From: an uncultured Eubacteriales bacterium
Lineage (GTDB): Bacteria > Bacillota > Clostridia > Oscillospirales > CAG-272
NCBI GenBank assembly: GCA_900546695.1
Contig: URDX01000001.1
Location: 96,614 to 160,613, forward strand
Direction: 5' to 3'
Length of the DNA: 64,000 bases
Part shown: positions 1 through 64,000 of the stretch, in pieces
Layout of the letters: each line of letters opens with the position of its first letter
Position numbering within the stretch: position 1 is the stretch's first letter
Notes under the pieces: model-generated
Seen by the model: the letters and a program-made list of their open reading frames with translations, nothing else
Told to the model about the DNA's origin: nothing
Databases searched by the model: none
Position numbers and translations under genes: made by a program

Positions 1-1079
1 GATTCTTCGGAATCACCGAACAGATCCGCACCGCTCTCCTTCATATCGGCATCGCCGCGCTCAGCCTCATCATGCGTCTGCTCATCGGCAGTACCGACAT
101 AGTGCGGCTCGGTCTTAAAGCCGCGTGTACCGCAGACCTCATCGTCTGCGCCGCAGTACTCACCGTCTGAGCCGTCAACGGCGGCAGCCTCCTTCAAATC
201 GGAGAACGCATCGCCCGCCAGCTCCTCGAGCACCGATATACGGTCGCGCAGCTTAGCAAGCTCCTGATCCATCGGGTCGGGGATATTGACCTGATCGAGG
301 TCCGAGCCGACCTCAACACGAACGCCCTCGCGGCGAACAACGCGGGCGGGAATACCGACGGCGGTCGAGTCGGACGGCACCTCATCGAGCACGACTGCAC
401 CGGCCGCTATCTTGGAATTATCACCGATGGAGAACGGTCCGAGCACCTTAGCGCCCGCGCCGACCATTACGTTATTACCGAGGGTAGGATGGCGCTTGCC
501 TGTATGCTTGCCCGTACCGCCGAGCGTAACGCCCTGATACAGCGTGCAGTTATCGCCTATCTGAGCGGTCTCGCCGATAACGACCCCCGAGCCGTGATCT
601 ATAAACAGCCCCTTGCCTATCGTTGCGCCGGGATGTATCTCTATTCCCGTAAGAAAACGCGCGGTCTGGCTGATAAGGCGCGCGGAGAACGGATGTCCGC
701 CCTCGTTCAATCGGTGCGCAACGCGGTAAGCCGCAACGGCATGCAGACCCGAGTACAGCAGCAGTACCTCTGCCCTGCTGCGCGCAGCGGGGTCACGCTC
801 CATGACCGAGTCAACGTCCGAATGCAGCTCCTTTGCCATCTCCCGAGTACCCGCGACTGCGGCAGCCGTACCCTCGCAGAGCTTCTTTGCGCCCTTGCAT
901 GCGAGCTTTGCCGCCGTTTTCGGAACGCTGCACTTCTTTCCTTCATCCTCCGAGAGCAGGCGCTCTACCGAGCTGCGTGCCGCTCCGATATATTTGCGCG
1001 CGCAGCCTCTCGCTGCCGTGCCGAGCTCGCTGTTCTTTATCTCATCGAGCTTCTTCCCTATTTTGTTTATATAATCCAT
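1..1079 (-). CDS. cysE: Serine O-acetyltransferase, 3'-partial (C-terminal end runs off the left window edge)
   Basis: Absent from the ORF track because no stop lies inside the window. The reverse complement is open from ATG 1079..1077 (GGAG 8 nt upstream) to position 1. It reads ...MERDPAARSRAEVLLLYSGLHAVAAYRVAHRL...GIEIHPGATIGKGLFIDHGSGVVIGETAQIGDNCTLYQGVTLGGTGK..HPTLGNNVMVGAGAKVLGPFSIGDNSKIAAGAVV, i.e. the SAT N-terminal motif plus hexapeptide beta-helix repeats. Alternative internal start at ATG 839. Confidence 0.85.
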   Translation of the reverse strand, partial: MDYINKIGKKLDEIKNSELGTAARGCARKYIGAARSSVERLLSEDEGKKCSVPKTAAKLACKGAKKLCEGTAAAVAGTREMAKELHSDVDSVMERDPAARSRAEVLLLYSGLHAVAAYRVAHRLNEGGHPFSARLISQTARFLTGIEIHPGATIGKGLFIDHGSGVVIGETAQIGDNCTLYQGVTLGGTGKHTGKRHPTLGNNVMVGAGAKVLGPFSIGDNSKIAAGAVVLDEVPSDSTAVGIPARVVRREGVRVEVGSDLDQVNIPDPMDQELAKLRDRISVLEELAGDAFSDLKEAAAVDGSDGEYCGADDEVCGTRGFKTEPHYVGTADEQTHDEAERGDADMKESGADLFGDSEE

Positions 1080-1309
1080 ATTAACCGCTCCTCTTCTCCG
1101 ACGTATCGGAATGATTGGGATGCTCAGACGGGTACATAGCTACCCGTATATCATATTATATCCGTTTTGAAATCGCTTGTAAATAGTTTTTGGTGATTAT
1201 TTATTGACTTTTTTGTGCGGATATATTATAATGAATACGGTGAACACCGAGCGAAAACGCCCTCTCGGCTGTCCCGTCGGCGGCAGCCCGCGGGAGGAAA
1301 GGATAAGTA

Positions 1310-2857
1310 ATGCTCAAAAATTTGTGCGGTCGTCCCGCAAGGATGCTCCTTGTATATCCGGACTATACCGACCGCGACAGCACAAGAAAGATCAGCGGCG
1401 GAAACTACAGCGAGGGACTTGCATCCATCTCCGCAGTGCTGAAGCAGGGCGGACATGACGTTAAGCTGCTGCACCTGCTCAACCTCCATACCGAGGAGGC
1501 TTTTAAGCGCAGACTGCGCGAGGCGGGCGAGTTCGACATCGTCGGCTTCTCGATACGTACCACTGCATTTCCCGATTGTATAGAGTATATAAAGTGGACA
1601 AAGGAGCTCTGCCCCGATGTTTTCGTCATCTGCGGCAGCTACCATCCCACGCTCGTGCCGGATGAGGTCCTTGCGGTAGACGGCGTTGACTGCGTATGCG
1701 TCGGCGACGGCGAGTATGCGGAGCTTGAGCTCTGCGACAAGATGCGCGACGGCGAGGATTATACAAACGTTGAGAGCCTGTATTTCAAGCTCGACGACGG
1801 CAGCTTTAAGCACAATCCCATCCGCCCGCTGTTCTCCGACCTCGACAGACTTCCCATCCCCGACTTTGAGCTGTTCGATTACGACAATCTCGAATCGTCA
1901 AAGGTCGGCACCGCGATAGTCATCGTCAGCCGCGGCTGCTTTTACAACTGCACCTACTGCGGAAACGGAAACTTCCGTAAGGTCTATCCTAATAAGAAGA
2001 TCTACGCGCGCTTCCGTTCGCCCGAGAATGCGATTCTTTATCTGAAAACGCTGCTCTCGCGCCATCCGCAGATTAAGTTCATAAACTTCCGCGATGCGAT
2101 ATTCAATATGTTCCCCGACTGGTTCGACCGCTTTATCGATATGTATAAAGAGGAAATAGGTCTGCCCTGCACGGGAAACATCCGCTTCGACATTCTCACC
2201 GAGGAAACGGTAAAGAGAATGAAGGAAGCAGGCTTCTACACCATCGACATGGGTCTCGAGAGCGGAGATCAGGAGATGCGATTCAAATATCTGCGCCGCT
2301 ATCAGACCGATGAGATGATAATAAACTGCTCGAACTGGTTCCATAAATACGGCATAGCTCAGCTCACCTACAACATCATCGGATTGCCGTACGAGGACAT
2401 TCACCGCGCGCTCAAGACCATAAAGCTCAACGCAAAGATAAAAAGCGACCGCACGATACCGAACATCTTCTACCCCTACGAGGGTACGCCGCTGTACGAG
2501 ATATCGAAGCAGGCGGGCTTTATCCCAGAGGGCGACTTTACAAAGCGCAGAGTGCCGCTGATACAGCCGCAGTTTCCCGAGGAGCAGGTGCTGTTCATCG
2601 AGGCTTATTTCATGCACTTTGTCCGCCGCTATAAGCTCGCATATCGGCTTCCGAGCGGCATAGGGCGCGTTTATGAGCGCTGGCTCGACCATCGCGTAAC
2701 GGGACGGCAGGTGCCGTATAAGGCGCTCGTTGCGATACACGATGTCTACGCAAATGCAAGAAACTCGCTCAAGGATTTCCTTGTAAACCATCTGCCGAAG
2801 CTTTATATGAAGCTGCGCATGCTCAAGCATCGCAAGAAGGCGGAAAAGGCGGACTGA
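1310..2857 (+). CDS. B12-binding domain-containing radical SAM protein (class B rSAM, substrate unknown)
   Basis: 515-aa ORF. N-terminal cobalamin-binding-like Rossmann region (LLVYPDYTD..GLASISAVLKQGGHDVKLLHL..FVICGSYHPT) followed by the CxxxCxxC cluster motif (SRGCFYNCTYCGN). Purine-rich RBS GGGAGGAAAGGA just upstream of ATG 1310. TTGACT/TATAAT-like promoter near 1205-1235. Confidence 0.85.
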   Translation: MLKNLCGRPARMLLVYPDYTDRDSTRKISGGNYSEGLASISAVLKQGGHDVKLLHLLNLHTEEAFKRRLREAGEFDIVGFSIRTTAFPDCIEYIKWTKELCPDVFVICGSYHPTLVPDEVLAVDGVDCVCVGDGEYAELELCDKMRDGEDYTNVESLYFKLDDGSFKHNPIRPLFSDLDRLPIPDFELFDYDNLESSKVGTAIVIVSRGCFYNCTYCGNGNFRKVYPNKKIYARFRSPENAILYLKTLLSRHPQIKFINFRDAIFNMFPDWFDRFIDMYKEEIGLPCTGNIRFDILTEETVKRMKEAGFYTIDMGLESGDQEMRFKYLRRYQTDEMIINCSNWFHKYGIAQLTYNIIGLPYEDIHRALKTIKLNAKIKSDRTIPNIFYPYEGTPLYEISKQAGFIPEGDFTKRRVPLIQPQFPEEQVLFIEAYFMHFVRRYKLAYRLPSGIGRVYERWLDHRVTGRQVPYKALVAIHDVYANARNSLKDFLVNHLPKLYMKLRMLKHRKKAEKAD

Positions 2858-2975
2858 GTCCTGAGAGCTTTTGTCGATATTACGGCTGAGTGATATTTTC
2901 CGCACGGAATAGAATTATCCCGTGCGGTAAAGAATAGATATGATAAAGGAGTCCGCCCGTGCGCGGTAAAGAATC

Positions 2976-3149
2976 ATGGCATATAAGATAGACCAAAGCA
3001 AATGCATCGCCTGCGGCACATGCGACGTTGAGTGCCCACGGGGCGCGGTACTCATCAGCGAGATGGGTAAGTTCAGCATCGACGAGGAAAAATGCGTCGG
3101 CTGCGGAATATGCGCATCCGTCTGCCCTGTCGACGCGGCAGGAAAGTAA
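2976..3149 (+). CDS. 2x[4Fe-4S] ferredoxin (57 aa)
   Basis: Below the ORF-track size cutoff. ATG 2976 to TAA 3147..3149 translates to MAYKIDQSKCIACGTCDVECPRGAVLISEMGKFSIDEEKCVGCGICASVCPVDAAGK. This contains two canonical CxxCxxCxxxCP cluster motifs. Confidence 0.8.
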   Translation: MAYKIDQSKCIACGTCDVECPRGAVLISEMGKFSIDEEKCVGCGICASVCPVDAAGK

Positions 3150-3169
3150 CCCCGAAAGGAGACACTGTT

Positions 3170-3496
3170 ATGGAAGAGAACAATGTAAAGGATGAAGAAC
3201 TCGACGCTGTCGAGAACGAGAATGAGGAAGAGGTCGAGGTGTATACCCTGACCGATGAGGACGGCAACGAGGGTCAGTTTGAGCTCGCAGCGGTCCGTGA
3301 GCTCGACGGCAGCAGATACTACGCGCTTATCCCCATGGACGGCGAGGAGGGAGACTACTACGTCGTTCTTAAGGAGGAGCAGGAGGACGGCGAGACTATT
3401 CTCGCTACGATAGACGACGATGCGGAGTTTGACCGTATCGCAGCCGTTTTCGATAACGAGCTTTTCGGCGAGATAGACTACGACGCCGAGGGCTGA
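3170..3496 (+). CDS. DUF1292 family protein (acidic small protein)
   Basis: The ORF-track entry 3092..3496 overlaps the ferredoxin. The likely start is ATG 3170, preceded by AAAGGAG (3155-3161). Sequence ...VYTLTDEDGNEGQFELAAVRELDGSRYYALIPMDGEEGDYYVVLKEE..ILATIDDDAEFDRIAAVFDNELF matches the DUF1292 pattern as I remember it. Confidence 0.7.
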   Translation: MEENNVKDEELDAVENENEEEVEVYTLTDEDGNEGQFELAAVRELDGSRYYALIPMDGEEGDYYVVLKEEQEDGETILATIDDDAEFDRIAAVFDNELFGEIDYDAEG

Positions 3497-3817
3497 TGTC
3501 CTCGTCTGAGTACAACTGAATAATACAGCACATGTACGTGCGAAAAAAGGCTTTTCCTGCCTCGTGCGTGATGCGTCGGTTAATTAAACCCACAACTATT
3601 AAAAGGAGTCCGAGTCGGACGGGGGGAATGCAGACCTCCCTCTCTGCCCTGCGATTGACGAATTATATGTCCGTCACCACGGCAGAACAGGATGCTGGGA
3701 GCACAAAGCCGCCCGGGAGGACACCTACCTTGCTGCGGCAGGGTTTTTAATTGCCTGCGCACACGGCGATGCGGGGCTTTTTTTATTTTTTCGGGCATGC
3801 AGAAGCATCGGGTACAT

Positions 3818-3846
3818 GAATATTTCACACCGCGAGCGCATACCAT
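3818..3846 (+). promoter_or_regulatory. Candidate sigma-E-type (mother-cell sporulation) promoter
   Basis: GAATATT (3818-3824), a 14-nt spacer, then CATACCAT (3839-3846). This fits the Bacillus/Clostridium sigma-E consensus (kmATATT ... CATACAmT). It lies about 50 nt upstream of the DUF3794-LysM gene. Confidence 0.45.
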
Positions 3847-3897
3847 TGCCGTGAGCAGAAAAGACGGCGGCAGTGCCGCGCATTACGGAGGTATGGT

Positions 3898-5574
3898 ATG
3901 GATAACAATACGGAAGATATTCGCCGCGAGGCAGAGCCCGAGCGGAACACAAGACAGCGTGACACGGCAAAGGCGGAGCGGGTAAGCGTTCCGCTCGGAA
4001 CGGGATGCGGCAGTCATACCGTCACGGGCAGGCATTTCCGCGACGGTGCGGAGAACAGCGCCGAGATAACGCTACCCGACTACTGCGGCGACGCGGAGCG
4101 GCTGATGTTCGTCCGCGCGGTGCCGCGGATAGACGAGGCCTATGCGGACAGCGAAGGGATAAAATACAACGGCTCGATAAAATACACGGCGATCTTTCTG
4201 ACCGACGGGGGCGAGCTGCGCAGCATAACGACCGACGTACCGCTGAGCGGCAGTGCCGACTGCCCGCGAGAGGGCGACGGCGAGGTCTGCATCGGCGCAT
4301 TGCCGCTCTGCGCAGCCGCATCGGGTCGACTGACGAGCCCTAAAGCCATAAGCGTAAAGTGCACCGTCTCGACCGATATTCTGCTGACCGAGCGCGACTC
4401 GGTAGAACCGACCGTGCGCAGCAGCACCGAGGCGCTGACCGACGGGCTGACGCTGCAAAAGCGCACCGACAGCATTGAATCGCTCTGCATACAGTCGTTT
4501 ACCGAGAGCGGGATACGCGGCAGCGAGGATATCGAGCTTGAGGGCGGCATGCCGCCGATAGAGGAGCTTATCTGCTGCTCGGTGCGCATCTGCCCCGACG
4601 AATGCAAGCTCAGCGGCAGCGAGATAACCCTGCGCAGCAATGCACAGGTAAACATTCTCTGCCGCGGCGAGGGCGGCACCGTCATGTCGATCCAGAAACG
4701 CATCCCGATAACCGAGGTTTTCGACGCGCCGGAATGTATCGAGGGCAGGACAGATGTCAGCTGCTTTCCGATACTCTCACTCGAGAGCGTCACGGCAGAG
4801 CCGTCCGACAACAGCTTCGGCGAGCGCCGCATAATAGAGCTCGATTACACCTATTCGGCGACGGTATTCTGCTTCTACTCCTGCACGGCAGCCATCGCGC
4901 GCGATGCCTACTCTACCGAGTTTATGACTGCGCCCGAGCTGATAACACGGGACACACTGCGCTTTTCCGAGCTTAAGAACGGAAGCGTTTCGATAGGCGC
5001 ATCCTCCCCAATTCCGAACTATACGGAGGGGCAGCGCCCCGAGGTGCTGTATGCGGATGCCTCGGTATGCGAGCTCACGGCACAGCTTGACCCCGAGCGT
5101 GGAAAGCTTGAGCTCGGCGGCAAGACTTGCGTGTATGTGCTGCTGAGCGGCGAAAAGCACCCGACGGCTATGACCTTCGACACGCCTATAAAGGCGGAGC
5201 TTGACGGTTACGGGCTCGACGGCAGGATCGAGATACTTGCCTGCGCATCGCCGCGCGGGGTCCGCGCACGGGTAGACGGCAGCTCGGTACATGCGGATTT
5301 TGAACTCGATTATTCGCTTGCGGTTTTCTCGCGCCGCGAGGAGGAGATGATAGCGTCTCTCACCGTCGATGAGACGAAGCCCTGCATCCCCGCCGACCGT
5401 CCTCCGATGATGCTGTATTACCCCAAAAAAGGCGAGAGTCTGTGGGATATCGCAAAGCGCTACGGCACAACGGTCGCCGACATCCGCACGGCATGCGGTA
5501 TCCAGGGCGACACGATAGACGGTCAGCACGTTATCATGCTGCCGCGAAAGAAAAAGCAAACAGCAAAGGCATAA
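3898..5574 (+). CDS. DUF3794/SPOCS-type protein with C-terminal LysM domain (SpoVID/SipL-like spore-coat morphogenetic protein candidate)
   Basis: 558-aa ORF with GGAGG 6 nt upstream of ATG 3898. The C-terminal LysM motif is YYPKKGESLWDIAKRYGTTVADIRTACGIQGDTIDGQHVIMLP. The body has the repetitive beta-rich pattern typical of DUF3794 proteins in Clostridia. Confidence 0.65.
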   Translation: MDNNTEDIRREAEPERNTRQRDTAKAERVSVPLGTGCGSHTVTGRHFRDGAENSAEITLPDYCGDAERLMFVRAVPRIDEAYADSEGIKYNGSIKYTAIFLTDGGELRSITTDVPLSGSADCPREGDGEVCIGALPLCAAASGRLTSPKAISVKCTVSTDILLTERDSVEPTVRSSTEALTDGLTLQKRTDSIESLCIQSFTESGIRGSEDIELEGGMPPIEELICCSVRICPDECKLSGSEITLRSNAQVNILCRGEGGTVMSIQKRIPITEVFDAPECIEGRTDVSCFPILSLESVTAEPSDNSFGERRIIELDYTYSATVFCFYSCTAAIARDAYSTEFMTAPELITRDTLRFSELKNGSVSIGASSPIPNYTEGQRPEVLYADASVCELTAQLDPERGKLELGGKTCVYVLLSGEKHPTAMTFDTPIKAELDGYGLDGRIEILACASPRGVRARVDGSSVHADFELDYSLAVFSRREEEMIASLTVDETKPCIPADRPPMMLYYPKKGESLWDIAKRYGTTVADIRTACGIQGDTIDGQHVIMLPRKKKQTAKA

Positions 5575-5699
5575 GCACACAAAACGCAAGGCGCACATAG
5601 TACGCAGCAAAAACGCAGAGCAAAAGCGAACTGCCGAATCATCAATCAATCGAATCATCAGACATCCGAATCAAACCGATTGACACAATTCCGACAAAA

Positions 5700-5736
5700 G
5701 GGATGCGACGGGCACAACCGTCACATCCCTTTTTTA
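5700..5736 (+). terminator. Rho-independent terminator after the LysM gene
   Basis: Hairpin GGGATGCGACGG / CCGTCACATCCC (one mismatch) followed by TTTTTTATT. Confidence 0.7.
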
Positions 5737-5869
5737 TTATACGAAAGTCAACACTTTCCGTCACGCCGCGGCGCGCCGCGACAGCCCTCAACACACAGCT
5801 GCATCACACCGATAACCTGCTCTGCGGGATAGCTGCAGCCACCCTCTATCCGGTCCATAATTACAGCCG

Positions 5870-6814
5870 TCAGCCCGCAGCACAAATTTCACGCCATCCG
5901 CGAAGAATTCCGTCGCCGACCGCACTCATAAGCTCGGAGCGATTTTCTTCGGCAAGCAGATATGCGGCATCCGACGCATTAGACGCAAAGCCCGTCTCTA
6001 TCAGCACGGCCGGCAGACGTGTTATCTTCGTCACGATGAACGCCTCATCCCACGAATCCTCCCAGCTGTCTATGCCCGTATCGGGGAGATTGTCGGCTAT
6101 CGAGGCGATTATGCCGTTAAAGTACGCGCGGGACTCGGCCGCATCATCGCCCTCGGCATAATAGTCTATTTCAAAGCCCGATCGCTCGGGAGAGTTCTCC
6201 ATCGCGTTGACATGTATCGAGAGGAAAAAGTCTATCTCCTGCTCTGCGGCAAGGCAGTTTGCGTAAATCGAACGCTCATAAGCGTTGAATATGTTGTTGT
6301 CGTTCATCTTCTCGTATTCGTATTCAACACCGAGCCGCTTTGCCTCTGCGGTCAGCTCCGCCACCGACGGAAAGCTCTTGCCCTCATGGGTATACAGCAC
6401 CGTGCAGCCGCGCTCGGTAAGGAGTGCGCCGAGCTTCTTTGCCATATCGAGCGTCAAATCCTTCTCCCATGTTTCGCCGAGAAATTCCGAGCCGCAGCCG
6501 ACATCGTCAAAGCCGTGACCTGGGTCTATCAAAACCGTAGGCATACGCTCGAGCTCAGCCGCAGCGGTTACTGCATAGGTCTCGGTCTCACCCCCGTCCG
6601 TTTCAACCGTCTCGGGTGCTGTCGTTTCCGATGCGTCGGTCTGCGCAGTCGTTTCCGCCGTGCTATCATCCGCCGCAGAGCATCCGAGTCCGGGCAGCAG
6701 CCGATAAGCAGCCACAACCGAAGCGGAGACCAATATCACCGAAAATATGGCGATAACAAGCGCTGTTATTATTCTGCGAAAAATCTTCTGCTCACGTGAT
6801 TTCTTCTTACTCAT
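5870..6814 (-). CDS. N-acetylmuramoyl-L-alanine amidase (Amidase_3 type), membrane anchored
   Basis: N-terminal TM segment (IITALVIAIFSVILVSASVVAAY). Amidase_3 motifs VLIDPGHGFDDVG, FLSIHVNA and AVLIETGFASN. The ORF track starts at TTG 6826; ATG 6814 (MSKKKS...) is the more conventional start. Confidence 0.85.
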   Translation of the reverse strand: MSKKKSREQKIFRRIITALVIAIFSVILVSASVVAAYRLLPGLGCSAADDSTAETTAQTDASETTAPETVETDGGETETYAVTAAAELERMPTVLIDPGHGFDDVGCGSEFLGETWEKDLTLDMAKKLGALLTERGCTVLYTHEGKSFPSVAELTAEAKRLGVEYEYEKMNDNNIFNAYERSIYANCLAAEQEIDFFLSIHVNAMENSPERSGFEIDYYAEGDDAAESRAYFNGIIASIADNLPDTGIDSWEDSWDEAFIVTKITRLPAVLIETGFASNASDAAYLLAEENRSELMSAVGDGILRGWREICAAG

Positions 6815-6848
6815 CCTTTGTTCCAACCGTTAATTTATATGTTGATGC

Positions 6849-7745
6849 TCACTGCGCGGCTTCGCCCGTACAAATGCTCACGGTAAAGCTCGTCGTATAG
6901 TGTCCGCCCGCCTCGAAACGCAGCATATCCCGCTTTGTCTCAAGGTCGTCGAGCTCGCCGTCATACGACGGACAGCTCGTCCACGGCTCTATGCAGACGT
7001 ACGGAGCTTCGGTGTGCGGCAGATGCCAGAAGCCGATATATTTCATGTCGGGATAGTCGACCCGTACGCTCTTTTTCCCGCCCGCGGTCAACGTCACGCT
7101 CCCGCACGTATCGTACAGGAATATCGCATCATTATCAAAGAGCGAGTGACTGAGCGGGAGCACCCTGCCGTCCGAAAGCGGATATGTACGCTCCTCGCGC
7201 AGCACGTAGCATCGCTCACTCTGTACGAGCTCATGCACCGTCTCGCGCGGCTCTGCAAATTCAAGACGGTAATCCGAAAAGCTCCTGCCGTCCTCGAGCG
7301 GCAGATTAAAGCCGGGGTGCCCGCCGAGCGCGAAAATCATCTCACTCTCGCCGAGATTGTCGACCTCATAAACCGTTCTGAGCGAGCTGCCGTTAAGAAT
7401 ATATCTCACGCGCAGACGAAAATCAAAGGGATAGCTCTTCTTTGTCTCGGCATTCGCCGTAAGCTCAAAGCATATCTCACCGTCTCCGCGCCCGATGCAC
7501 GAAAATACCGCATCGCGCGCAAAGCCGTGCAGGCAGATATCGTATGAGCTGCCCTTGTAGATATAGCGCCCGTCGGTTATCCGTCCGCATATCGGAAACA
7601 GATTGTATGCTCTGCCCGACCAGTATTGCGGATCGCCCTGCCAGAGATATTCAAAGCCGTCGTTTTTGCCCTTTATCGAATAAAGCTCCGCGCCGACGTC
7701 GTTTATTTCAATCACGAGTATGTCATTTTCAAGAGAATATAGCAT
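6849..7745 (-). CDS. Aldose 1-epimerase family protein
   Basis: 298 aa. LENDILVIEINDVGAELYSIK..FEYLWQGDPQYWSGRAYNLFPICGRI...GGHPGFNLP matches the mutarotase-like superfamily pattern. Confidence 0.8.
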   Translation of the reverse strand: MLYSLENDILVIEINDVGAELYSIKGKNDGFEYLWQGDPQYWSGRAYNLFPICGRITDGRYIYKGSSYDICLHGFARDAVFSCIGRGDGEICFELTANAETKKSYPFDFRLRVRYILNGSSLRTVYEVDNLGESEMIFALGGHPGFNLPLEDGRSFSDYRLEFAEPRETVHELVQSERCYVLREERTYPLSDGRVLPLSHSLFDNDAIFLYDTCGSVTLTAGGKKSVRVDYPDMKYIGFWHLPHTEAPYVCIEPWTSCPSYDGELDDLETKRDMLRFEAGGHYTTSFTVSICTGEAAQ

Positions 7746-7964
7746 AGAATCCTCCGTTTTTCGGCATTGCGCCGTAATTTATCATGAAAAATTATATCAT
7801 ATAGGAGAAAAATATGCAATATCCGTTCGGAATTTGTCCGCATGAATATTTTCCCGTAATCCCGACAAAATGCGCCGCGAGACCGATGAATAAATTTTTT
7901 TGACTTTTTTTGCAAAATATATTGACAAAATTCGCCCGCAGTGATAAAATTTCGGAGGTAAAAA

Positions 7965-8095
7965 ACGAGTCTTTAAGATCGGTACAGAGAGACCGACAAG
8001 ATCCGATGAATACGCGCGCCGGGCTTATGCCGGCAAAACGGATCTTGCGATGCTCTCTGCCGCAGGGTTCTTTTCTTTTTTCAAGGCGGAATTTC
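7965..8095 (+). promoter_or_regulatory. PyrR-binding attenuator leader
   Basis: GGTACAGAGAGACCG (7981-7995) resembles the PyrR-binding loop consensus (..CCAGAGAGG..). CAGAGAGACCGACAAGATCCG can alternatively pair with CGGATCTTGCGATGCTCTCTG downstream, followed by a U-rich tract (TTCTTTTCTTTTTT). The site is directly upstream of pyrR. A TTGACA ... TGATAAAAT promoter lies at about 7921-7950. Confidence 0.6.
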
Positions 8096-8106
8096 GGAGG
8101 TGCCTT

Positions 8107-8643
8107 ATGCAGCTGAAAGCACGTATCATGGACGGCGAAACGCTCTGCCGCACCGTCCGCAGAATCTCATTCGAGATAGTCGAAAAGAATAAGGGCACGG
8201 ATGACCTCTGCATCATCGGAGTACGCCGCCGAGGCGAACGACTCGCCGAGATGATAGCGGAAAATATCTGCCGCTCGGAGGGCGTTACGGTGCCGTGCGG
8301 TGCGCTCGACATCAAGTATTACCGCGACGATCTCACGCGGCAGTACGAGAGCCCCGTCATCTCGACATTGGAGCTCGGCTTCGACATCGTCGATAAAAAC
8401 GTCGTGCTCGTAGACGATGTGCTCTACACGGGCAGAACGGTCCGCGCCGCGATAGACGCGATATTCTCGCTCGGCAGACCCCGCGCAATCAGACTCGCCA
8501 TTCTCATCGACCGCGGTCACAGGGAACTCCCCTTCCGCGCGGATTATATAGGAAAGAGCATCCCAACCGCACAGAGCGAGCGCGTATCGGTGCTCGTGCC
8601 GCCGTACGACGATACCATGGGTGTCGATCTGTACGGAGAATAA
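8107..8643 (+). CDS. pyrR: Bifunctional pyrimidine operon regulator / uracil phosphoribosyltransferase PyrR
   Basis: MQLKARIMDGETLCRTVRRISFEIVEKN...VVLVDDVLYTGRTVRAAIDAI..GRPRAIRLAILIDRGHRELPFRADYIGK carries the PRTase PRPP-binding motif and the PyrR signature. GGAGG 6 nt upstream of ATG 8107; the ORF-track start at 8050 is over-extended. Confidence 0.9.
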   Translation: MQLKARIMDGETLCRTVRRISFEIVEKNKGTDDLCIIGVRRRGERLAEMIAENICRSEGVTVPCGALDIKYYRDDLTRQYESPVISTLELGFDIVDKNVVLVDDVLYTGRTVRAAIDAIFSLGRPRAIRLAILIDRGHRELPFRADYIGKSIPTAQSERVSVLVPPYDDTMGVDLYGE

Positions 8644-8694
8644 GTATATAAATACGAAAGTATTTACATAAATATATTATCGGAGGATCTTAAG

Positions 8695-10035
8695 ATGAAT
8701 CTTATCTACCAGGTCAAAGACAAGCCTAAGTTCGGCGCAAACCTAATATTCGCACTGCAGCAGCTGCTCGCAATTCTTGCAGCTACAATTGCGGTCCCTA
8801 CCATTATCGGTAACGGAATGTCGCAGTCCGCAGCCCTCTTCGGCGCGGGCGTCGGAACCATCGTTTATCTGCTCTTCACCAAGTTCAGAAGCCCCGTGTT
8901 CCTCGGCTCTTCGTTCGCATTTCTCGGCTCTATGTCGGCTGCATTCGCAGGCGCGGCAACCGCAGAGGCAGGCTTTGCAGGCATCATCATCGGTGCCGTA
9001 TTCGCAGGTCTCGTCTACGTTGTCATCGCCCTTATCGTTAAGTTCGCAGGCGTTCGTTGGATAGACAAGCTCATGCCCGCCGTCATCGTCGGACCTACTG
9101 TCGCTATCATCGGTCTTTCGCTCGCAGGCAACGCTGTCGGCGACGCTATCTCCATCGCAAAGACCGACGGCGGAGTGTTCCAGATGGACCTTCACGGCTG
9201 GCTCTGCTTTATCTGCGCGCTGGTGACCCTCGCAGTTGTCACTGTCTGCTCGGTCTACGGCAAGAAGATGGCTAAGCTCATCCCCTTCGTTATCGGTATC
9301 GTAGCAGGCTATCTCGTAGCTACTGTGTTCACCGTAATCGGTAACGCAACCGGAAACGACGCTATGGTCATCATTGATTTCTCCCGCTTTGCAAGCATGC
9401 AGTGGTACCCCGATTTCACCTTCATCAAGGCAGCAAAGGGCCTCAGCGCGATAAACGGTGAGTACATCGCAACCATCGCTGTTGCATATATTCCGGTAGC
9501 ATTCGTCGTATTTGCTGAGCACATCGCCGACCATAAGAACCTCTCCTCCATCATCGGTCAGGAGCTGCTTGAAGAGCCCGGTCTCCACCGTACACTGCTC
9601 GGAGACGGCATAGGCTCTATGGCAGGCGCATTCTTCGGCGGCTGCCCGAACACCACCTACGGCGAGTCGGTCGGCTGCGTCGCAATTACAGGAAACGCTT
9701 CCGTTTATACCATCCTTACAACCGCTATCCTCGCTATCATCGCTTCCTTCCTCGCACCCTTCGTTACCTTCCTCGCAACTATCCCCTCCTGCGTAATGGG
9801 CGGTGTCTGCATCACACTCTACGGCTTCATCGCAGTGTCGGGTCTTAAGATGATTCAGAAGGTCGACCTCGGCGATAACCACAACCTCTTCGTTGTGTCG
9901 GTAATTCTCATCACGGGTATCGGCGGAATGTCTATCGGTATCGGTCCTGTCACCATTACCGAGGTCGCTTCCGCACTTATCCTCGGAATCCTCACTAACC
10001 TCCTCCTCTCCCGTAAGAAGAAGGACGAGAACTGA
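8695..10035 (+). CDS. pyrP: Uracil permease (NCS2 family)
   Basis: 446-aa polytopic membrane protein immediately downstream of pyrR. NCS2-like motifs are present (..FAEHIADHKNLS.., GCPNTTYGESVG). GGAGG RBS upstream. Confidence 0.85.
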   Translation: MNLIYQVKDKPKFGANLIFALQQLLAILAATIAVPTIIGNGMSQSAALFGAGVGTIVYLLFTKFRSPVFLGSSFAFLGSMSAAFAGAATAEAGFAGIIIGAVFAGLVYVVIALIVKFAGVRWIDKLMPAVIVGPTVAIIGLSLAGNAVGDAISIAKTDGGVFQMDLHGWLCFICALVTLAVVTVCSVYGKKMAKLIPFVIGIVAGYLVATVFTVIGNATGNDAMVIIDFSRFASMQWYPDFTFIKAAKGLSAINGEYIATIAVAYIPVAFVVFAEHIADHKNLSSIIGQELLEEPGLHRTLLGDGIGSMAGAFFGGCPNTTYGESVGCVAITGNASVYTILTTAILAIIASFLAPFVTFLATIPSCVMGGVCITLYGFIAVSGLKMIQKVDLGDNHNLFVVSVILITGIGGMSIGIGPVTITEVASALILGILTNLLLSRKKKDEN

Positions 10036-10144
10036 TCTGCATTTCCTGAAGAAGACGGGCGAGAACTAATCTCCTCTCCCGTAAGAAGAGGGACGATATC
10101 CCCCGCGGCTCCCGCCGCATGATACTGTAAATACCTTTCGTTTT

Positions 10145-10186
10145 CCCCCCGCGTGCTCGCTATCGCGAGCCGCGGGGGATTTTTTC
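10145..10186 (+). terminator. Rho-independent terminator of pyrR-pyrP
   Basis: CCCCCCGCGTGCTCGC-TAT-CGCGAGCCGCGGGGG hairpin followed by ATTTTTT. Confidence 0.75.
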
Positions 10187-10291
10187 GCTTGTCGGGTAGA
10201 TAGCCAGCTGACAGTTTGCTGACATTCTCTGCTGCCATGCCTTCATTGGGCTTTTACCGCGAAGTTGTAATAACCATATGCAACACCCGGC

Positions 10292-10327
10292 ACGCAAAAG
10301 ACACAGCCCGCGAATACTCGCGGGCTG
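10292..10327 (-). terminator. Rho-independent terminator of giant protein A (part of the duplicated cassette)
   Basis: On the minus strand: CAGCCCGCGAGTATTCGCGGGCTG hairpin followed by TGTCTTTTG. The same hairpin recurs at 14846-14869. Coordinates +/-1. Confidence 0.7.
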
Positions 10328-11283
10328 CAGAGGTTGGTTATTCAGATAATTCCAATGTCGGAATTAATCAGCGGTATGCGTAAGCAGCTGCTGCTCTGCC
10401 GTACTGCATCATTGCAGCAAGGAAGTCGGTATACTGCGGATATGCAGCATATGCAGATGCCATAGACTCTATGGAGTTAACTATTGTCTTGTCGCTGATG
10501 AGCGTTCCGTCAAGAGTATATACATTGATCTCAAGCTCCTCGCTCAGGTTCTGAGCAAATACGCCGACGACAACGTAGTATCTCGAGCGAGCGGTATCAT
10601 ATACAATGTCCTTTCCGCTAAACTCGCCCAAAAGCTCTCCGTTTTCCTTATACTTAACTACTACCTTGATGTTCTCGGTATTATACTGAGAATCGTCAAT
10701 GGTAAAGTTGTACTTGAAGGAGATAGAATCATCACAGTAAAGCTGTCTTGCCTTATAGGTTATTCCGGAAGCTCCCTCGTTAACATTCTTGCTGAACGTA
10801 TTCTTATAGTCGGTGTTTGCAGGAAGTCTGAGTGCCTTCATGGCATCCGTAAGATTTGCATTTGCAAGTGCATCGGTGCTGTAATCCTTGAACTGCTGTG
10901 CAGCTGCTATATAGTCAAGGAGATGCACCATAAGTCTGTTAAGCGATGTATCTGTGCTTCTGCCAAGCATCGTGTAGAGATAGGAAGTTATATTAGCGGT
11001 ATAAACTGCGGTGCTCTCATAAGTAACGCCATCCTTTACACCGTAAACATATACATCAACATCGTCAACTGCGCACTGAGGAGTAGAGCCGTATGCAAAT
11101 ACATATCTGTCTTTGCTTGCCTCATAAGAATATTCGGTTACGATCTTCTCAACATCGCCCAAGTTTTCTTTACGATGCTCAACAAACTTTACATAGAGGC
11201 TGTCGTATGCTGCTACATCCGCCTTGTTAATCTTTGCATTGATGTTGAGGACATCCATAAGGGTTACAGAGTAGGTTGCTACC
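10304..11283. repeat. 980-bp direct repeat, copy A (last ~305 codons + 3' UTR + terminator of protein A)
   Basis: The sense translation (NELGICA..VATYSVTLMDVLNINAK...YGRAAAAYAYR) is identical to copy B. The antisense ORF (10923.. vs 15465.., identical for about 120 aa) is also identical. Identity in two reading frames implies near-perfect nucleotide identity. The offset between copies is 4542 bp. Identity ends at ...GGTTGCTACC. Confidence 0.9.
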
Positions 11284-14200
11284 AAAAGCTTAACATTCGC
11301 TCCGCAATCAGCGCAGATTCCAAGCTCGTTGGTGTTATGTGCGATTACGCCGCTTACAGCACCGCAGGTCTTACATGTTCCGATATGACCTGCTTTATAT
11401 GCTGAGTTCTTCTGTGTAGGATCGCAAGTGTAAACATAGTCATGCACGTGTTCGGGCTCGACCGTTACGGTCCAAGTCTCGGGCTGTGTTATATCAATCG
11501 CCGTTTCTACGCCGCTTGCTTTACTCTTAAGCACAACATCAAAGCCTACCGAATATTCGCCCGCGGAAGTACCTTCCTTTACCTTAAGCTCGCATTCAAG
11601 GATATCCCCGCTTACGTCGGCGGTCTCTGCGGCAAATGCCGCAACGGCAATACCGCCCGATGTATCGGAAATAGATGTCCCGCTGATAAGCCAGCGCATG
11701 GAAACAATCTCAAAAAACAAGCTGTCGAAAACAGGCTTTACTCTAAGCGACTTAAGCGACGTGCAATCGGAAAGCGAGAGAGTAAATGTAAGCGTATCAC
11801 CCGCCTTGAGCGCACCGGATTCGGTATAAACACTGAGCGAGGGCTTTTCCTTTGCACCGCAGCGCGTACATACACCGTCGGTACCGTAGCTATGCCCGAG
11901 CGCGGGGGTGTTTCTTTCATCCTTCCTGCTGCATACGGAGCAGGAATATGTATTGCTTCCGGCTTGCGTACATGTCGCTGCCACCGACGACGAAAGTACA
12001 TAGCTGTGAGCAGTCATCGGTATAGTGACCTCAGATCCCGGCTTTATTTCATCACATCCGCTGCAATGAATACTCTTGCTGCCGGTCTGAGTGCAGGTTG
12101 CAGGAACATCCACGGTATAATCGGTCTGCCATATATGCGTATGCTTTTCGTAGGAATCGCCGAGCGTAACGGTCGCATCGAAATCCGCACCGTTGTCCTT
12201 AGCGTATATATTTCCGAACCGATAAAAATTATAGTTGCCTGATACAAAGTCATTTGCGCCGAGCGCGACCGACACTGTATCGCCCTGCTTATATCCCGGA
12301 GCATATATTCTTGCCTCAACGACATAGCCGTCACCGCCCGGATTCAGCGAATATGCATATTCGGTTGACGGGGTATCTGTCCCGTAGGCGGCAAAGTTCG
12401 AACCGTATCCGCCGGAAGAGCCGGTTGCATACGCATAGCCGTTTGTGGCGTTGAGGAGCACCTCCACGGAGCTGCCGGGCCAATCCGCGCCGTCCCAGAC
12501 CGAGACAAATGCATTATTATTCCTGTGTGCATTCTTTTCGGTAATTTCGGTCATCGGCGTCAGCGTCGAATCATGAACCGTAACATAGGCGTAGATATAA
12601 TCGGAATCGTACAGAAAATATGCTGCCGCCCACATGTCACCGGTATATTTATTGCGAAGGTTATCGGAAAGGGGCTTTCCGGTCAGCGCATGCTTTATGT
12701 CGGTATTATTCATTATTACACCGCAGGAAGCTTTATAAGCATCGTCGAGCTTTCCGTCTATTACGGGCGTATGCCGCAGCATCTGCTCGGAACCGAAGCT
12801 TATATTCGCGTTATTCTTTTCGTTTGCCGCGACAGCGTTCGCTTCGGTCTCCGTAGCGCAGAAAATAAGAGATTTAACATAAAGCCGGTCACCGATGCTC
12901 GCCTCATCAAAGAAATCCCACCGCATTGCATTCACGGTGCCACTCCATTTACTCAGCCCCGACAGATCAATTACGGTGCTTTGATAAGAGTCGTTCTGCG
13001 GAAGATCGACCGTCACGGTGCACTCGGGAGAAGCAGCGGTGATACTGCCGGCACACGGGAAGAAGCTTGCTTTGACCGCCTTATCAGAGTTAGAGGTCGG
13101 ATTCTTATAGGTAAGAACGGCATATTTACAGTCGTCGGCAGAAAAAGATACCGAACTCTTTGAATAGTTAATATAGAAATACGGATCATAGTCGGTCACG
13201 GTATTTATCTCAAGCGCATTTTCGGTTTCGCTGTAGCCGAGACTGACGAGCTTTTCAGCCTTGAGCGGGGTCTGCTGCAGGAAATATTTCATCATTTCGG
13301 AAGAGGTGAAGCGCAGCTTGGAGAGATCGTCATTATAGGTTGGCTGCGGGGTGAAACTGCCCTGTGCTTCACGCTCGGGTCCGTGAGACAAAATTATTGC
13401 ATTGACTACCGCGCGCTCGCTTCCGTCGCTCGGTGTACCCTGTAGCTTATACGAGCCGCTGTCGAGCGTAACCATCGTTGCCGAGCCGCCGCCGTCAAGA
13501 AGAAATGCATTTACTATATCAAGCTCCTTGCAGAGCGCAGGCATATCGGCAATGGGGAAGTATTTTGATGAGGATGTACTTGATACGCTGTCGAGCGTGA
13601 GAAATTTTATGCTGCCGGTTGAGGTGTATCCGATAATTGATGTTGCATACAGATTATTAAGTCCCGAGTTAAAAGCCTCGCCGTCTATAACGAGCGGAAT
13701 ATGGCCGCCGACACCCTCGGCTATACGGTGCAGAAGATCTGTATAATGACCCCATTTATCATATGTATTGACGGATACAGTGACAGTGTCTCCGACAGCA
13801 TAGGACGATAGCTTTGATATCTGAGCCGCGCCGCGAGCAGTGAGAATAAGACGGTTCTGCTTCATAGTCGGATTGCCGCTGTCGCTCGGCCCGTAAATAC
13901 CGCTGACCGTTCCGGTAATATTGCAGCCGTGAGCCACCTTATAATCATACGGAACATCAATAACCACCTCATATGCATCATCAAGAGCATAATTGTTAAG
14001 GCAGCCCTTATCGGTATACACAACGGTAGCCCCCTCAACCGGCAGTCGGTTAAGTGCCTCGGTATAAAGCTCGGTTTTACGGGTTGAATTGGTAACCGTA
14101 ATTCCCGTTCCGGGATTGCACATAAACGGAACATAATCATCGGTAACACCGAAGGTATAAAAATCGCTCTCATACGGAGTCTCCTCAGGTATGCACGCGG

Positions 14201-14705
14201 AGGTAATTATCTCGCCGTCACTTACATTAAAGCCGCGCGGCAATGTAAGCGTCTTTTTGACTACGGGTCCGTAAACAACGCCGTTATATTTGGTATCCTT
14301 AGTTCTTGAATGACAATAGTTTACCATCCAAAGATCACCGTTTATTGCAGCAATCGCAGTTTTACCCTCTCCGTTTTTGCTGTTAAAATTTGAAAGTATC
14401 TTTGATGTCTGCAAGAGCTGATTGGAATACGCACCGGCGCTCACAACATCGAGATAAAGATCCCGCTGTGAAAGGTCAAATTCAACAACGCTGAAATCCT
14501 TTGCCCCGTATGTAGAACTCGACGGAAGCTCGTAATAGTCGTAGCTTACGCCGTCGTACAGAGTTTTGGATGCTTTCGGAGATGTCCCCAAGACCGTCCC
14601 GGCGGCAGCACTCAGCGATACAGAAAAAGAAAGCGCTGATCCCGATACTACGGTTGCCGCTGAAATTAACCAAGCCGTTATTCTACTGCTGACTTTTGTT
14701 TTCAT
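10368..14705 (-). CDS. Giant secreted multidomain protein A: phosphodiester glycosidase (NAGPA/DUF2233-like) domain, CBM9-like module, Cys-rich repeats, cohesin-like module, shared C-terminal cassette
   Basis: 1445 aa. Signal peptide MKTKVSSRITAWLISAATVVSGSALSFSVSLSAAAG. AIAAINGDLWMV ... NAFLLDGGGSATMV is typical of phosphodiester glycosidase family proteins. PVIDGKLDDAYKAS...AAYFLYDSDYIYAYVTV is CBM9-like. TCTQTGSKSIHCSGCDE-type Cys modules are present. GDTLTFTLSLSD..LKSLRVKPVFDSLFFEIVS is cohesin-like. Confidence 0.85.
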   Translation of the reverse strand: MKTKVSSRITAWLISAATVVSGSALSFSVSLSAAAGTVLGTSPKASKTLYDGVSYDYYELPSSSTYGAKDFSVVEFDLSQRDLYLDVVSAGAYSNQLLQTSKILSNFNSKNGEGKTAIAAINGDLWMVNYCHSRTKDTKYNGVVYGPVVKKTLTLPRGFNVSDGEIITSACIPEETPYESDFYTFGVTDDYVPFMCNPGTGITVTNSTRKTELYTEALNRLPVEGATVVYTDKGCLNNYALDDAYEVVIDVPYDYKVAHGCNITGTVSGIYGPSDSGNPTMKQNRLILTARGAAQISKLSSYAVGDTVTVSVNTYDKWGHYTDLLHRIAEGVGGHIPLVIDGEAFNSGLNNLYATSIIGYTSTGSIKFLTLDSVSSTSSSKYFPIADMPALCKELDIVNAFLLDGGGSATMVTLDSGSYKLQGTPSDGSERAVVNAIILSHGPEREAQGSFTPQPTYNDDLSKLRFTSSEMMKYFLQQTPLKAEKLVSLGYSETENALEINTVTDYDPYFYINYSKSSVSFSADDCKYAVLTYKNPTSNSDKAVKASFFPCAGSITAASPECTVTVDLPQNDSYQSTVIDLSGLSKWSGTVNAMRWDFFDEASIGDRLYVKSLIFCATETEANAVAANEKNNANISFGSEQMLRHTPVIDGKLDDAYKASCGVIMNNTDIKHALTGKPLSDNLRNKYTGDMWAAAYFLYDSDYIYAYVTVHDSTLTPMTEITEKNAHRNNNAFVSVWDGADWPGSSVEVLLNATNGYAYATGSSGGYGSNFAAYGTDTPSTEYAYSLNPGGDGYVVEARIYAPGYKQGDTVSVALGANDFVSGNYNFYRFGNIYAKDNGADFDATVTLGDSYEKHTHIWQTDYTVDVPATCTQTGSKSIHCSGCDEIKPGSEVTIPMTAHSYVLSSSVAATCTQAGSNTYSCSVCSRKDERNTPALGHSYGTDGVCTRCGAKEKPSLSVYTESGALKAGDTLTFTLSLSDCTSLKSLRVKPVFDSLFFEIVSMRWLISGTSISDTSGGIAVAAFAAETADVSGDILECELKVKEGTSAGEYSVGFDVVLKSKASGVETAIDITQPETWTVTVEPEHVHDYVYTCDPTQKNSAYKAGHIGTCKTCGAVSGVIAHNTNELGICADCGANVKLLVATYSVTLMDVLNINAKINKADVAAYDSLYVKFVEHRKENLGDVEKIVTEYSYEASKDRYVFAYGSTPQCAVDDVDVYVYGVKDGVTYESTAVYTANITSYLYTMLGRSTDTSLNRLMVHLLDYIAAAQQFKDYSTDALANANLTDAMKALRLPANTDYKNTFSKNVNEGASGITYKARQLYCDDSISFKYNFTIDDSQYNTENIKVVVKYKENGELLGEFSGKDIVYDTARSRYYVVVGVFAQNLSEELEINVYTLDGTLISDKTIVNSIESMASAYAAYPQYTDFLAAMMQYGRAAAAYAYR

Positions 14706-14834
14706 ACCGTGTCCAACCTTTACAATATCGTTATATTTTTTACGATAGTTATAACTTGTTATGTCTATTATATCATTTTCTCACGCAAAGTCAATAGTTA
14801 TGGGGCGCGCAAAAGCGTTTTTGACGTCATTTAG

Positions 14835-14869
14835 ACTAAAAAGTGCAGCCCGCGAATACTCGCGGGCTG
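14835..14869 (-). terminator. Rho-independent terminator of giant protein B (part of the duplicated cassette)
   Basis: On the minus strand: CAGCCCGCGAGTATTCGCGGGCTG hairpin followed by CACTTTTTAGTC. Confidence 0.75.
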
Positions 14870-15825
14870 CAGAGGTTGGTTATTCAGATAATTCCAATGT
14901 CGGAATTAATCAGCGGTATGCGTAAGCAGCTGCTGCTCTGCCGTACTGCATCATTGCAGCAAGGAAGTCGGTATACTGCGGATATGCAGCATATGCAGAT
15001 GCCATAGACTCTATGGAGTTAACTATTGTCTTGTCGCTGATGAGCGTTCCGTCAAGAGTATATACATTGATCTCAAGCTCCTCGCTCAGGTTCTGAGCAA
15101 ATACGCCGACGACAACGTAGTATCTCGAGCGAGCGGTATCATATACAATGTCCTTTCCGCTAAACTCGCCCAAAAGCTCTCCGTTTTCCTTATACTTAAC
15201 TACTACCTTGATGTTCTCGGTATTATACTGAGAATCGTCAATGGTAAAGTTGTACTTGAAGGAGATAGAATCATCACAGTAAAGCTGTCTTGCCTTATAG
15301 GTTATTCCGGAAGCTCCCTCGTTAACATTCTTGCTGAACGTATTCTTATAGTCGGTGTTTGCAGGAAGTCTGAGTGCCTTCATGGCATCCGTAAGATTTG
15401 CATTTGCAAGTGCATCGGTGCTGTAATCCTTGAACTGCTGTGCAGCTGCTATATAGTCAAGGAGATGCACCATAAGTCTGTTAAGCGATGTATCTGTGCT
15501 TCTGCCAAGCATCGTGTAGAGATAGGAAGTTATATTAGCGGTATAAACTGCGGTGCTCTCATAAGTAACGCCATCCTTTACACCGTAAACATATACATCA
15601 ACATCGTCAACTGCGCACTGAGGAGTAGAGCCGTATGCAAATACATATCTGTCTTTGCTTGCCTCATAAGAATATTCGGTTACGATCTTCTCAACATCGC
15701 CCAAGTTTTCTTTACGATGCTCAACAAACTTTACATAGAGGCTGTCGTATGCTGCTACATCCGCCTTGTTAATCTTTGCATTGATGTTGAGGACATCCAT
15801 AAGGGTTACAGAGTAGGTTGCTACC
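14846..15825. repeat. 980-bp direct repeat, copy B
   Basis: See copy A. Upstream of 15825 / 11283 the two genes are still homologous (NELGICANCGDNKSLK vs NELGICADCGANVKLL) but diverged. Confidence 0.9.
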
Positions 15826-18677
15826 TTAAGACTCTTGTTATCGCCGCAATTAGCACATATACCAAGTTCATTGTAGTTATGTCCGAGTGCAGGAACGACT
15901 ATATCGCCCGATTCAGACTCTTCACCCGGATTGTCGCAACCGCTTCTCTTGCAGTACTTGGTATATGCTCTACCTTCATCCGTGCAAGTAGGCTCAGTCT
16001 TGAATTCGTACTCCCAGTCGTGACCGAGAGCGGGGATCTCTACTGCAGTACCATCCTTGATGGCGCCGCAGACGGTGCACTTTTCTGCAGATGTGCCTGC
16101 AACCTCGCAGGTAGCCTCTACAGTTACGGTGCGCTTGTAGTCATGATCGAGCATAGCGACATCCTGCGCAGAGCCTTCAACCTCAGCGCCGCAAACGGTG
16201 CACTTTTCAACAGAAGTACCAACTGCAGTGCAGGTAGGCTCAACAGTGGTTACGCGCTCAGTATTGACACAGCCACCAAGGCAGCTATCAAGAACAATGT
16301 TGGTAAGAGCGCCATTAAGAACAGCAACCGTCAAATTGCCACCATAATTCTTAAGGTTAATGCCATTTTCCTCGGTTCCGAGACCTATGTTGTATATAGA
16401 ATTTCCAACATAAGCTCTTCCGATATAGTTGTTAGGCGCGTAGCCTTCACCGATGTGAATCTTAAGCTCAACAGCGTTCTTGCTATCGGCAAAAGCATAA
16501 TCGACGCCTGCCTTCGCAATGAGTGTGGCACCGGTATCTACAGAAATATTATCTGCAAACGTAGAAGCGCCATTCTGGTTAAATATGCTGCAAGCGAAAC
16601 TATCCGTTGTCCAAAGATTCTTTGCGGTGAAGTCAAATTTAATCTCAGCTGTATTCGACCAAAACGGTCCAACATTGTCCGTCTTATCAGGATTACCAAT
16701 AGTAAAGTATGCAACATTCTCAGCATCATCAGCTTCAATGTAAACGTAGAAATAATCCTTGTCATATACTACATATGCGGTAGCGCCGTTTACATAATAC
16801 TTAGCGCCGGAGTCATATGCAGCATCCTTGGTTCCGTCAACCGCAGCGGTTACATAAGGAACCTTCGACGGAGCGTTAACATACTCGCCGCATCTCTCAC
16901 ACTTGCCGCTTGTAGTGGTATGACCGAGAGCAGGAGTAGTCTCTACAGTAAAAGGATTGCCGCAAACCGTACATACGCTTGTAACCTTGCCCTGTTCTAC
17001 ACAGGTGGGCTCGGTAGTGGTAAGCTCACCGGCAGTATGTGCAAGCTTCGGAATTTCAGTACGGGAATCTACGCCACCGCACTCAGCATAATCAACACAG
17101 TGGATAGACTTTACGCCCATCTTTGTGCATGTAGGCTTAACATCTATAGTATAATCCGACTCCCAGACATGGGTATGATTATATTTCTGACCGCTAAGTT
17201 CGATAGTTCCGTCAACGGGAGTTTCCCATGCATGACCGATAAAATACGACTTCTGCACGCCACCATACACGTTCAGCGAATAGTCTATTACATCACAAAT
17301 TCCAAGGTTAACAAGATACTTGTTGCCCTCCGCAAGTTTAGTTCCATCAAGAGCATACTCAACGATGTAACCACCATCATAAGTCGAAACTGCATACTTA
17401 GAGTTATTCTTCAAATAATCAGCTGCAGAATTCCACTTTGCTCCAAGGTCATCACCATTCGCTTGCTGTTTGTATGCAAAGGGCTGATATGCATTTATAC
17501 GAATTCCAGCAGCCTCTGTCTGCGTAGCAACATCTCTGAATATTGAAACAATCACTGATTCAGAATAAGTCATGTTGTTACTATCTCCGTACTGATTCCA
17601 TGCATCAGGGAGCAAGCCGCCCGTGGGGTCCTTGACATCAACAGCTACATATATGTTGTCGTTATCCCAAAGGAAATATGCTGTCGCGCCGCTCACCTGC
17701 TGAGGCTCATCGGCATACGATGCTCCACCAGCGTTACTATTGTTAATATTGCTAAGATCAAGATTAATCTGCGCAGACTTCTTGTAAGCGCCCTCAATAT
17801 TACCATCAACCTTAGCAGTCTCCTGAAGAACTATCTTCTGACCGCAAACAGAACAAGTCCCGTCAACGATATCATGAGCAGTCTTCGGAATCGGTGTTAT
17901 ATCGGTAACACCCTTGCATTCAGCATAGTCTACACAGTGACGAGACTTAGAACCTGCCTTAGAGCAGGTGGCGCGTGTGTCCTCAGTAAACTCGTCCTCA
18001 TAGACATGCGTATGCGTAGCACTATATGTCGCACCTAACGTTAAAACAGTGTAACTAGGATGCGCACCCCACTGCCAAAATCCCCAGTAATCGCCTTCTC
18101 CGGCGACGCATGAGCCGTTGACGAAATTACCACTTGCAAAGACAATCTCCTTGTTAAGAGAGGTCTTATTTGCTACTCTCACCTCAGCAGTAAAATCATC
18201 GCCGTTTACTGTAATCTTAAATTCACTCGAGTCAGCAGCACCGGAAGGGATATTAGATCCCATATTCACTTTTCCTTTGGTATCCTGCCACATCTGAACG
18301 TTACCAACAACACCGGATGTAGGATTATGGAACGGTTGAATAATAAAGTTAATTGACTCATTATTTATCGCATCATCATTCAAAGGCGTAATCGTAAGCG
18401 TTTGATTAAGATAGTTGCCGGCAGCCGCAGGCATCGTTCCTTCAACAAAGAGGTAGATATAACTATCATCATACAGGTAGCTGTATGTAACATCCCCTAC
18501 CACCTTCTTGTAGGATGTAGCATAAGCATCATCCTTCACAGCGTCGATAGTAGGCGTATACTTCAGTACTTCATTCGTATCAGCAGCCCCGATGCCGACT
18601 GTGGCAAGCGAAGCTGACTGAAGTACAAACAAAGAAGCGACTACTGTCGAAAGCACTTTTTTGAATGTTCTTTTCAT
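14910..18677 (-). CDS. Giant secreted protein B: three CBM9-like sugar-binding modules, multiple Cys-rich repeats, shared C-terminal cassette
   Basis: The likely start is ATG 18677 (AGGAGA 7 nt upstream), giving the signal peptide MKRTFKKVLSTVVASLFVLQSASLATVGIGAA; the ORF-track start at 18734 is over-extended. CBM9-like segments: TPTIDAVKDDAYATS..YLYDDSYIYLFVEG, VDGNIEGAYKKS..AYFLWDNDNIYVAVDV and AAVDGTKDAAYDSG..YVVYDKDYFYVYIEA. About 6 full and 3 short Cys modules. Confidence 0.85.
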   Translation of the reverse strand: MKRTFKKVLSTVVASLFVLQSASLATVGIGAADTNEVLKYTPTIDAVKDDAYATSYKKVVGDVTYSYLYDDSYIYLFVEGTMPAAAGNYLNQTLTITPLNDDAINNESINFIIQPFHNPTSGVVGNVQMWQDTKGKVNMGSNIPSGAADSSEFKITVNGDDFTAEVRVANKTSLNKEIVFASGNFVNGSCVAGEGDYWGFWQWGAHPSYTVLTLGATYSATHTHVYEDEFTEDTRATCSKAGSKSRHCVDYAECKGVTDITPIPKTAHDIVDGTCSVCGQKIVLQETAKVDGNIEGAYKKSAQINLDLSNINNSNAGGASYADEPQQVSGATAYFLWDNDNIYVAVDVKDPTGGLLPDAWNQYGDSNNMTYSESVIVSIFRDVATQTEAAGIRINAYQPFAYKQQANGDDLGAKWNSAADYLKNNSKYAVSTYDGGYIVEYALDGTKLAEGNKYLVNLGICDVIDYSLNVYGGVQKSYFIGHAWETPVDGTIELSGQKYNHTHVWESDYTIDVKPTCTKMGVKSIHCVDYAECGGVDSRTEIPKLAHTAGELTTTEPTCVEQGKVTSVCTVCGNPFTVETTPALGHTTTSGKCERCGEYVNAPSKVPYVTAAVDGTKDAAYDSGAKYYVNGATAYVVYDKDYFYVYIEADDAENVAYFTIGNPDKTDNVGPFWSNTAEIKFDFTAKNLWTTDSFACSIFNQNGASTFADNISVDTGATLIAKAGVDYAFADSKNAVELKIHIGEGYAPNNYIGRAYVGNSIYNIGLGTEENGINLKNYGGNLTVAVLNGALTNIVLDSCLGGCVNTERVTTVEPTCTAVGTSVEKCTVCGAEVEGSAQDVAMLDHDYKRTVTVEATCEVAGTSAEKCTVCGAIKDGTAVEIPALGHDWEYEFKTEPTCTDEGRAYTKYCKRSGCDNPGEESESGDIVVPALGHNYNELGICANCGDNKSLKVATYSVTLMDVLNINAKINKADVAAYDSLYVKFVEHRKENLGDVEKIVTEYSYEASKDRYVFAYGSTPQCAVDDVDVYVYGVKDGVTYESTAVYTANITSYLYTMLGRSTDTSLNRLMVHLLDYIAAAQQFKDYSTDALANANLTDAMKALRLPANTDYKNTFSKNVNEGASGITYKARQLYCDDSISFKYNFTIDDSQYNTENIKVVVKYKENGELLGEFSGKDIVYDTARSRYYVVVGVFAQNLSEELEINVYTLDGTLISDKTIVNSIESMASAYAAYPQYTDFLAAMMQYGRAAAAYAYR

Positions 18678-19311
18678 TCTTTCATCTCCTATAAAAAATA
18701 TTTTTGTTTTGCCTTCGGAGGGGCACACCCACATTCCCCTCCGATGGGCAAATTCAAATTAGTATATGCCGACAACGTCGGCTTACGCTTGTAATTGTAC
18801 CACAGAACGGAAACAATGTCAACTGATTTTCACACATTTTCTGTTTAATGTACACAAATATTTTTGATGTCGTTTTGTGTATCTCTGACAAAAGCGCGAA
18901 AAGCCTTGTATTATAAGGGTTTCTGCGATTTTAACGCACTGTGAATCGACTTGTCAGCAGTCACAATCGGCATAAAATTTGTGCAACATTTCTGTGCATT
19001 TTACCGTCGTATATTTCGTCTGTACGGTCAAAAAATGAATTTCGATTTAACACGGCGGCATTTCATTCATAATTCCAAAATATGTATAAAGCATGTGAAT
19101 TCTCCGATTATCTATCATTATAAATTATCGCGCACCCGCACAGCGGGCGGTTTTTTCAAGAGGATTTTTGAATTGTCACATGCCGATTTTGAAATTATAA
19201 AATTAAAAGAGAAAAAGCTCTTATATTTTTTCGACAAGCGCTTTATTTTTTCCGACAAATAGTATATAATAGGCACGGATACCGAAGCCTTACATTAATG
19301 AGGTAAATGCA

Positions 19312-21141
19312 ATGAAATTCAACGAAAAGCTGAACGAATACATCGCCGAGGTCGGCTGCACGGCAAAGGAGCTGAGCGCCGCGTCCGGCATTTCTCCCGC
19401 AACGCTGAGCCGTTACCGCTCGGGCGACCGCGTACCGAGCGCCGACACCGAGCAGTTCGCGCGGCTGTGCGAGGCTATCGCGCGACTTTCAGAAACGGCG
19501 TGCGGTCGGGGCCCGGATGCCGACGGTTCGATAAAGGGCGCTGCGGAATCGGGCTCTGACGCTTCGGCGCGTGATTCGGGGTCTGTCGGTTCGGAATCAA
19601 ACCGTTCGGCTGAGGCGATACGCGCGAGCTTTCTCGCATGCGAGGATATAATCGCCGCCGACCGCGAAAGACTGCGGCAGAATTTTTCCGCGCTCGTATC
19701 CGCCGCGGGGCTGAATATTTCAAAGCTCTGCCGACAGGCAAACTACGACGTTTCCGCCGTATTCCGCTTCCGCAGCGGCGAGCGGCAGCCGTCCGATCCC
19801 GAGCATTTTGCATCGGATGTCGCGGCATTCGCGGCGCGCGAGCTCGAATCCGAGGGCGACATTCAGATAATCGCGCAGCTGACGGGCGCGGATGCGTCGG
19901 AGCTCGGCGACCGCGCGGTCAGATACTCGCGTCTGCGAGACTGGCTGCTCGACGGCAGCGCGGGCGAGCCGAAGGAGAGCAGCATCTCGGGCTTTCTGTC
20001 AAAGCTCGACAGCTTCGACCTCGGCGAGTATATAAAGGCGATAAAATTCGACGAGCTGAAGGTGCCCACCCTGCCCTTTCAGCTGCCGACATCAAGGATG
20101 TATTACGGGCTGCAGGAGATGATGGCGAGCGAGCTCGACTTTCTCAAGGCTACGGTGCTCTCAAAGTCGACCGAGCCCGTCACGCTGTACAGCGACATGC
20201 CGATGGCAGAGATGGCGAAGGACCCCGAGTTTCCGAAAAAGTGGATGTTCGGCATGGCGATGATGCTGAAAAAGGGGCTGCATCTGAACAACATACACAA
20301 TCTCGACCGCTCGTTTGATGAGATGATGCTCGGGCTCGAGAGCTGGATACCCATGTACATGACGGGGCAGATATCGCCTTATTATTTGAAAAATTCGCAG
20401 AGCGGCGCTTTCAATCATTTTCTGCGCGTATCGGGCGCTGCGGCGCTGTCGGGCGAGGCGATAGCGGGATACCATACGAACGGGCGCTACTACCTCTCAA
20501 AGACAAAGGAGGACATCGCATACTACCGCCGCCGAGCGAATGACCTGCTGAAAAACGCCTCTCCGCTGATGGAGATATACCGCGAGGAGCGCGCGGGCGA
20601 GTTCAATGCTTTTCTGCTCTCCGACATAAAGCAGGAGGGCGGCAGACGCAGCATACTCTCCGCGCCGCCGCTCTACACCATGCAGCCGCAGACGCTCGAT
20701 GCAATGCTGCGCCGCAGCGGTGTTTCCGACGGCGACCGCGAGCGCATAACGACATTCGCCGCATCGCAGCTCGCGCAGGCGGAGCAGATACTCAGCCGCG
20801 ACACGATAGAGGATGAGATACCGCAGCCGAGCGATGAGGAATTTGCACGGCACCCCGCGGTGCTCCCGCTGTCGGGGCTTTTCTACGGGCGCGACATAAT
20901 CTACACGTCCGAGGAATACCGCGAGCATCTTGCACAGACCGATCGGTTTGCCGCAGCGCACCCGCGCTACACCGCCGTTTTCACCGCAGCGAACCCGTTC
21001 CGCAATCTGAGCATTCTTATGCACGAGGGTCGGTGGGCGATGATATCAAAGGGCAACGCTCCCGCGATACATTTCGTCATACATCACCCGAAACTGCGTG
21101 CCGCGATAGAGAGCTTTACCCCGCCGATGGTCGAGGAATAA
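19312..21141 (+). CDS. Large XRE-type regulator with two tandem HTH modules and a ~430-aa uncharacterised C-terminal domain
   Basis: 609 aa. HTH 1: KLNEYIAEVGCTAKELSAASGISPATLSRYRSGDRVPS. HTH 2: SALVSAAGLNISKLCRQANYDVSAVFRFRSGERQPS. A Ser/Gly/Asp-rich linker joins them. I do not recognise the C-terminal domain. Confidence 0.6.
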   Translation: MKFNEKLNEYIAEVGCTAKELSAASGISPATLSRYRSGDRVPSADTEQFARLCEAIARLSETACGRGPDADGSIKGAAESGSDASARDSGSVGSESNRSAEAIRASFLACEDIIAADRERLRQNFSALVSAAGLNISKLCRQANYDVSAVFRFRSGERQPSDPEHFASDVAAFAARELESEGDIQIIAQLTGADASELGDRAVRYSRLRDWLLDGSAGEPKESSISGFLSKLDSFDLGEYIKAIKFDELKVPTLPFQLPTSRMYYGLQEMMASELDFLKATVLSKSTEPVTLYSDMPMAEMAKDPEFPKKWMFGMAMMLKKGLHLNNIHNLDRSFDEMMLGLESWIPMYMTGQISPYYLKNSQSGAFNHFLRVSGAAALSGEAIAGYHTNGRYYLSKTKEDIAYYRRRANDLLKNASPLMEIYREERAGEFNAFLLSDIKQEGGRRSILSAPPLYTMQPQTLDAMLRRSGVSDGDRERITTFAASQLAQAEQILSRDTIEDEIPQPSDEEFARHPAVLPLSGLFYGRDIIYTSEEYREHLAQTDRFAAAHPRYTAVFTAANPFRNLSILMHEGRWAMISKGNAPAIHFVIHHPKLRAAIESFTPPMVEE

Positions 21142-21333
21142 GCACTCGTTCGCTGCGGGCGCAGCGGCATGCATTGCAGCGAACGCCGCGCGGTGCGCCA
21201 CATCCATATATAAAAATACTGCGGAGCATTCGCCGATAAGACGATGCTCCGCAGTTTTTTCGCGTAATTATTCTTGCATTATTTCACGGGGGGTACCGCA
21301 CGCAGGGCACGACAGCGCCGCGAGGTGTGCCGT

Positions 21334-22215
21334 CTATGCTTCGCCTACAATGTCCGATGTTTCCGCTGCGCCCGCGATATCGGTCGCATCCGACGCAGCG
21401 TCCGCGAAATCTATCATAATCGCGCCGACGCCGCCGTCTATATCAACGGTACAGCTGCCCGAGCCGTATGTGCCCGAGCCGACCGCGCTGCCGCCAAGCC
21501 TTGCAATCCCCAAACCCTTATCGAGCACAATGCGGTAATCATCCGCGCTGCCGCGAAGGGTGAGATCAAGCGCGCCGACGCCCTGATCTATCTCGCAGTC
21601 ACCCGACAGGCAACAGTCGATCTCCGCCCTGCCCGTTCCGAGGTCAAGGTCAAGATTTGCGAGGTCGCAGCCGTCTACGGTCAGCATTCCCGCGCCGCCG
21701 TCGATATCGGCTTTATCCGTGACGGTCAGCGCCGAAAGACGTGTACTGCCCGCGCCGAGATCGGTCGACAGCCGACCGACGGTAAGCACGTCTACCGAAA
21801 CAGAGCCCGCGCCGCCGTCTATCTCGAGCTCGTCGAGCACGGTATCTCTCGGCAGGGTCAGGCTGACGGTATGCGAATTTGAATCGGCACCGCTCAGGAT
21901 ATGTCGCTCATCCTTCACTGTCAGACAGCCGCTGTCGTTCTTGACCGAAAGGTCGGTCAGCGTGCTCTCGAGCGCGACAGCGTCGCCCGCTCTGATATCA
22001 AGCCGTGCGGCGGTAACATCTACACGCACCGATGTCACATCGCCCGTAACGGGATAGCTTATCATTTCCGCATTCACCTCTTCTGCACTGCCGTCGCCCG
22101 AGACCACTCCCGACAGGAGCGAGACGCCGAACGAGATACCGCCGACCACACCCGCGATTATCACCGCAGCAAGGGCAACAGCAAAATACTTTATCAGCTT
22201 CTGAAATGAGGTCAT
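21334..22215 (-). CDS. DUF4097 / LiaG-like beta-strand repeat protein, membrane anchored
   Basis: N-terminal TM segment (YFAVALAAVIIAGVVGGISFGV) followed by repeated ..IDGGAG..V.V / DLGAGS / DLGTGR strands typical of DUF4097 proteins. The start overlaps the upstream stop by 4 nt (ATGA). Confidence 0.65.
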   Translation of the reverse strand: MTSFQKLIKYFAVALAAVIIAGVVGGISFGVSLLSGVVSGDGSAEEVNAEMISYPVTGDVTSVRVDVTAARLDIRAGDAVALESTLTDLSVKNDSGCLTVKDERHILSGADSNSHTVSLTLPRDTVLDELEIDGGAGSVSVDVLTVGRLSTDLGAGSTRLSALTVTDKADIDGGAGMLTVDGCDLANLDLDLGTGRAEIDCCLSGDCEIDQGVGALDLTLRGSADDYRIVLDKGLGIARLGGSAVGSGTYGSGSCTVDIDGGVGAIMIDFADAASDATDIAGAAETSDIVGEA

Positions 22216-22895
22216 TTTATATCAAGACCTCCGAAAATATTCGTCGCGTTGATATACAGCGTCGGTGCGCCCTCGATATCGGCTCTGTTCTTCTTGTCGG
22301 AAGCTCCGCCGAAAGCGGAGTTTGAACGCAGCCTGACGTTCACCCCGTCGGGCACATATATCTCAACACCGCCGAAAACGGCGCACGAATTTATCGCGCA
22401 GTCGCCCTCAAAAATCGCGCCGCGCAGGTCGCATTCGACCCCGCCGAACACCGCGTTGAGTTCAGCGCCGTGAAAGACCTCGCCGGAGCATTTCAGCTCC
22501 GCGCCCGAAAAGGTCGCGCTCGCGCGCTTGATGTCGCCGTCGCTCGTGCTCAATTCGCGCCATACCTCGGCGCCCTTGTTAGGCGCAGCAGCGCGGATTA
22601 TCATGCGCAGACCGATAACGACGATTATCGCGGGCACGAGCAGCTTCCACACCGAGGAAAGGCTGATTATGCCGCGACAGCCGAGAAGCAGGCACACGCC
22701 GACGCACAGCCCGATGACAGAGCCCGTCTTTTCGCGGTCGGTCAGCAGCCCGATGAACGACGGAACGATGATAAACAACGTCCACCAGCCGTGAAAGAAG
22801 ATATTGATGTCGGTAAGTCCGATGGCATTGAGTGCGAGTATAACGCCCAGCGCGGTAACGGCGACGCCCCAGAGAATTCCGCTTAGCTTTTTCAT
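22212..22895 (-). CDS. LiaF-like cell-wall-active antibiotic response protein (TM region + DUF2154-like C-terminal domain)
   Basis: 227 aa. Four TM helices (GILWGVAVTALGVILALNAIG...), then ..FSGAELKCSG..FHGAELNAVFGGVECDLRGA..NSCAVFGGVEIYVPDGVNV..SAFGG. Confidence 0.6.
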   Translation of the reverse strand: MKKLSGILWGVAVTALGVILALNAIGLTDINIFFHGWWTLFIIVPSFIGLLTDREKTGSVIGLCVGVCLLLGCRGIISLSSVWKLLVPAIIVVIGLRMIIRAAAPNKGAEVWRELSTSDGDIKRASATFSGAELKCSGEVFHGAELNAVFGGVECDLRGAIFEGDCAINSCAVFGGVEIYVPDGVNVRLRSNSAFGGASDKKNRADIEGAPTLYINATNIFGGLDIK

Positions 22896-23022
22896 TACAT
22901 TATGCCTTCCTTTTTTAATATATATTCATCCCCGCACCGCAGCGCGGGCGGGTCGACGATTAAGTTTTACGGATGCGCGGCATCCGAATCCGAATCGAAT
23001 CTAAATCCGATGCGCCCTGACG

Positions 23023-23580
23023 CTACGCTCCGCGCGACGGGCTCTTTTCTGCGGGAAGCAGCTCGCTCACAAGCGCCGAGCCGATTATCAGAACTGAGCC
23101 TACTGCGCCGAACACGGTCATTTTTTCATGCAGAACGAGCGTCGACAGCAGCAGTGCAAAAACGGGGTCTACGTAGCTGAGCACCGCGACCGACTGCGCA
23201 CGCAGCCGATTCAGACTGCCGAAATACATTGCATATGCAATGCCCGTATGGAATATGCCGACTACCAGCGCCATTACGACCGCGCCGCCGCTGAGCTCTA
23301 TGCCCGAAAAATCCTCGGTCAGCAGCAGATACGGCAGCAGCACGACCGATGCGGCGAAGAGCTCTATCATCGTCTTTTCGGAGGCATCCTCTACGTGCGT
23401 TTTCTTGTTAAGAATTATGACCGCCGCATAGAACACCGCCGCGCCGAGCAAGCCGCGGGAAAACGCGAGCATCCCCGACGAGAGCGGAATATATCGGCGA
23501 AAGATGCCGATCGTGCCGAATATCAGCATCGAGCCGATAAGCGTGCAGTATGATTTAAGATTTCCTTTGCCTTCTTCCAT
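23023..23580 (-). CDS. EamA/DMT-family transporter, abnormally short (about 6 TM; possible in-frame internal deletion)
   Basis: The likely start is ATG 23580 (GGAGA 6 nt upstream), giving 185 aa. The N-terminus resembles TM1-2 of an EamA domain. The C-terminus (..GIAYAMYFGSLNRLRAQSVAVLSYVDPVFALLLSTLVLHEKMT..) resembles the second EamA domain. Typical family members have 10 TM and about 290 aa. Confidence 0.55.
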   Translation of the reverse strand: MEEGKGNLKSYCTLIGSMLIFGTIGIFRRYIPLSSGMLAFSRGLLGAAVFYAAVIILNKKTHVEDASEKTMIELFAASVVLLPYLLLTEDFSGIELSGGAVVMALVVGIFHTGIAYAMYFGSLNRLRAQSVAVLSYVDPVFALLLSTLVLHEKMTVFGAVGSVLIIGSALVSELLPAEKSPSRGA

Positions 23581-23836
23581 TGTCTGTCTCCGTTTGTCGG
23601 GTCGGAAGATGCGCTGCAGCCGCCCAACCGACATTTTCCGTCTGTTCCTCTCATTATATCACACGGCGGCACAAAAGAAAAGCATTAAATTCACTTTTTC
23701 CAAGGGTGCTGCTCATACAATGAAAAAAAGAGCCGCCGAAAACACCTTCGGGCAGCTCCGCTTTTATAACAAGAATGACGGCATGACATGACGGTCTGGC
23801 GGTCGATACCGCACCGAAGCCCGTCGCTTATCAAAA

Positions 23837-23924
23837 TGGTGCCGGTGGCGGGGGTCGAACCCGCACGGGTTATTAGCCCAACGGATTTTGAGTCCGTCAC
23901 GTCTGCCAATTCCATCACACCGGC
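23837..23924 (-). tRNA. tRNA-Leu(CAA)
   Basis: Reverse complement GCCGGTGTGATGGAATTGGCAGACGTGACGGACTCAAAATCCGTTGGGCTAATAACCCGTGCGGGTTCGACCCCCGCCACCGGCACCA. It has a cloverleaf with a long variable arm, anticodon loop CTCAAAA, a GGTTCGA T-loop and an encoded CCA. Confidence 0.9.
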
Positions 23925-24013
23925 GTACCTTTAATATAATAGCATAGTGTTGCGAAAAAATCAATAGGCAGGGAGAAATTTTCACAGGCTGTGATTATTT
24001 TTGATAAAACATA

Positions 24014-24042
24014 TTGACAAAGCCTGTGCTTTATGCTATAAT
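24014..24042 (+). promoter_or_regulatory. Sigma-A promoter for tRNA-Gly(TCC)
   Basis: TTGACA (24014-24019), 17-nt spacer, TATAAT (24037-24042). Confidence 0.7.
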
Positions 24043-24063
24043 CTCATCGTTACCCGAAGAGAT

Positions 24064-24137
24064 GCGAGTGTAGTTCAATGGTAGAATCCCAGCCTTCCAA
24101 GCTGGTCGCGTGGGTTCGATTCCCATCACTCGCTCCA
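24064..24137 (+). tRNA. tRNA-Gly(TCC)
   Basis: GCGAGTGTAGTTCAATGGTAGAATCCCAGCCTTCCAAGCTGGTCGCGTGGGTTCGATTCCCATCACTCGCTCCA. Anticodon stem CCAGC/GCTGG, loop CTTCCAA, encoded CCA. A terminator-like hairpin CGGCGATTTT..AAAGTCGCCGTTTTTT follows at about 24145-24180. Confidence 0.9.
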
Positions 24138-24402
24138 AACGAGGCGGCGATTTTCAGCAGAAAGTCGCCGTTTTTTCTGTTTATTTACGCCGCGTTTTCT
24201 TTGCGGAAAAATACGGCTTTTAGAGCGTCAATCGACGCATATCAAAAAAGCAGGTCGCATGACCTGCTTTTTTATTCTATGCGGTGCCCTCACCGTTTCA
24301 TCGCCGCGCTATGCCGTCCGACGCTTGCACGGCGATGCATTATGCCGTCCGACGACTGCGCGGCAGCATCACCCAAGGTCGGCAAAGTGCCGCCGTTATC
24401 CG

Positions 24403-25221
24403 TCAATAATACTCCGCATCGTGCCTGAGTGTCGGCGCGTCGGTATGCACATCGAGCTGATTATACGGTATCTGCATGCCCGCCTCTGCGAGTCCGCTCT
24501 GTATCAGGCGCAGTGCTTCGCGGCGGCGCTCATATTTATCCTCGGGCGGGCAGAAGAAGCGCAGGCGGTAGTCGATAGCGGATGCCTCAAACTCCTGCGT
24601 GCCCTTATAGCTGCTCTTTTTCACCCCGCTGAGCTGCCCTATGCGCTCGCTTATGCCGCGCATGACCTTATCGACGCGGTTAAAATCCTCATCGTACGAC
24701 AGCGGAACGTCGATATCTATCATAAGCAGCTTAGGCAGCCTCGTGATTTCCGAAATATTACGGTTGCAAACGGTCATAATTGTATTATCAAGGGTACTGC
24801 GCAGAGTGGTGGTTTTCATCGTAAAGCCGACAACAACGCTTTCGATATCCTTATACCGCACAACATCCCCAACCGCGAAAAAGCGGTCGCTCATTATATG
24901 GATACCCATGATAACATCCTTGAGCACATCCTGAATGGCAAGACCGACTATAGCACTCAAAAGTCCGAGTCCTGCGACAGCAGAGCTGACGTTCACGCCG
25001 TTGAGCTGCAGCACCCAGAGCACGGTGATGGCTATGAGCATAAAGCGGGCGACGCTGAACGCGACACGCACAAATGTCGCATGCTGACCCTTTGAACGAT
25101 CGGAAGCGATATAGCGAGTATACAGTTTTTTCAGCAGAAAGAAGAGCAGCACGCCGACGCCGACGGCGATAACGCTCGATATGGCGCGTGCGCTCGTGAT
25201 ATATTCGACAATTTTCTCCAT
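24403..25221 (-). CDS. Mechanosensitive ion channel (MscS family)
   Basis: ..LQLNGVNVSSAVAGLGLLSAIVGLAIQDVLKDVIMGIHIMSDRFFAVGDVVRYKDIESVVVGFTMKTTTLRS.. is the MscS TM3 plus beta-domain signature. The likely start is ATG 25221 (GGAGAGG 6 nt upstream); the ORF-track start is 25266. Confidence 0.85.
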   Translation of the reverse strand: MEKIVEYITSARAISSVIAVGVGVLLFFLLKKLYTRYIASDRSKGQHATFVRVAFSVARFMLIAITVLWVLQLNGVNVSSAVAGLGLLSAIVGLAIQDVLKDVIMGIHIMSDRFFAVGDVVRYKDIESVVVGFTMKTTTLRSTLDNTIMTVCNRNISEITRLPKLLMIDIDVPLSYDEDFNRVDKVMRGISERIGQLSGVKKSSYKGTQEFEASAIDYRLRFFCPPEDKYERRREALRLIQSGLAEAGMQIPYNQLDVHTDAPTLRHDAEYY

Positions 25222-25565
25222 AAAACACCTCTCCGCAGGCAGACCGACCGCTTCCGTACGCGACACGGAACGTGCTCTGCGACTGAAGATATTTTATCAT
25301 GAGTGCGTAAAAAACGCAATACCGCGCCGAATAATTCCGATAAATATTGCGTCGACTGCGCGATATCAACCCACGGTAGAATAAATCAACCGTACACCGA
25401 AACAGCGGCACCGCGAAAAAGCACGGTGCCGCTGTTTTACGCTGCCGTCGGCAGCATAATTACGAAAATATAATAGGATTTCCACGGGCAATATCGCCGA
25501 AAACATGCCGAGCAATGTAGGCTGTCATCCGCATGCGATATTGCCTACGCATTCCGAGCACGATA

Positions 25566-28208
25566 TTACTTAAGCATCCTGCGTACGGTATCCGCAACCG
25601 CTGCAAGCGCTGCGGGTATCTTATCCGCATCCTTCGCCCCCGATGTTGCGGAATCGGGACGTCCGCCGCCCTTGCCGCCTGCTATGGCGCTTATCTCGCG
25701 GAGGATAGCGCCCGCGTTTGCCCCTGCTGCGACCGCTGCTTTACCGCATGCGCAGGTAAAGTTGAGCTTTCCGCCGCAATCGGTAGAGATAACGACAACA
25801 TAATCGTCGTGCGATGCCTTTATCTCGTCACAGACAGCTCTTGCAGTGTCAACGCCGCTGCCGCTCGTCTGCTTTGTCACTACCTTGACCGCGCCGACCT
25901 CGACCGCGCTGCTGAGAATAGCCTCGGTCTGCATGGAGGCGATACGGGAGTTAAGCATCTCGGTCTCGCGCTTTGCGCCGCGCAGCTCTGTCTGGAGCGC
26001 TGCCGCGCGGCGGGCGATGTCGTGTACATTAGCCGCCTTAAGCTCCTTTGCGGTATCGGAAATGAGCGCATCGCGCTCGGAGAGCAGTGCAAGCACGCCG
26101 AGACCCGTCGTTCCCTCGATACGGCGCACGCCTGCGGCGATACCCGTCTCGGAGATTATCTTGAAGAGTCCGAGCTTTGCGGTATTCGATGCGTGCGTAC
26201 CTCCGCACAGCTCGGTCGAGAAATCGCCCATCTTTACCATGCGGACAACGCTGCCGTACTTCTCACCGAAGAGGGCGGTAGCGCCGCTCTTCCTTGCGGT
26301 CTCAACATCGGTCTCGACGGTAACTATATCCTCGCCGCGCAGTATCTCCTCGTTTACAAGAGCCTCAACGCGGGCAAGCTCCTCCTCGGTCATAGCCGAG
26401 TAGTGCTTAAAGTCGAATCTCACGCGCTCCGCGTCAACATAAGAGCCCGCCTGTTCGACATGGTCGCCGAGAACGGTGCGCAGTGCCGCCTGAAGCAGAT
26501 GCGCGGCGGAGTGGTTGCGGCGGATAGCCTCGCGGCGTACCGCGTCTATGCGTGCCGTAACGGTGTCGCCTATCGATACGGGGGTGCCGTCAAGCTCGCA
26601 GATGTGCATATAGATGCCGCTGTTTTTCTTGGTATCGACGACGGGAATGCTGCGTCCCGCGCATTCGATAATACCCGTGTCGCCGACCTGACCTCCGCCC
26701 TCTCCGTAGAAGGGGGTACGGTCGAGAACTATCATGACCTTGCCGTCCGATGCGTCGGGCAGCTCCTCGGTCGTCTCTGCGTCGATGATAGCGAGCACAT
26801 GCGCCTCGCTCTCGGTATCGGTATAGCCTGTAAACTCGGTCGCGGGCAGCTTTCCGAGTGCGGGGATTGCGTCGCTCGTCCAGCCGAGATCGCCCATTGC
26901 GGCACGTGCGGCTCTCGCGCGCTTTTTCTGCTCCGCAAGAAGCGTCTCAAAGCCCGCCTCGTCGATGCCGAGACCCGCCTCGAGCGCTATCTCGCGCGTA
27001 AGGTCTACGGGGAAGCCGAAGGTGTCGCTGAGCTTGAAAACATCCTCTCCCGGGAGGGTATCCGAGCCCGCTGCCTTTGTTTCCTTTATCATGGAATCGA
27101 GGATGTCGAGACCGCTGTCGATGGTAGCGGCAAAGCGATCCTCCTCGATGTTAACGACCTTCTTGATATAATCGAGCTTTTCGGTAAGCTCGGGATACTC
27201 ACTGAAATTCTCACGCGCTACGACGGGGACGATATCGGCAAGGAATGTGCCCTTGATGCCGAGCAGTCTGCCGTGACGTGCGGCGCGGCGGAGCAGACGG
27301 CGAAGCACATAGCCCCTGCCCTCGTTCGAGGGTACAACGCCGTCGCAGATGAGGAAGGTCGTGCTTCTGATATGGTCGGTTATGACGCGGAGCGAGATGT
27401 CCTTCTTCTCGTCCTCGCCGTACTTGACATTCGCCTTTTCGCTGATGGCGAGCATGATATTGCGGACGGTGTCGACCTCGAACAGATTGTCAACGCCCTG
27501 CATAAGGCATGCAAGACGCTCAAGTCCCATACCCGTGTCGATGTTCGGGTTTGCAAGGCGGGTATAGCCGCCCTTTCCGTCGCCGTCGAACTGCGTGAAT
27601 ACGAGGTTCCAGAATTCCATAAAGCGGTCGCAGTCGCAACCCGGCTTACAGTCGGGCTTTCCGCAGCCGTACTTCTCGCCGCGGTCGAAATGTATCTCGG
27701 AGCAGGGGCCGCAGGGACCGCTGCCGTGCTCCCAGAAGTTATCCTCCTTACCGAGACGGACAATGCGCTCTGCGGGAACGCCTATCTTGTTGTGCCAGAT
27801 GTCAAAAGCCTCGTCGTCATCGAGATAGATGGTCACCCACAGCTTGTCCTCGGGCAGCTCAAGCACCTTGGTGCAGAATTCCCATGCCCACGGAATAGCT
27901 TCGTTCTTGAAATAGTCGCCGAAGGAGAAGTTTCCGAGCATCTCGAAATATGTACCGTGACGTGCGGTAATACCGACCCGCTCGATATCCGGAGTACGGA
28001 TGCACTTCTGACAGGTCGTCATGCGGTGACGCGGCGGCTCGACCTCTCCCGTAAAGTATTTTTTGAGCGGGGTCATGCCCGCATTGATGAGCAGTATGGA
28101 CTTGTCGTCGATAGGTACGAGCGGATAGCTCTTATGACGGAGATGTCCCTTTGACTCGAAAAATGAGAGATACATCTCGCGAAGGTCGTTAAGTGAGGTC
28201 CATTTCAT
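25566..28208 (-). CDS. alaS: Alanine--tRNA ligase
   Basis: MKWTSLNDLREMYLSFFESKGHLRHKSYPLVP..., FTQFDG, the editing-domain HxxxH motif (HSAAHLL) and a C-terminal DHHA1-like region. The likely start is ATG 28208; the ORF-track start at 28244 adds 12 aa. Confidence 0.95.
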   Translation of the reverse strand: MKWTSLNDLREMYLSFFESKGHLRHKSYPLVPIDDKSILLINAGMTPLKKYFTGEVEPPRHRMTTCQKCIRTPDIERVGITARHGTYFEMLGNFSFGDYFKNEAIPWAWEFCTKVLELPEDKLWVTIYLDDDEAFDIWHNKIGVPAERIVRLGKEDNFWEHGSGPCGPCSEIHFDRGEKYGCGKPDCKPGCDCDRFMEFWNLVFTQFDGDGKGGYTRLANPNIDTGMGLERLACLMQGVDNLFEVDTVRNIMLAISEKANVKYGEDEKKDISLRVITDHIRSTTFLICDGVVPSNEGRGYVLRRLLRRAARHGRLLGIKGTFLADIVPVVARENFSEYPELTEKLDYIKKVVNIEEDRFAATIDSGLDILDSMIKETKAAGSDTLPGEDVFKLSDTFGFPVDLTREIALEAGLGIDEAGFETLLAEQKKRARAARAAMGDLGWTSDAIPALGKLPATEFTGYTDTESEAHVLAIIDAETTEELPDASDGKVMIVLDRTPFYGEGGGQVGDTGIIECAGRSIPVVDTKKNSGIYMHICELDGTPVSIGDTVTARIDAVRREAIRRNHSAAHLLQAALRTVLGDHVEQAGSYVDAERVRFDFKHYSAMTEEELARVEALVNEEILRGEDIVTVETDVETARKSGATALFGEKYGSVVRMVKMGDFSTELCGGTHASNTAKLGLFKIISETGIAAGVRRIEGTTGLGVLALLSERDALISDTAKELKAANVHDIARRAAALQTELRGAKRETEMLNSRIASMQTEAILSSAVEVGAVKVVTKQTSGSGVDTARAVCDEIKASHDDYVVVISTDCGGKLNFTCACGKAAVAAGANAGAILREISAIAGGKGGGRPDSATSGAKDADKIPAALAAVADTVRRMLK

Positions 28209-28271
28209 GGTCTGATATCCTTTCTCAGCCGCGCACGGCGGCATCTTCTGTATATTATAAAATATTTCGGC

Positions 28272-29645
28272 TCAAAGGTCAATATCTTCCGCCGTAATTT
28301 CTGTGCCGTATGCGGCATGAGCGGGGGATTTTTTTTCGTTATCAGCCGCAGCCGCCGTATCGGGCGCGCCGAAACCGACCTCCGACCCGCCTACAACGCC
28401 GTCAAAGGTCGCATCGGGATTCTGCATCAGTATGCCGAGCACCGCCATGTAATCACGCAGCAGCTCACGCGGGGTGAGCAGCGTATCCGCGCCCGCGCGC
28501 TCGAGGCAGCGGGAAAGAAAGCTCTCGATATTTTCAGGCGTGACGGGCGGCTCCCAGCCGTAATACTGCGCGTGCAGCTCGGTCATACGGGCAAGCAGTG
28601 CAAGCAGCTCGTTATCCGAGAGACGGCGCAGCCTGATAACGGGGCTGAGCAGATTCTTGTAGTCGGGCGAATCGTATCTGCTGTCGCACAGTCTGCTGCG
28701 CAGCGCCTCATACGAGAACAGCCCGCGGCGAGGGTCCTCGAGAAATTGCGGCGTTCCGCCGAATATCCAGCCGAGCCCTTCCGAGCGCCCCTGCATGGTA
28801 TCGTTGAAGAGCGAAAGCAGCTTTTCGTAGTTATTCTCGCGCGAGATGCGGTTCGGTATCTTATACAGATTTACGCATTCGTCGATGAACACGACCAATC
28901 CGCGGTAGCCCGTCTTTCGCGCAAAGACCGCAAGCAGCTTTATCATGTCCTGCCAGTTGTCGTCGCCGATGATGTCTCCGACGGGGAGCTCGCGCTTTGC
29001 CTCCGTCTTTGTGCGGTATTCTCCGCGCAGCCACTTCATGCAGCGGCTCTGCACATCGTCGTCCCCGTCCTGCACAGCACGGTAATAGGTCATTATTACG
29101 GCGGAAAAATCAAAGCCGCCAACATACCCCTGCAGCTCGCGCGATGTCGAAAGTATCCTGCGCGACATCTCCGCCGCAAAATCCTCGCTGCCGTAGGTAT
29201 ATCCCTCGGCTATCAGCGCGCCCTGAACATCGGACAGCCAACGCGCTATCATAACGGGTAGCGCTCCGCCGTCGGGGGAGGTCTTGCACGCGAGATTCTT
29301 TATCAGCTCGCGGTAGGTCGCAATGCCCGTTCCCGAGCCGCCGCATATCCTGCGCTCGGGCGAAAGATCGGCATCCGCCGTCACAAAGCCGCGCTCGCAT
29401 GCATAACCGCGCAGCAGCTGCATGAGAAAGCTCTTTCCGCTTCCGTATCTGCCTATGATGAAGCGCATAGCCGAGCCGCCCTCGCTGACAGTCTCAAGGT
29501 CCGAAAGCAGCGCCTCGAGCTCGTCGGTCCTTCCTATCGCAATGTACGGCGCACCGACCCGCGGAACCACTCCCGCGGCAACCGAGCCGACAAGCGCCGA
29601 GAGAACGCGCTTCGGTACGCGCTCACGCTTATTTTCAACCGCCAT
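28272..29645 (-). CDS. DUF2791-type (BrxD-like) P-loop ATPase
   Basis: 457 aa. Walker A is RFIIGRYGSGKSFLMQLL and Walker B is YRGLVVFIDECVNLY. The overall layout (..FGGTPQFLEDPRRGLFSYEALRSRL..) matches what I recall of DUF2791/BREX BrxD-like ATP-binding proteins. GGGAGG RBS. The start lies 5 nt after the upstream stop. Confidence 0.7.
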   Translation of the reverse strand: MAVENKRERVPKRVLSALVGSVAAGVVPRVGAPYIAIGRTDELEALLSDLETVSEGGSAMRFIIGRYGSGKSFLMQLLRGYACERGFVTADADLSPERRICGGSGTGIATYRELIKNLACKTSPDGGALPVMIARWLSDVQGALIAEGYTYGSEDFAAEMSRRILSTSRELQGYVGGFDFSAVIMTYYRAVQDGDDDVQSRCMKWLRGEYRTKTEAKRELPVGDIIGDDNWQDMIKLLAVFARKTGYRGLVVFIDECVNLYKIPNRISRENNYEKLLSLFNDTMQGRSEGLGWIFGGTPQFLEDPRRGLFSYEALRSRLCDSRYDSPDYKNLLSPVIRLRRLSDNELLALLARMTELHAQYYGWEPPVTPENIESFLSRCLERAGADTLLTPRELLRDYMAVLGILMQNPDATFDGVVGGSEVGFGAPDTAAAADNEKKSPAHAAYGTEITAEDIDL

Positions 29646-29650
29646 TCAGC

Positions 29651-31864
29651 TTACCTCCCTGATCCGCAGCTGCGGAGAAATTCCTCCGCCTCGTCTCTGT
29701 AATCCTCTGTTATCGCATAGCCCGATGCGGTGTGCTCCGCGATCGAGTCGCCTATATCGTCGTATAACAGCTCGTTTATACGGTCGCACAGCGCCGCGGG
29801 CAGTATCGCGGCAGACAGCGCATAGCGCTCAAAGCCCGCGCCGTCTCCGTCGAGCAGCATCCGCAGCCCGATTAGCTCGGGGCTGCCTGAGTCGGCAGCG
29901 CCCGCCGCCTCATCCGCATCATCTGCTGTGCCCATCGAGCCTGTAGTATGCACCGCACCCGCAGTGCCCGTCGCGCTCGCAGTATACACCGAGCCCGCAG
30001 CGCCCGTCGCGCTCGCAGTATACACCGAGCCCGCAGCGCCTTCTGCGCACGTTTTGTCCAAAGCGCCGTTCGCGCCCGTTTTATCCGACGTGCGCTCAGT
30101 GCCCGTCTTGCCCGCGGCGTTCTCTGCGCTCACATTACCGTCGGACGCGCCTCCGACGGCAGAGCGGACATCCGCAGCATCCGAAAACGCCTCTTCAAGC
30201 CGCTCGGTCATTCTCCATGAGCGGCGCTCTATCTCCATAGCACGATCAAACGACATTCCGCTGTTCTCGGGCGCGTAGAAATGCTCGTATTCGGGCGCGA
30301 CCTCGGGTGGTGCGGCGGGCCTTTTTCCCGCACGGCGCACGCTCTCCTCGCGCTCGATGACGGGCGCAAAATATCGGTCTATCGCCCGCCGCATCTCCTC
30401 GGGCAGCGCAGTTATCTTAAAGCGCGCCTTGATACCGAGCAGTCTGCGAACCTGATTTTCCGCATACTTGACCGCGGCGGTCACGGCTTCAGAGTCCGCG
30501 CAGCCGCATGCTCTTATATAGTCGATGCGCAGACGGCACTTGACCTCCGACGAGCACACCGCGCCGCTGTACGACTCGGCTATATACCTCTCGAGACTGC
30601 CGTCGGCTGTCGCACCGCCGCCCATTGCCGTCATAGCCGCCGTTATTGCGGCGGGCATGTGTCGCTCGTAGCAGCCACGCCCCGCAGCCGTCATATACTT
30701 GCTCTCCTGCCATGCATAATGCGATAGCACCGACGCAAGCGACAGCGGGTCGGCTGCGCCGCTCTCGATATCGTAGCAGACAAAAAACTCGGGCAGCGCC
30801 GTATATCGCCCCGCTATCGCCGCGATATCATGCATATATTCGCGCGGCAGCGAAACGCCGTGTATCAGACAGTAATCGCGCAGCCACGGAATGACCGAGT
30901 TGCGTATGCCGATGACCGTCTCCGCATAGCCCGTAATAACGCGGCAGAGCAGCTTTACACCGTCCTCAGGCGCGATAAGGTCGGGCAGATTTATTACCTC
31001 GTACAGAAACAGCAGCACATAGCTGCGCGACGCTTTTATCAGCTTACCCGCACGGAGACAGCTGCGCCACCTGAAATAATAGGCAAGCTGCGCGTCCGTC
31101 ATCATCGAATATTGCGGCACATAGGAAACGAATTCCGCATACGGCACCTCCTGCCCCTCTCTCGAAAAGAAGGAGACCGCGTCGGCGCGGAAGCGCTCGT
31201 AAAAGTTGTATGCAGACGGCCATGTCAGGATATCGACATGCCGCAGAAACGGGTGACGCGGCTCATACGACCGAATCAGTCCCGTATCGCGAAACGAGCT
31301 GCTGCGCGGCACGGCGACCGAATAACCCGTGTCTCCGCCCCTGCTGCTCTGCCCCGCGCTGCCTCGGCTGCGCAGGCGTGCAAACAGCTCGGATATCTCG
31401 TCGTCTGCAGCGCTCCGCTCGCGCCGCAGCGGCTGTATTGCAGACTGCTGCGAAACTGCGGGACGAGAAGCGTCCGCGCCGCCCGAGAGTGATATCTCCT
31501 GCGGCAATGCAGCGGTCTGCGGTGCGGGCGCGGGCTCTGTCCCACGCCAGCCGCTCCTTCTCCCGCTCGGCGGTACGATGTCCCGCATGTCAGAGTTGCC
31601 GCCGTCGGCGCTATACGGCGTACCGTATCCTCCGACATCCTCCGCGCTCCCGTCGGAAAGCTCCGCACGCGGGCGCTCTCCGCTGTCTCGTACCGAGACC
31701 GAATCGAGCGAGCGCTCGTCTGTGCCTATCTCTATCAGCGGTGTTTCGGTGTCGGGAGAAAACTCCCGAAGATACTTTTTCGGTATGGGAGGGAGCGCCT
31801 CAAAGACATCGTCGTCAAAGCTGCCGCCGCCCGAGCTCCGCCCGTCTTTTCCGTTATCGTACAC
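29651..31864 (-). CDS. TerB-N / TerB-C domain protein with long disordered N-terminal and central regions
   Basis: 737 aa with a GTG start at 31864 behind a strong GGAGGAAGGGAGGGG RBS. The TerB-N-like core is YAEFVSYVPQYSMMTDAQLAYYFRWRSCLRAGKLIKASRSYVLLFLYEVINL. The TerB-C-like end is LLDGDGAGFERYALSAAILPAALCDRINELLYDDIGDSIAEHTASGYAITEDYRDEAEEFL. Confidence 0.7.
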   Translation of the reverse strand: MYDNGKDGRSSGGGSFDDDVFEALPPIPKKYLREFSPDTETPLIEIGTDERSLDSVSVRDSGERPRAELSDGSAEDVGGYGTPYSADGGNSDMRDIVPPSGRRSGWRGTEPAPAPQTAALPQEISLSGGADASRPAVSQQSAIQPLRRERSAADDEISELFARLRSRGSAGQSSRGGDTGYSVAVPRSSSFRDTGLIRSYEPRHPFLRHVDILTWPSAYNFYERFRADAVSFFSREGQEVPYAEFVSYVPQYSMMTDAQLAYYFRWRSCLRAGKLIKASRSYVLLFLYEVINLPDLIAPEDGVKLLCRVITGYAETVIGIRNSVIPWLRDYCLIHGVSLPREYMHDIAAIAGRYTALPEFFVCYDIESGAADPLSLASVLSHYAWQESKYMTAAGRGCYERHMPAAITAAMTAMGGGATADGSLERYIAESYSGAVCSSEVKCRLRIDYIRACGCADSEAVTAAVKYAENQVRRLLGIKARFKITALPEEMRRAIDRYFAPVIEREESVRRAGKRPAAPPEVAPEYEHFYAPENSGMSFDRAMEIERRSWRMTERLEEAFSDAADVRSAVGGASDGNVSAENAAGKTGTERTSDKTGANGALDKTCAEGAAGSVYTASATGAAGSVYTASATGTAGAVHTTGSMGTADDADEAAGAADSGSPELIGLRMLLDGDGAGFERYALSAAILPAALCDRINELLYDDIGDSIAEHTASGYAITEDYRDEAEEFLRSCGSGR
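29941..30038. repeat. In-frame 36-bp tandem repeat (about 2.7 copies) inside the TerB-domain gene
   Basis: CCCGTCGCGCTCGCAGTATACACCGAGCCCGCAGCG occurs at 29967-30002 and again at 30003-30038, with a degenerate copy at 29941-29966. It encodes (AAGSVYTASATG)x2 followed by TAGAVHTTGSMG. Confidence 0.85.
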
Positions 31865-32049
31865 AGTCTGCCCCTCCCTTCCTCCGCAGATATGCGGTCA
31901 TGTTTGAATCATATTATTTTATCATATATGTTCTCCCGTGTCAATGTTTAGCATACGTAAAATTCGGTGCGATGCGGGATGAAGGTCTCGCCCGAGCTCC
32001 GTTTCGGGAGCTTCGTTCCGAATTCGATAAAAAACTTTAAAAAAACTAT

Positions 32050-32077
32050 TGACAAACAGATCGAAACCTGATATAAT
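32050..32077 (+). promoter_or_regulatory. Sigma-A promoter for tRNA-Thr
   Basis: TTGACA (32050-32055), about 16-nt spacer, TATAAT (32072-32077). Confidence 0.7.
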
Positions 32078-32092
32078 TACATCGTTCGAGAC

Positions 32093-32168
32093 GCTGCTAT
32101 GGCTCAGTTGGTAGAGCACATCCTTGGTAAGGATGAGGTCATCAGTTCGACTCTGATTAGCAGCTCCA
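32093..32168 (+). tRNA. tRNA-Thr(GGT)
   Basis: GCTGCTATGGCTCAGTTGGTAGAGCACATCCTTGGTAAGGATGAGGTCATCAGTTCGACTCTGATTAGCAGCTCCA. Anticodon stem CATCC/GGATG, loop TTGGTAA, encoded CCA. Confidence 0.9.
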
Positions 32169-32172
32169 GCAA

Positions 32173-32211
32173 GCCGTTCTGTATATGAAATACAGAACGG
32201 CTTTTGTTTTT
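32173..32211 (+). terminator. Rho-independent terminator after tRNA-Thr
   Basis: GCCGTTCTGTA-TATGAAA-TACAGAACGGC followed by TTTTGTTTTT. Confidence 0.8.
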
Positions 32212-32423
32212 GGGGAAGCAAAACCGTCCGGACCGAAAAAGCAAAAAAACTATGATAATCGATCCTTAATATATCCCATATTGCTGATAAGCGGAAGGAA
32301 TCCTGACGGATTCCTTCTCAAAGCCCGGTTTTCGCTTTTCCTGCGCCCGATGTCGCCCAGCGACGTACAATCGTACGACCTGCGCGACGAAATCGAACAC
32401 TCCAAACGATTATATCTCTCCCC
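32212..32423 (+). repeat. MITE-like / structured repeat element, copy 1 (212 bp)
   Basis: Begins GGGGAAGCAAAACCGTCCGGA and ends TCCAAACGATTATATCTCTCCCC, forming imperfect terminal inverted repeats. It shares with copy 2 the hairpin GGAATCCTGACGGATTCC, the hairpin CGTAC-NNNN-GTACG and a ~45-nt near-identical 3' block, TGCGCGACGAAATCGAACACTCCAA.CGATT.TATCTCTCCCC. Confidence 0.7.
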
Positions 32424-32606
32424 GTTCCTGCATTGAGCTATATGTTATCGCTTTTTCCGCAGTCGTCACTCCGAACTTTTTTCTATCCACCAAGGCAATG
32501 TCGAAAATGCCCGTATGTCGCTGAGCGGAATTTCCTTTTGCCTTGACAATCGGGGAAAATGCCGCTATAATTAATAGGATAAATTTTGTCGCATGGGGGT
32601 GCGGAA

Positions 32607-33620
32607 ATGGAATATGCGCCGAAGCCCGTTCGGGATTTTATTTCATATCTGACGGTCGTTCGCAACCGCACGCAGCAGACGGCGGACAAGTACCGACACG
32701 ACCTGTGCATGTTTCTGCGCTACGTTGCCGCGACGCGCGACGGGCTGACCCCGGGCACGGAGGAATACAACAGCTACGACATATCGGAGATAGACGAGGC
32801 TTTTATCAAAACGATAGCGACCGACGACATTTTTTCGTTCCTGTACCACAAAAAGAGCGACGACCACAACGAATCGCGCGCTATCGCGCGTCGGCTTTCG
32901 GCGATAAAATCGTTCTTTAAATATTATTCGGTCTCCCGCCACCTTATTGACGAAAGCCCCGCAGTAAACATCGAAACACCGCCGCACAAAAAGACCCTGC
33001 CCCGTTTTCTCACGCTCGAGCAAAGCATTGCCCTGCTCGATGCGATAAGGAGCGACACCGAATCGCCCACACGGGAGCGCGACTACGCGATAATCACGCT
33101 CTTTCTCAACAGCGGGATGCGGCTGTCCGAGCTGACGGGTATAAATCTCGGCAACATCGACCCCGAGCTGCGCTCGCTGCGCGTGCTCGGTAAGGGGGCA
33201 AAGGAGCGGATAATATATCTGAACGAGGCATGCCGCGAAGCGCTTGAAGTCTATCTGCCGATACGGCGGGCGGACGGTGAGGTAAAGCCGGGGCATTCCG
33301 AGGCGCTGTTTCTCAGCCGTCAGCACCGACGCATCAGCAACCCGACGGTGCAGAAGATGGTATATAAATATCTCGATGCCGCAGGACTCGGGAGCGAGCA
33401 TTTTTCGGTGCACAAGCTGCGCCATACGGCGGCTACGCTGATGTATCGCAGCGGCGCGGTCGATGTCCGCGTGCTGAAGGATATACTCGGACATGAGCAG
33501 CTGAACACGACGCAGATATATACCCACGTCAGCGACACGCAGATGGAAAGGGCGATGGACGCGAATCCTCTCGCGCACCGCAGCACCCGCAAGCGCCGCA
33601 GCGACACGGACGGCGAATAA
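32607..33620 (+). CDS. Tyrosine recombinase (XerC/XerD-like site-specific recombinase)
   Basis: The C-terminal catalytic region has ..LFLNSGMRLSEL.., HKLRHTAATLMYRSG and VLKDILGHEQLNTTQIYTHV (R..HxxR..Y). The N-terminus has a SAM-like core-binding domain. The ORF track starts at TTG 32586; ATG 32607 (MEYAPKP..) lies behind a TTGACA/TATAAT promoter at about 32544-32571. Confidence 0.85.
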   Translation: MEYAPKPVRDFISYLTVVRNRTQQTADKYRHDLCMFLRYVAATRDGLTPGTEEYNSYDISEIDEAFIKTIATDDIFSFLYHKKSDDHNESRAIARRLSAIKSFFKYYSVSRHLIDESPAVNIETPPHKKTLPRFLTLEQSIALLDAIRSDTESPTRERDYAIITLFLNSGMRLSELTGINLGNIDPELRSLRVLGKGAKERIIYLNEACREALEVYLPIRRADGEVKPGHSEALFLSRQHRRISNPTVQKMVYKYLDAAGLGSEHFSVHKLRHTAATLMYRSGAVDVRVLKDILGHEQLNTTQIYTHVSDTQMERAMDANPLAHRSTRKRRSDTDGE

Positions 33621-33640
33621 GCCGAAGGAAAGGCAAAATA

Positions 33641-34885
33641 ATGAATAACGAAAACAACACACATCGCGCTGCACCGTCCGACACAGCACCGCGCGCCGCT
33701 CAGCGCGCGACCGACGGCTACGGCAGACCGATAAACAGAGCAGCGGGCGGCACACAGCGCCGCAGCGCCGCATATGAAAAGGCAGCACGCCGCAGCGGAC
33801 AAATGAGAGGCGGACAAGCAGGCAGCGGTCAAACGGTCGGCAGACAAGCAGGCGACAGAGTTAATCCGCGCAGCGGGGCAGCCGTGCGGCGGAATCATCT
33901 CTCTCCCCCCGTACCGCAGCTTATCGCGGCGCTGCTCTGTGCACTGCTTGCGCTCACCATAGTATTTGTACTCAATCAGCAGCCCGAGCTTATCGGTAAG
34001 GAGATGACCTCCGAGTTTACCGAGCTCGTGAATCCCGCCCTCGGCGACTATTTCGAGGGCAAAGCGATAAAGACGGGCAAGATAAAGGAGATAACCGAAA
34101 ATATCTCGAGCCGCAACGCGCTTCTGATCGACCTGCACACGGGGCGTGCGGTATGCGAGAAGAACAGCGAAACGGTCACGTATCCCGCGTCTCTTACAAA
34201 GATAATGTCGGCAATGATAGCGATAGAAAATATCCCCGACCCCGATTCAACCATGATAACCGTACCCGAAGAGCTCGTTGAACAGCTCGTGCGTGAGAAC
34301 TCGTCGATGGCGGGCTTCTCTGCGGGCGAAACGGTCTCGGCAACCGACCTGCTGTACGGCTGTCTGCTCTCGTCGGGCGGTGAAGCGACGGGAACGCTTG
34401 CGCTGTATGTCGGCGGGGGCGAGGAATCCGAGTTTGTCGCCATGATGAACCGAAAGGCGAAAGAGCTCGGCTGCGAATCGACGCACTTTGCAAACCCGAC
34501 GGGACTTCACAGCGTCTCGCACACCTCGACGGCTGCGGACATGGCAAAGATATTCCGCTATGCCCTGCAGAACGAGACCTTCCGCACCATTGTTACCTCG
34601 CCGAGCCATTACACCGCCCCCACCGAGCAGCACCCGAACGGACTGACGCTGACAAGCACGGTTTACAAGGCATTTACGCAGGCGGGGCTCGAGATGGGCA
34701 ACGTACGCGGCGGGAAAACGGGCTTTACCCTTGAGGCGCGTCAGTGTCTCGCTACCTACTATTCGGGCGACGACGGCGATTACATACTGATAACTATGGG
34801 CGCGGGCGACGGCACGAATACGACCTACGACAACGCACGCGACGCTTCGATAATCTATCGCGCGTATGTTCAGAAGAAGAAATAG
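33641..34885 (+). CDS. D-alanyl-D-alanine carboxypeptidase (serine-type, PBP5/DacB-like) with basic disordered N-terminus and TM anchor
   Basis: SxxK motif in YPASLTKIMSA; GCLLSSGGEA (SxN-like); GGKTGFT (KTG). TM segment LIAALLCALLALTIVFVL. Confidence 0.85.
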   Translation: MNNENNTHRAAPSDTAPRAAQRATDGYGRPINRAAGGTQRRSAAYEKAARRSGQMRGGQAGSGQTVGRQAGDRVNPRSGAAVRRNHLSPPVPQLIAALLCALLALTIVFVLNQQPELIGKEMTSEFTELVNPALGDYFEGKAIKTGKIKEITENISSRNALLIDLHTGRAVCEKNSETVTYPASLTKIMSAMIAIENIPDPDSTMITVPEELVEQLVRENSSMAGFSAGETVSATDLLYGCLLSSGGEATGTLALYVGGGEESEFVAMMNRKAKELGCESTHFANPTGLHSVSHTSTAADMAKIFRYALQNETFRTIVTSPSHYTAPTEQHPNGLTLTSTVYKAFTQAGLEMGNVRGGKTGFTLEARQCLATYYSGDDGDYILITMGAGDGTNTTYDNARDASIIYRAYVQKKK

Positions 34886-35011
34886 AATTTTGAAAGCTCG
34901 GCATACGTGCACGGGCACCATCTGATTATATAATAATCTTCCGATTTGGTGATTGTAATATAATCAGTTTCGGATTATACTACCTAAGAAAACAGTAAGG
35001 AGTATAATGCC

Positions 35012-35581
35012 ATGAACAAGAAAACAACAAGAATTGCTATCGCAGCGCTTTTTGCTGCGCTTACCTGCGTTGCGACGATGATAATCAAGATCCCCTCGCC
35101 GCTCAAGGGCTATCTCAACCTCGGAGACTGCATAGTTCTGCTCAGCGGATGGATGCTCTCCCCCGTCTACGGCTTTCTTGCCGCGGGTATCGGATCGGCG
35201 CTCGCCGACCTCATCTCAAGCTATGTGACCTATGTTCCCGCTACGTTTGTAATCAAGGGACTTATGGCGCTCATCGCCTTCTACGCCTTCAAGGGGCTGC
35301 GCGGGCATATCGGCTCGCTGCCGTCGCGCATCATTGCGGGCGTGCTTGCAGAGGTTGAAATGGTTCTCGGATATTTCGTGTTTGAGGGCTTTATGTACGG
35401 CTTTGCGCCGTCGGTAGTCAACATCCCCGCCAACTGCGTTCAGGGCGCTGCGGGAATAATTCTCGGCACCGTGCTGATAAAGATATTTGAAAAAACGGGC
35501 ATCAAGGTCTTTGAAAAGGCCGATGTCAAAACAGAGGATAAGCTCTGCAGCAAGGCTGCGGAAAAGCAAAACAAGGAGTGA
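35012..35581 (+). CDS. ECF transporter S component (substrate unknown)
   Basis: 189 aa with 5-6 TM helices. IAIAALFAALTCVATMIIKIP..LNLGDCIVLLSGWMLSPVYGFLAAGIGSALADL.. is typical of ECF S components. AAGGAG RBS. Confidence 0.7.
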   Translation: MNKKTTRIAIAALFAALTCVATMIIKIPSPLKGYLNLGDCIVLLSGWMLSPVYGFLAAGIGSALADLISSYVTYVPATFVIKGLMALIAFYAFKGLRGHIGSLPSRIIAGVLAEVEMVLGYFVFEGFMYGFAPSVVNIPANCVQGAAGIILGTVLIKIFEKTGIKVFEKADVKTEDKLCSKAAEKQNKE

Positions 35582-35587
35582 AGTATC

Positions 35588-36127
35588 ATGACGATTTACG
35601 AACAGACATCGGCAGCGGTAAACGAGCTGTGCGACAAATCGGGGCTGAAGCCCGGCAGCACGGTCGTTGTCGGCTGCTCTACAAGTGAGGTAGTCGGTTC
35701 AAAAATCGGAACGAATTCAAACTACGAGGTCGCGGGCGAGATATTTCGCGCGCTCTATGACTGCACGAGGGCAAGAGGCATCTATCTCGCCGTGCAGTGC
35801 TGCGAGCATCTTAACCGCGCTATAATAACCGAGCGCGCTGCAGCGCCGCTCTCCGAGCCGGTCAACGTTGTTCCGCAGCCGAAAGCGGGCGGCTCGCTCG
35901 CAACCCAGGCATACGCCGCATTCACCGACCCCGTCGCGCTTGAAGAGATAAAAGCCGACGCAGGACTCGATATCGGCTTTACGCTCATCGGTATGCATCT
36001 GAAAAAGGTTGCCGTACCGCTGCGGCTTGAAAATAACAAGATAGGTGAAACTATGGTTATAGCAGCACGCACAAGACCGAAGTTCATCGGCGGCGTACGT
36101 GCAAAATACGACGAGTCGCTGCTGTAA
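35588..36127 (+). CDS. TIGR01440 / UPF0340 (DUF436) family protein
   Basis: 179 aa. VVVGCSTSEVVGSKIGT.. ..YLAVQCCEHLNRAIITER.. ..AGLDIGFTLIGMHLK match the conserved UPF0340 pattern as I recall it. Confidence 0.7.
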   Translation: MTIYEQTSAAVNELCDKSGLKPGSTVVVGCSTSEVVGSKIGTNSNYEVAGEIFRALYDCTRARGIYLAVQCCEHLNRAIITERAAAPLSEPVNVVPQPKAGGSLATQAYAAFTDPVALEEIKADAGLDIGFTLIGMHLKKVAVPLRLENNKIGETMVIAARTRPKFIGGVRAKYDESLL

Positions 36128-36277
36128 GGCATCCTGCACCGTCTGCACGGCGTCCGATACAGACGCATGTCTGCCGCCGCAGCTCGCCGCATTATACAAA
36201 AAATAAAGAAAAGAGCATATCCGCAGTGATATAATCCCCTTAGAGTAGACACTTGAAAAAACAAAAAGTTTTCGAGA

Positions 36278-36439
36278 CTATTCATCTGAGAGGGTTTTGT
36301 CGGCGTTGCTTTGAAATTGACCGTCGTACTTTATCCGGCAGAGGGGGATGCCGTCCGATGACACCTCCAGCCATTCGTTGCCGTCCATCTCGGTGCCGTA
36401 CCGAGCCTTGAGCCGTTTTGCTGATTCTTTCTGCAGCAT
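36278..36439 (-). CDS. Hypothetical small protein (53 aa)
   Basis: Below the ORF-track cutoff. GGAGAAATCAGAT-ATG gives good RBS spacing. Translation: MLQKESAKRLKARYGTEMDGNEWLEVSSDGIPLCRIKYDGQFQSNADKTLSDE. No family recognised. Confidence 0.35.
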   Translation of the reverse strand: MLQKESAKRLKARYGTEMDGNEWLEVSSDGIPLCRIKYDGQFQSNADKTLSDE

Positions 36440-36703
36440 ATCTGATTTCTCCTTTTTTGATGGTAATAAAAAAGGCAGATAGATTTTTGATTTCTCTCTG
36501 CCTTGCGTATCGGATATTCGGTTGTGTGAGAGTTCAAGACATCCAACAAAGGGAAAACATCATTTTTTTATATCTGTCAAAACGGTTTGCGGAAATTTTG
36601 CCGTATAAGCCGGTGAAAACCCCGATAAAATCGGGGTTTTCACCGGCTACATCTATTTTGTAGTCCTTTTACGGCGCGAGTCGCTTAGTTTTTATTTGCG
36701 CTG

Positions 36704-37450
36704 TTATCGGTCGTTCGGCAGCATATAGCCGACACCTCTCACGGTCTCGACAAGCGGCGAGCCGAAGGTCGCTTTCAGCTTTCGGCGCAGCAGAGTGATA
36801 TACACCTCGCACAGATTTGTCCGTTCGGCGGTCTTGCCGCTCTGCAATGCTGTGTCGATTTTTTCCTTCGGCGCTGAGTCTATCCCGCCCCGCAGTGCCG
36901 CATCTATCTCGGCGCGCGAGACCGCATGACCCTGAGCCTTGTACAGCAGCGCGAACACCTGTGCTTCATGCGGCGACAGTCTGCATTCGCGATTGCCGAG
37001 CCGCAGAATGCGTGATGCGCTCTCGAACTGCAGCCGCTCCGCTTTTCCTCCCGCCGCGCGACGGACTATTACGCGCAGTCGTGCCATGCTCATCGGGCGG
37101 TGCAGATATGTGATGCCGTCCCTTTCACCGTCTGTCACAGTGCGTGCAAAGACCGTAAGTCTGCCGCAGCGTGTCGATAGGGCGGTAAGCTGCTCGGGCG
37201 TGAGTGCATCGCCGTCTGCGAGTACGAGCTCCGCCGCGCCGCTTATGCTGTCAATGTGTTTTTCGCTGCACGTGCCGCTTGCGTTGCCTGTGTTGCCTGT
37301 GCCGCTTGTATCGTCTGCGCTGTTTGTACCGACTGCGCCGCGGGGCAGCTGCTCGGTTCCGAGCAGCTCTGCGATGCAGTCGGCGGCTTCGAGCTCGACG
37401 CACAGCATGCGTCCGTACACTGCGTCGTCTGTAATTACGGAAACCTTCAT
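36704..37450 (-). CDS. OmpR-type winged-helix DNA-binding protein with a divergent receiver-like N-terminal domain
   Basis: C-terminal Trans_reg_C pattern: LSPHEAQVFALLYKAQGHAVSRAEI...NLCEVYITLLRRKLKATFGSPLVETVRGVGYML. The N-terminus (MKVSVITDD..LVLADGD..HRPMS) resembles a receiver domain but is interrupted by a low-complexity insert (GTNSADDTSGTGNTGNASGT). No histidine kinase gene is adjacent. Confidence 0.7.
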   Translation of the reverse strand: MKVSVITDDAVYGRMLCVELEAADCIAELLGTEQLPRGAVGTNSADDTSGTGNTGNASGTCSEKHIDSISGAAELVLADGDALTPEQLTALSTRCGRLTVFARTVTDGERDGITYLHRPMSMARLRVIVRRAAGGKAERLQFESASRILRLGNRECRLSPHEAQVFALLYKAQGHAVSRAEIDAALRGGIDSAPKEKIDTALQSGKTAERTNLCEVYITLLRRKLKATFGSPLVETVRGVGYMLPNDR

Positions 37451-37498
37451 ATTTTTACCCGTTATTTAACCGCTTTTTTTACCGTTTTTCCCGTGCGT

Positions 37499-38698
37499 TC
37501 AGCCCGCACTCGAGATATACAGGCGGTATGTACCGGGTACGGTAAGTGCCTTATCGCAGGTAAGGGTCATCATCTTCTGCTTGTTCAGCACTATACCGTC
37601 GCGAACGACCGAGATTATCTCCGCCTCGTTGCTGTCGGGCGGGTAGAACTTAATGACGTACGTACAGCTGCTGCCGTCCTCTCCTTCAATGAACGTCTCG
37701 TTATAGCGGAACGTGACCTTTGTCACGCCGCCATCGTTTGTCAGCACGTAATCGAAGAAGAACAGGTCGCATTTCAGTCCGCCCGGGGCGGTGAAATACG
37801 GCGCGCCGTCGCTGCCTATATCATATTCAAAGGTGATATTAAGGCATCCGCAGCGTCTGCAGGTTATGCCGTCGGGCGAGTCATGACCGAGCGGTTCGTT
37901 TGTCAGCATCCCGCAGTTCTTGCAGCGTGAGGGAGAGGTGCAGGTCGGAGCGGCAACGTCATGATCAAGCGAAGGAATCGTCTCGGTCTTCTTGATATCG
38001 CCGCAATTCTTGCACACCTCGGTCTCATATCCGGGGTCGATACATGTCGGCTTTATAGTCTCACCCGGGGCGTAGTTGTGACCCGTTGCGAGTATCTTTT
38101 CCTCGGTTTTCTTGCCGCATACCGAACAGGTCAGTGTCTTTATGCCGTCTGCCGTGCAGGTGGGCTCAAGCGTGACCGACTCCTCGTATTTATGCTCATT
38201 CGTCTTAGGTACGACAATGCGCTCGGTTTTGCCGCATATGCTGCATACCTTCGTACCCTCGCCCTCGGTCTTGCACGTTGCCTCCCGCGTCAGCGTTTCG
38301 GTGTAAACATGCTTGTTTGAAACGGGAATTGCATCCTCGACCGTCTCGCCGCAGCGCTCGCATGTGTAGCGGCGCAGCCCCTCATCCTTACACGTAGGCT
38401 CGGTCACCGTCTGAACGGTGCCTATCTTAGGCGAATGACCCTTTGCGTCGATGGGCTCAAGCTTGGTCTCGCGGCATTTTCTGCACTTCAGGACCTTGAC
38501 CCCGTTCTCGGTACATGTCGGCTCGGTCTGCGTGACGCCGTTATCCCATACATGGTCGCAGCTGCGCAGCGACAGCGGGATGGCGATGGCGGCGGTCAGC
38601 ACTATCACCCCTCCGATAACGCCGAAGGTGACGTTTCGTTTGACGGTGTTTGCGGTGATGAATTCCTTTATCCGTCCGGGTAGCTCTTTTAAATTCAT
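37499..38698 (-). CDS. Membrane-anchored protein with 6-7 tandem Cys-rich ~35-aa modules plus a C-terminal beta-rich domain
   Basis: N-terminal TM segment (FGVIGGVIVLTAAIAIPL). Then repeats of the form [EA]PTC[TK]xxGxxxxxCxxCG...(x8-12)..H: TEPTCTENGVKVLKCRKCRE, TEPTCKDEGLRRYTCERCGE, EATCKTEGEGTKVCSICGK, EPTCTADGIKTLTCSVCGK, KPTCIDPGYETEVCKNCGD, APTCTSPSRCKNCGM. Confidence 0.7.
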   Translation of the reverse strand: MNLKELPGRIKEFITANTVKRNVTFGVIGGVIVLTAAIAIPLSLRSCDHVWDNGVTQTEPTCTENGVKVLKCRKCRETKLEPIDAKGHSPKIGTVQTVTEPTCKDEGLRRYTCERCGETVEDAIPVSNKHVYTETLTREATCKTEGEGTKVCSICGKTERIVVPKTNEHKYEESVTLEPTCTADGIKTLTCSVCGKKTEEKILATGHNYAPGETIKPTCIDPGYETEVCKNCGDIKKTETIPSLDHDVAAPTCTSPSRCKNCGMLTNEPLGHDSPDGITCRRCGCLNITFEYDIGSDGAPYFTAPGGLKCDLFFFDYVLTNDGGVTKVTFRYNETFIEGEDGSSCTYVIKFYPPDSNEAEIISVVRDGIVLNKQKMMTLTCDKALTVPGTYRLYISSAG

Positions 38699-38768
38699 AT
38701 TTAACCTTTCTGTCCCGCGCGCGTCTGTCTGCGCCGTCGCTCGGCGGAGGCGTGTGCGCGGGCATCGG

Positions 38769-39374
38769 TCAGACGCTCAATCCCTTCGCAAGGTAGGGAG
38801 CGAGCTCCTTGATGTTTGCATTCGTCGTGTTGATGCACAGGTCGTAGTTTGCCTTGTCTCCCCAACGCATGCCCGTGTAGAACTCATAATATTTTGCTCT
38901 TCCGCGGTCGATGGTGCGGATGGTGCGCTGCATCTCCTTGACGGACATATTTTCACCGTCGTCCTCGCGCTCAAGGCAGCGGCGTACGCGCGAATCCATG
39001 TCCGCATAGATAAACATGCGCAGCGGCTCCATGTCCGCTAAAATGTAATCCGCGCAGCGCCCGATGATAACACAGGGCGACTTCTGTGCGAGCTCGCGCA
39101 GGATGGTGCACTGAGCCGCGTAGACCGACTGCAGCTGCTGAGATGCGTAGCTGTCTATATATGAGAAGCTGTTTGCGACCGTTATCGGAAAGAGGTTATG
39201 CGGCTTTGACTCCACTACTTGCTTTACATACTCGACCGAGAGAGATGTCTTGTCGGCGATTGCCTGAATTATCTCCTTGTCGTAATAGTCGTAGCCGAGC
39301 TCTTCCGCAAGGCGTCTGCCGAGCTCTCTTCCGCCGCTACCGAATTCGCGGCCTACGGTAATTATACGTTGCAT
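38769..39374 (-). CDS. Cytidylate kinase-like family protein
   Basis: MQRIITVGREFGSGGRELGRRLAEELGYDYYDKEII... has the P-loop-like GSGG and the layout of the cytidylate-kinase-like (Cytidylate_kin2) family. Confidence 0.75.
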   Translation of the reverse strand: MQRIITVGREFGSGGRELGRRLAEELGYDYYDKEIIQAIADKTSLSVEYVKQVVESKPHNLFPITVANSFSYIDSYASQQLQSVYAAQCTILRELAQKSPCVIIGRCADYILADMEPLRMFIYADMDSRVRRCLEREDDGENMSVKEMQRTIRTIDRGRAKYYEFYTGMRWGDKANYDLCINTTNANIKELAPYLAKGLSV

Positions 39375-39571
39375 AACAGTATTCCTTTCCTCGCTTTCGG
39401 CGATGCCGCAGAGCGGACAATTATGCCCCTCTGCCTACCTATATATTATCACGGCGACGGAAACTTGTCAAGAAATAAAAATATTCTTGCGTCCGGACAC
39501 AATTTATGTTATAATTGTAACAAATATTTTGTGCCGCGCGCGATGCCGCACACTGCCGTGATACGGAGGCG

Positions 39572-40234
39572 ATGACTGTGAATATAATACGTAGTGCGCG
39601 GCGGCGCAGGCTGTGTGCGCTGCTGCTTGCCGTGATAACGGCTGCGGTGCTGAGTCTGCCGGGCTTTGCTGCGCAGAAGCCGCTTCCGGGCGACAGCGTG
39701 ACCGTCGAGCTATATGGCAGCGAGCTTGGGGGAGAGGCGGTAAAGAGCATCTGCATCACGCCGCTCAGCCGCAGCGGGAAACTCAGGCTGACTTCGATAA
39801 AGGCGCACGGACCCGACGGCGCCGGCATCGTCAGCACCGACGGCGGGGTGCTCATTGCCGCGTTTTCTTCCAACACTCCGCTGCAGAGCGGGCTGCTGCT
39901 CAGCTGCGAATTTGTTGCCGACGGTCTCGGCGAGGATGAGGTGTTCTTTGACGTGCGCGCAAAGGCTGCGGGCGCCGACGGCGAGCATGATATTACGCTG
40001 ACCGAGCCCGAGGTGCGCGTGTTCCGCATCGGATGCTCTGAGGATTATGACGTGAACGGAGACGGCGCGGTCAATGCCATTGATCTTGTGCGGCTCATGC
40101 GAATAATCGGCGGCGCAATGACCGACGGCTATGCCGACATAAACGACGACGGCACGGTAGATACGCGCGATCTTGTGCGTCTGCTGCACGCGCTGGCGGT
40201 CGGTGTGGGGTTAGAGCGTAAGACTCATTCTTGA
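39572..40234 (+). CDS. Small secreted cohesin-like + type I dockerin protein
   Basis: Signal peptide RRRRLCALLLAVITAAVLSLPGFAAQ. Cohesin-like body: GDSVTVELYGS..VKSICITPL..LLLSCEFVA. The C-terminus has a duplicated Ca-binding dockerin motif, DVNGDGAVNAIDLVRLMRII ... DINDDGTVDTRDLVRLLHAL. The start is uncertain: ATG 39572 sits only 2 nt after GGAGG, while GTG 39578 has better spacing. Confidence 0.7.
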   Translation: MTVNIIRSARRRRLCALLLAVITAAVLSLPGFAAQKPLPGDSVTVELYGSELGGEAVKSICITPLSRSGKLRLTSIKAHGPDGAGIVSTDGGVLIAAFSSNTPLQSGLLLSCEFVADGLGEDEVFFDVRAKAAGADGEHDITLTEPEVRVFRIGCSEDYDVNGDGAVNAIDLVRLMRIIGGAMTDGYADINDDGTVDTRDLVRLLHALAVGVGLERKTHS

Positions 40235-40331
40235 CATGCGTAATCCGTAATGCGGGGCGGTGTTCGCGCTTGCTGCGGAGAACGGATATTCGTTTTCTTT
40301 AACCTTGCAATATTCTGGATAGGAATCTCAT

Positions 40332-41474
40332 ATGGTAATTTGGTTTGTTTCGCTTGCCGTAGCGGTGGCGGCGCTTGCTGCGGGAATCTATTATCTTGCC
40401 CGCCGTGTGCATTCTTGCCCGCCGATAGCCGCACTCTCCCGCCGCTCAAGGGTCGGCGGATGGGCGGCGAGCTTTGCGGTCGTGCTGCTTGCCGCGGTAA
40501 TACTTACGCTGCTGCTCGATACGGTCAATACGGTGACCGTTCTGCTGCATCTGATATTCTTCCTGCTCGTGTCGAGTCTTGTCGGAAGACTCATCATACG
40601 TCTGAACGGCGGCACGGCGCGCTTTCATCTGTCGGGCGTGATCGCGCTCGTCATAACCGCCGCATATCTCGCCGCAGGCGCGGTGTCTGCGTATAACGTT
40701 CAGCGCACCGCATATTCTGTCAGCACGCATAAGGAGGTCGGCTCGCTGCGGGTTGCTATGTTTGCGGATTCGCACGTCGGTACAACCTTCGGCGGTAAGG
40801 GCTTTGCAAAGCGCATGGAGGAGCTTCAGGCGCAGCAGCCCGACATCATTCTGATAGTCGGCGATTTTGTCGACGAGAGCACGACACGGGAGAATATGGT
40901 CGAAGCCTGCCGCGCGCTCGGCAAGCTTGAAGTGCCGTACGGCGTGTGGTTCGTATTCGGGAATCACGACAAGGGGCTGTACGGGACATCGCGCGGCTAC
41001 GACGGAGACGACCTTGTCCGCGAGCTCGAAGCAAACGGCGTGCATGTTCTTCAGGATGAAAGCGTACTTATCGACGACCGTTTTTATCTCGTCGGCAGAA
41101 AGGATGCATCCGAGCAGGAGGAGTCGCGCGGCGGACGTGCGGATATCTCCGACCTGACGGCATCGCTCGATCCCGATAAATATTCGATAGTGCTCGATCA
41201 TCAGCCGCACGATTATGCGGCGGAGGCAGAGGCGGATGCCGATCTTGTGCTTTCGGGGCATACGCACGGCGGACAGCTTATTCCGCTCGGATTTTTGATG
41301 GATAAGCTGCATCTCGGCGGCACTGACAGCGTTTACGGCTATACGCGCCGCGAAAATACCGATTTTATCGTCACCTCGGGTATTTCCGACTGGGCGATAA
41401 AGTTCAAGACGGGCTGTATCTCGGAGTATGTTATTATCGACATCACAGGTTCGGATGCAGCAGCGGAGGAATAA
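40332..41474 (+). CDS. Membrane-bound metallophosphoesterase (YkuE-like)
   Basis: Three or four N-terminal TM helices, then the calcineurin-like motifs MFADSHVG, IVGDFVDE, VFGNHD and LSGHTHGGQ. Confidence 0.85.
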   Translation: MVIWFVSLAVAVAALAAGIYYLARRVHSCPPIAALSRRSRVGGWAASFAVVLLAAVILTLLLDTVNTVTVLLHLIFFLLVSSLVGRLIIRLNGGTARFHLSGVIALVITAAYLAAGAVSAYNVQRTAYSVSTHKEVGSLRVAMFADSHVGTTFGGKGFAKRMEELQAQQPDIILIVGDFVDESTTRENMVEACRALGKLEVPYGVWFVFGNHDKGLYGTSRGYDGDDLVRELEANGVHVLQDESVLIDDRFYLVGRKDASEQEESRGGRADISDLTASLDPDKYSIVLDHQPHDYAAEAEADADLVLSGHTHGGQLIPLGFLMDKLHLGGTDSVYGYTRRENTDFIVTSGISDWAIKFKTGCISEYVIIDITGSDAAAEE

Positions 41475-41479
41475 AGAAA

Positions 41480-41524
41480 ACAGACACTCGAACGACTCAC
41501 GGTCGACGGGTGTCTGTCTTTTTA
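41480..41524 (+). terminator. Rho-independent terminator (possibly bidirectional, between convergent genes)
   Basis: ACAGACAC...GTGTCTGT hairpin followed by CTTTTTATATTTTTT. Confidence 0.7.
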
Positions 41525-41545
41525 TATTTTTTCGATCTGCACTTT

Positions 41546-42046
41546 TTAGTTTTTCAAATATCCTACAAGTACATGCGGCAGTCGGTTTTTCAACGCGCTG
41601 TAGAGGATAAATCCGAGTATGCCGACCGAGATTATCTCCCCCGCGCCGACGGTGCAGACGGTGAACAGGTACGCCTCGGAAACCTTATACGCAAATTTCA
41701 GCACAAGCGGCACGATTATAACATTTGAGATTATCGGCGGGAGCAGAGCGGGTATCGGGTGACGGCGGAGCAGCGCGGTGAATATCGCACCGATGAGGGT
41801 CGCGAGCGTTCCGAATATAACATCGGGCAGCGGGGAGCCGGTCAGCAGATTTGCGAGCAGACAGCCGAGCGTCACGCCCGGTATCGCCGACGGCGTGAAT
41901 ATCGGCAGCGCACAGAGTGCTTCCGATATACGCACCTGAATAACGCCTGATGCGAGCGGTGCCGCAGCGTAGGTTATCGCGGCGTAGAGCGCGGCAATGA
42001 CCGCGGCTTCGCACATCATACGTATGTTTCTTTTCGAGTCCTTCAT
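41546..42046 (-). CDS. queT: Queuosine precursor transporter QueT
   Basis: 166 aa. ..AAVIAALYAAITYAAAPLASGVIQVRISEALCALPIFTPSAIPGVTLGCLLANLL.. is the QueT family pattern. A preQ1 riboswitch lies upstream. Confidence 0.8.
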   Translation of the reverse strand: MKDSKRNIRMMCEAAVIAALYAAITYAAAPLASGVIQVRISEALCALPIFTPSAIPGVTLGCLLANLLTGSPLPDVIFGTLATLIGAIFTALLRRHPIPALLPPIISNVIIVPLVLKFAYKVSEAYLFTVCTVGAGEIISVGILGFILYSALKNRLPHVLVGYLKN

Positions 42047-42114
42047 AGAGTTCCTTTCCGACCGAGTGAATGTTTTTTATATCGTGCATTTCGGCGATGT
42101 GTCGCGCTGCAAAT

Positions 42115-42210
42115 GCGGTAAAAACAAAAAACGGATGCTACGCATCCGCCTGAAATCATTCGGTCCCGTAGTTTTGTTTAATGACAGGATGGTTACGAAC
42201 TGTCTGTTTG
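42115..42210 (-). ncRNA. preQ1-I riboswitch with intrinsic terminator (expression platform)
   Basis: Minus-strand RNA: GACAG-UUCGUAACCAUC-CUGUC-AUUAAACAAAACUAC (plus coordinates 42168-42204). Compare the Bacillus-type aptamer AGAGG-UUCUAGCUACAC-CCUCU-AUAAAAAACUAA. It is followed by the terminator CGGAUGC-GUA-GCAUCCG-UUUUUUGUUUUU (about 42120-42150). Confidence 0.8.
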
Positions 42211-42228
42211 GATTTACATCCGAGCTTG

Positions 42229-42258
42229 ATTATACACCCGCGCGGCGGACTTGTCAAT
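42229..42258 (-). promoter_or_regulatory. Sigma-A promoter for the preQ1 riboswitch-queT unit
   Basis: On the minus strand: TTGACA (42258-42253), 18-nt spacer, TATAAT (42234-42229). Confidence 0.65.
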
Positions 42259-42407
42259 ATATAATCAATCTTTTGTTAAAAGTATTGACTTGAATACCGA
42301 AGTAAAAAATGATAAACTAATTAAGTAATTTACCAAAACGAAAGGAGTCCCGCATCGGCGCGCGGTACGATGCTGCACGGCGCGGCGGTACGGGATGTGA
42401 AACCGAA

Positions 42408-43124
42408 ATGAAATCACCTATATTTATTGAAGAGCACGGAAATACGAAGATGGTCGCGCACAGAGGTCTGAGCGGGATTGAGACCGAGAACACGGCGGCG
42501 GCGTTCGTCGCAGCGGGAAACCGCGGCTACTGGGGCAGCGAGACCGACATCTACCGCACATCGGACGGTCACTTTATCTGCAGTCACGACAGCACGACGG
42601 GGCGCGTCTGCGGTGAGGATCTTACCATCGAGCAGACCGATTTCGATACGCTGCGCGCGCTCGTGCTGCACGACCATGACGGCATACGCCGCGGAGACCT
42701 CCGTCTCTGCACGCCCGAGGAATATCTCTCCATCTGCCGCTGCTACGGCATGGCATGCGTCGTTGAACTCAAGAGCGAGTTTACCGACGAAGAGATTGCG
42801 CGCATAATCGACATATTCTCCGGCTGGCTCGACAAGACGATATTCATCTCCTTCTCGGAGGCGAATCTTGACCGCGTAAAGGCGGCGCTGCCGAATCAGT
42901 GCTGCCAGTGGCTGACATGGAACTGGACCGACGAGCTTCCCGCGCACCTTGCATCAAAGGGCATCGGTCTCGATATCGCGGCAAACTGCCTCAGCGAGGA
43001 GCGCTTCAAGGCGCTGCGCGAGCACGGCGTTGAGATAAACACATGGACGGTGGACGATCCCGCAGAGGCGGCACGACTCGTATCGCTCGGTGTGGATCAG
43101 ATAACCACCAACATCCTGCGCTGA
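42408..43124 (+). CDS. Glycerophosphodiester phosphodiesterase family protein
   Basis: MVAHRGLSGIETENTAAAFVAA..GSETDI..(HD).. carries the GDPD catalytic motifs (HRG, E.D). Confidence 0.85.
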   Translation: MKSPIFIEEHGNTKMVAHRGLSGIETENTAAAFVAAGNRGYWGSETDIYRTSDGHFICSHDSTTGRVCGEDLTIEQTDFDTLRALVLHDHDGIRRGDLRLCTPEEYLSICRCYGMACVVELKSEFTDEEIARIIDIFSGWLDKTIFISFSEANLDRVKAALPNQCCQWLTWNWTDELPAHLASKGIGLDIAANCLSEERFKALREHGVEINTWTVDDPAEAARLVSLGVDQITTNILR

Positions 43125-43141
43125 GTACGGAGGTGAAGGAG

Positions 43142-43801
43142 ATGGAGAGAGCAGTGGATGAGCATGAGATCTATCGTGACATCATGCGCAGACTCTTTGT
43201 TATCAACCGCCTGCACCATGCGAGCATAGAGAGCCGCACGGAGGAGCTGAGTCTGCATCGCTCGCAGCACATGATGCTTGTGACGATAGAGTCGGCTGAC
43301 GAGGCGCTGACGCAGCGCGAGCTGTCTGAGCGGCTCGATATCAGCCCATCCGCCGTTGCAATGACGCTGCGCAGATTGCTCGTCGGCGGGTATGTTTACC
43401 GCACGCCCGACGCAAGCGACGCGCGCTGCAACAAGATATCGCTTACCGACCGCGGCAGACAGGCGCTCGCGAAAACAAAGGAGCTGTTCGATTCGGTCGA
43501 CCGAGCGGTGTTCGCGGGTTTTTCGGAGCAGCAGCTTGAGCTGCTTGCATCGCTGCTCGACCGCATGTGCTCGAATCTGCGCGGCATCGCTCCCCCGGAT
43601 GCACTTGAGCCCATGATGCCTATACCGCCCGAAGGCGACGGGCACGGCGGAAGGGTACATCGCTGCGGAAAACCGCACGGCGGCAAAACGCATGGCGGCA
43701 AAACGCATGGCGGCGAACTGCACGACACCGAGCCGCGCGACGGCGATGCGCGTGATGAAAAGGCGCATCACGGCGGCGGTGGCGACGGCTTTCACGGATG
43801 A
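43142..43801 (+). CDS. MarR family transcriptional regulator with His/Gly-rich C-terminal tail
   Basis: ATG 43142 lies behind GGAGGTGAAGGAG; the ORF-track start at 43043 overlaps the GDPD gene. wHTH: LTQRELSERLDISPSAVAMTLRRLLVGGYVYRTPDASDARCNKISLTDRG. Tail: GDGHGGRVHRCGKPHGGKTHGGKTHGGELHDTEPRDGDARDEKAHHGGGGDGFHG. Confidence 0.85.
   Translation: MERAVDEHEIYRDIMRRLFVINRLHHASIESRTEELSLHRSQHMMLVTIESADEALTQRELSERLDISPSAVAMTLRRLLVGGYVYRTPDASDARCNKISLTDRGRQALAKTKELFDSVDRAVFAGFSEQQLELLASLLDRMCSNLRGIAPPDALEPMMPIPPEGDGHGGRVHRCGKPHGGKTHGGKTHGGELHDTEPRDGDARDEKAHHGGGGDGFHG
43670..43723. repeat. In-frame 15-bp tandem repeat (about 3.5 copies) encoding K[PT]HGG
   Basis: AAACCGCACGGCGGC / AAAACGCATGGCGGC / AAAACGCATGGCGGC / GAACTGCAC. 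Confidence 0.85.
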
Positions 43802-43828
43802 CGGTCGTTCTTAGTTAAAGAGGTATTC

Positions 43829-45589
43829 ATGAAGAGATGGTGTAAATATATCCGACCTCACATAGTGTCCTTCATAGTAGGACCGCTGTGTATGATAGTA
43901 GAGGTCATCGGAGAGATTATGATGCCGTGGCTGCTGCGCGGCGTTCTGAACGCGGGCAGCGCGGGAACGCTTACCGTCGGCGGCTGCATAGGCTATATGG
44001 CGGCGATGATACTCACCGCGCTGTGCATGATGGCAGGCGGCGTCGGCGGTGCTTATTTCGGCACAAAAGCGTCGGTCGGCTTTGCGTCCGATCTGCGGCT
44101 CGACCTGTACGAAAAGGTTCAGAGCTATTCGTTCGCGAATATCGACCGCTTTTCCTCGGGCTCGCTTGTCACACGTCTGACAAACGACGTAACGCAGCTG
44201 CAGAACTTCATCAACATGCTGCTGCGCATGTGTCTGCGCGCCCCCGGAATGATGATAGGCGCGCTGATAATGGCGGTGGCGCTGCGCCCCGACCTTTCGC
44301 TTGTCTTCTGCGTGTCGATACCCGTGCTGTTTATTGCGATACTGTTTATCGTCCGCCGCGGCTTCCCGCGCTTTAAGGTCGTTCAGGAGCGCATAGACGC
44401 GCTCAACTCCACCGTTGAGGAGAGCGTAACGAATGTCCGCGTCGTAAAGAGCTTTGTCCGTGAGGACCACGAGGAGGAGAAATTCCGCGGTGCAAACGGT
44501 GCTCTCCGCCGCGCGGGCATGGCAGCCTACAAGATAATGATAGGCATTCAGCCCGTCATGACGATATGCATGAACCTGACCACCGTCGCCGTTCTCTGGA
44601 TAGGCGGACGCATCGTTATGCGCGAGGCGGGCACGGTCGGCGGAATGCAGGTCGGCGATCTCTCGTCGTTCGTCACGTACGTTACGCAGATACTCTCGTC
44701 GCTTATGATGGTGACGATGATGTTCATGATGTCGTCGCGTGCGATGGCATCGGCACGCCGTATATCCGAGGTACTTGATGAACTCCCCGATATTACGGAC
44801 GAGTCCGCCGCATATCCCGAGCTGCGCGTAGAGCGCGGTGATGTCGAATTCCGCGATGTCAGCTTCCGTTATTACAAGGGCAGCTCCGCGGATGTGCTTT
44901 CACATATCAATCTGCGCATCAAGGCAGGCTCGACCGTCGGTATCATCGGCTCGACGGGCTGCGGCAAAACAACGCTTGTGTCGCTTATTCCGCGTCTCTA
45001 CGACGCTGACGGCGGCGAGGTGCTTATCGACGGTGTGAATGTCCGCGATTATTCGCTGTACCATCTGCGCGAGGGTGTAGGAATGGTGCTGCAGAAGAAC
45101 GTTCTTTTCTCGGGTACCATTGCGGAAAATCTGCGCTGGGGAGATGCCGATGCCTCCGATGAGGAGATGCTTAAAGCATCGCGCGCCGCCGAGGCGGATA
45201 AGTTCGTTTCCTCCTTCCCCGAGGGCTATGACACGGTGCTCGGTCAGGGCGGTGCTAATGTCTCGGGCGGTCAGAAGCAGCGTCTCTGCATAGCACGCGC
45301 GCTGCTTAAAAAGCCTAAGATACTTATCCTCGACGACTCGACGAGCGCGGTCGATACCGCGACAGAGGCGCGGATAAGAGAAGCTTTTGCAACCTCGCTT
45401 GCGGGCACAACTAAGATTATTATCGCCCAGCGTATCAGCTCGGTGCGCGAGTGTGATAACATCATCGTATTCGGCGACGGCGAGATAGTCGGAGAGGGTA
45501 CGCATGATGAGCTTATGAGCAGCTGTGAGGACTACCGCGACATCGTTCGCTCGCAGTCCGGCAGCGCTGAAAAGGAGGCGAGAGCATGA
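43829..45589 (+). CDS. ABC transporter permease/ATP-binding protein (exporter half-transporter 1)
   Basis: 586 aa. Six-TM exporter domain plus an NBD with Walker A GSTGCGKTT, signature VSGGQKQR and Walker B ILILDDSTSAVD. Confidence 0.9.
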   Translation: MKRWCKYIRPHIVSFIVGPLCMIVEVIGEIMMPWLLRGVLNAGSAGTLTVGGCIGYMAAMILTALCMMAGGVGGAYFGTKASVGFASDLRLDLYEKVQSYSFANIDRFSSGSLVTRLTNDVTQLQNFINMLLRMCLRAPGMMIGALIMAVALRPDLSLVFCVSIPVLFIAILFIVRRGFPRFKVVQERIDALNSTVEESVTNVRVVKSFVREDHEEEKFRGANGALRRAGMAAYKIMIGIQPVMTICMNLTTVAVLWIGGRIVMREAGTVGGMQVGDLSSFVTYVTQILSSLMMVTMMFMMSSRAMASARRISEVLDELPDITDESAAYPELRVERGDVEFRDVSFRYYKGSSADVLSHINLRIKAGSTVGIIGSTGCGKTTLVSLIPRLYDADGGEVLIDGVNVRDYSLYHLREGVGMVLQKNVLFSGTIAENLRWGDADASDEEMLKASRAAEADKFVSSFPEGYDTVLGQGGANVSGGQKQRLCIARALLKKPKILILDDSTSAVDTATEARIREAFATSLAGTTKIIIAQRISSVRECDNIIVFGDGEIVGEGTHDELMSSCEDYRDIVRSQSGSAEKEARA

Positions 45590-47571
45590 GCGGAGCAAGA
45601 TCACTTGAGCAGCTGCGCGCACGTTACAGCAGCAGCGGTCAGACAAAGCCCGCCGGCGGCATGATGGGCGGCAGACGCGGACCGGGTCCCGGCGGACCCG
45701 GTCCGAGAGGTATGACAAAGGGCAAGCCGAAAAACACCCGCCGCACGGTCGGCAGACTGTTCTCGTACGTCCGCCCGTATACGGTCAATCTGATATTTGT
45801 GCTGCTGTGCATGCTCGTCAGCACGTTTACATCGCTTGTCGGCTCGTATCTGCTCGCACCTGTCATCAATAATATAGCGGGCGTTGCGACCACCGAAAAG
45901 AGCGGTGCTGCGGCGGTGCTCGCCGATAAGGTAATACGTTCGTTTACCGAGACCACGCTCATGCAGCGGCTGCTTTCGGGGCCCGCATGGACGGATGCGC
46001 TCGTGTATCTGTTCTGCGCGCTCGCGCTGATGCTCTGCATCTACCTTGTCGGAATCGTAACCACCTATCTGCAGGGCAGGCTTATGCTTTCGGTATCGCA
46101 GAGGGCGATAGAGCATCTGCGCTCAGACCTGTTCTGCGCGATGGACAGACTCCCCGTCAGATTTTTTGATGCCCACCCGACGGGCGAGATAATGAGCCGC
46201 TACACAAACGATGTCGATAACATTGACACTATGCTGCAAAACTCGCTCACATCGCTGACATCGGGCTTTATAACCCTTATCGGAACCTTTGTTTTCATGA
46301 TAACGACGAGCTGGCAGCTTACCCTTATCACCGTCTGCTTCGTGCCGATATTTATGAAGCTCGGATCGGTGATAGGCGGCAAGAGCAGCCGCTACTATTC
46401 GGGACAGCAGGAAGCACTCGGCGCGGTCAACGGCTATATCGAGGAGACGGTTTCGGGACAGAAGGTCGTCAAGGTCTTTAACCACGAGCAGGTCTGCTGC
46501 GAGGAGTTCGATACCATCAACCGCGATCTGCGCGAGAAGCAGATAGGAGCACAGTTCTTCGGCGGTATAATGGGCCCTATTATGGGTAATACCTCTCAGA
46601 TAAGCTTCGCGGTCACTGTAGGCGTCGGCGGCATACTTATGGTAGTCGGCGGACTTACTCCCGGCGCGCTGACCGTCTTTGCAAACTATTCGCGTCAGTT
46701 CTCGATGCCGATAAACACGGTGTCCATGCAGATGTCGACCATCTTTGCGGCTCTCGCGGGCGCGGAGAGGGTGTTTACGGTGATGGATGAAGAGCCCGAG
46801 CGGGATGACGACGGCGTTGTTCCGGGCGATGTCAGCCTTACGGGCGATATCGTGCTCGAGAATGTCAGCTTCGGCTATCGCCCCGACAAGACGGTGCTGC
46901 ACGATATTTCGCTGCACGCAATGCCGGGACAGAAGGTCGCATTCGTCGGTTCGACGGGCGCGGGCAAGACCACCGTTACGAATCTGCTCAGCCGTTTCTA
47001 CGATACCGACAGCGGCACAATAACGGTAGACGGTAAGAATATCCGCGAGTATCCGCTCGCGTCGCTGCGTAAGAATATCGCAATGGTGCTTCAGGATACG
47101 CATCTGTTTACGGGCACGGTGCGCGAGAATATCAGGTACGGCAGACCCGACGCGACCGATGAGGAGGTCGAGCTTGCCGCAAAGACCGCGAGCGCGCATT
47201 CGTTCATCATGCGTCTTGAGCACGGCTACAATACCGTTATCGAAGGCGACGGCGCGAATCTCTCGCAGGGTCAGCGTCAGCTGCTCAACATCGCCCGCGC
47301 GGCGATATCAAAGGCGCCTATCCTCGTGCTCGACGAGGCTACGAGCTCGGTCGATACACGTACCGAGCGTCACATCCAGCACGGTATGGACCGCCTGATG
47401 AAGGACAGAACGACCTTCGTCATCGCGCACCGTCTGTCTACCGTCCGTGATGCGGATATGATAATGGTTCTTGAGGGCGGCAGAATAATCGAGCGCGGCA
47501 GTCATGACGAGCTGATAGCTCTCGGCGGCAGATACTATGAGCTGTATACGGGCAAGCGCGAGCTTGACTGA
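45586..47571 (+). CDS. ABC transporter permease/ATP-binding protein (exporter half-transporter 2)
   Basis: 661 aa with a 4-nt overlap on the upstream gene. Gly/Pro/Arg-rich N-terminal extension. Walker A GSTGAGKTT, signature LSQGQRQL, Walker B ILVLDEATSSVD. Probably a heterodimeric partner of the upstream gene. Confidence 0.9.
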   Translation: MSGARSLEQLRARYSSSGQTKPAGGMMGGRRGPGPGGPGPRGMTKGKPKNTRRTVGRLFSYVRPYTVNLIFVLLCMLVSTFTSLVGSYLLAPVINNIAGVATTEKSGAAAVLADKVIRSFTETTLMQRLLSGPAWTDALVYLFCALALMLCIYLVGIVTTYLQGRLMLSVSQRAIEHLRSDLFCAMDRLPVRFFDAHPTGEIMSRYTNDVDNIDTMLQNSLTSLTSGFITLIGTFVFMITTSWQLTLITVCFVPIFMKLGSVIGGKSSRYYSGQQEALGAVNGYIEETVSGQKVVKVFNHEQVCCEEFDTINRDLREKQIGAQFFGGIMGPIMGNTSQISFAVTVGVGGILMVVGGLTPGALTVFANYSRQFSMPINTVSMQMSTIFAALAGAERVFTVMDEEPERDDDGVVPGDVSLTGDIVLENVSFGYRPDKTVLHDISLHAMPGQKVAFVGSTGAGKTTVTNLLSRFYDTDSGTITVDGKNIREYPLASLRKNIAMVLQDTHLFTGTVRENIRYGRPDATDEEVELAAKTASAHSFIMRLEHGYNTVIEGDGANLSQGQRQLLNIARAAISKAPILVLDEATSSVDTRTERHIQHGMDRLMKDRTTFVIAHRLSTVRDADMIMVLEGGRIIERGSHDELIALGGRYYELYTGKRELD

Positions 47572-47705
47572 TTGCGGCAGAACAAATGTTTTTTGATTCA
47601 ATAAATGCGTCCGCTCGGCTGCGGGCGCATTTGCATTGTGTGGGGCAGCACGTCGATAGTGATGATTTTATTCTCGCAGAGACCGAAAAAATCACCGATA
47701 TTCGG

Positions 47706-47734
47706 TTGACATGGGAAAAAAGTTATGATATAAT
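47706..47734 (+). promoter_or_regulatory. Sigma-A promoter (extended -10) of the rplU operon
   Basis: TTGACA (47706-47711), 17-nt spacer ending in TG, TATAAT (47729-47734). Confidence 0.7.
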
Positions 47735-47838
47735 GAAAAACGCCGCATGAAACAGGCAGGGATATTTATGCCCTATAAGCGCAGCGCCTGCACAGCGAGT
47801 TCGGGGGACAGACCCCATCAGAAAGTGAGGTGCTTTTC
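47735..47838 (+). promoter_or_regulatory. Candidate L21 ribosomal-protein leader
   Basis: A ~100-nt structured-looking 5' UTR between the promoter and rplU, in the position where Firmicutes carry the L21 leader. I did not verify the fold. Confidence 0.4.
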
Positions 47839-48150
47839 GTGTTTGCAGTAATCGAAACAGGCGGAAAGCAGTACAAAGTTGCCGAGGGCGACGTTATCTT
47901 CGTTGAGAAGCTCGACGTAGCCGAGGGCGAAACCTATACCTTTGACAAGGTGCTTGCTCTTTCCAAGGACGGTTCGTTCAAGAGCGGCGCTCCGTATGTT
48001 GAGGGTGCGTCGGTCACTGCCTCTGTCGTAAAGAACGGCAAGGGTAAGAAGATCACAGTTCTGCGTTACAAGTCTAAGAAGAACGAGAAGAGAAAGCTCG
48101 GTCACCGTCAGCCTTACACAAAGGTTCAGATCGGCAGCATCGCCGGCTGA
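47839..48150 (+). CDS. rplU: 50S ribosomal protein L21
   Basis: GTG 47839 behind GAGGTG gives [25 protein letters not shown]...; the ORF-track start at 47830 adds 3 aa. Confidence 0.9.
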
Positions 48151-48189
48151 GTTTTATCCCGTGCGGGATGAGCTTTCGGGAGTCATAGA

Positions 48190-48561
48190 ATGACTAAAGT
48201 AACATTTTACAAGAAGAGCGGCGTATATTACGGATTTTGCGAGACAGGTCACGCCGGTCTGGGAGAGATGGGCGGCGTTGACGAGCTTTGTGCGGGACTT
48301 TCCGCTATGACAATGCTTGTCGTCAATACCATCGAGGTCTCCTTCGGGGGAGATATCGACTATCGCTACGATCCCGACACGGCGGATGTTCAGGTCATCG
48401 CGCGCAGCGCACTCCCCGAGTACGAGAGTGACGAGCGGAAGCGCTACGCGGTATCAGGTGTGATACAGGGCTATTGTATGCAGCTCGCGGACATGCTCGA
48501 AGATTATTACGACTACCTCGACGTCTCCGAGACCGAGGAGGAGCCGCAGCCAATCGGCTGA
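48190..48561 (+). CDS. prp: Ribosomal-processing cysteine protease Prp
   Basis: Lies between rplU and rpmA. ..YYGFCETGHAG......ELCAGLSAM.. is the His/Cys dyad pattern of the Prp (YsxB) family. Acidic C-terminus. Confidence 0.85.
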   Translation: MTKVTFYKKSGVYYGFCETGHAGLGEMGGVDELCAGLSAMTMLVVNTIEVSFGGDIDYRYDPDTADVQVIARSALPEYESDERKRYAVSGVIQGYCMQLADMLEDYYDYLDVSETEEEPQPIG

Positions 48562-48605
48562 GCTGTCGGACGTAAAAAAAGAATTTTGATAAGGAGAAAA
48601 AGACC

Positions 48606-48884
48606 ATGCTTAGATTAGGTTTACAGTTCTTTGCACACAAAAAAGGTGTCGGTTCTACTAAGAACGGACGCGACAGTGAGTCCAAGCGCCTCGGCGTAAA
48701 GCGTGCCGACGGTCAGGCTGTAACGGCAGGAAACATCCTCGTTCGCCAGAGAGGAACTCACATTCATCCCGGCAATAATGTCGGAATCGGAACAGATGAT
48801 ACCCTCTTTGCTCTTATTGACGGTAAGGTCAAGTTCGAGCACATCACGGGCGGCAGAAAGCGCGTCAGCGTTTACGCCGACTGA
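48606..48884 (+). CDS. rpmA: 50S ribosomal protein L27 (with Prp-cleavable N-terminal extension)
   Basis: [67 protein letters not shown]. Confidence 0.95.
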
Positions 48885-48913
48885 TTTATCCGATCACGCG
48901 ATGAAAACAAAAA

Positions 48914-48940
48914 GGCAGGGCTGCACGCCCTGCCTTTTTT
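48914..48940 (+). terminator. Rho-independent terminator of the rplU-prp-rpmA operon
   Basis: GGCAGGG-CTGCACG-CCCTGCC followed by TTTTTT. Confidence 0.85.
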
Positions 48941-48945
48941 CGCTT

Positions 48946-49161
48946 GGGGAGGCTAAAATCGTCCGGAACGAAAAAACGAAAACAAGTAATGATAATTCAT
49001 TTTTGTATGACCTGTATTGCAGGTAATGTGTCGGAATCCTGACGGATTCCTGCATAAGCTTATACGTTTTCGTTTTTTCTGCGCCCGATTTCGCCGCACG
49101 ACGTACGCTTGTACGCCTTGCGCGACGAAATCGAACACTCCAAGCGATTTTATCTCTCCCC
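48946..49161 (+). repeat. MITE-like / structured repeat element, copy 2 (216 bp)
   Basis: Starts GGGGAGGCTAAAATCG. The reverse complement of its end is GGGGAGAGATAAAATCG, giving terminal inverted repeats. The internal blocks are shared with copy 1 (32212-32423). Confidence 0.7.
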
Positions 49162-49166
49162 TTTGC

Positions 49167-49266
49167 GGGAAGGCTAAAAAAGCGCAGACCGAAAACCGTC
49201 TCTGTCGTACATTTGTACGGTGATGGGCGTGTTTTCGACGCTTCTGCATCTTTTTTATCTCTTTCC
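49167..49266 (+). repeat. MITE-like element, copy 3 (internally shortened, about 100 bp, abutting copy 2)
   Basis: GGGAAGGCTAAAAAAGCGCAGACCGAAAACCGTC resembles the element's 5' end. It also contains the CGTAC-ATTT-GTACG hairpin and the 3'-end-like TTTTTTATCTCTTTCC. Confidence 0.55.
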
Positions 49267-49388
49267 ACTACGTGTCGGTCAAGTTAACATTTTAGAAACA
49301 TATAGCACACGAAAGCTTTATTTTCGTGTGCTATTATCTCTCTGTTATCGATTAGCCGCGCATATCATCGGCGCGGCATACGCAGTAT

Positions 49389-49462
49389 GCGGATATAGTT
49401 CAGTGGCAGAACCTCAGCTTCCCAAGCTGATCATGCGGGTTCGATTCCCGTTATCCGCTCCA
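49389..49462 (+). tRNA. tRNA-Gly(CCC)
   Basis: GCGGATATAGTTCAGTGGCAGAACCTCAGCTTCCCAAGCTGATCATGCGGGTTCGATTCCCGTTATCCGCTCCA. Anticodon stem TCAGC/GCTGA, loop TTCCCAA, encoded CCA. Confidence 0.9.
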
Positions 49463-49510
49463 CGAAAAAAACACTTAAGCTATAAAGCTTAAGTACCTCG
49501 GTCTGTCTGA

Positions 49511-49550
49511 AAACGCCGGTCTTCGCTCTTGCTTGACCGGCGTTTTTCGT
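49511..49550 (+). terminator. Rho-independent terminator after tRNA-Gly(CCC)
   Basis: AACGCCGGTC...GACCGGCGTT hairpin followed by TTTCGTTT. Confidence 0.75.
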
Positions 49551-49552
49551 TT

Positions 49553-49735
49553 GTGCACTCGGCATGTGTTACAACTTGGTGATGCAAGTCCGCTACCGAC
49601 ATAGCAGTAGGAGCTGTCAGAGGAGGGCAAGGGAATCCGTCGCAAGGCGGAGTCTGAAGGGAGCCCAAAGCAAAGCCTCGGTCTGACGAGCAACAACTTT
49701 TGCAGTGTACGGTAAAATGTCATCTACGGCACGCG
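49553..49735 (+). mobile_element. 5' fragment of a group II intron (class C-like), truncated
   Basis: GTGCACTCGGCATG..GGTGATGCAAGTCCG..GCAGTAGGAGC..GCAAGGGAATCCGTCGCAAGGCGGAGTCTGAAGGGAGCC..GCAAAGCCTCGGTCTGACGAGCAACA. This parallels, block for block, the domain I 5' region of group IIC introns as I remember it from the Oceanobacillus iheyensis intron (GUGUGCCCGGCAUG..GGUGAGAGUCCC..GCAAGGGUGUCCGUGGCGACAUGGAAUCUGAAGGAAGCGG..GCAAACCUUCGGUCUGAGGAACA). It starts 5 nt after a terminator, the classic class C target. No room remains for domains II-VI or an IEP before the MFS gene. Confidence 0.65.
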
Positions 49736-49745
49736 GGGGATTCTT

Positions 49746-50945
49746 TCAGCGTTTTTTCGATTCTGAGCCGCGCCCGAGGCGGTCGAATGCGAGGAGTCCG
49801 ACGAGCATCAGCGACGGAAAGATTATAGCAGAGAGAATACCTACGCGGAGGTCGCCGCCGACCGCGCCCGAAACAAAGCCCGCGAGAGTAGGACCGCCCG
49901 CGCAGCCGACGTCGCCCGCAAGGGCAAGCATCGCAAACAGCGCCGTTCCGCCGTTCTTTATCGTCGCGGCAGCCGTACTGTACGTGCCGGGCCAGAGCAG
50001 ACCGACCGAGAAGCCGCATACGGCACAGCCGAGCAAACCGACGGTCGGGCCCGGAATCAGCACGATAACGAGATAGGACGCGAGGCAGAGCACGGTGCTG
50101 AGCTTCATAAAGCGTCCGAGCGGAAGCCACTCGCCGCATCTGCCGTAAATAAGCCGCGACAGTCCCATCAGCAGTGCAAACGCCATCGGTCCCGCGAGGT
50201 CGCCGACCGTCTTTGAGACCCCGAGACCGCGCTCCGCAAAAGTCGATGCCCACTGACTGACCGCCTGTTCACTCGCGCCCGAGCAGAGCATCAGCAGCAT
50301 CAGCAGCCAAAAGACGGGCATTCGGAACAGCGCTGAGATACCGCAGCCGCCCGTGCCGTCATCGGTCAGCGAGCATATCGGCGCTCCCGCAAAAAGGATG
50401 ATATTAAGCACGGGAATGAGCGCCCACAGCAGCGTCAGATACCGCCAATTTTCGATGCCGAAAAGGGCGAAAAACACGGTGGAAAGCAGTACGACGCCGA
50501 CATGCCCCCAGCAGTAGAAGGAATGGAGCAGGCTCATCGCCTTCTCCTTGTTTTCGGACGGGCACGCCTCGATTATCGGGCTGATAAGCACCTCGATGAG
50601 CCCGCCTCCGACGGCGTATATCATGACCGAGATGAGTATTCCGACATATGCATCAGGCAGCAGCTCGGGCAGCACCGTCAGCGAGACGAGCCCGACCGCA
50701 GAGCAGATATGCGCGAGTAGCACCGACGCACGGTAGCCTATTCGGTCGATAAAGCCCGCCGACAGCATGTCGATGAGCAGCTGAATGAGAAAGTTGACCG
50801 TAATGAGCAGCGTTATCTCGGACAGCGGGATGCCGTAGCTGATTTGAAAGGTCACGAACAGAAGCGGTACGAAATTATTGACTATCGCCTGAACGATGTA
50901 TCCGATAAAACAGGCGTAGGTGGTTCTCTTGTAGTTCGGGTTCAT
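49746..50945 (-). CDS. MFS transporter
   Basis: 399 aa, about 12 TM helices, with an MFS-like loop motif (GFIDRIGYR). Confidence 0.85.
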   Translation of the reverse strand: MNPNYKRTTYACFIGYIVQAIVNNFVPLLFVTFQISYGIPLSEITLLITVNFLIQLLIDMLSAGFIDRIGYRASVLLAHICSAVGLVSLTVLPELLPDAYVGILISVMIYAVGGGLIEVLISPIIEACPSENKEKAMSLLHSFYCWGHVGVVLLSTVFFALFGIENWRYLTLLWALIPVLNIILFAGAPICSLTDDGTGGCGISALFRMPVFWLLMLLMLCSGASEQAVSQWASTFAERGLGVSKTVGDLAGPMAFALLMGLSRLIYGRCGEWLPLGRFMKLSTVLCLASYLVIVLIPGPTVGLLGCAVCGFSVGLLWPGTYSTAAATIKNGGTALFAMLALAGDVGCAGGPTLAGFVSGAVGGDLRVGILSAIIFPSLMLVGLLAFDRLGRGSESKKR

Positions 50946-51051
50946 GGGACGTTCCTTTTAAAATAAAGCTGTTCGGAATGCCGTTTGCACTCTGCATTTA
51001 AGCCACCATATAATAATATAAAGCAGCGCGCAAGTCAAGACTTTTTCAAGC

Positions 51052-51085
51052 AAAAAAAGATCTGTCGACATACAGTCGACAGATC
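51052..51085 (-). terminator. Rho-independent terminator of the XRE gene
   Basis: Perfect 11-bp stem GATCTGTCGAC-ATACA-GTCGACAGATC. The A7 run on the plus strand is a U-tract on the minus strand. Confidence 0.8.
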
Positions 51086-51090
51086 GGCGG

Positions 51091-51372
51091 TTAATCCTTC
51101 TTATTTTTGTTCAGAATGCTGTCTGGAATGACCGACATTCCGAGCAGCTCGCTCGGCTCGACCCCGAGTGCATCCGAAATATTAAAAAGTATTTCGACCG
51201 AGAAAGGGCGGACGATGTTCGGCGCTTCTATCGCGCTCAGATGCGAACGGCTCATCATAGCCTTTTCGGCAAGCTCCTCCTGCGACATACCGCGCAGGCG
51301 ACGCAGAGTCGAAATAGTGATACCGAGCTGTATAAATCGGTCGCGATTTTTAAATTCAATATCTTTACTCAT
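51091..51372 (-). CDS. XRE-family helix-turn-helix transcriptional regulator
   Basis: ATG 51372 lies behind GAGGTG. MSKDIEFKNRDRFIQLGITISTLRRLRGMSQEELAEKAMMSRSHLSAIEAPN... Low-GC gene. Confidence 0.8.
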   Translation of the reverse strand: MSKDIEFKNRDRFIQLGITISTLRRLRGMSQEELAEKAMMSRSHLSAIEAPNIVRPFSVEILFNISDALGVEPSELLGMSVIPDSILNKNKKD

Positions 51373-51530
51373 ATCGTGCACCTCATTAGCATGCAATAAT
51401 TATAAATTATTATTTCAGTTAATGCTGTTCTTGATATAAAGCTATTGACTAATATTTAGAGCAATAATATAATATTATAAAGCGACAAGCTGTTTCTTCC
51501 CATTTAATTTTATTTTATGGCGGTAAAAAA

Positions 51531-52034
51531 ATGACATGTTGTTTTATAGGGCACAGAAAAATTGTTGTTACAACGGCTTTAGAGCATACCTTAAACAATA
51601 TAATTATTCGCCTAATTAAAATCGGCGTTAATGAATTTGTTTTCGGTGACCACTCTGATTTTGACGATATTTGTTATAATATTGTTTCCGAATTGAGAAA
51701 ATTATATCCGCACATCCGCAGAATAAAATACAGAAAGGATTATCCCCATGTTAAAACCGGCGATTATTCAATGCAATTTCTTATAGGTGGGTATGAGGAC
51801 TGTTTCTTTCCTGCCGGAACAGAAAAAGCCGGCAGAGCCGCATATGTGGAAAGAAACCAAGCAATGATTCGCCATAGTGACTACTGTGTTTTTTATATCT
51901 CCGAAAAATATGTACAAAACCATAGCACGGATAGAAAAAGCGGCACTAAGATTGCCTTTGATTATGCAAAATCAAAGCATAAAAATATTATAAATGTACT
52001 CGATTACATACAAAAACCCGACCCGTCGACATAA
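51531..52034 (+). CDS. SLOG-superfamily DUF1273 (YpsA/YoqJ-like) protein
   Basis: 167 aa. MTCCFIGHRKI.. ..GVNEFVFGDHSDFDDICYNIVSELRKLYPHIRR.. ..YVERNQAMIRHSDYCVFY matches the DUF1273 pattern (CFTGHR, G..F..G...G.D, RN..m.d.sd). About 33% GC by eye. TTGACT-17-TATAAT promoter at about 51444-51472. Confidence 0.65.
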   Translation: MTCCFIGHRKIVVTTALEHTLNNIIIRLIKIGVNEFVFGDHSDFDDICYNIVSELRKLYPHIRRIKYRKDYPHVKTGDYSMQFLIGGYEDCFFPAGTEKAGRAAYVERNQAMIRHSDYCVFYISEKYVQNHSTDRKSGTKIAFDYAKSKHKNIINVLDYIQKPDPST

Positions 52035-52060
52035 ATCGGCAGGTCGGGTCATTATTCGAT

Positions 52061-52136
52061 TATCGGCTCTTATTTGACATATCGGCTCTTATTTGACATA
52101 TCGGTTCTTATTTGACCTGTCAGCTCTTAGCCCAAG
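52061..52136. repeat. 19-bp tandem repeat (3 good copies + 1 degenerate copy overlapping the stop and last codons of the DUF4340 gene)
   Basis: TATCGGCTCTTATTTGACA (52061-52079), TATCGGCTCTTATTTGACA (52080-52098), TATCGGTTCTTATTTGACC (52099-52117), TGTCAGCTCTTAGCCCAAG (52118-52136). Confidence 0.85.
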
Positions 52137-53724
52137 AATCGACATCAAGCCCCGAGAGGACCTTTTCGCAGTCGGAGATGACCTTTTCGACGCTGTCGGC
52201 AAGGACATAGAACTCGCCCTCTCCGTTGACTGTATAGAAGCAGCGGCGGGCGGAATAGCGATAGAAGCTGTACTCGGTCTCCTCACCGCTGCGCAGCTTT
52301 ATCGTAAACGAGAGCAGCAGGTCGTCGGTCGAGCGGGAGTCGGTATGGTCCTGAAGAGTTATCAGGAGCATTGAGCGGTACATGCTGCGGAAGTTATACA
52401 GCTCGTTTTCGTTAAACGCTCTGCCCACGCTGTCCGCGGTCACGCTGAGCGTGCCTTCCGAATCAACCGAGAAACGGAAGATCTCGTTTATCTCGCCCGA
52501 GCGTATGGAGAGCTCGGAGATGTCGGTTATCGCGGTATTAAGCAGTGCATGATCGACATAGCTGAGCACATCGTAATCGAGAAAGTCGAGGTCGCCGGGC
52601 TCGAACGCAACAATGATATTCCAGAGTGCAGAGTACGCATAGCGGTAGCCGTCGTCCGTGAGCGGACCGAAGAACACGTAGCTCTCGGTATCGTTATAGC
52701 TGTAGTGGAGGACGGTAAGCTCGCCGTCAAGACCGTACTCTGCAAGCGTATCGTCGCCGAACAGCGCACGCATGAGCAGCCTCAGCTGTGTGACGCACGC
52801 CTGCTGATACTCGAGCGCGTCCATATCGGAGGACACCGAATGCCCTATGCGGCTGACCCCTTCGATAAGCTCGCGGGTGGTGTCGTCCGCATCCCTCAGC
52901 AGGTCGCTCAGCTCCGGCCCGAGCTCGACCGCGCCCTTGCCCGCGAATTCGGTAAACTTCGAAAGGATGGTGCCGAGCGTGTCGGCGCTTGCGTTATAGC
53001 CCTGCGGCGCTTTCGTCGCGTAGCCGCTCGTGCCGTCCTCGCTCGCCGTGTAGTCGACCCATATTTTCATCTCATCGCCGCGCATGATATAGAAATCCTT
53101 AACGGCGTAGTACTTCGTTGACGACAGCGGATAGGTCACCATCGAATGAGCCATTGCATTGACGGGCGCGAGCAGTGTGGTGCGCGCGTCCGACGCGATA
53201 ATATAGACCGCATCCCTTCCCTCGAGCCGCGCGTAATAGCCGCCAGCAGTCGGGATAAGATCACCGATATAGACCTTGTATTCCGCTCCGCCGACCGACC
53301 TTATCACATAGTATGCGCAGTCGCCCGTCAGACCGTACTCTGCGAGCGCATCGCCCGTGCAGCTGTCGCTGACCCTGTCGAGCGTAGCGGAATAGCCCGC
53401 CGCAACGACAAGCGAGGAGAACGCCGATTTATTGTACGGAACGCTCTCATGGTCGCGGATGTAGAAGTTTCCGTCATCCGCCTTGTACATCTCCCAGTCG
53501 CCGTAGCTGTTATGCACCGAGATGCTTGCGATATTCGACTGCTCTATGCGCTCGAACATCATGATATAGCCGCTCGAATCCATAAGCTCACCCGGAAGCA
53601 GTGCGGTATCGTCGAAGGGCTCATCGGTCCGCAGCAGCGGCGAGAGCACCGCGAAATAGAGCACGGCGAGCACCGCAACGATCGCGAGCAGTATGATGGC
53701 GAGCTTTTTTCTTTTCTCTGTCAT
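52120..53724 (-). CDS. DUF4340 domain-containing protein (accessory component of the ABC/GldG-type operon)
   Basis: The likely start is ATG 53724, which overlaps the upstream stop (ATGA). MTEKRKKLAIILLAIVAVLAVLYFAV provides a TM anchor, followed by a long beta-rich ectodomain. Its position after the GldG-like gene is typical for DUF4340. Confidence 0.65.
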   Translation of the reverse strand: MTEKRKKLAIILLAIVAVLAVLYFAVLSPLLRTDEPFDDTALLPGELMDSSGYIMMFERIEQSNIASISVHNSYGDWEMYKADDGNFYIRDHESVPYNKSAFSSLVVAAGYSATLDRVSDSCTGDALAEYGLTGDCAYYVIRSVGGAEYKVYIGDLIPTAGGYYARLEGRDAVYIIASDARTTLLAPVNAMAHSMVTYPLSSTKYYAVKDFYIMRGDEMKIWVDYTASEDGTSGYATKAPQGYNASADTLGTILSKFTEFAGKGAVELGPELSDLLRDADDTTRELIEGVSRIGHSVSSDMDALEYQQACVTQLRLLMRALFGDDTLAEYGLDGELTVLHYSYNDTESYVFFGPLTDDGYRYAYSALWNIIVAFEPGDLDFLDYDVLSYVDHALLNTAITDISELSIRSGEINEIFRFSVDSEGTLSVTADSVGRAFNENELYNFRSMYRSMLLITLQDHTDSRSTDDLLLSFTIKLRSGEETEYSFYRYSARRCFYTVNGEGEFYVLADSVEKVISDCEKVLSGLDVDSWAKS

Positions 53725-55226
53725 AACCGCTTTCTCCTGACATAAACGACGATTCCGACGACCGTGACGGTGACGGGCAGCAGCGTTGCGAGAACGACCG
53801 TCCATGCATACGCCTCGCCCGTGGTGATATCAAGCTCGTTGTTGTCGAAAATCTTGAACTCGATGCCGTTCGGCACGGTGACCTTGCCCATGGTTTTCAT
53901 CGCCGAATAAAGCAGCTCAACGTTTCCGTAGGTGCTGCTGCCGATATACTTTTCGGAGACAAACTCGGTGGTGCCGCAGGCAAGAACGTAGTTGCGGTGC
54001 GCCTCGTTGTCGATGTAGCGCAGCTCGGTGGTAAAGGTCATGAGCGGCTGAGAGCCGGTCGATTCGACCTCATCGCTGCCGAATGCGCAGGTATACGACT
54101 CGGGCGAGGATAGCAGAACATTCGAGACGGTGCGTGTGCCCTGGTCGATGGTCTTTTCCTCTGTCTCGTAGGTCGAGATAACTGGCATCGCGTTGGTGAC
54201 GATGGATTTCGGAACGTTATCGAGGGTACGCATGCTCTTTGTGAGCGTTGCGCCGCTGTCCTCGGTCTCATAGACCGAGACAAGCGCCGTGCCGCTGACG
54301 TTTATGCTGTTGACCTTATCGTAAACGACCGAATCGCCGAACGATATTCCCCACTCGGAAAGCAGCTCGTCGAGGGCGAAGAAATCGTTCTTAGAGCGTG
54401 CGCTCGAGTCCATGAACACCATCATGCTGCCGATGCTGTCGAGAAAATCGTCGACCTTCTTTATCTCGTCGACATCCGCCCCGTAGCCCGCAAAATCGTA
54501 CTGCGGACCGTTGATTATCAGCAGCTGCGCGCGCTCGTAGTCGATATCCTCGAGCTGGAGATCTATCTCGCGGACCTCGTAGCCCGCCTCGTCGAGCAGC
54601 TTCCAGAGCGCGGAGGTATCGGTCGTCTCACCGTGATTCTTTGTAAAGTACGCGATGGGATTATCGCCCGTCATGCTGAGTATGGCGGTGGTAATCTTGT
54701 ACTCCGCGTTGAGCGCGTAGGGCTCATTAGTCTCGTCTAGCGTATAGAAGCTGTCGGTAGTAAAGACGCGGTAGTCGCCCGTCGTGTCGTTTGTGATAAT
54801 GACGCTGTTTGTACGTATCTTAGAGCCCGATGTGGTACGGAAGGCGCTTATCTCGCCGGGGTGCGCGTTGACGTCGATATATTCTATCGAGACAAAGTCG
54901 AATGCGGAGGCGTAGAGCAGCGCGCTCTGATGCACGAGCTTTGAGTAATACGAGCTCTCGAGCTCGCCCTCATCGGAGCAGAATATGATGCGAATGTGCA
55001 CATCGTCCCGGTCGGCGAGCGGGTCGAGCAGCGCGTGCGTGCTGTCCGAGATGGAGTACAGCCCCTCCGTCGTCATGTCGATATACCATTTAAAGTTAGT
55101 CGCGAGCGCGGAAAAGATAACGTTGACTATAACGACCATCGCGATGACCGCCGCCGTCAGCAGCACCGCCGTGCCGCCGTAGCGGAGTCTGCGGCTCTTA
55201 CCGCTCGGTTTCTTTTTATTTTCCAT
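53721..55226 (-). CDS. GldG-like ABC-transport auxiliary protein (ABC-type uncharacterised transport system domain)
   Basis: 501 aa with N- and C-terminal TM anchors (GGTAVLLTAAVIAMVVIVNVIF; WTVVLATLLPVTVTVVGIVVYV) flanking a large extracytoplasmic domain. Operon order is ATPase, ABC-2 permease, this gene, DUF4340. Confidence 0.7.
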   Translation of the reverse strand: MENKKKPSGKSRRLRYGGTAVLLTAAVIAMVVIVNVIFSALATNFKWYIDMTTEGLYSISDSTHALLDPLADRDDVHIRIIFCSDEGELESSYYSKLVHQSALLYASAFDFVSIEYIDVNAHPGEISAFRTTSGSKIRTNSVIITNDTTGDYRVFTTDSFYTLDETNEPYALNAEYKITTAILSMTGDNPIAYFTKNHGETTDTSALWKLLDEAGYEVREIDLQLEDIDYERAQLLIINGPQYDFAGYGADVDEIKKVDDFLDSIGSMMVFMDSSARSKNDFFALDELLSEWGISFGDSVVYDKVNSINVSGTALVSVYETEDSGATLTKSMRTLDNVPKSIVTNAMPVISTYETEEKTIDQGTRTVSNVLLSSPESYTCAFGSDEVESTGSQPLMTFTTELRYIDNEAHRNYVLACGTTEFVSEKYIGSSTYGNVELLYSAMKTMGKVTVPNGIEFKIFDNNELDITTGEAYAWTVVLATLLPVTVTVVGIVVYVRRKRL

Positions 55227-55238
55227 TGCCTTGCCTCC

Positions 55239-55976
55239 TTATGCCCAACGGCGCTTCTCGTACACGCGGACGGTGACGAAAAGGAACACGAAGGTTATGG
55301 ACAGATAGTAGATAATCGCGTTGAAATCAAACACGCCGTACGAGAAATTCTGAAAACGGCTGTATATCGAGAGCCACGAGAGCACCGAGCGGAGCGGCGC
55401 ATACGATATCACCGAATTCAGCATGCCGCAGCAGAGGCAGAATACGAGGATGGCGATGGTCGCGATAACCGCGGTTATCTGATGCTCCGTGAGCGAGGAT
55501 ACGAAAACGCCGACGGCAATAAACGCCGCGCCGAGCAGCAGCACCGCTATCGAATAGCCGACGAGTATCGCCGTGTTCTTCTCGGTAACGACGCCGCTCG
55601 TATCGTTGTAGATATAGAGCAGCAGAAAGTCGAGCGCCGATACGGCATACGTCCCCGCAAAGACGGTATACGCCGCGAGAAACTTAGCACCCACCATTCC
55701 GCCGATGGAGACGGGCGCGGTGAGCAGCAGCTGCTCGGTTTTCATTCTCCTGTCGTCCGCAAACAGACGCATTGTCAGCAGCGGGAGCAGGAAGGAAAAG
55801 CCGAATATCAGCACGGTAAAATAGGTCCCGATGTCCGCGCTGCCGCCCGATATGGCGGTGAGCAGCGTCGTATATGCAAACAGCACGCCGCTGAGCACAA
55901 GATACACGGCTACGAAAACATAGCCTATCGGAGAGGTAAAATATGAGCGCAGCTCGCGCTTATAGATAGCCTTCAT
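55239..55976 (-). CDS. ABC-2 type transporter permease
   Basis: 245 aa, 6 TM helices. MKAIYKRELRSYFTSPIGYVFVAVYLVLSGVLF is typical of ABC-2/GldF-like permeases. 4-nt overlap with the ATPase gene. Confidence 0.8.
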   Translation of the reverse strand: MKAIYKRELRSYFTSPIGYVFVAVYLVLSGVLFAYTTLLTAISGGSADIGTYFTVLIFGFSFLLPLLTMRLFADDRRMKTEQLLLTAPVSIGGMVGAKFLAAYTVFAGTYAVSALDFLLLYIYNDTSGVVTEKNTAILVGYSIAVLLLGAAFIAVGVFVSSLTEHQITAVIATIAILVFCLCCGMLNSVISYAPLRSVLSWLSIYSRFQNFSYGVFDFNAIIYYLSITFVFLFVTVRVYEKRRWA

Positions 55977-56950
55977 CTGCCGTCTCTCCTTCCGTTTTTG
56001 CCGACCCTGCCCCGCGTTTCCTCGCGCCGCCCGGTCATGCTTACAAATATATCCTCAAGACTTGCGCCGAGAGCCTCCGAGCCGATAAGCGGCCAGCCCT
56101 TCTGCGCGAGCATATAGAACATCGGCTTGCGAATATCGATCGCCGCCTCGCTCTCGACAAGGTAGGTAGTGCTGTCGTCGCCCTCCGTCATGACGCTGAC
56201 CGACTTTACGCCCGGCAGCGCCCGCAGCTCCGCGGTAACGCTGTCGCGCGGTCCGCAGATAATGACGCTCGTGCGTCGGTTTCCGCCGCCGATATCCGAG
56301 ATATCCGCCGTGCGCTCGTCCGCGAGCACCTTGCCCTTGTTCATTATGATAACGCGGTCGCATACCGCCTGCGCCTCACCGAGCAGATGGGTGGATAGCA
56401 GCACCGAATGGTTGCGCCCGAGCGTTCGTATCAGGTTTCTTATCTCGATTATCTGACGCGGGTCGAGTCCGACGGTCGGCTCGTCGAGGATGATTATCCT
56501 CGGATTTCCGACCAGCGCGGAGGCGATACCGACGCGCTGCTTATAGCCCTTTGACAGGCTCGAGATGAGTCTGCCGCGAACATCCGCAAGCTTTACCACC
56601 TCGCATATCTCCGCGAGATGCTTCTTTCGGTTAAAGGTGCAGCCGCGCAGCTCGTAGACAAACCCGAGATACTCGAGCACCGTCATGTCGGGATAGAGCG
56701 GCGGCACCTCGGGCAGATAGCCGATGAGCTTTTTCGCCTCAAAGGCGTTCTCGAGAATATCGTAGCCGCAGATGTTTACCGTGCCGTCGGTCGCGGAGAG
56801 GTAGCCGGTCATTATGTTCATGACCGTTGATTTTCCCGCCCCGTTCGGTCCGAGCAGACCGACTATCTCGCCGTCTCCTATCTCAAAGCTGACGCCGTCG
56901 AGCGCCCGCTTGTTTCCGTAATTCTTGACCAGGCTTTCAACCTTAATCAT
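55973..56950 (-). CDS. ABC transporter ATP-binding protein
   Basis: Walker A GPNGAGKST, signature LSKGYKQRVG, Walker B IIILDEPTVGLD. AAAGGA RBS. Confidence 0.9.
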   Translation of the reverse strand: MIKVESLVKNYGNKRALDGVSFEIGDGEIVGLLGPNGAGKSTVMNIMTGYLSATDGTVNICGYDILENAFEAKKLIGYLPEVPPLYPDMTVLEYLGFVYELRGCTFNRKKHLAEICEVVKLADVRGRLISSLSKGYKQRVGIASALVGNPRIIILDEPTVGLDPRQIIEIRNLIRTLGRNHSVLLSTHLLGEAQAVCDRVIIMNKGKVLADERTADISDIGGGNRRTSVIICGPRDSVTAELRALPGVKSVSVMTEGDDSTTYLVESEAAIDIRKPMFYMLAQKGWPLIGSEALGASLEDIFVSMTGRREETRGRVGKNGRRDGR

Positions 56951-57361
56951 ATCAGGATTCCTTTCCGGGGAGCCGCGTGCCTCTGCTCCGCGCCCCTCGC
57001 CTCGAATATTTACAATCGGTCGTATTGTAGCACAAAATTATAAAGAAAGTATTAATAAGTACACCGCGCTATGGTAATTACGGATAAATTTTTCTCCCTC
57101 TCGGCACAAAACGGCCGCCGCCCCGCCCCGCCGCACAACCCGCATGCCGCCGCGCATCCCGTGACATTTCAAGCACACAAAAAGCAGCGGCTGTTTTTGC
57201 CCGAGCGAGGAAAGGTCCTTGCCGCCGGGTAGGACCGTCGCTTTTTTGCATTTCGTGCCGTTTTTAATACATCTCGTGCCTAAATCCGCACAGAGCGCGA
57301 AAAATGTGCAATAATATAGACAGCAAAGAAACAAGCCTTGACACATGCGGAAAGGAACGGG

Positions 57362-57640
57362 ATGATGATTTACAAGTCCTCGCAGTTCAACTATTCTTTT
57401 CATGACGGCGACGAATTGCTAATGGTCAATTTTAAGAAAGGACTGTCTACGTTCACCACCGTAACAGGGGATGACATCATATCAATCCGAGACTATCTGT
57501 CCGCAGACACCGTAAATATCGACACACCTACGGAAGTCGGGCATGTCCTGATCGACAATGGCTTTCTGATACCGTTTGATACCGATGAAAATAAAGAAGT
57601 CGAGATGCTTCAGTCGCGGTCTTTGATTGCGGCAGCATAG
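57362..57640 (+). pseudogene. N-terminal fragment of a radical SAM/SPASM-type peptide maturase (no rSAM core follows)
   Basis: MMIYKSSQFNYSFHDGDELLMVNFKKGLSTFTTVTGDD..ISIRDYL....HVLIDNGFLIPFDTDENKEVEML resembles the region that precedes the CxxxCxxC core in SPASM maturases. The ORF stops at TAG 57638-57640 without any Cys cluster. Confidence 0.45.
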
Positions 57641-57729
57641 TGCAGAGCGGCACGCATGATGATCTGCTCGGCGACGAGCGCGGAAAATACTTCGAGCTGT
57701 GGAATGCCCAGGCGCAGTATTACGTCTGA
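57595..57729 (+). pseudogene. C-terminal fragment of an ABC exporter nucleotide-binding domain
   Basis: A different frame reads ..VAVFDCGSIVQSGTHDDLLGDERGKYFELWNAQAQYYV*. This is the canonical extreme C-terminus of exporter NBDs (compare GRIIERGSHDELIALGGRYYELY in the 45586 gene). Three in-frame stops lie immediately upstream at 57577-57594. Confidence 0.5.
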
Positions 57730-57983
57730 TGCGGCAGGCGGGGACTTCCGACACCACCGCCGGCACGACGGTATCGACAGCGTCTGCGCAGCGCACGCAG
57801 CGGTATCGGCAGTGTCTGCATCTGCGCAGCGCACGCGCATAACACCGGCACATCGCCCGAATATGTCACGAAGGTATGAAGTATACACCGAGGTGTCACA
57901 GTTATTTAATACTCCTTTGTTCATACCCCAACCGCAAGATTTCCGATATGCATACAACGATTTCTGCCGTATGCAAACCGATT

Positions 57984-58037
57984 GCAAAGGTAAACAGCGG
58001 CGCAGCACCCCGACCTTTCCCTGGTGCTGCGCCGCTG
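57984..58037 (-). terminator. Rho-independent terminator of rsmG
   Basis: 15-bp stem CAGCGGCGCAGCACC / GGTGCTGCGCCGCTG. On the minus strand it is followed by TTTACCTTTGC. Confidence 0.65.
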
Positions 58038-58169
58038 CGCTTTATATGGTTTTACCGATCCGCCGTGACACGAAGTACGTTTCGTGCGCCCCCCGTACAG
58101 CTACACGCGCCGAAAGCTCGCCGTGACGCAAGAGCAGCCGCAGGCAGAAACCTCCGCCGTGACGCAGGG

Positions 58170-58946
58170 TCACAGCGGTTTTTTTGTTATCTTTGCAAAC
58201 TGACGCGGGTACTGCGGCGGGGTGTGTCCGCACTTTTCTATCACAAAAAGCGGATGGCGCAGCCTCTCGTCACCGAGCGCGATAACCGTCTCATGCTCAG
58301 CCGAAAAAACGCCGCCGAGCTTATGTATCGCGCCGTCGGACGCTACAAGCTCCTCCCTGCCCGATGGGCCCTTCATAGCTGCGAAGCACCCGCCCACACG
58401 GACAAGCGGCAGACAGAGCTCGCAGAGCACGGGAAGCGCCGCAACGGCGCGGGAAACGACAACATCAAAACGCTCTCGCAGCGCGCCGCCCTCGCCTCCG
58501 AGCTCTTCGGCTCTGCCGCTTATCGCGCGAAAGCCGTCAAGCCCGAGCCGTGCCGCTCCCTCCGCGACGTAAGCTATCTTTTTAGCCGTGCTGTCAAGCG
58601 CGGTGATACTCAAATCGGGGCGCACTATCGCCAGCGGCAGCGCGGGAAAGCCCCCGCCCGTGCCGACATCGCAGACCGTACAGCCCTGCGGCAGATACGG
58701 CGCAACTGCGGCAGAATCGACAAAGTGCTTTGCGATTATCTCGTCTATGCTGCGGATGGCGGTGACGTTCAGTCTGCTGCCCTCGTCGAGCATATAGCCG
58801 AGCAGCGTATAAAACCGCTCCTCCGCCTCCGATGTCAGCAGCTCGCCGAGCCCCGCCGCAGAAAAGCTCTCCCGCATCAACGCGAAAAACTCCTCCCTCT
58901 CGGGCAGCAGCGGCAGCTGTCTTGTCTTTTTTTCTTCCGTACTCAT
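58170..58946 (-). CDS. rsmG: 16S rRNA (guanine527-N7)-methyltransferase RsmG
   Basis: ..NVTAIRSIDEIIAKHFVDS.. ..VCDVGTGGGFPALPLAIV.. ..LDSTAKKIAYV.. is the GidB/RsmG SAM-binding pattern. Confidence 0.9.
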   Translation of the reverse strand: MSTEEKKTRQLPLLPEREEFFALMRESFSAAGLGELLTSEAEERFYTLLGYMLDEGSRLNVTAIRSIDEIIAKHFVDSAAVAPYLPQGCTVCDVGTGGGFPALPLAIVRPDLSITALDSTAKKIAYVAEGAARLGLDGFRAISGRAEELGGEGGALRERFDVVVSRAVAALPVLCELCLPLVRVGGCFAAMKGPSGREELVASDGAIHKLGGVFSAEHETVIALGDERLRHPLFVIEKCGHTPPQYPRQFAKITKKPL

Positions 58947-59023
58947 CTGTGTCTCCGTTAGTCTGTGTCGGTATCTCCGTTAGTCCGTACCGGTGTTTCT
59001 GTTAACCTGTATCGGTGTTTCCG

Positions 59024-60982
59024 TTAATCGGTGTCGGTAGCTCCGTCATCATTCGGGTTGTCTGCGCTCTCATTCGGTCTGCCGCCACCGCCAAGCCAAA
59101 CGAGCAGCACCGATATATCCGCGGGGCTGACACCCGATATGCGCGACGCTCTGCCGATGCTCTCGGGGCGCAGCCTGTCGAGCTTTTCCGCCGCCTCGCG
59201 GCGCAGACCGCGCACCGAAGGATAGTCGATATCTGCGGGCAGAAGCCGACGCTCGTACTTTTTGAAGCGCTTTGCCTCGGCGAGCTGACGCTTGATATAG
59301 CCCTCATATTTTATCTCTATCCATGCGCCGTCGCGCACCGCGCGCGGAAGCTCGGGGCGGGCGGGGTCAAGCGGCGCGATCAGGTCGTAATTGAGCTCGG
59401 GGCGGCGCAGCAATGCGTCGAGCGGAACGCCCGATGTGATAGGCGCGCTGCCGAGCGAAGCGAGATATTCGTTGTTGCGGGCGCTCGGGCTGACCGTCGT
59501 GCGGCGCAGCCGCTCCGCCTCCTCTGCTATCATACGCTTCTTTTCCGTATAGATACGGTACTGCTCATCTCCGACGAGCCCGACACGTCTGCCGATATCG
59601 GTCAGCCGCGCATCGGCATTATCCTGCCGCAGCAGCAGCCGATATTCGGAGCGCGATGTCATGATGCGGTACGGCTCATGCGTGCCCTTTGTTACAAGGT
59701 CGTCTATCAGCGTGCCGATATAAGACGAATCGCGGGTCAGAAGCATCGGCTCCTCGCCCTTTATCTTGAGCGCGGCATTGATGCCCGCAACGAGCCCCTG
59801 CGCCGCCGCTTCTTCATAGCCCGACGAACCGTTGAACTGCCCCGCGCCGTACAGCCCCGATATCGCACGGAATTCGAGCGTCGGCTCGAGCTGCTGCGGG
59901 TCGATGCAGTCGTACTGAATGGCATAAGCGGAGCGCATGGTCACGGCATTTTCAAAGCCGGGAAGCGAGCGCAGCATCTGCCGCTGCACCTCCTCAGGCA
60001 TAGATGAAGAAAAGCCCTGAATGTACATCTCCTCGGTATCCCTGCCCATCGGCTCTATGAACAGCTGATGCCGCGGCTTGTCCGCAAATCGCACCACCTT
60101 ATCCTCGATAGACGGGCAGTAGCGCGGACCCGTGCCGTGTATCCTGCCGCTGTAGATAGGAGAACGGTCAAGATTCTGCCTGATTATCTCATGCGTCTGC
60201 GCGTTCGTGTAAACGACGTGGCAGGGCAGCTGCGCGATGCGGTTGAGCTCCGCCTCATCGCTGCGCGTCGAGAACGGAACGATGTACTCGTCCCCCTCCT
60301 GCACCTCGAGCTGCGAAAAGTCTATGCTGTCACGCGCGACGCGCGGCGGCGTTCCCGTCTTGAAGCGCTGAAGGGTCACGCCCTCACGCAGCAGCGCGCG
60401 GTCAAGTCCCTCGGACGGCAGCATGCCGTCGGGTCCCGACGGGTACTGCACCTCGCCGATTATGACCTCTCCGTGCAGATATGTGCCCGTGCAGATAACA
60501 GCCGCCCTTACCTTCCATTCTGCGCCGAGCCGCGTTATTACCGAGCGCACGCGCCCGTCCTCAACGCGGAAATCGACTATCTCAGCCTGAATAAGACGCA
60601 GCCCGCTCTGATGCTCGAGCGTTTTCTTCATCACGGTATGGTACAGCGCGCGGTCCGCCTGAACGCGCTTTGAACGGACTGCGGGACCCTTGCTCGAGTT
60701 CAGCATCCTGCTCTGCAGCGTCACCTCGTCCGCCGCCCTGCCCATCTCGCCGCCGAGCGCGTCTATCTCAAAGACGAGATGTCCCTTGCCCGTGCCGCCT
60801 ATTGAGGGGTTGCACGGCATATTTGCAACGCCGTCGAGGTTGATGGTGAACAGCAGCGTGTTCAGCCCGAGCCGCGCGCAGGCGAGCGCCGCCTCGATCC
60901 CCGCGTGTCCCGCGCCGATCACCGCAACGTCCGCCTCGTCTGCAGCATATGTGTTTTTTATCTCGTAAGTTTCGTTTTCCAT
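59024..60982 (-). CDS. mnmG: tRNA uridine 5-carboxymethylaminomethyl modification enzyme MnmG
   Basis: ..DVAVIGAGHAGIEAALACARLG.. (FAD-binding GxGxxG), ..GPRYCPSIEDK.. and the conserved C-terminal domain. The likely start is ATG 60982 (MENETYEIK..); the ORF-track GTG at 60994 is the alternative. Confidence 0.95.
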   Translation of the reverse strand: MENETYEIKNTYAADEADVAVIGAGHAGIEAALACARLGLNTLLFTINLDGVANMPCNPSIGGTGKGHLVFEIDALGGEMGRAADEVTLQSRMLNSSKGPAVRSKRVQADRALYHTVMKKTLEHQSGLRLIQAEIVDFRVEDGRVRSVITRLGAEWKVRAAVICTGTYLHGEVIIGEVQYPSGPDGMLPSEGLDRALLREGVTLQRFKTGTPPRVARDSIDFSQLEVQEGDEYIVPFSTRSDEAELNRIAQLPCHVVYTNAQTHEIIRQNLDRSPIYSGRIHGTGPRYCPSIEDKVVRFADKPRHQLFIEPMGRDTEEMYIQGFSSSMPEEVQRQMLRSLPGFENAVTMRSAYAIQYDCIDPQQLEPTLEFRAISGLYGAGQFNGSSGYEEAAAQGLVAGINAALKIKGEEPMLLTRDSSYIGTLIDDLVTKGTHEPYRIMTSRSEYRLLLRQDNADARLTDIGRRVGLVGDEQYRIYTEKKRMIAEEAERLRRTTVSPSARNNEYLASLGSAPITSGVPLDALLRRPELNYDLIAPLDPARPELPRAVRDGAWIEIKYEGYIKRQLAEAKRFKKYERRLLPADIDYPSVRGLRREAAEKLDRLRPESIGRASRISGVSPADISVLLVWLGGGGRPNESADNPNDDGATDTD

Positions 60983-61005
60983 CCCTATTCTCACAAAAAG
61001 CCGTC

Positions 61006-63024
61006 TCAGTCCATGTCGGAGCTTGAGTCAAAGCCGTCATCCGAGCCGTCATTACGCAGAAACTCAAAATCACGCACGAGCGAGTCGTCATCATCAGAGT
61101 CCTGCGCGGGCTCGCTCTTCGCAGAGTCCGCACGTTCGGTAACGGGCGGATTTCCCGCTCCGGGCGCAGCCTCCGCATCATCGCTCGCCGTATCACCCGC
61201 CGCATCGACATCATCCCGACCCGACGCGCCGCTCATGTCCGATCCCGCTATTGAGTCAATAAGGCTGCGCCGCAGCGCACTCTGATAGCTCGCTATACGC
61301 TCGCCTACGTTGCTCTCGGCAGACGGTTTTTCCGCGCCGTCTGACTCCCGCGCAGGCTCTCCGACGTTGTCTTCCTCACTTGCAGATTCTCCCGCGATGT
61401 CCGATTCTCGCACACCGTTCTCAGCTTCTGCGGGAGAAGTTATCTCGGTTCCGATTATGCGGTCGATAATCTCCTCGGGCGAAAGCGCAAAGGCATCCCC
61501 TGCGTTCTCCTTTCCTATTTCGGCATCCGTCTCGGCCGCCGTACCCGTCACGGCATTCTCAGCAGCTTCAATATCCGAGGAAATCCCGCTCTCCGCATCG
61601 GCACCGGTATCATCGGCATCATCAGCCGCAGCGTCTCCCGCGACACCCGACATCTTCTCGATAGCGGGCACGGTCCTGTCGGATGCAGCTGCCGTATCGA
61701 CCGCCGCGCCGCCCGTCCAATGCGGGATCCTCGAAAGCTCGGGCTCGTCGGGACAGTCAAAATGCGTGCTCACCCCGTGCCCGATCTCATCCGCCGCGCC
61801 GTTCTCGGTATCGCCGACATATGCGTCGGCCGCGCCGCCATCCGCACCATCTGCATAAGCCGCGCCGTACGGCGAACCATCCCGAACGGGTGCTTCTCCC
61901 TGCGCAGCCGTATCCGCTGCGGGGTCGACAGCGTCGCCGAATGCAGCGCCGCCGAGGTCGATATAACCGCCGGTATAGCCGTTCTCGCGCACGTCGCGGG
62001 CGCTCTCCGCCTCTGACATTCCGCCCGCCGCGTACTCTCCTTCGCCGAGGTCGGCGGCATCATCCATAAGATCGCGCAAATATGCGTCCGCCTCTCTGTC
62101 CTCGCGGACGCGGCGCAGCTCCTTCAGCGCGCGCTTTTTTTCGTCTATATGCAAAGCCGCCGAAAACTTGATTCCGGCGGGCAGGTAGAACATATTCACT
62201 GCGATATACACACCGATGCAGAGCTCGACGGTCTTAAGCGGAAGATGCGTATCGCTGATGCCCCAGTTCAGCAGCAAAACCGCCGTCATGACCGCATCGA
62301 GCACTATTGCGATAAGCGCGACCGCCGCCGTCACTCTGAACAGCGCGGCTCTCTTTGCGCCGACGCGATAGCGCAGCTCCTGAACGAGATAGAGCATTAT
62401 TGCGATAGGCGCCGTCTGACCGAGAATACGGGTCGGGCTGCGCAGCGAGATATCCATCGTAAAATACAGACGGAGCAGCAGCAGCGCCACCCACATAACG
62501 GCAAAGCTGCCGAGCACCGCGACCGCCGGCTTTTTGTAGCCGCCGAACGAAACGACGATGAAATACAGCGCCGCCGGTATCGCGCAGATAATAAGCGCCG
62601 CGGTCACTACGTCAACGGGCTTGTCAAAGAGCAGCAGAGTGCCCGAGCGATGCAGTCCGAGCGCGAAAAAGACGGTCGCCGCAGCGAGCGCAAAGCCGCA
62701 GACGAGCCCCGTAAAAACCGACAAGCCCGTGAGCGGCGAGGGGCGCTCGTCAGGCTCGGGAGCTCTGCGCTGCGCGATAAAGCCGAAGATAAACAGCACC
62801 GCAACGGCAGCCGCCGCAACGGCATAGAGCACCGTAGGCAGTACGGTATCGGTCGAGAAGAAGCAGAGCAGCTCCTCCCCCGTTGAAACGGTTATGTACG
62901 GTTCAAAATACCTGAGCATGAGCACCGCCTCGACTGCCCCTGCAGCGAGCGCGAAAATCAGTGCAAGCACCGACAGCGGGGTATAGCTCATCCTCTTTTC
63001 TGCGGTGACGGTTTTGTCCTTCAT
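61006..63024 (-). CDS. Polytopic membrane protein (about 8 TM) with a ~380-aa acidic low-complexity C-terminal tail, function unknown
   Basis: The likely start is ATG 63024 (GAGAGGA 8 nt upstream), giving MKDKTVTAEKRMSYTPLSVLALIFALAAGAV... After about residue 290 the sequence becomes D/E/A/G-rich with no recognisable domain. The stop lies 24 nt upstream of the mnmG start. Confidence 0.6.
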   Translation of the reverse strand: MKDKTVTAEKRMSYTPLSVLALIFALAAGAVEAVLMLRYFEPYITVSTGEELLCFFSTDTVLPTVLYAVAAAAVAVLFIFGFIAQRRAPEPDERPSPLTGLSVFTGLVCGFALAAATVFFALGLHRSGTLLLFDKPVDVVTAALIICAIPAALYFIVVSFGGYKKPAVAVLGSFAVMWVALLLLRLYFTMDISLRSPTRILGQTAPIAIMLYLVQELRYRVGAKRAALFRVTAAVALIAIVLDAVMTAVLLLNWGISDTHLPLKTVELCIGVYIAVNMFYLPAGIKFSAALHIDEKKRALKELRRVREDREADAYLRDLMDDAADLGEGEYAAGGMSEAESARDVRENGYTGGYIDLGGAAFGDAVDPAADTAAQGEAPVRDGSPYGAAYADGADGGAADAYVGDTENGAADEIGHGVSTHFDCPDEPELSRIPHWTGGAAVDTAAASDRTVPAIEKMSGVAGDAAADDADDTGADAESGISSDIEAAENAVTGTAAETDAEIGKENAGDAFALSPEEIIDRIIGTEITSPAEAENGVRESDIAGESASEEDNVGEPARESDGAEKPSAESNVGERIASYQSALRRSLIDSIAGSDMSGASGRDDVDAAGDTASDDAEAAPGAGNPPVTERADSAKSEPAQDSDDDDSLVRDFEFLRNDGSDDGFDSSSDMD

Positions 63025-63291
63025 AATTAAAATCCTCTCGGAAGAAATATCTTTTACCGGGCAGCCGACGGCATGTCCTATACATATATTATATACCGTT
63101 TTTGCTCCGATTTCAATATGAAGATGAAAAGATACGGCGGTTTTTGCATTTTTCGGCTGTGTCGACCGACGATAGCGGTGCAAAGTTCACACTTTGTCTA
63201 TATATGCCATGTCATAAAGCGATATAATATTATTAAAGACCGCACGATGCGACATTTTCGGCGCAACGCCGACGCACGAAAGGATAACGAT

Positions 63292-64000
63292 ATGAAAAAC
63301 AAGCTGCTGCTCCTATCACTGCTGACGGCTCTCTGCCTGACCGCGCTGCCCTGCGCGGCGGCTGAGACCGAAGAACAGCCCGACCCGCCGCTGACAGGCG
63401 AAACGCAGATAGTTCACGAGCCCGCGCCGTCGGTCATAAGACGGGTAACGCTCGATGTCGGCTCGGTACCCGAGACCGAAGCGGACGACGAAACGCAGCC
63501 CGAGACCGCCGACCCGACCGCCCCCGCAGATGACTCCGCCGCTGACGGAGCAGGAACCGAAACCACCGTCCCCGCCGACACGAGCGAGACCGGGGAAACA
63601 CTCCGCACCGAGCTCGGCGCGATAGACCCCGGACCCGAAAGCGACGCGCAGGGCGGAACGGCGGTGCTTATCGGCGCGGCAATTGCCGCAGCCGCCGCGA
63701 TCGGTGCTGTCGTTGTTTTCCGCCGCGGCGGAACGCTTGACAAGAGAAATGCGCCGAGCGGAGACGGCACGGCGGATGATGCCGATGCGGATATCGCCGA
63801 CACCGACATAACCGACACAGCCGACACAGCATCCGACGGCAATGCAACATCCGACGGCAATGCAACATCCGACGGCAATGCAACATCCGACGGCAATACA
63901 ACATCCGACGGAAATACAGCGTCCGATGATAATGCGGCATCCGACGACGAAAAATCAAACGTAAGCGCCGATGCAACGGCCGCAGGCGCGGCTCCGAACG
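63292..64000 (+). CDS. Single-pass membrane protein with acidic ectodomain and SDGN[AT]T repeat tail, 3'-partial (runs off the right edge)
   Basis: Absent from the ORF track because there is no stop in the window. AAAGGA lies 7 nt upstream of ATG 63292. Signal peptide MKNKLLLLSLLTALCLTALPCAAAE. TM segment AVLIGAAIAAAAAIGAVVVF. Then ..ASDGNATSDGNATSDGNATSDGNTTSDGNTASDDNAASDD.. The frame is open to position 64000. Confidence 0.6.
   Translation, partial: MKNKLLLLSLLTALCLTALPCAAAETEEQPDPPLTGETQIVHEPAPSVIRRVTLDVGSVPETEADDETQPETADPTAPADDSAADGAGTETTVPADTSETGETLRTELGAIDPGPESDAQGGTAVLIGAAIAAAAAIGAVVVFRRGGTLDKRNAPSGDGTADDADADIADTDITDTADTASDGNATSDGNATSDGNATSDGNTTSDGNTASDDNAASDDEKSNVSADATAAGAAPN
63829..63947. 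repeat. In-frame 18-bp tandem repeat (about 6 copies, 3-4 near perfect)
   Basis: ACATCCGACGGCAATGCA is reiterated and degenerates toward the 3' end (..GGAAATACAGCGTCCGATGATAATGCGGCATCCGACGAC). Confidence 0.85.

Follow-up and report, generated by a model that had tools for sequence, protein, structure and literature searches.

Probable recurrent gene conversion of a C-terminal module shared by two tandem genes for predicted secreted proteins in an uncultured Oscillospirales bacterium

Results and discussion

Two adjacent genes of the window (the whole stretch of 64,000 nucleotides analysed here), termed A and B, end in an identical 304-residue module, and this identity is very probably the product of recurrent intragenomic gene conversion together with allele replacement between strains. 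The locus represents an unusually clean natural case of bacterial concerted evolution, in which a tract is identical within a genome and replaced wholesale between strains. It also flags a large unannotated domain family. In abundant Clostridia of the gut and rumen, many large secreted proteins have this module as their constant C-terminal part, among them BspA-type LRR proteins, glycoside hydrolases, proteases and cohesin-bearing proteins. The module is a concrete candidate for how such Clostridia keep large secreted proteins on the cell surface.

Organization of the locus

Gene A (10368..14705, 1445 aa; orthologues P0004 and L005_A) and gene B (14910..18677, 1255 aa) lie on the minus strand, both delineated as open reading frames with their translations. 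The frame of B is readable from 18734; the start at 18677 was chosen because orthologues begin with MKRTFKK and a GGAG lies just before this position. The exact gene B protein is also present on further public contigs. From the N-terminus, the A protein comprises a signal peptide, a NAGPA phosphodiester glycosidase domain, a CBM9-like region, 4-Cys repeats, a weak cohesin-like domain, a Cys-rich linker and the C-terminal module; B comprises a signal peptide, three CBM9-like regions with 4-Cys repeats between them, and the same module. Of these architectures as originally predicted, the NAGPA assignment (PF09992, residues 298-439, E = 3.9e-17) stands, with 63.4 bits against a Pfam gathering threshold of 25, whereas the cohesin in A (PF00963, E = 0.0039, 17.8 bits against 24.1) and CBM9_1 in B (PF06452, E = 7.8e-4, 19.8 bits against 23.4) fall below their thresholds and are designated as "like" only. 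Residues ~955-1087 of A gave no cohesin match among PDB sequences; the orthologue P0002 scores 28.9 bits with the Pfam CBM9_1 model. The CBM9-like regions of A and B share 26-30% identity (tblastn). Both proteins have predicted Sec-type signal peptides without a lipobox Cys, and scans of the two against Pfam and NCBIfam matched no LPXTG, SLH, dockerin or choline-binding model, in agreement with the original prediction that no known anchor signature is present. A and B are old tandem paralogues of differing architecture, which encode predicted secreted multidomain proteins.

A consensus scan, reporting match to consensus only, located a promoter-like site for each gene on the minus strand: TTGACT-16-TATAAT with TG (14767..14794) in the spacer between B and A, and TTGACA-17-TACAAT with TG (18794..18822) for B, each matching at 11/12 positions. 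Given the site in the spacer, A would form its own transcription unit. Intrinsic terminator hairpins are likewise found on the minus strand after both genes, that of A (10302..10329) with a 12-bp stem followed by a T tract, and that of B at 14844..14871.

The exact repeat and its ends

Base-by-base comparison at an offset of 4542 revealed that positions 10304-11283 and 14846-15825 constitute a single unbroken run of 980 bp with 0 mismatches, so that both the identity and the breakpoint (11283/15825) first read from the sequence stand. The copy at 10304..11283 (minus strand) forms the 3' end of A and that at 14846..15825 (minus strand) the 3' end of B. Each takes in a single nucleotide of the codon before the module, then 304 codons (the shared C-terminal end had been put at ~305), the stop codon, the 64-nt 3'UTR and the greater part of the terminator stem. 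The shared protein segment of 304 aa corresponds to V1142-R1445 of A and is encoded on the minus strand by 10371..11282 in A and, identically, by 14913..15824 in B. At the downstream edge, identity stops 2 nt short of the end of the 3' arm of the 12-bp terminator stem, which bears out the proposed sharing of 3'UTR and terminator while placing the repeat end inside that arm.

At the upstream edge (in gene sense) identity falls to ~75% across ~60 nt, NELGICADCGANVKLL in A versus NELGICANCGDNKSLK in B, and farther upstream it is at background level. This stretch is the Cys-rich linker, located in A at 11284..11345 (minus strand) and homologous to 15826-15887 in B, which is not homogenised in the window lineage. 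A blastn alignment across repeat and linker shows 97.99% identity over 1043 columns, with every one of its 17 mismatches in the linker stretch. The sequence 5' of the breakpoint is thus homologous but diverged, as had been proposed, and the substitutions scattered at the level of the gene bodies that would have spoken against conversion were not seen.

Independent assemblies

An identical repeat might arise as an artefact, if one module were collapsed and used twice or if two differing copies were made identical by the assembler, an objection already raised with the original prediction. Most of the related loci do come from contigs of short-read metagenomes, and several contigs are interrupted at the repeat, but this explanation is very unlikely in light of the following evidence. 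Three other public assemblies of the window strain reproduce the junctions or the entire locus. In L089 the locus is complete, differs at 2 positions in 19,213 nt and contains the 980-bp repeat in its exact form, while the contig of L001 passes through the B copy to terminate 32 nt within the A copy, and that of L002 terminates at the last base of the repeat (14846). These break points are as expected from an exact repeat in a de Bruijn graph, and they lie at the ends of the repeat rather than in its interior. Furthermore, both copies have their own unique junctions (B body-module, module-spacer-A, A body-module and module-permease flank) in L089 and in six further complete loci (the window, L005, L004, L092, L090 and L091), which derive from different samples and pipelines; these seven loci, from two species, are those compared below. 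Without a copy of its own, A and B would each lose the C-terminus and stop codon. Single copy-specific mismatches are retained in L004, L092 and L090, and the L090 locus sits on an 820-kb contig.

As most loci come from short-read metagenome assemblies, in which bubble removal may erase a few real differences, "0 mismatches" may mean an identity of at least ~99%. Such exact 1-kb repeats interrupt short-read assemblies at predictable sites, so that genes like these are under-represented or truncated in MAG catalogues. No deletion form between the direct repeats was seen among the few public contigs examined.

Concerted evolution of the module

In all seven complete loci the protein sequences of the A and B modules show 100% identity, and over 976-1131 bp the copies differ by 0-1 nt. 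Modules of different genomes are 36-84% identical, even among conspecific strains that are 98-99% identical elsewhere, whose module alleles are 41-72% identical. For example, the module of the window is 72% identical to that of L005, 55% to that of L004 and 36% to that of L090, and the modules of L004 and L090 are 41% identical. The latter two loci share ~99% nucleotide identity, and their megablast alignment is interrupted exactly at both modules. For the window and L005, four flanking genes have a dS of 0.015-0.05 and the body of gene A, which follows the strain phylogeny, one of 0.09, but the module, which does not follow it, reaches 1.02; dN/dS of the module is ~0.19. The same pair is near-identical in the Cys-rich linker and across the first ~80 nt of the module, and ~90% identical in the 3'UTR. 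The comparison of the window with L003 is mosaic, with an identical block of ~160 nt.

The tract itself differs by lineage. It measures 980 bp in the window and 976 bp in L005; L004 and L092 each have a tract of 1098 bp, L090 and L091 one of 1131 bp. Its 5' end lies at module codon 1 in the window and L005 and 118-151 bp farther upstream in L004, L092 and L090. In these last three loci, and only in the second species, B has received a copy of the A-type linker, so that conversion there ran from A to B. The different endpoints in each lineage reveal repeated, directional events. Thus, the locus combines paralogous segments that are closer than orthologous ones, homogenisation confined to the tract, and lineage-specific endpoints, the criteria by which concerted evolution is recognised, and the suggestion that conversion acts on the C-terminal module only has gained support from every complete locus.

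Zero differences in 980 bp would also fit one very recent event in the window strain, either a duplication or a domain fusion, the identity being a sign of youth rather than of recurrent conversion. This is even less probable than an assembly artefact: the copies match within every lineage and differ from those of other lineages, the tract endpoints vary, and the same tandem pair with a shared module occurs in the second species, where flanking genes differ at dS 0.7-1.2, which indicates that the tandem arrangement is old.

Gene conversion with allele replacement is the preferred reading. Non-reciprocal homologous recombination between the direct repeats, 4.5 kb apart, very probably keeps the last 304 codons, the 3'UTR and the terminator identical. 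The same 3' segment also acts as an allelic cassette in the population, with new alleles entering via homologous recombination, given that conspecific versions are deeply divergent (synonymous divergence ~1 or saturated) in an otherwise near-identical locus. The conserved ends (linker, first ~80 nt of the module, and 3'UTR) could serve as recombination anchors, and each incoming allele would afterwards be copied onto the other paralogue. In L004 the B copy contains an in-frame TAG, yet the module is still common to A and B, which suggests that homogenisation proceeds independently of selection on B. Gene conversion alone, without selection, could be sufficient to keep the copies identical.

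The module family

Searches with the module recovered 994 cluster representatives (E<=1e-3; clusters at 50% identity, hence about 1000) in gut and rumen Oscillospirales, a cultured member being that of Eubacterium coprostanoligenes ATCC 51222. The module ends <=7 residues from the stop codon in 76 of 80 cases. The proposed survey for the module on other N-terminal domains uncovered very diverse extracellular passengers: those of 85 members include LRR_5, Big_2/3, cohesin, CBM26, GH95, GH88, S8 and M14, and the families listed include none of the SLH, sortase-anchor, CWB or dockerin type. When A, B, the module and 23 further modules were scanned against Pfam and NCBIfam, no LPXTG, SLH, CWB2, choline-binding, LysM, SH3b, GW or dockerin match emerged. 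In 80 family loci there is neither a conserved neighbouring gene nor a conserved downstream ORF.

The idea that this is an undescribed domain also fared well, as the module has no relative in Pfam, NCBIfam or the PDB sequences, a profile search of the last yielding nothing below E 1.7. An AlphaFold2 model (pLDDT 93.4, pTM 0.89) predicts two ~150-aa units, each a β-sandwich followed by a helical hairpin. The two halves align with an hhalign probability of 98.7% (E 1.8e-16), and the module is an internal duplication of the ~150-aa unit. Foldseek against the PDB returned just generic tandem Ig/FN3 or antibody matches (TMq 0.16-0.26) and no wall-binding domain. The top match, N2-linker-N3 of Staphylococcus aureus IsdH (PDB 9s3p), likewise has two Ig-like β-sandwiches and a helical element; with a TM-score of 0.18, an rmsd of 22 Å and 12% identity, this is a likeness of topology only and no evidence of homology or of haem or haemoglobin binding.

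The strongest residue conservation is seen in the helical segments, LLVDLLNYGAAAQ and AMMKYGxSA, and 23 of 24 sequences are acidic (pI 4.2-5.5). The alleles can all be aligned over their full length as members of one family, and their divergence is even and without a hypervariable patch. In other genomes, within-genome module pairs have a median identity of ~64%, as against 40.6% for between-genome pairs.

Possible functions of the module

It is quite possible, if somewhat short of an even chance, that the module is a domain for retention or docking at the cell surface and that the same version is needed in both proteins of a cell. This reading stems from its obligatorily C-terminal position and its constancy on very diverse extracellular passengers without a known anchor. 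The two proteins would then dock with one another or with a common envelope component that is specific to the strain. Against an anchor count the acidic pI, unlike that of several teichoic-acid-binding anchors, a predicted fold that resembles no known wall-binding fold, and the lack of a conserved neighbouring gene in the 80 family loci. The module allele did not vary in step with the neighbouring polysaccharide gene cluster: L004 and L092 have a common allele but differing cluster genes, whereas L090 and L092 have a common cluster but differing alleles. More tentatively, the module might be a new class of non-covalent envelope docking domain in gut and rumen Oscillospirales, with strain-specific "lock-and-key" types that conversion keeps matched after an allele switch. 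If this were true, the module would be a functional counterpart of the SLH, CWB2 or sortase signal, serving hundreds of LRR adhesins, glycoside hydrolases, proteases and cohesin proteins, and every surface protein of a cell would have to bear the matching type.

Alternatively, though this appears unlikely, the module could mediate homotypic or heterotypic assembly (of A with B, or into a surface lattice) rather than wall or membrane anchoring, with self-recognition favouring matching alleles. Its pseudo-dimeric internal duplication, the location of its best-conserved residues in helical segments, the greater likeness of within-genome pairs and the lack of a ligand-type fold among Foldseek matches favour such a role; however, the passengers are very different, enzymes included, so that co-assembly has no obvious rationale, and lineage-specific expansion can also yield within-genome similarity.

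A somewhat smaller probability attaches to the module being an exposed adhesin or ligand-binding tip (for host glycan, mucin or other bacteria), or a phage or antibody target, under frequency-dependent diversification, in which case the identity of the paralogues would be a by-product of conversion. The deep allelic divergence between conspecific strains, the modelled Ig-like β-sandwiches and the gut and rumen habitat would fit, but dN/dS between alleles is ~0.2 with even divergence and no hypervariable patch, and the module is strictly C-terminal on proteins with a signal peptide and otherwise no recognisable means of retention. The conserved body with a strain-variable C-terminal ~300 aa after a sharp boundary at a conserved NELGICxxCG motif recalls polymorphic toxins, a candidate rejected as scarcely credible, since all alleles belong to one homologous family with a non-enzymatic Ig-like and helical fold, the terminator follows within ~64 nt of the stop, no immunity-like ORF is conserved downstream in the 80 loci, and both paralogues of a genome have the same allele without an orphan array.

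Comparison with known systems

In Lactobacillus acidophilus, the neighbouring S-layer genes slpA and slpB reportedly share an identical C-terminal third, the cell-wall-binding region (Boot et al., 1990s); the genes are said to be mutually inverted, with one silent, a 6-kb inversion swapping expression, and a basic SLAP-type domain as anchor. A and B similarly adjoin, with differing N-terminal and central parts and an identical C-terminal part; unlike slpA/slpB they form direct repeats and have separate promoter-like sites and terminators, and their module is acidic and outside the described families. The sapA/sapB homologues of Campylobacter fetus are reported (Blaser and colleagues, 1990s) to be paralogues with an identical surface-docking segment, of discrete types that differ between strains, while their variable parts recombine; this segment is said to be N-terminal, to bind the LPS of the Gram-negative cell and to belong to antigenic variation by promoter inversion. 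Here too the segment is identical among paralogues of one genome and its types differ between strains, but it is C-terminal and in Clostridia, and no glycan locus was seen to co-vary with it.

Constant C-terminal anchoring or sorting elements on varied passengers include the LPXTG sortase signal, SLH, CWB2, choline-binding repeats, dockerin and the T9SS CTD. Proteins with the module resemble these in combining a signal peptide, a varied extracellular passenger and a constant C-terminal element, and differ in that the module has no Pfam or NCBIfam match and is predicted to be a twice-repeated β-sandwich plus helical hairpin, a fold unlike theirs.

In Apilactobacillus kunkeei, Giant1-5 are very large extracellular proteins encoded in tandem that have a common SH3b-like C-terminal domain, thought to bind the cell wall, and their authors report no sign of recent gene conversion between the genes (PMC12863079). 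A and B are likewise tandem, large and extracellular by prediction, with a common C-terminal domain; unlike in Giant1-5, this domain matches no SH3b model and conversion is the dominant signal.

Identical 3' segments in a tandem pair of secreted-protein genes

The secreted-protein genes A (10368-14705; an ORF of 1445 aa) and B (14910-18677; an ORF of 1255 aa) lie head-to-tail on the minus strand, each with a copy of the repeat at its 3' end. Comparison at an offset of 4542 bp reveals that 10304-11283 and 14846-15825 form a single unbroken identical run of 980 bp, placed and described correctly in the original prediction; its 0 mismatches strictly mean an identity of at least ~99%, because assembly from short reads can even out a small number of genuine differences where repeats are nearly identical. 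The run comprises the last base of the codon preceding V1142 (A numbering), 304 codons that encode the common C-terminal segment (hereafter the module), the stop codon, a 64-nt 3' UTR and all except the final 2 nt of a 12-bp terminator stem. Upstream of it in the gene sense is a stretch of ~60 nt with about 75% identity, encoding NELGICADCGANVKLL in A and NELGICANCGDNKSLK in B, and further upstream there is no alignable similarity between the two genes. A promoter-like site and a terminator are present separately for each, and a module HMM run against all six-frame ORFs of the window recovered these two copies only. Among the domains predicted for the remainder of the proteins, the NAGPA phosphodiester glycosidase of A is backed by Pfam, whereas the regions labeled 'cohesin-like' and 'CBM9-like' have sub-threshold Pfam scores. 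The G+C content over A and B (10500-19500) is 41-53%, as against 52-64% in the flanking housekeeping genes, which fits a recombining, possibly imported, surface-protein island.

The possibility that the duplication is an assembly artefact, raised along with the original prediction, can be rejected, since the junctions and the locus recur on independent public contigs, on which the exact B protein is also encoded. One of these (L001, ERZ1748966) equals window 21180-11251 with one mismatch, traversing the entire B copy, the spacer and the A body and ending 32 nt into the A copy, and a second (L002, ERZ28620637) ends exactly at the final base of the repeat. An exact repeat in a de Bruijn graph gives rise to this very pattern, with contigs that break right at the limits of the identical tract and never within. 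A 25.9-kb scaffold (L089, ERZ28621551) covers the entire locus; over 19,213 nt it departs from the window at 2 positions, and it contains the same 980-bp repeat, again exact. The identical 3' segments of A and B are hence real.

Recurrent gene conversion and allele replacement

Close relatives were collected by an exhaustive HMMER search with the module and their contigs then compared. All their loci share the gene order LiaF, DUF4097, a divergent HTH gene, B, A, xanthine/uracil permease, phosphoribosyltransferase and aldose epimerase. One locus, L005, is conspecific with the window (dS 0.015-0.05 in four flanking genes) and has an A body of 97% protein identity (dS 0.09), with modules that are only 72% identical to those of the window (dS 1.02, dN/dS about 0.19); within L005 itself the A and B modules constitute an exact repeat of 976 bp, bounded as in the window. 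Similarly, in a second species, separated from the window by a flanking-gene dS of 0.7-1.2, L004 and L092 possess one module allele (55% identity to the window allele), and L090, L091, L007 and L008 possess another (41% to the L004 allele and 36% to the window allele). L004 and L090 share about 99% nucleotide identity except in the modules, and their megablast alignment is interrupted exactly at both modules. The A and B modules are 100% identical in protein sequence in every complete locus, with a single nucleotide mismatch over repeats of 1098 bp (L004, L092) or 1131 bp (L090, L091). Among the partial contigs, L003 is B-type with a module 84% identical to the window allele; L006, which stops at the repeat end, has a B body 90% identical to that of the window and a module with only 39% identity; and L007 and L008 start with 55 nt that recur just 3' of the A stop codon, indicating that these contigs too break at the repeated 3' segment.

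Thus, the modules cluster by genome and not by gene, the gene bodies cluster by gene and strain, and only repeated homogenisation explains this pattern. The tract endpoints also differ among relatives: the tract of the window and L005 begins with the first codon of the module, leaving B with its own version of the Cys-rich linker that precedes the module (GHNYNELGICANCGDNKSLK), whereas in the second species and L006 B has an A-type linker (H-S/D-YVY-S/T-C ... NELGIC..CG.NV...), so that the tract must have reached further upstream, in the direction A to B. Furthermore, B of L004 contains an in-frame TAG (L004 6330-6335) and yet has a module identical to that of its partner, which suggests that the homogenisation is recombination-driven and not merely selected. 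Together these observations show that gene conversion has repeatedly acted between the 3' segments of A and B, bearing out the earlier claim that a single module is homogenised, and they also show allele replacement between strains. In some strains one paralogue is inactivated: B in L004, and A in L007 and L008, where two independent assemblies display a frameshift (about 2470-2560).

Entry of new alleles

Comparison of the window with L005 indicates near-identity over the linker and the initial ~80 nt of the module and about 90% identity over the 3' UTR, with ~830 bp at 55-85% identity between these ends. The strain-variable cassette lies within the paralogue-identical tract, and its conserved flanks could act as recombination anchors. 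Between the window and L003 the alleles are mosaic and include an identical block of ~160 nt. As the A body between the modules has not been replaced (dS 0.09), one import cannot account for both modules; the parsimonious route is that one gene received the import and the other was then converted within the genome. Given that the B body has a protein identity of only 63% between the window and L005, the import may have spanned most of B. The B body is hypervariable among conspecific strains (window versus L005 and L003; B residues ~85-900) with rearranged CBM9-like modules, unlike its first ~85 residues, which are identical, and unlike the well-conserved A body.

Divergence among six module alleles is evenly spread across the predicted sandwiches and helices, and a hypervariable patch is accordingly rejected. 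Between alleles, dS is close to or at saturation and dN/dS about 0.2, which renders the comparison uninformative on positive selection and not negative. The identity of the two copies could be kept by conversion alone, with no selective need for it.

The module defines an uncharacterised domain family

No model in Pfam (2025) or NCBIfam (2026) matches the module, either as the window sequence or as 23 other family members, and a profile search of PDB sequences gave no match. An AlphaFold2 model built from a 24-sequence alignment (pLDDT 93.4, pTM 0.89; one from a 2-sequence alignment, with pLDDT 56, was discarded) predicts a β-sandwich, a helical hairpin, a second β-sandwich and C-terminal helices. 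Homology between the halves (hhalign probability 98.7%, E 1.8e-16) marks the module as a ~150-aa unit duplicated in tandem, in which the best-conserved motifs are the helices LLVDLLNYGAAAQ and AMMKYGxSA. Foldseek searches against the PDB recovered merely generic tandem Ig/FN3 architectures with TM about 0.2 (best match IsdH N2-linker-N3), and viral models (BFVD) gave nothing informative, only generic Ig-like tandems. The window module is acidic (pI 4.7). These results agree with the earlier suggestion of an undescribed domain.

With an E-value limit of 1e-3 the exhaustive HMMER search recovered 994 cluster representatives; 178 of them remained at E<=1e-10. A word-indexed protein search gave one match with the module alone and four with a 24-sequence profile, reflecting a property of the index and not rarity. 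A contig scan with patterns from the module alone found no relative, the species of the window being apparently absent among species representatives; a profile-based scan of the GTDB species representatives yielded 169 confirmed loci, of which 80 were kept for analysis of taxonomy, position and neighbors. These belong mostly to Acutalibacteraceae, Oscillospiraceae and Ruminococcaceae, with a few Lachnospiraceae, come from the gut of human, Hadza, goat, cattle, deer and rabbit, and include Candidatus Fimenecus, Faecousia, Eubacterium sp. CAG:180 and the cultured Eubacterium coprostanoligenes ATCC 51222. In 76 of the 80 the module ends <=7 residues from the stop codon. The upstream domains of 85 full-length members are extremely varied, a point for which the original prediction had proposed a survey: BspA-type LRR_5 (27/85); other binding or structural domains, namely LRR_8, Big_2, Big_3, cohesin, CBM26, X25, C-type lectin, CAP and DUF6273; and enzymes, namely GH95, GH88, subtilase, M14 and M64 peptidases and lipase. 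SLH, sortase-anchor, CWB and dockerin families are absent from the passenger families listed for these 85. By both sequence models and fold, the module falls outside the known anchoring families tested, and no description of it was found in the literature searched. On these grounds we treat the module as founding a new, uncharacterised domain family, which would act like a constant C-terminal anchoring or sorting module and is a member of none known.

In E. coprostanoligenes ATCC 51222, a cultured type strain and thus a practical organism for work on module function, two adjacent ORFs (NZ_FUWW01000004.1 86849-99721) bear modules that are 64% identical. In other genomes, same-genome module pairs (L010, L035, L053, L047, L078, L054, L080 and others) have 54-93% identity with a median of about 64%, against a median of 40.6% and a 95th percentile of 58% for different-genome pairs. 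The values hint at a possibly family-wide matching of modules within genomes; lineage-specific expansions could also produce them.

Potential function of the module

Given that the module is constant and obligatorily C-terminal on signal-peptide proteins with typical surface or extracellular passengers, that its bearers have no other recognisable anchor, and that both proteins of a cell always share an allele, we tentatively propose that it might retain or dock proteins at the cell surface. The same allele in both would be needed if they docked to each other or to a single strain-specific component of the envelope. A domain for self- or hetero-assembly is an unlikely alternative, and an exposed ligand-binding or antigenic tip appears quite improbable. 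A polymorphic toxin is disfavored, as all alleles have one non-enzymatic fold and the 3' neighbor is a terminator, not an immunity gene.

Across the 80 loci no neighboring gene family occurs in more than 4, so that genomic context points to no partner. A polysaccharide-biosynthesis cluster about 4 kb downstream of A differs among second-species strains, encoding Bac_transf, Hexapep, Polysacc_synt_2 and DegT in L004 (19200-24335) and Bac_transf, an epimerase and GT2 in L090 and L092 (17979-22332); in the species of the window a SipL/LysM sporulation gene occupies this position. Co-variation of the module allele with this cluster was rejected on three strains, as L004 and L092 have the same allele with different cluster genes and L090 and L092 the same cluster with different alleles.

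Tandem surface-protein genes with a common homogenised docking segment have precedents, to which A and B are comparable: the C-terminal wall-binding third is identical in slpA and slpB of L. acidophilus, and the sap homologues of C. fetus share a conserved, type-specific LPS-binding segment. Concerted evolution of such a segment is thus already known; the libraries and literature searched contain no description of the domain family and how broad it is, or of alleles being switched at the strain level with both paralogues obligatorily matched. The giant proteins of A. kunkeei, in contrast to A and B, have an SH3b-like C-terminal domain in common with no recent conversion (PMC12863079). In the published account of the Limousia mucinolysome the anchor is an LPxTG scaffoldin.

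Other features of the window

Repeated four-cysteine units of ~40 aa (consensus ..TCT..G.K...C..CG......IPALGH) occur in A and B (11700-12150, 15830-16300, 16880-17100) and in a separate 399-aa membrane-anchored protein (ORF 37499-38698, minus strand); a 62-nt direct repeat, D2 (16063/16186, 77%), corresponds to two of them. No Pfam model matches these units, which often immediately precede the module in other family members (e.g. P0048, P0092) and look like an undescribed extracellular zinc-ribbon-like spacer repeat. A 220-aa secreted protein (39572-40234, plus strand) contains a type I dockerin (Pfam E 3.4e-9), and its N-terminal domain has 32% identity to the weak cohesin-like region of A (residues 969-1082), so the organism has components of the cohesin-dockerin type. 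Finally, a 609-aa protein with an N-terminal XRE-type HTH (19312-21141, plus strand) is transcribed divergently from B and is kept at the same position in every syntenic locus (L004, L005, L089, L090, L092), making it a candidate regulator of the B/A pair.

What the first reader, a model, noticed from the sequence alone, without database searches (positions are those of the whole stretch)
28272..31864. TerB-N/TerB-C protein plus DUF2791-type ATPase, translationally coupled and wedged directly upstream of alaS: a Shango-like pair without its helicase
Seen in the sequence. A 737-aa protein has a TerB-N-like core (..YVPQYSMMTDAQLAYYFRWRSCLRAGK...YVLLFLYEVINL) and a TerB-C-like C-terminus (..LCDRINELLYDDIGDSI...ITEDYRDE). 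Five nt downstream starts a 457-aa P-loop ATPase (GRYGSGKSF; VVFIDE). Alanyl-tRNA synthetase follows about 60 nt later on the same strand. Established knowledge. TerB-N/TerB-C proteins were predicted by comparative genomics (Aravind group, 2012) to work with a DUF2791-type ATPase and a helicase. That three-gene arrangement was later shown to be anti-phage under the name Shango (Sorek lab, 2022). Inference. No helicase lies on either side here: tRNA-Thr is upstream and alaS is downstream. Either this is a two-component variant or degenerate relative, or the pair has a non-defence role such as membrane-linked nucleic-acid surveillance coupled to an essential gene. The protein also has about 230 aa of Pro/Ser/Arg-rich disorder at the N-terminus and an expandable 12-aa tandem repeat, which are not typical of described family members.
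Basis: partly seen in the sequence, partly recalled or inferred. Interest (0 to 1): 0.7.

Follow-up and report, generated by a model that had tools for sequence, protein, structure and literature searches.

The report
Helicase-less Shango gene pair before alaS
Two of the three genes of the Shango anti-phage system (a TerB-like protein and its AAA+ ATPase) sit intact and under selection directly in front of the alanyl-tRNA synthetase gene of a gut Clostridia bacterium, while the helicase gene that every described Shango system has is absent from the 64-kb window; about a quarter of related lineages show the same helicase-less state.

Summary
On the minus strand, a 737-aa SngA-type protein (PADLOC SngA 3.5e-36; Pfam TerB_N 3e-14) lies 5 nt before a 457-aa SngB-type ATPase (PADLOC SngB 3e-159; PF10923/DUF2791 1e-147). 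alaS starts 63 nt further on. No SngC helicase is found anywhere in the 64 kb.

Relatives with 57-69% identical SngB mostly carry a true SngC (about 810 bits) next to sngB. The window belongs to a clade of three SngB clusters at 90% identity in which sngA-sngB-alaS is a conserved block while both flanks differ. Seven further clusters also lack a nearby SngC, so 10 of 44 informative clusters are helicase-less.

The pair is not decaying. dN/dS is 0.09 for SngB and 0.17 for SngA, as in helicase-bearing lineages, and the Walker motifs and terminal peptide motifs are kept.

The locus shows no defence-island, phage or compositional signature.

Best reading: a functional sensor plus AAA+ half of a chromosomal, vertically inherited Shango-type system whose helicase gene is unlinked or dispensable, now sharing a transcription unit with alaS. 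I could not test whether sngC lies elsewhere in the genome.

This is a new variant of a known kind, of moderate interest.

The parts
31916..31944 (-). Sigma-70-like promoter of sngA (TTGACA-17-TAAAAT, with a TG extension)
   Evidence: Matches 11 of 12 consensus positions. The region 31903..31963 is 87% identical in L001 and L027, and homology between the window and those loci stops just upstream of it.
29651..31864 (-). sngA: 737-aa TerB_N / TerB_C-type protein (Shango SngA)
   Evidence: PADLOC SngA 3.5e-36; Pfam TerB_N 3.2e-14; TerB_C 4.4e-4, below cut-off. AlphaFold2 model: folded core at aa 195-570 (pLDDT mostly above 90), folded C-terminal domain at aa 660-735, the rest disordered.
31286..31864 (-). 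sngA N-terminal low-complexity tail (aa 1-193), with two conserved short motifs at aa 15-30 (31775..31822) and aa 35-47 (31724..31762)
   Evidence: pLDDT below 50; Ser/Gly/Arg/Asp-rich. The tail is full of indels between strains. The motifs DxFWD[IL]xxLLPxKK and DTxxVEI are conserved across lineages. In the window and L001 the tryptophan is lost.
30713..31192 (-). TerB_N domain match (aa 225-384)
   Evidence: Pfam PF13208, 53.6 bits against a cut-off of 25.
29891..30154 (-). Disordered Ala/Gly/Thr/Ser-rich linker (aa 571-658) that splits the TerB_C region. It contains the 36-nt tandem repeat at 29945..30040.
   Evidence: TRF: period 36, 2.7 copies, 93% matches. Copy number differs from strain L020. 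pLDDT 30-35.
29660..29887 (-). sngA C-terminal folded domain (aa 660-735). It includes the TerB_C match (aa 678-725) and the acidic ITEDYRDE motif.
   Evidence: Pfam TerB_C model positions 100-146. Secondary structure is H-H-H-strand-strand-H with pLDDT about 95. Foldseek gives only weak matches to winged-helix DNA-binding domains of LysR regulators (E 0.2-2, probability up to 0.96).
28272..29645 (-). sngB: 457-aa AAA+ ATPase of the DUF2791 / BrxC_BrxD family (Shango SngB). Walker A at 29430..29453, Walker B at 28878..28895, conserved acidic C-terminal tail at 28275..28301.
   Evidence: PADLOC SngB 3.2e-159 against BrxD 1.7e-45; Pfam PF10923 1.4e-147. The model has an AAA+ fold with a helical insert (pLDDT 76; best PDB matches HslU, ClpX and Hda, TM-score 0.3-0.57). 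The tail motif is conserved in all classes.
28254..28282 (-). Promoter-like site (TTGACC-17-TATAAT) overlapping the sngB stop codon; possible own promoter of alaS
   Evidence: Matches 11 of 12 consensus positions. Conserved in L001 but not in L002, L023 or L024, where the gap is 30-56 nt and AT-rich. No terminator-like site on the minus strand between sngB and alaS.
25566..28208 (-). alaS (alanyl-tRNA synthetase, 880 aa from the MKW start), the third gene of the conserved block
   Evidence: Pfam tRNA-synt_2c 8e-193, tRNA_SAD and DHHA1. It follows sngB directly in L001, L002, L018-L034, L105 and L106.
32093..32168 (+). tRNA-Thr(GGT), divergent neighbour with its own promoter and terminator. It marks a synteny breakpoint and is not part of the block.
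   Evidence: ARAGORN and Rfam; promoter and terminator. It is absent next to sngA in L001, L002, L023, L027, L032 and L105.

Best explanation
The locus is an intact, selectively maintained SngA-SngB module. It belongs to a chromosomal, vertically inherited Shango-type (SngABC) system of gut Clostridia. In this clade the sngC helicase gene is no longer linked to the pair.

Transcription (inferred). The pair is transcribed from a sigma-70-like promoter. sngA and sngB are translationally coupled. With no terminator before alaS, transcription runs on into alaS, so the three genes form one conserved block.

Mechanism (inferred from homology). SngB is a stand-alone AAA+ ATPase of the BrxD type. That type is tightly paired with a Ski2/Lhr-like helicase elsewhere and has been proposed to load or activate it. 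SngA is a soluble scaffold or sensor. It has a large fold with no solved relative, a winged-helix-like C-terminal domain, and disordered tails that carry short docking motifs. Here the pair still assembles as the sensor and loader half of the system. It most likely acts with a helicase encoded in trans, either an unlinked sngC or another SF2 helicase.

Shown: gene identities, absence of the helicase from 64 kb, recurrence of this state in relatives, purifying selection, and the absence of a mobile or defence-island context.

Inferred: co-transcription with alaS, the loader role, and the helicase in trans.
For: Identity: PADLOC SngA 3.5e-36 and SngB 3.2e-159; Pfam TerB_N and PF10923.

Ancestral three-gene state: 34 of 44 informative SngB clusters at 90% identity have SngC beside sngB. 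Those helicases score 785-817 bits on the PADLOC SngC model.

Loose linkage: SngC is displaced by 0.9-2.0 kb of inserted genes in five clusters (L007, L013, L035, L058, L071 group). So the operon can be broken without loss of the gene.

Retained function:
- dN/dS is 0.09 (SngB) and 0.17 (SngA) for window against L001, both helicase-less. This equals helicase-bearing pairs.
- 210 of 244 invariant SngB positions are kept and Walker A and B are intact.
- The SngB C-terminal tail motif and the SngA N-terminal motifs are conserved in helicase-less lineages.

Conserved block: sngA-sngB-alaS with its promoter is kept in three clusters, while the upstream neighbours differ (tRNA-Thr/Xer; ftsQ-ftsZ; glmS-glmM) and so do the downstream ones (MscS; UDG or glyoxalase; PFL activase).

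Co-transcription: the sngB-alaS gap is 30-63 nt and has no terminator.

Loader analogy: BrxD is described as a stand-alone ORC/Cdc6-type AAA+ that forms a tightly linked dyad with the BrxHI helicase and may load it (PMC12839542). After their own models, SngB next best matches BrxD and SngC next best matches BrxHI.

Chromosomal, non-mobile context:
- GC and GC3 match the neighbours.
- No PADLOC hit in the ten neighbouring genes.
- No relatives in IMG/VR contigs or phage records.
Against: - No sngC was seen, and I could not search the rest of the genome. The helicase in trans is pure inference.
- Ten independent or semi-independent clusters lack SngC within 3.5-28 kb. This is equally what a helicase-independent module would show.
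- Co-transcription with alaS is predicted, not measured. The window and L001 have a good promoter-like site for alaS inside the sngB end.
- The loader role is an analogy taken from a comparative-genomics paper on BrxD. No biochemistry exists for SngB, and there is no solved structure by sequence.
- The winged-helix assignment for the SngA C-terminus rests on weak Foldseek matches (E 0.2-2).
- The window and L001 have lost the otherwise near-invariant tryptophan of the N-terminal FWD motif. This could signal a lost interaction.
Confidence: 0.45

Rival explanations
1. Autonomous two-component variant. SngA and SngB work without any SF2 helicase. For example, an ATP-driven SngB oligomer recruited by SngA could act directly on DNA or on a phage component. 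SngC would then be an accessory that several Clostridial lineages have dropped.
For: Ten of 44 informative SngB clusters lack SngC within the available 3.5-28 kb. The genes that follow them are unrelated: alaS, ftsK, GH20, LRR/radical SAM, DUF6198, PGA_cap. These clusters fall in several parts of the SngB tree, and the sister group of the alaS clade (L051-L056) is also helicase-less. Selection on the pair is undiminished. SngA-SngB adjacency is invariant in every locus with enough sequence, unlike SngB-SngC.
Against: Every experimentally validated Shango has three genes. The homologous BrxD is described as tightly paired with its helicase. Neither SngA nor SngB shows a recognisable effector domain such as a nuclease, pore or protease. 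The displaced-SngC loci show that unlinking without loss does happen.
Confidence: 0.3
2. Housekeeping rather than defence. In these Clostridia the chromosomal SngAB(C) genes serve a core DNA or cell-envelope process, such as handling DNA at the division site or membrane. The 'Shango' label carried over from Proteobacteria would then be misleading for this clade.
For: SngB and SngC are 57-70% identical across all sampled lineages, with low dN/dS and clade-wise conserved synteny such as NrdD in clade C. No mobile-element, phage or defence genes flank the locus. Neighbours are often division or envelope genes: ftsK (L038, L081-85, L089), ftsQ-ftsZ (L001), ftsZ (L107), Mur ligase/glmS/glmM (L019, L105), MurJ (L014), and a Xer recombinase plus a D-Ala-D-Ala carboxypeptidase in the window. 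In this clade the pair shares an operon with an essential gene.
Against: The same family scores at full length on models built from proven anti-phage systems. It sits on 697 plasmids, and a Clostridium plasmid carries SngABC between a relaxase and an IS110 transposase. The neighbours vary from lineage to lineage, so guilt by association is weak. SngA evolves fast, with hypervariable tails, and its repeat differs in copy number between close strains, as expected of a protein in an arms race. I did not measure how many genomes of the group carry the genes.
Confidence: 0.15
3. Non-functional remnant of a Shango operon that lost its helicase and survives only because transcription of alaS runs through it.
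For: The helicase is missing. The TerB_C match is weak and split by a low-complexity insert. The FWD motif is degraded in the window and L001. If alaS depends on the upstream promoter, that could protect the DNA from deletion.
Against: Both ORFs are intact in all three SngB clusters of the clade. dN/dS is 0.09 and 0.17, while dS reaches 0.5-1.1 for window against L001 and is saturated against L002. Read-through transcription would not preserve amino-acid sequence, Walker motifs or terminal peptide motifs. A helicase-bearing relative also has a split TerB_C.
Confidence: 0.05

Closest known systems
Shango anti-phage system (SngA TerB-like protein, SngB ATPase, SngC DEAD/DEAH helicase). Described by Millman et al. 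2022 (bioRxiv 10.1101/2022.05.11.491447) and Johnson et al. 2023 (PMC10250203).
   Same: SngA and SngB are clear family members by the PADLOC models (3.5e-36 and 3.2e-159), in the same order and translationally coupled. Close relatives of this locus carry the full three-gene operon.
   Different: No SngC in 64 kb. The pair is followed by alaS as a conserved block. The context is chromosomal housekeeping genes, not a defence island or hotspot. The described systems sit in E. coli defence islands and in the P. aeruginosa hotspot cDHS1. Anti-phage activity has not been tested for this clade.
BrxD ATPase - BrxHI helicase dyad of type 2 BREX (Pgl)
   Same: SngB belongs to the same Pfam family as BrxD (PF10923) and also hits the BrxD models (1.7e-45). 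The SngC of relatives hits BrxHI second best (about 425 bits). In the literature BrxD is a stand-alone ORC/Cdc6-type AAA+ tightly linked to its helicase, possibly as a loader.
   Different: SngB scores 154.6 bits against a cut-off of 350 on the NCBIfam BrxD equivalog. None of the PADLOC scans of the window's ten largest ORFs and ten neighbouring genes reported a PglZ, PglX, PglW or full-length BrxC. Here the ATPase is paired with a TerB_N protein, and the helicase is missing.
TerB-N / TerB-C proteins with a DUF2791 ATPase and a helicase, as predicted by Anantharaman, Iyer and Aravind 2012 (Mol Biosyst 8:3142). I cite this from memory and through; the paper itself could not be opened.
   Same: Same domain pair and same ATPase family. 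The acidic C-terminal motif (ITEDYRDE) is present.
   Different: The predicted triad includes the helicase. No canonical TerB domain and no tellurite-resistance genes are present. The protein has no membrane-spanning segment.
Other TerB-containing defence systems: Bunzi (BnzA) and Dionysus (DinB)
   Same: They share only the idea that a TerB-type domain acts as a sensor in defence.
   Different: Their partners differ (transmembrane or pore-forming proteins). They have no DUF2791 ATPase. Neither protein here matched any PADLOC model other than those listed.

Membership tests
Shango (SngABC) | SngA: protein with TerB_N and TerB_C domains | tested here: met
   PADLOC SngA 3.5e-36 over residues 146-728. 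Pfam TerB_N 53.6 bits (cut-off 25). TerB_C only 20.9 bits (cut-off 26.3), because a low-complexity insert splits it.
Shango (SngABC) | SngB: DUF2791 / BrxC_BrxD-family P-loop ATPase directly downstream of SngA | tested here: met
   PADLOC SngB 3.2e-159 over the full length. PF10923 1.4e-147. 5-nt gap after sngA. Walker A and B intact.
Shango (SngABC) | SngC: DEAD/DEAH SF2 helicase in the same gene cluster | tested here: not met
   No SngC hit in the ten largest ORFs of the window. No tblastn hit at E <= 1e-4 with three SngC proteins from relatives over all 64 kb. alaS occupies the position. The rest of the genome could not be searched.
Shango (SngABC) | Protects against phage when expressed | not testable with these tools
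   Shown only for E. coli and P. aeruginosa three-gene systems.
Shango (SngABC) | Typical location in defence islands or mobile elements (usual, not strictly defining) | tested here: not met
   No PADLOC hit in ten flanking genes. GC and GC3 match the neighbours. No relatives in IMG/VR or phage records. More distant family members are on plasmids.
BREX type 2 (BrxD) | BrxD equivalog score, and presence of the BREX core (BrxC/PglY, PglX, PglZ) and the BrxHI helicase | tested here: not met
   NCBIfam BREX_BrxD 154.6 bits against a cut-off of 350. The SngB model scores 529 bits against 154 for BrxD. None of the PADLOC scans of the window's ten largest ORFs and ten neighbouring genes reported a BREX core protein.
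Tellurite-resistance TerB proteins | Canonical TerB domain within a ter gene cluster | tested here: not met
   The Pfam scan returned only TerB_N and TerB_C, with no TerB domain. The neighbours are alaS, tRNA-Thr, Xer and MscS.

The most novel reading that the evidence does not exclude
In a large group of gut Clostridia, SngA-SngB is a vertically inherited, near-housekeeping two-protein machine that works without a dedicated helicase. In this clade it is hard-wired into the operon of the essential alaS gene. The TerB_N protein and its AAA+ ATPase would then be the true functional core of 'Shango', and the helicase an optional add-on. The system's role in these bacteria may go beyond phage defence, or differ from it, for example surveillance of DNA at the membrane or division site.
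Probability: 0.25. Interest if true: 0.6.

Novelty: new variant of a known kind. Interest (0 to 1): 0.42.

Why it matters
Shango is a validated anti-phage system whose mechanism is unknown. Detection tools are built around a three-gene cluster (stated from memory, not checked here). No paper found in the searches here describes a two-gene form.

This work shows a natural series of states: helicase adjacent, helicase displaced by inserted genes, and helicase absent. The SngA-SngB pair stays under strong purifying selection throughout. That identifies SngA-SngB as the invariant core.

It also gives a ready-made genetic test of what the helicase contributes. If the pair is autonomous, it redefines the minimal system, and the defence-finding tools miss about a quarter of the Clostridial instances sampled here.

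The housekeeping context and the slow, clade-wise evolution question whether every hit to a defence model marks a mobile immune gene. This matters for 'defensome' surveys of gut and rumen metagenomes, where Shango is reported as a frequently detected system.

Tried and rejected
1. Searching for sngC elsewhere in the source genome was not possible. The single genome-contig scan went on SngB and the single metagenome scan on the SngB alignment. A third protein search with SngC was judged unable to pick out one species' copy among thousands of equally similar hits, so it was not run.

2. Synteny argument for in-situ loss of sngC. An AP_endonuc_2 gene lies downstream of alaS in L105 and downstream of SngC in clade C. 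The two are not homologous at E < 1e-10, so I dropped the argument.

3. Test of whether the SngA N-terminal FWD motif or the SngB C-terminal tail is lost specifically in helicase-less lineages, which would have marked a helicase-docking site. Both are kept in most helicase-less lineages. Only the window and L001 lose the tryptophan, so there is no clean correlation.

4. tRNA-Thr plus the tyrosine recombinase as signs of an integrated island holding the pair. Rejected. The recombinase lies 3' of the tRNA, on the far side from sngAB. It has the Xer-type SAM-like N-terminal domain. A homologue (56% identity) lies upstream of sngA in a helicase-bearing relative, L009. GC content shows no step.

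5. T-box or other leader RNA for alaS. Rfam found none.

6. Solved structures. No sequence match for either protein. Fold searches gave only a generic AAA+ fold for SngB and weak winged-helix matches for the SngA C-terminus. The SngA core matched nothing.

7. The Anantharaman 2012 paper could not be opened.

8. Literature searches for SngA, SngB, SngC, DUF2791 or two-gene Shango variants found no mechanistic or variant description.

Full report
**What is in the sequence**

All three genes lie on the minus strand.
- A 737-aa ORF at 29651..31864 starts with GTG, 7 nt after a GGAGGGG ribosome-binding site. It sits about 50 nt downstream of a near-consensus promoter-like site, TTGACA-17-TAAAAT, at 31944..31916.
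- Its TAA stop is followed after 5 nt by the ATG of a 457-aa ORF at 28272..29645. A GGGAGG ribosome-binding site lies inside the end of the first gene. Translational coupling is therefore plausible.
- alaS follows. The start conserved in relatives and used in the NCBI gene call is MKWTSLNDL at 28208, which is 63 nt after the sngB stop.
- tRNA-Thr(GGT) lies divergently upstream at 32093..32168, with its own promoter and terminator.

**Identity of the two proteins**

The 737-aa protein matches Pfam TerB_N (3.2e-14; 53.6 bits, cut-off 25). It matches the PADLOC SngA model over residues 146-728 (3.5e-36). The TerB_C match is sub-threshold (20.9 against 26.3 bits) and covers only model positions 100-146.

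The 457-aa protein matches PF10923 (BrxC_BrxD, the former DUF2791) at 1.4e-147 and PADLOC SngB at 3.2e-159. BrxD models score far lower: PADLOC 1.7e-45, and NCBIfam 154.6 bits against a cut-off of 350. Walker A (GRYGSGKS, aa 65-72) and Walker B (VVFIDE, aa 251-256) are present.

**The missing helicase**

PADLOC scans of the ten largest ORFs of the window found no SngC. tblastn with three SngC proteins from relatives gave no hit anywhere in the 64 kb at E <= 1e-4. Ten flanking genes have no PADLOC hit at all. They include MscS, EamA, LiaF, a Xer-type recombinase, a D-Ala-D-Ala carboxypeptidase and an ECF riboflavin S component.

**Relatives**

SngB has thousands of close relatives in Clostridia metagenomes. 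The 8000-candidate limit was reached, and the best 120 hits are all at least 62% identical. I collected 107 related loci from genomes and metagenomes; with the window, 108 sequences carry SngB. sngA directly precedes sngB wherever the sequence allows it to be seen.

After clustering SngB at 90% identity there are 55 clusters, of which 44 have enough flank to judge:
- 34 have SngC next to or near sngB.
- 3 have alaS in that place.
- 7 have neither within 3.5-8 kb.

The helicases of relatives are true SngC (785-817 bits, full length; second-best match BrxHI). In five clusters SngC is pushed 0.9-2.0 kb away by inserted genes, for example an acetyltransferase, DUF2812 and PadR in L013.

The seven other helicase-less clusters are followed by unrelated genes: ftsK, PGA_cap, a ceramidase-like gene with GH20, LRR_5 with a radical SAM gene, and DUF6198. 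In a neighbour-joining tree of SngB the alaS clade is monophyletic. Its sister group (L051-L056) is also helicase-less.

**The alaS block**

The sngA promoter, sngA, sngB and alaS are conserved together in the window/L020, L001/L018/L025-L028, L002/L019/L030-L032/L105 and L023/L024/L029 lineages. Both flanks differ between them:
- Upstream: tRNA-Thr and Xer in the window; ftsQ-ftsZ in L001; Mur ligase, glmS and glmM in L019 and L105.
- Downstream: MscS in the window and L001; UDG, AhpC or glyoxalase in L019 and L105; PFL activase in L023.

Homology between the window and L001 stops at 31963, just above the sngA promoter. The sngB-alaS gap is 30-63 nt, AT-rich and free of terminator-like sites. 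The window and L001 have a promoter-like TTGACC-17-TATAAT overlapping the sngB stop. L002 has only 30 nt between the genes. Co-transcription is therefore likely but not measured.

**Is the pair decaying?**

No. Between the window and L001, both helicase-less, dN/dS is 0.09 for SngB, 0.17 for SngA and 0.035 for AlaS, at dS 0.37-1.1. Helicase-bearing pairs give 0.05-0.21 for SngB and 0.15-0.36 for SngA.

Of 244 SngB positions invariant in eleven helicase-bearing relatives, 210 are unchanged in the helicase-less clade, and most changes are conservative. The three major SngB clades are about equally distant from one another at 59-67% identity. The helicase-less clade is therefore not on an unusually long branch.

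**Anatomy of the proteins**

The SngB model (mean pLDDT 76) is an AAA+ fold with a long helical insert between the Walker motifs and a disordered C-terminal tail. The nearest solved folds are HslU, ClpX and Hda, with low TM-scores, and no solved relative exists by sequence. The last eight residues form a conserved acidic-hydrophobic motif, F/Y-x-x-[DE]-D-[IL]-[DE]-[FIL]. It is present in helicase-bearing, helicase-less and alaS-linked lineages alike.

The SngA model has these parts:
- a disordered tail (aa 1-193, apart from one helix);
- a confident core (aa 195-570) with no PDB match;
- a disordered Ala/Gly/Thr/Ser linker (aa 571-658);
- a confident three-helix plus hairpin C-terminal domain (aa 660-735).

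The C-terminal domain weakly resembles winged-helix DNA-binding domains (E 0.2-2). There is no transmembrane segment.

The N-terminal tail carries two short motifs conserved across nearly all lineages, DxFWD[IL]xxLLPxKK and DTxxVEI. The window and L001 keep the second but have lost the tryptophan of the first.

The 12-aa repeat lies in the linker and differs by one unit between the window and a strain whose SngB is identical. Relatives' SngA proteins range from 435 to 784 aa, with the same variable regions. A helicase-bearing relative also has a reduced TerB_C match. These features are therefore family traits and not peculiarities of this locus.

**Context and mobility**

GC (0.56-0.62) and GC3 (0.70-0.71) match the neighbours. 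The conserved SngB motifs retrieved no relative from 2.9 million IMG/VR contigs. tblastn found none in 50,697 phage records.

More distant family members (below 60% identity) are on 697 plasmids, mostly conjugative Klebsiella and Salmonella plasmids. A Clostridium estertheticum plasmid carries SngA-SngB-SngC between a relaxase and an IS110 transposase.

The family is thus mobile elsewhere. The Clostridial clade studied here looks chromosomal and vertically inherited. Clade-specific synteny supports this, for example NrdD near the operon in clade C. An ABC-auxiliary/DUF4340 cluster neighbours the operon in L014 and L017 and lies 20 kb away in the window.

**What is known**

Shango was described as a three-gene system (TerB-like protein, ATPase, helicase) with modest anti-phage activity in E. 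coli and P. aeruginosa. Its mechanism is unknown, and 'membrane surveillance' has been suggested. I found no paper describing a two-gene form or any biochemistry.

A 2026 comparative study describes BrxD as a stand-alone ORC/Cdc6-type AAA+ ATPase. It forms a tightly linked dyad with the Ski2/Lhr-like BrxHI helicase and may load or activate it (PMC12839542). By homology, SngB-SngC is the same kind of dyad.

**Interpretation**

The best-supported reading is a functional SngA-SngB module that has lost linkage to its helicase and now sits in one transcription unit with alaS. The pair would then work in one of two ways:
- With a helicase encoded elsewhere. The loader analogy and the loci with a displaced SngC favour this.
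- On its own. The recurrence of helicase-less lineages favours this.

The tools at hand could not settle the choice, and I give the two readings 0.45 and 0.30. A housekeeping role for the whole Clostridial clade remains possible (0.15) and is not exclusive of either. A decaying remnant is largely excluded by the selection data (0.05).

**Verdict**

This is a new variant of a known system, not a new kind of system. Interest is moderate. Its value lies in the natural helicase-plus and helicase-minus series, which makes the role of each Shango component testable. It also cautions that chromosomal Shango-type genes of gut Clostridia do not behave like mobile defence genes.

Noticed in passing
window 29945-30040 (minus-strand sngA, aa 609-644); L020: The 36-nt / 12-aa repeat (GAAGSVYTASAT) differs by exactly one unit between the window (737 aa) and a strain whose SngB is 100% identical (725 aa). 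This is a length polymorphism between closely related strains inside a disordered linker.
   Followed up: yes
window 28275-28301 (SngB C-terminus); all related loci: The last eight residues of SngB form a conserved motif, F/Y-x-x-[DE]-D-[IL]-[DE]-[FIL], at the end of a disordered tail. It is kept whether or not SngC is adjacent. It is probably a docking peptide for an unidentified partner.
   Followed up: partly
window 31724-31822 (SngA aa 15-47); related loci: Two short N-terminal motifs (DxFWD[IL]xxLLPxKK and DTxxVEI) are conserved in SngA across lineages that otherwise share about 30% identity. The window and L001 have lost the tryptophan (SFDDDVFEALPPIPKK).
   Followed up: partly
L089:9334-12081, L085:10751-13468, L081-L083, L038; L001:4531-6877; L107: Division and segregation genes often sit beside sngAB(C). 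ftsK lies 14 nt to 2.6 kb downstream of sngB in two separate helicase-less lineages. ftsQ-ftsZ lie just upstream of sngA in L001. ftsZ lies near the operon in L107. The window itself has a Xer-type recombinase and a D-Ala-D-Ala carboxypeptidase upstream.
   Followed up: partly
window 28228-28242: A small palindrome (GCCGC-cgtgc-GCGGC) lies in the alaS leader, between the -10-like box and the ribosome-binding site. It is conserved in L001 and is not followed by a T run. It could be an operator or a regulatory hairpin. No T-box was found by Rfam.
   Followed up: no
window 10368-14705 and 14910-18734 (minus strand): Two very large ORFs (1445 aa with a NAGPA phosphodiester glycosidase domain; 1274 aa with a weak CBM9 match) have GC3 of 0.51 and 0.43, against about 0.70 in the rest of the window. 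This suggests foreign origin or different codon usage.
   Followed up: no
window 3551-3781 (+): 6S RNA (Rfam RF00013, 48.6 bits, just above the gathering score of 46.4).
   Followed up: no
window 49636-49727 (+): An Rfam group-II intron D1-D4-3 match (37.6 bits, gathering score 32) lies about 170 nt after tRNA-Gly(CCC). No reverse-transcriptase ORF is beside it; the adjacent gene is an MFS transporter on the other strand. It may be an intron fragment.
   Followed up: no
window 61006-63183 (minus strand): A 725-aa ORF next to mnmG (gidA) has no Pfam or PADLOC match.
   Followed up: no
window 52120-56950 (minus strand); L014:2718-7652; L017:17452-21374: An ABC_tran / ABC2_membrane / ABC_transp_aux / DUF4340 gene cluster directly neighbours the SngABC operon in clade C relatives. 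It lies about 20 kb from sngAB in the window. This looks like residual long-range synteny.
   Followed up: partly
L108 (Clostridium estertheticum plasmid pCF002-344, NZ_CP086238.1 269366-282646): A canonical SngA-SngB-SngC operon, followed by an ABC-type ATPase gene, sits between a relaxase gene and IS110 transposase genes on a 344-kb plasmid. Its SngB is 45.5% identical to the window's. This is a mobile counterpart of the chromosomal Clostridial loci.
   Followed up: partly
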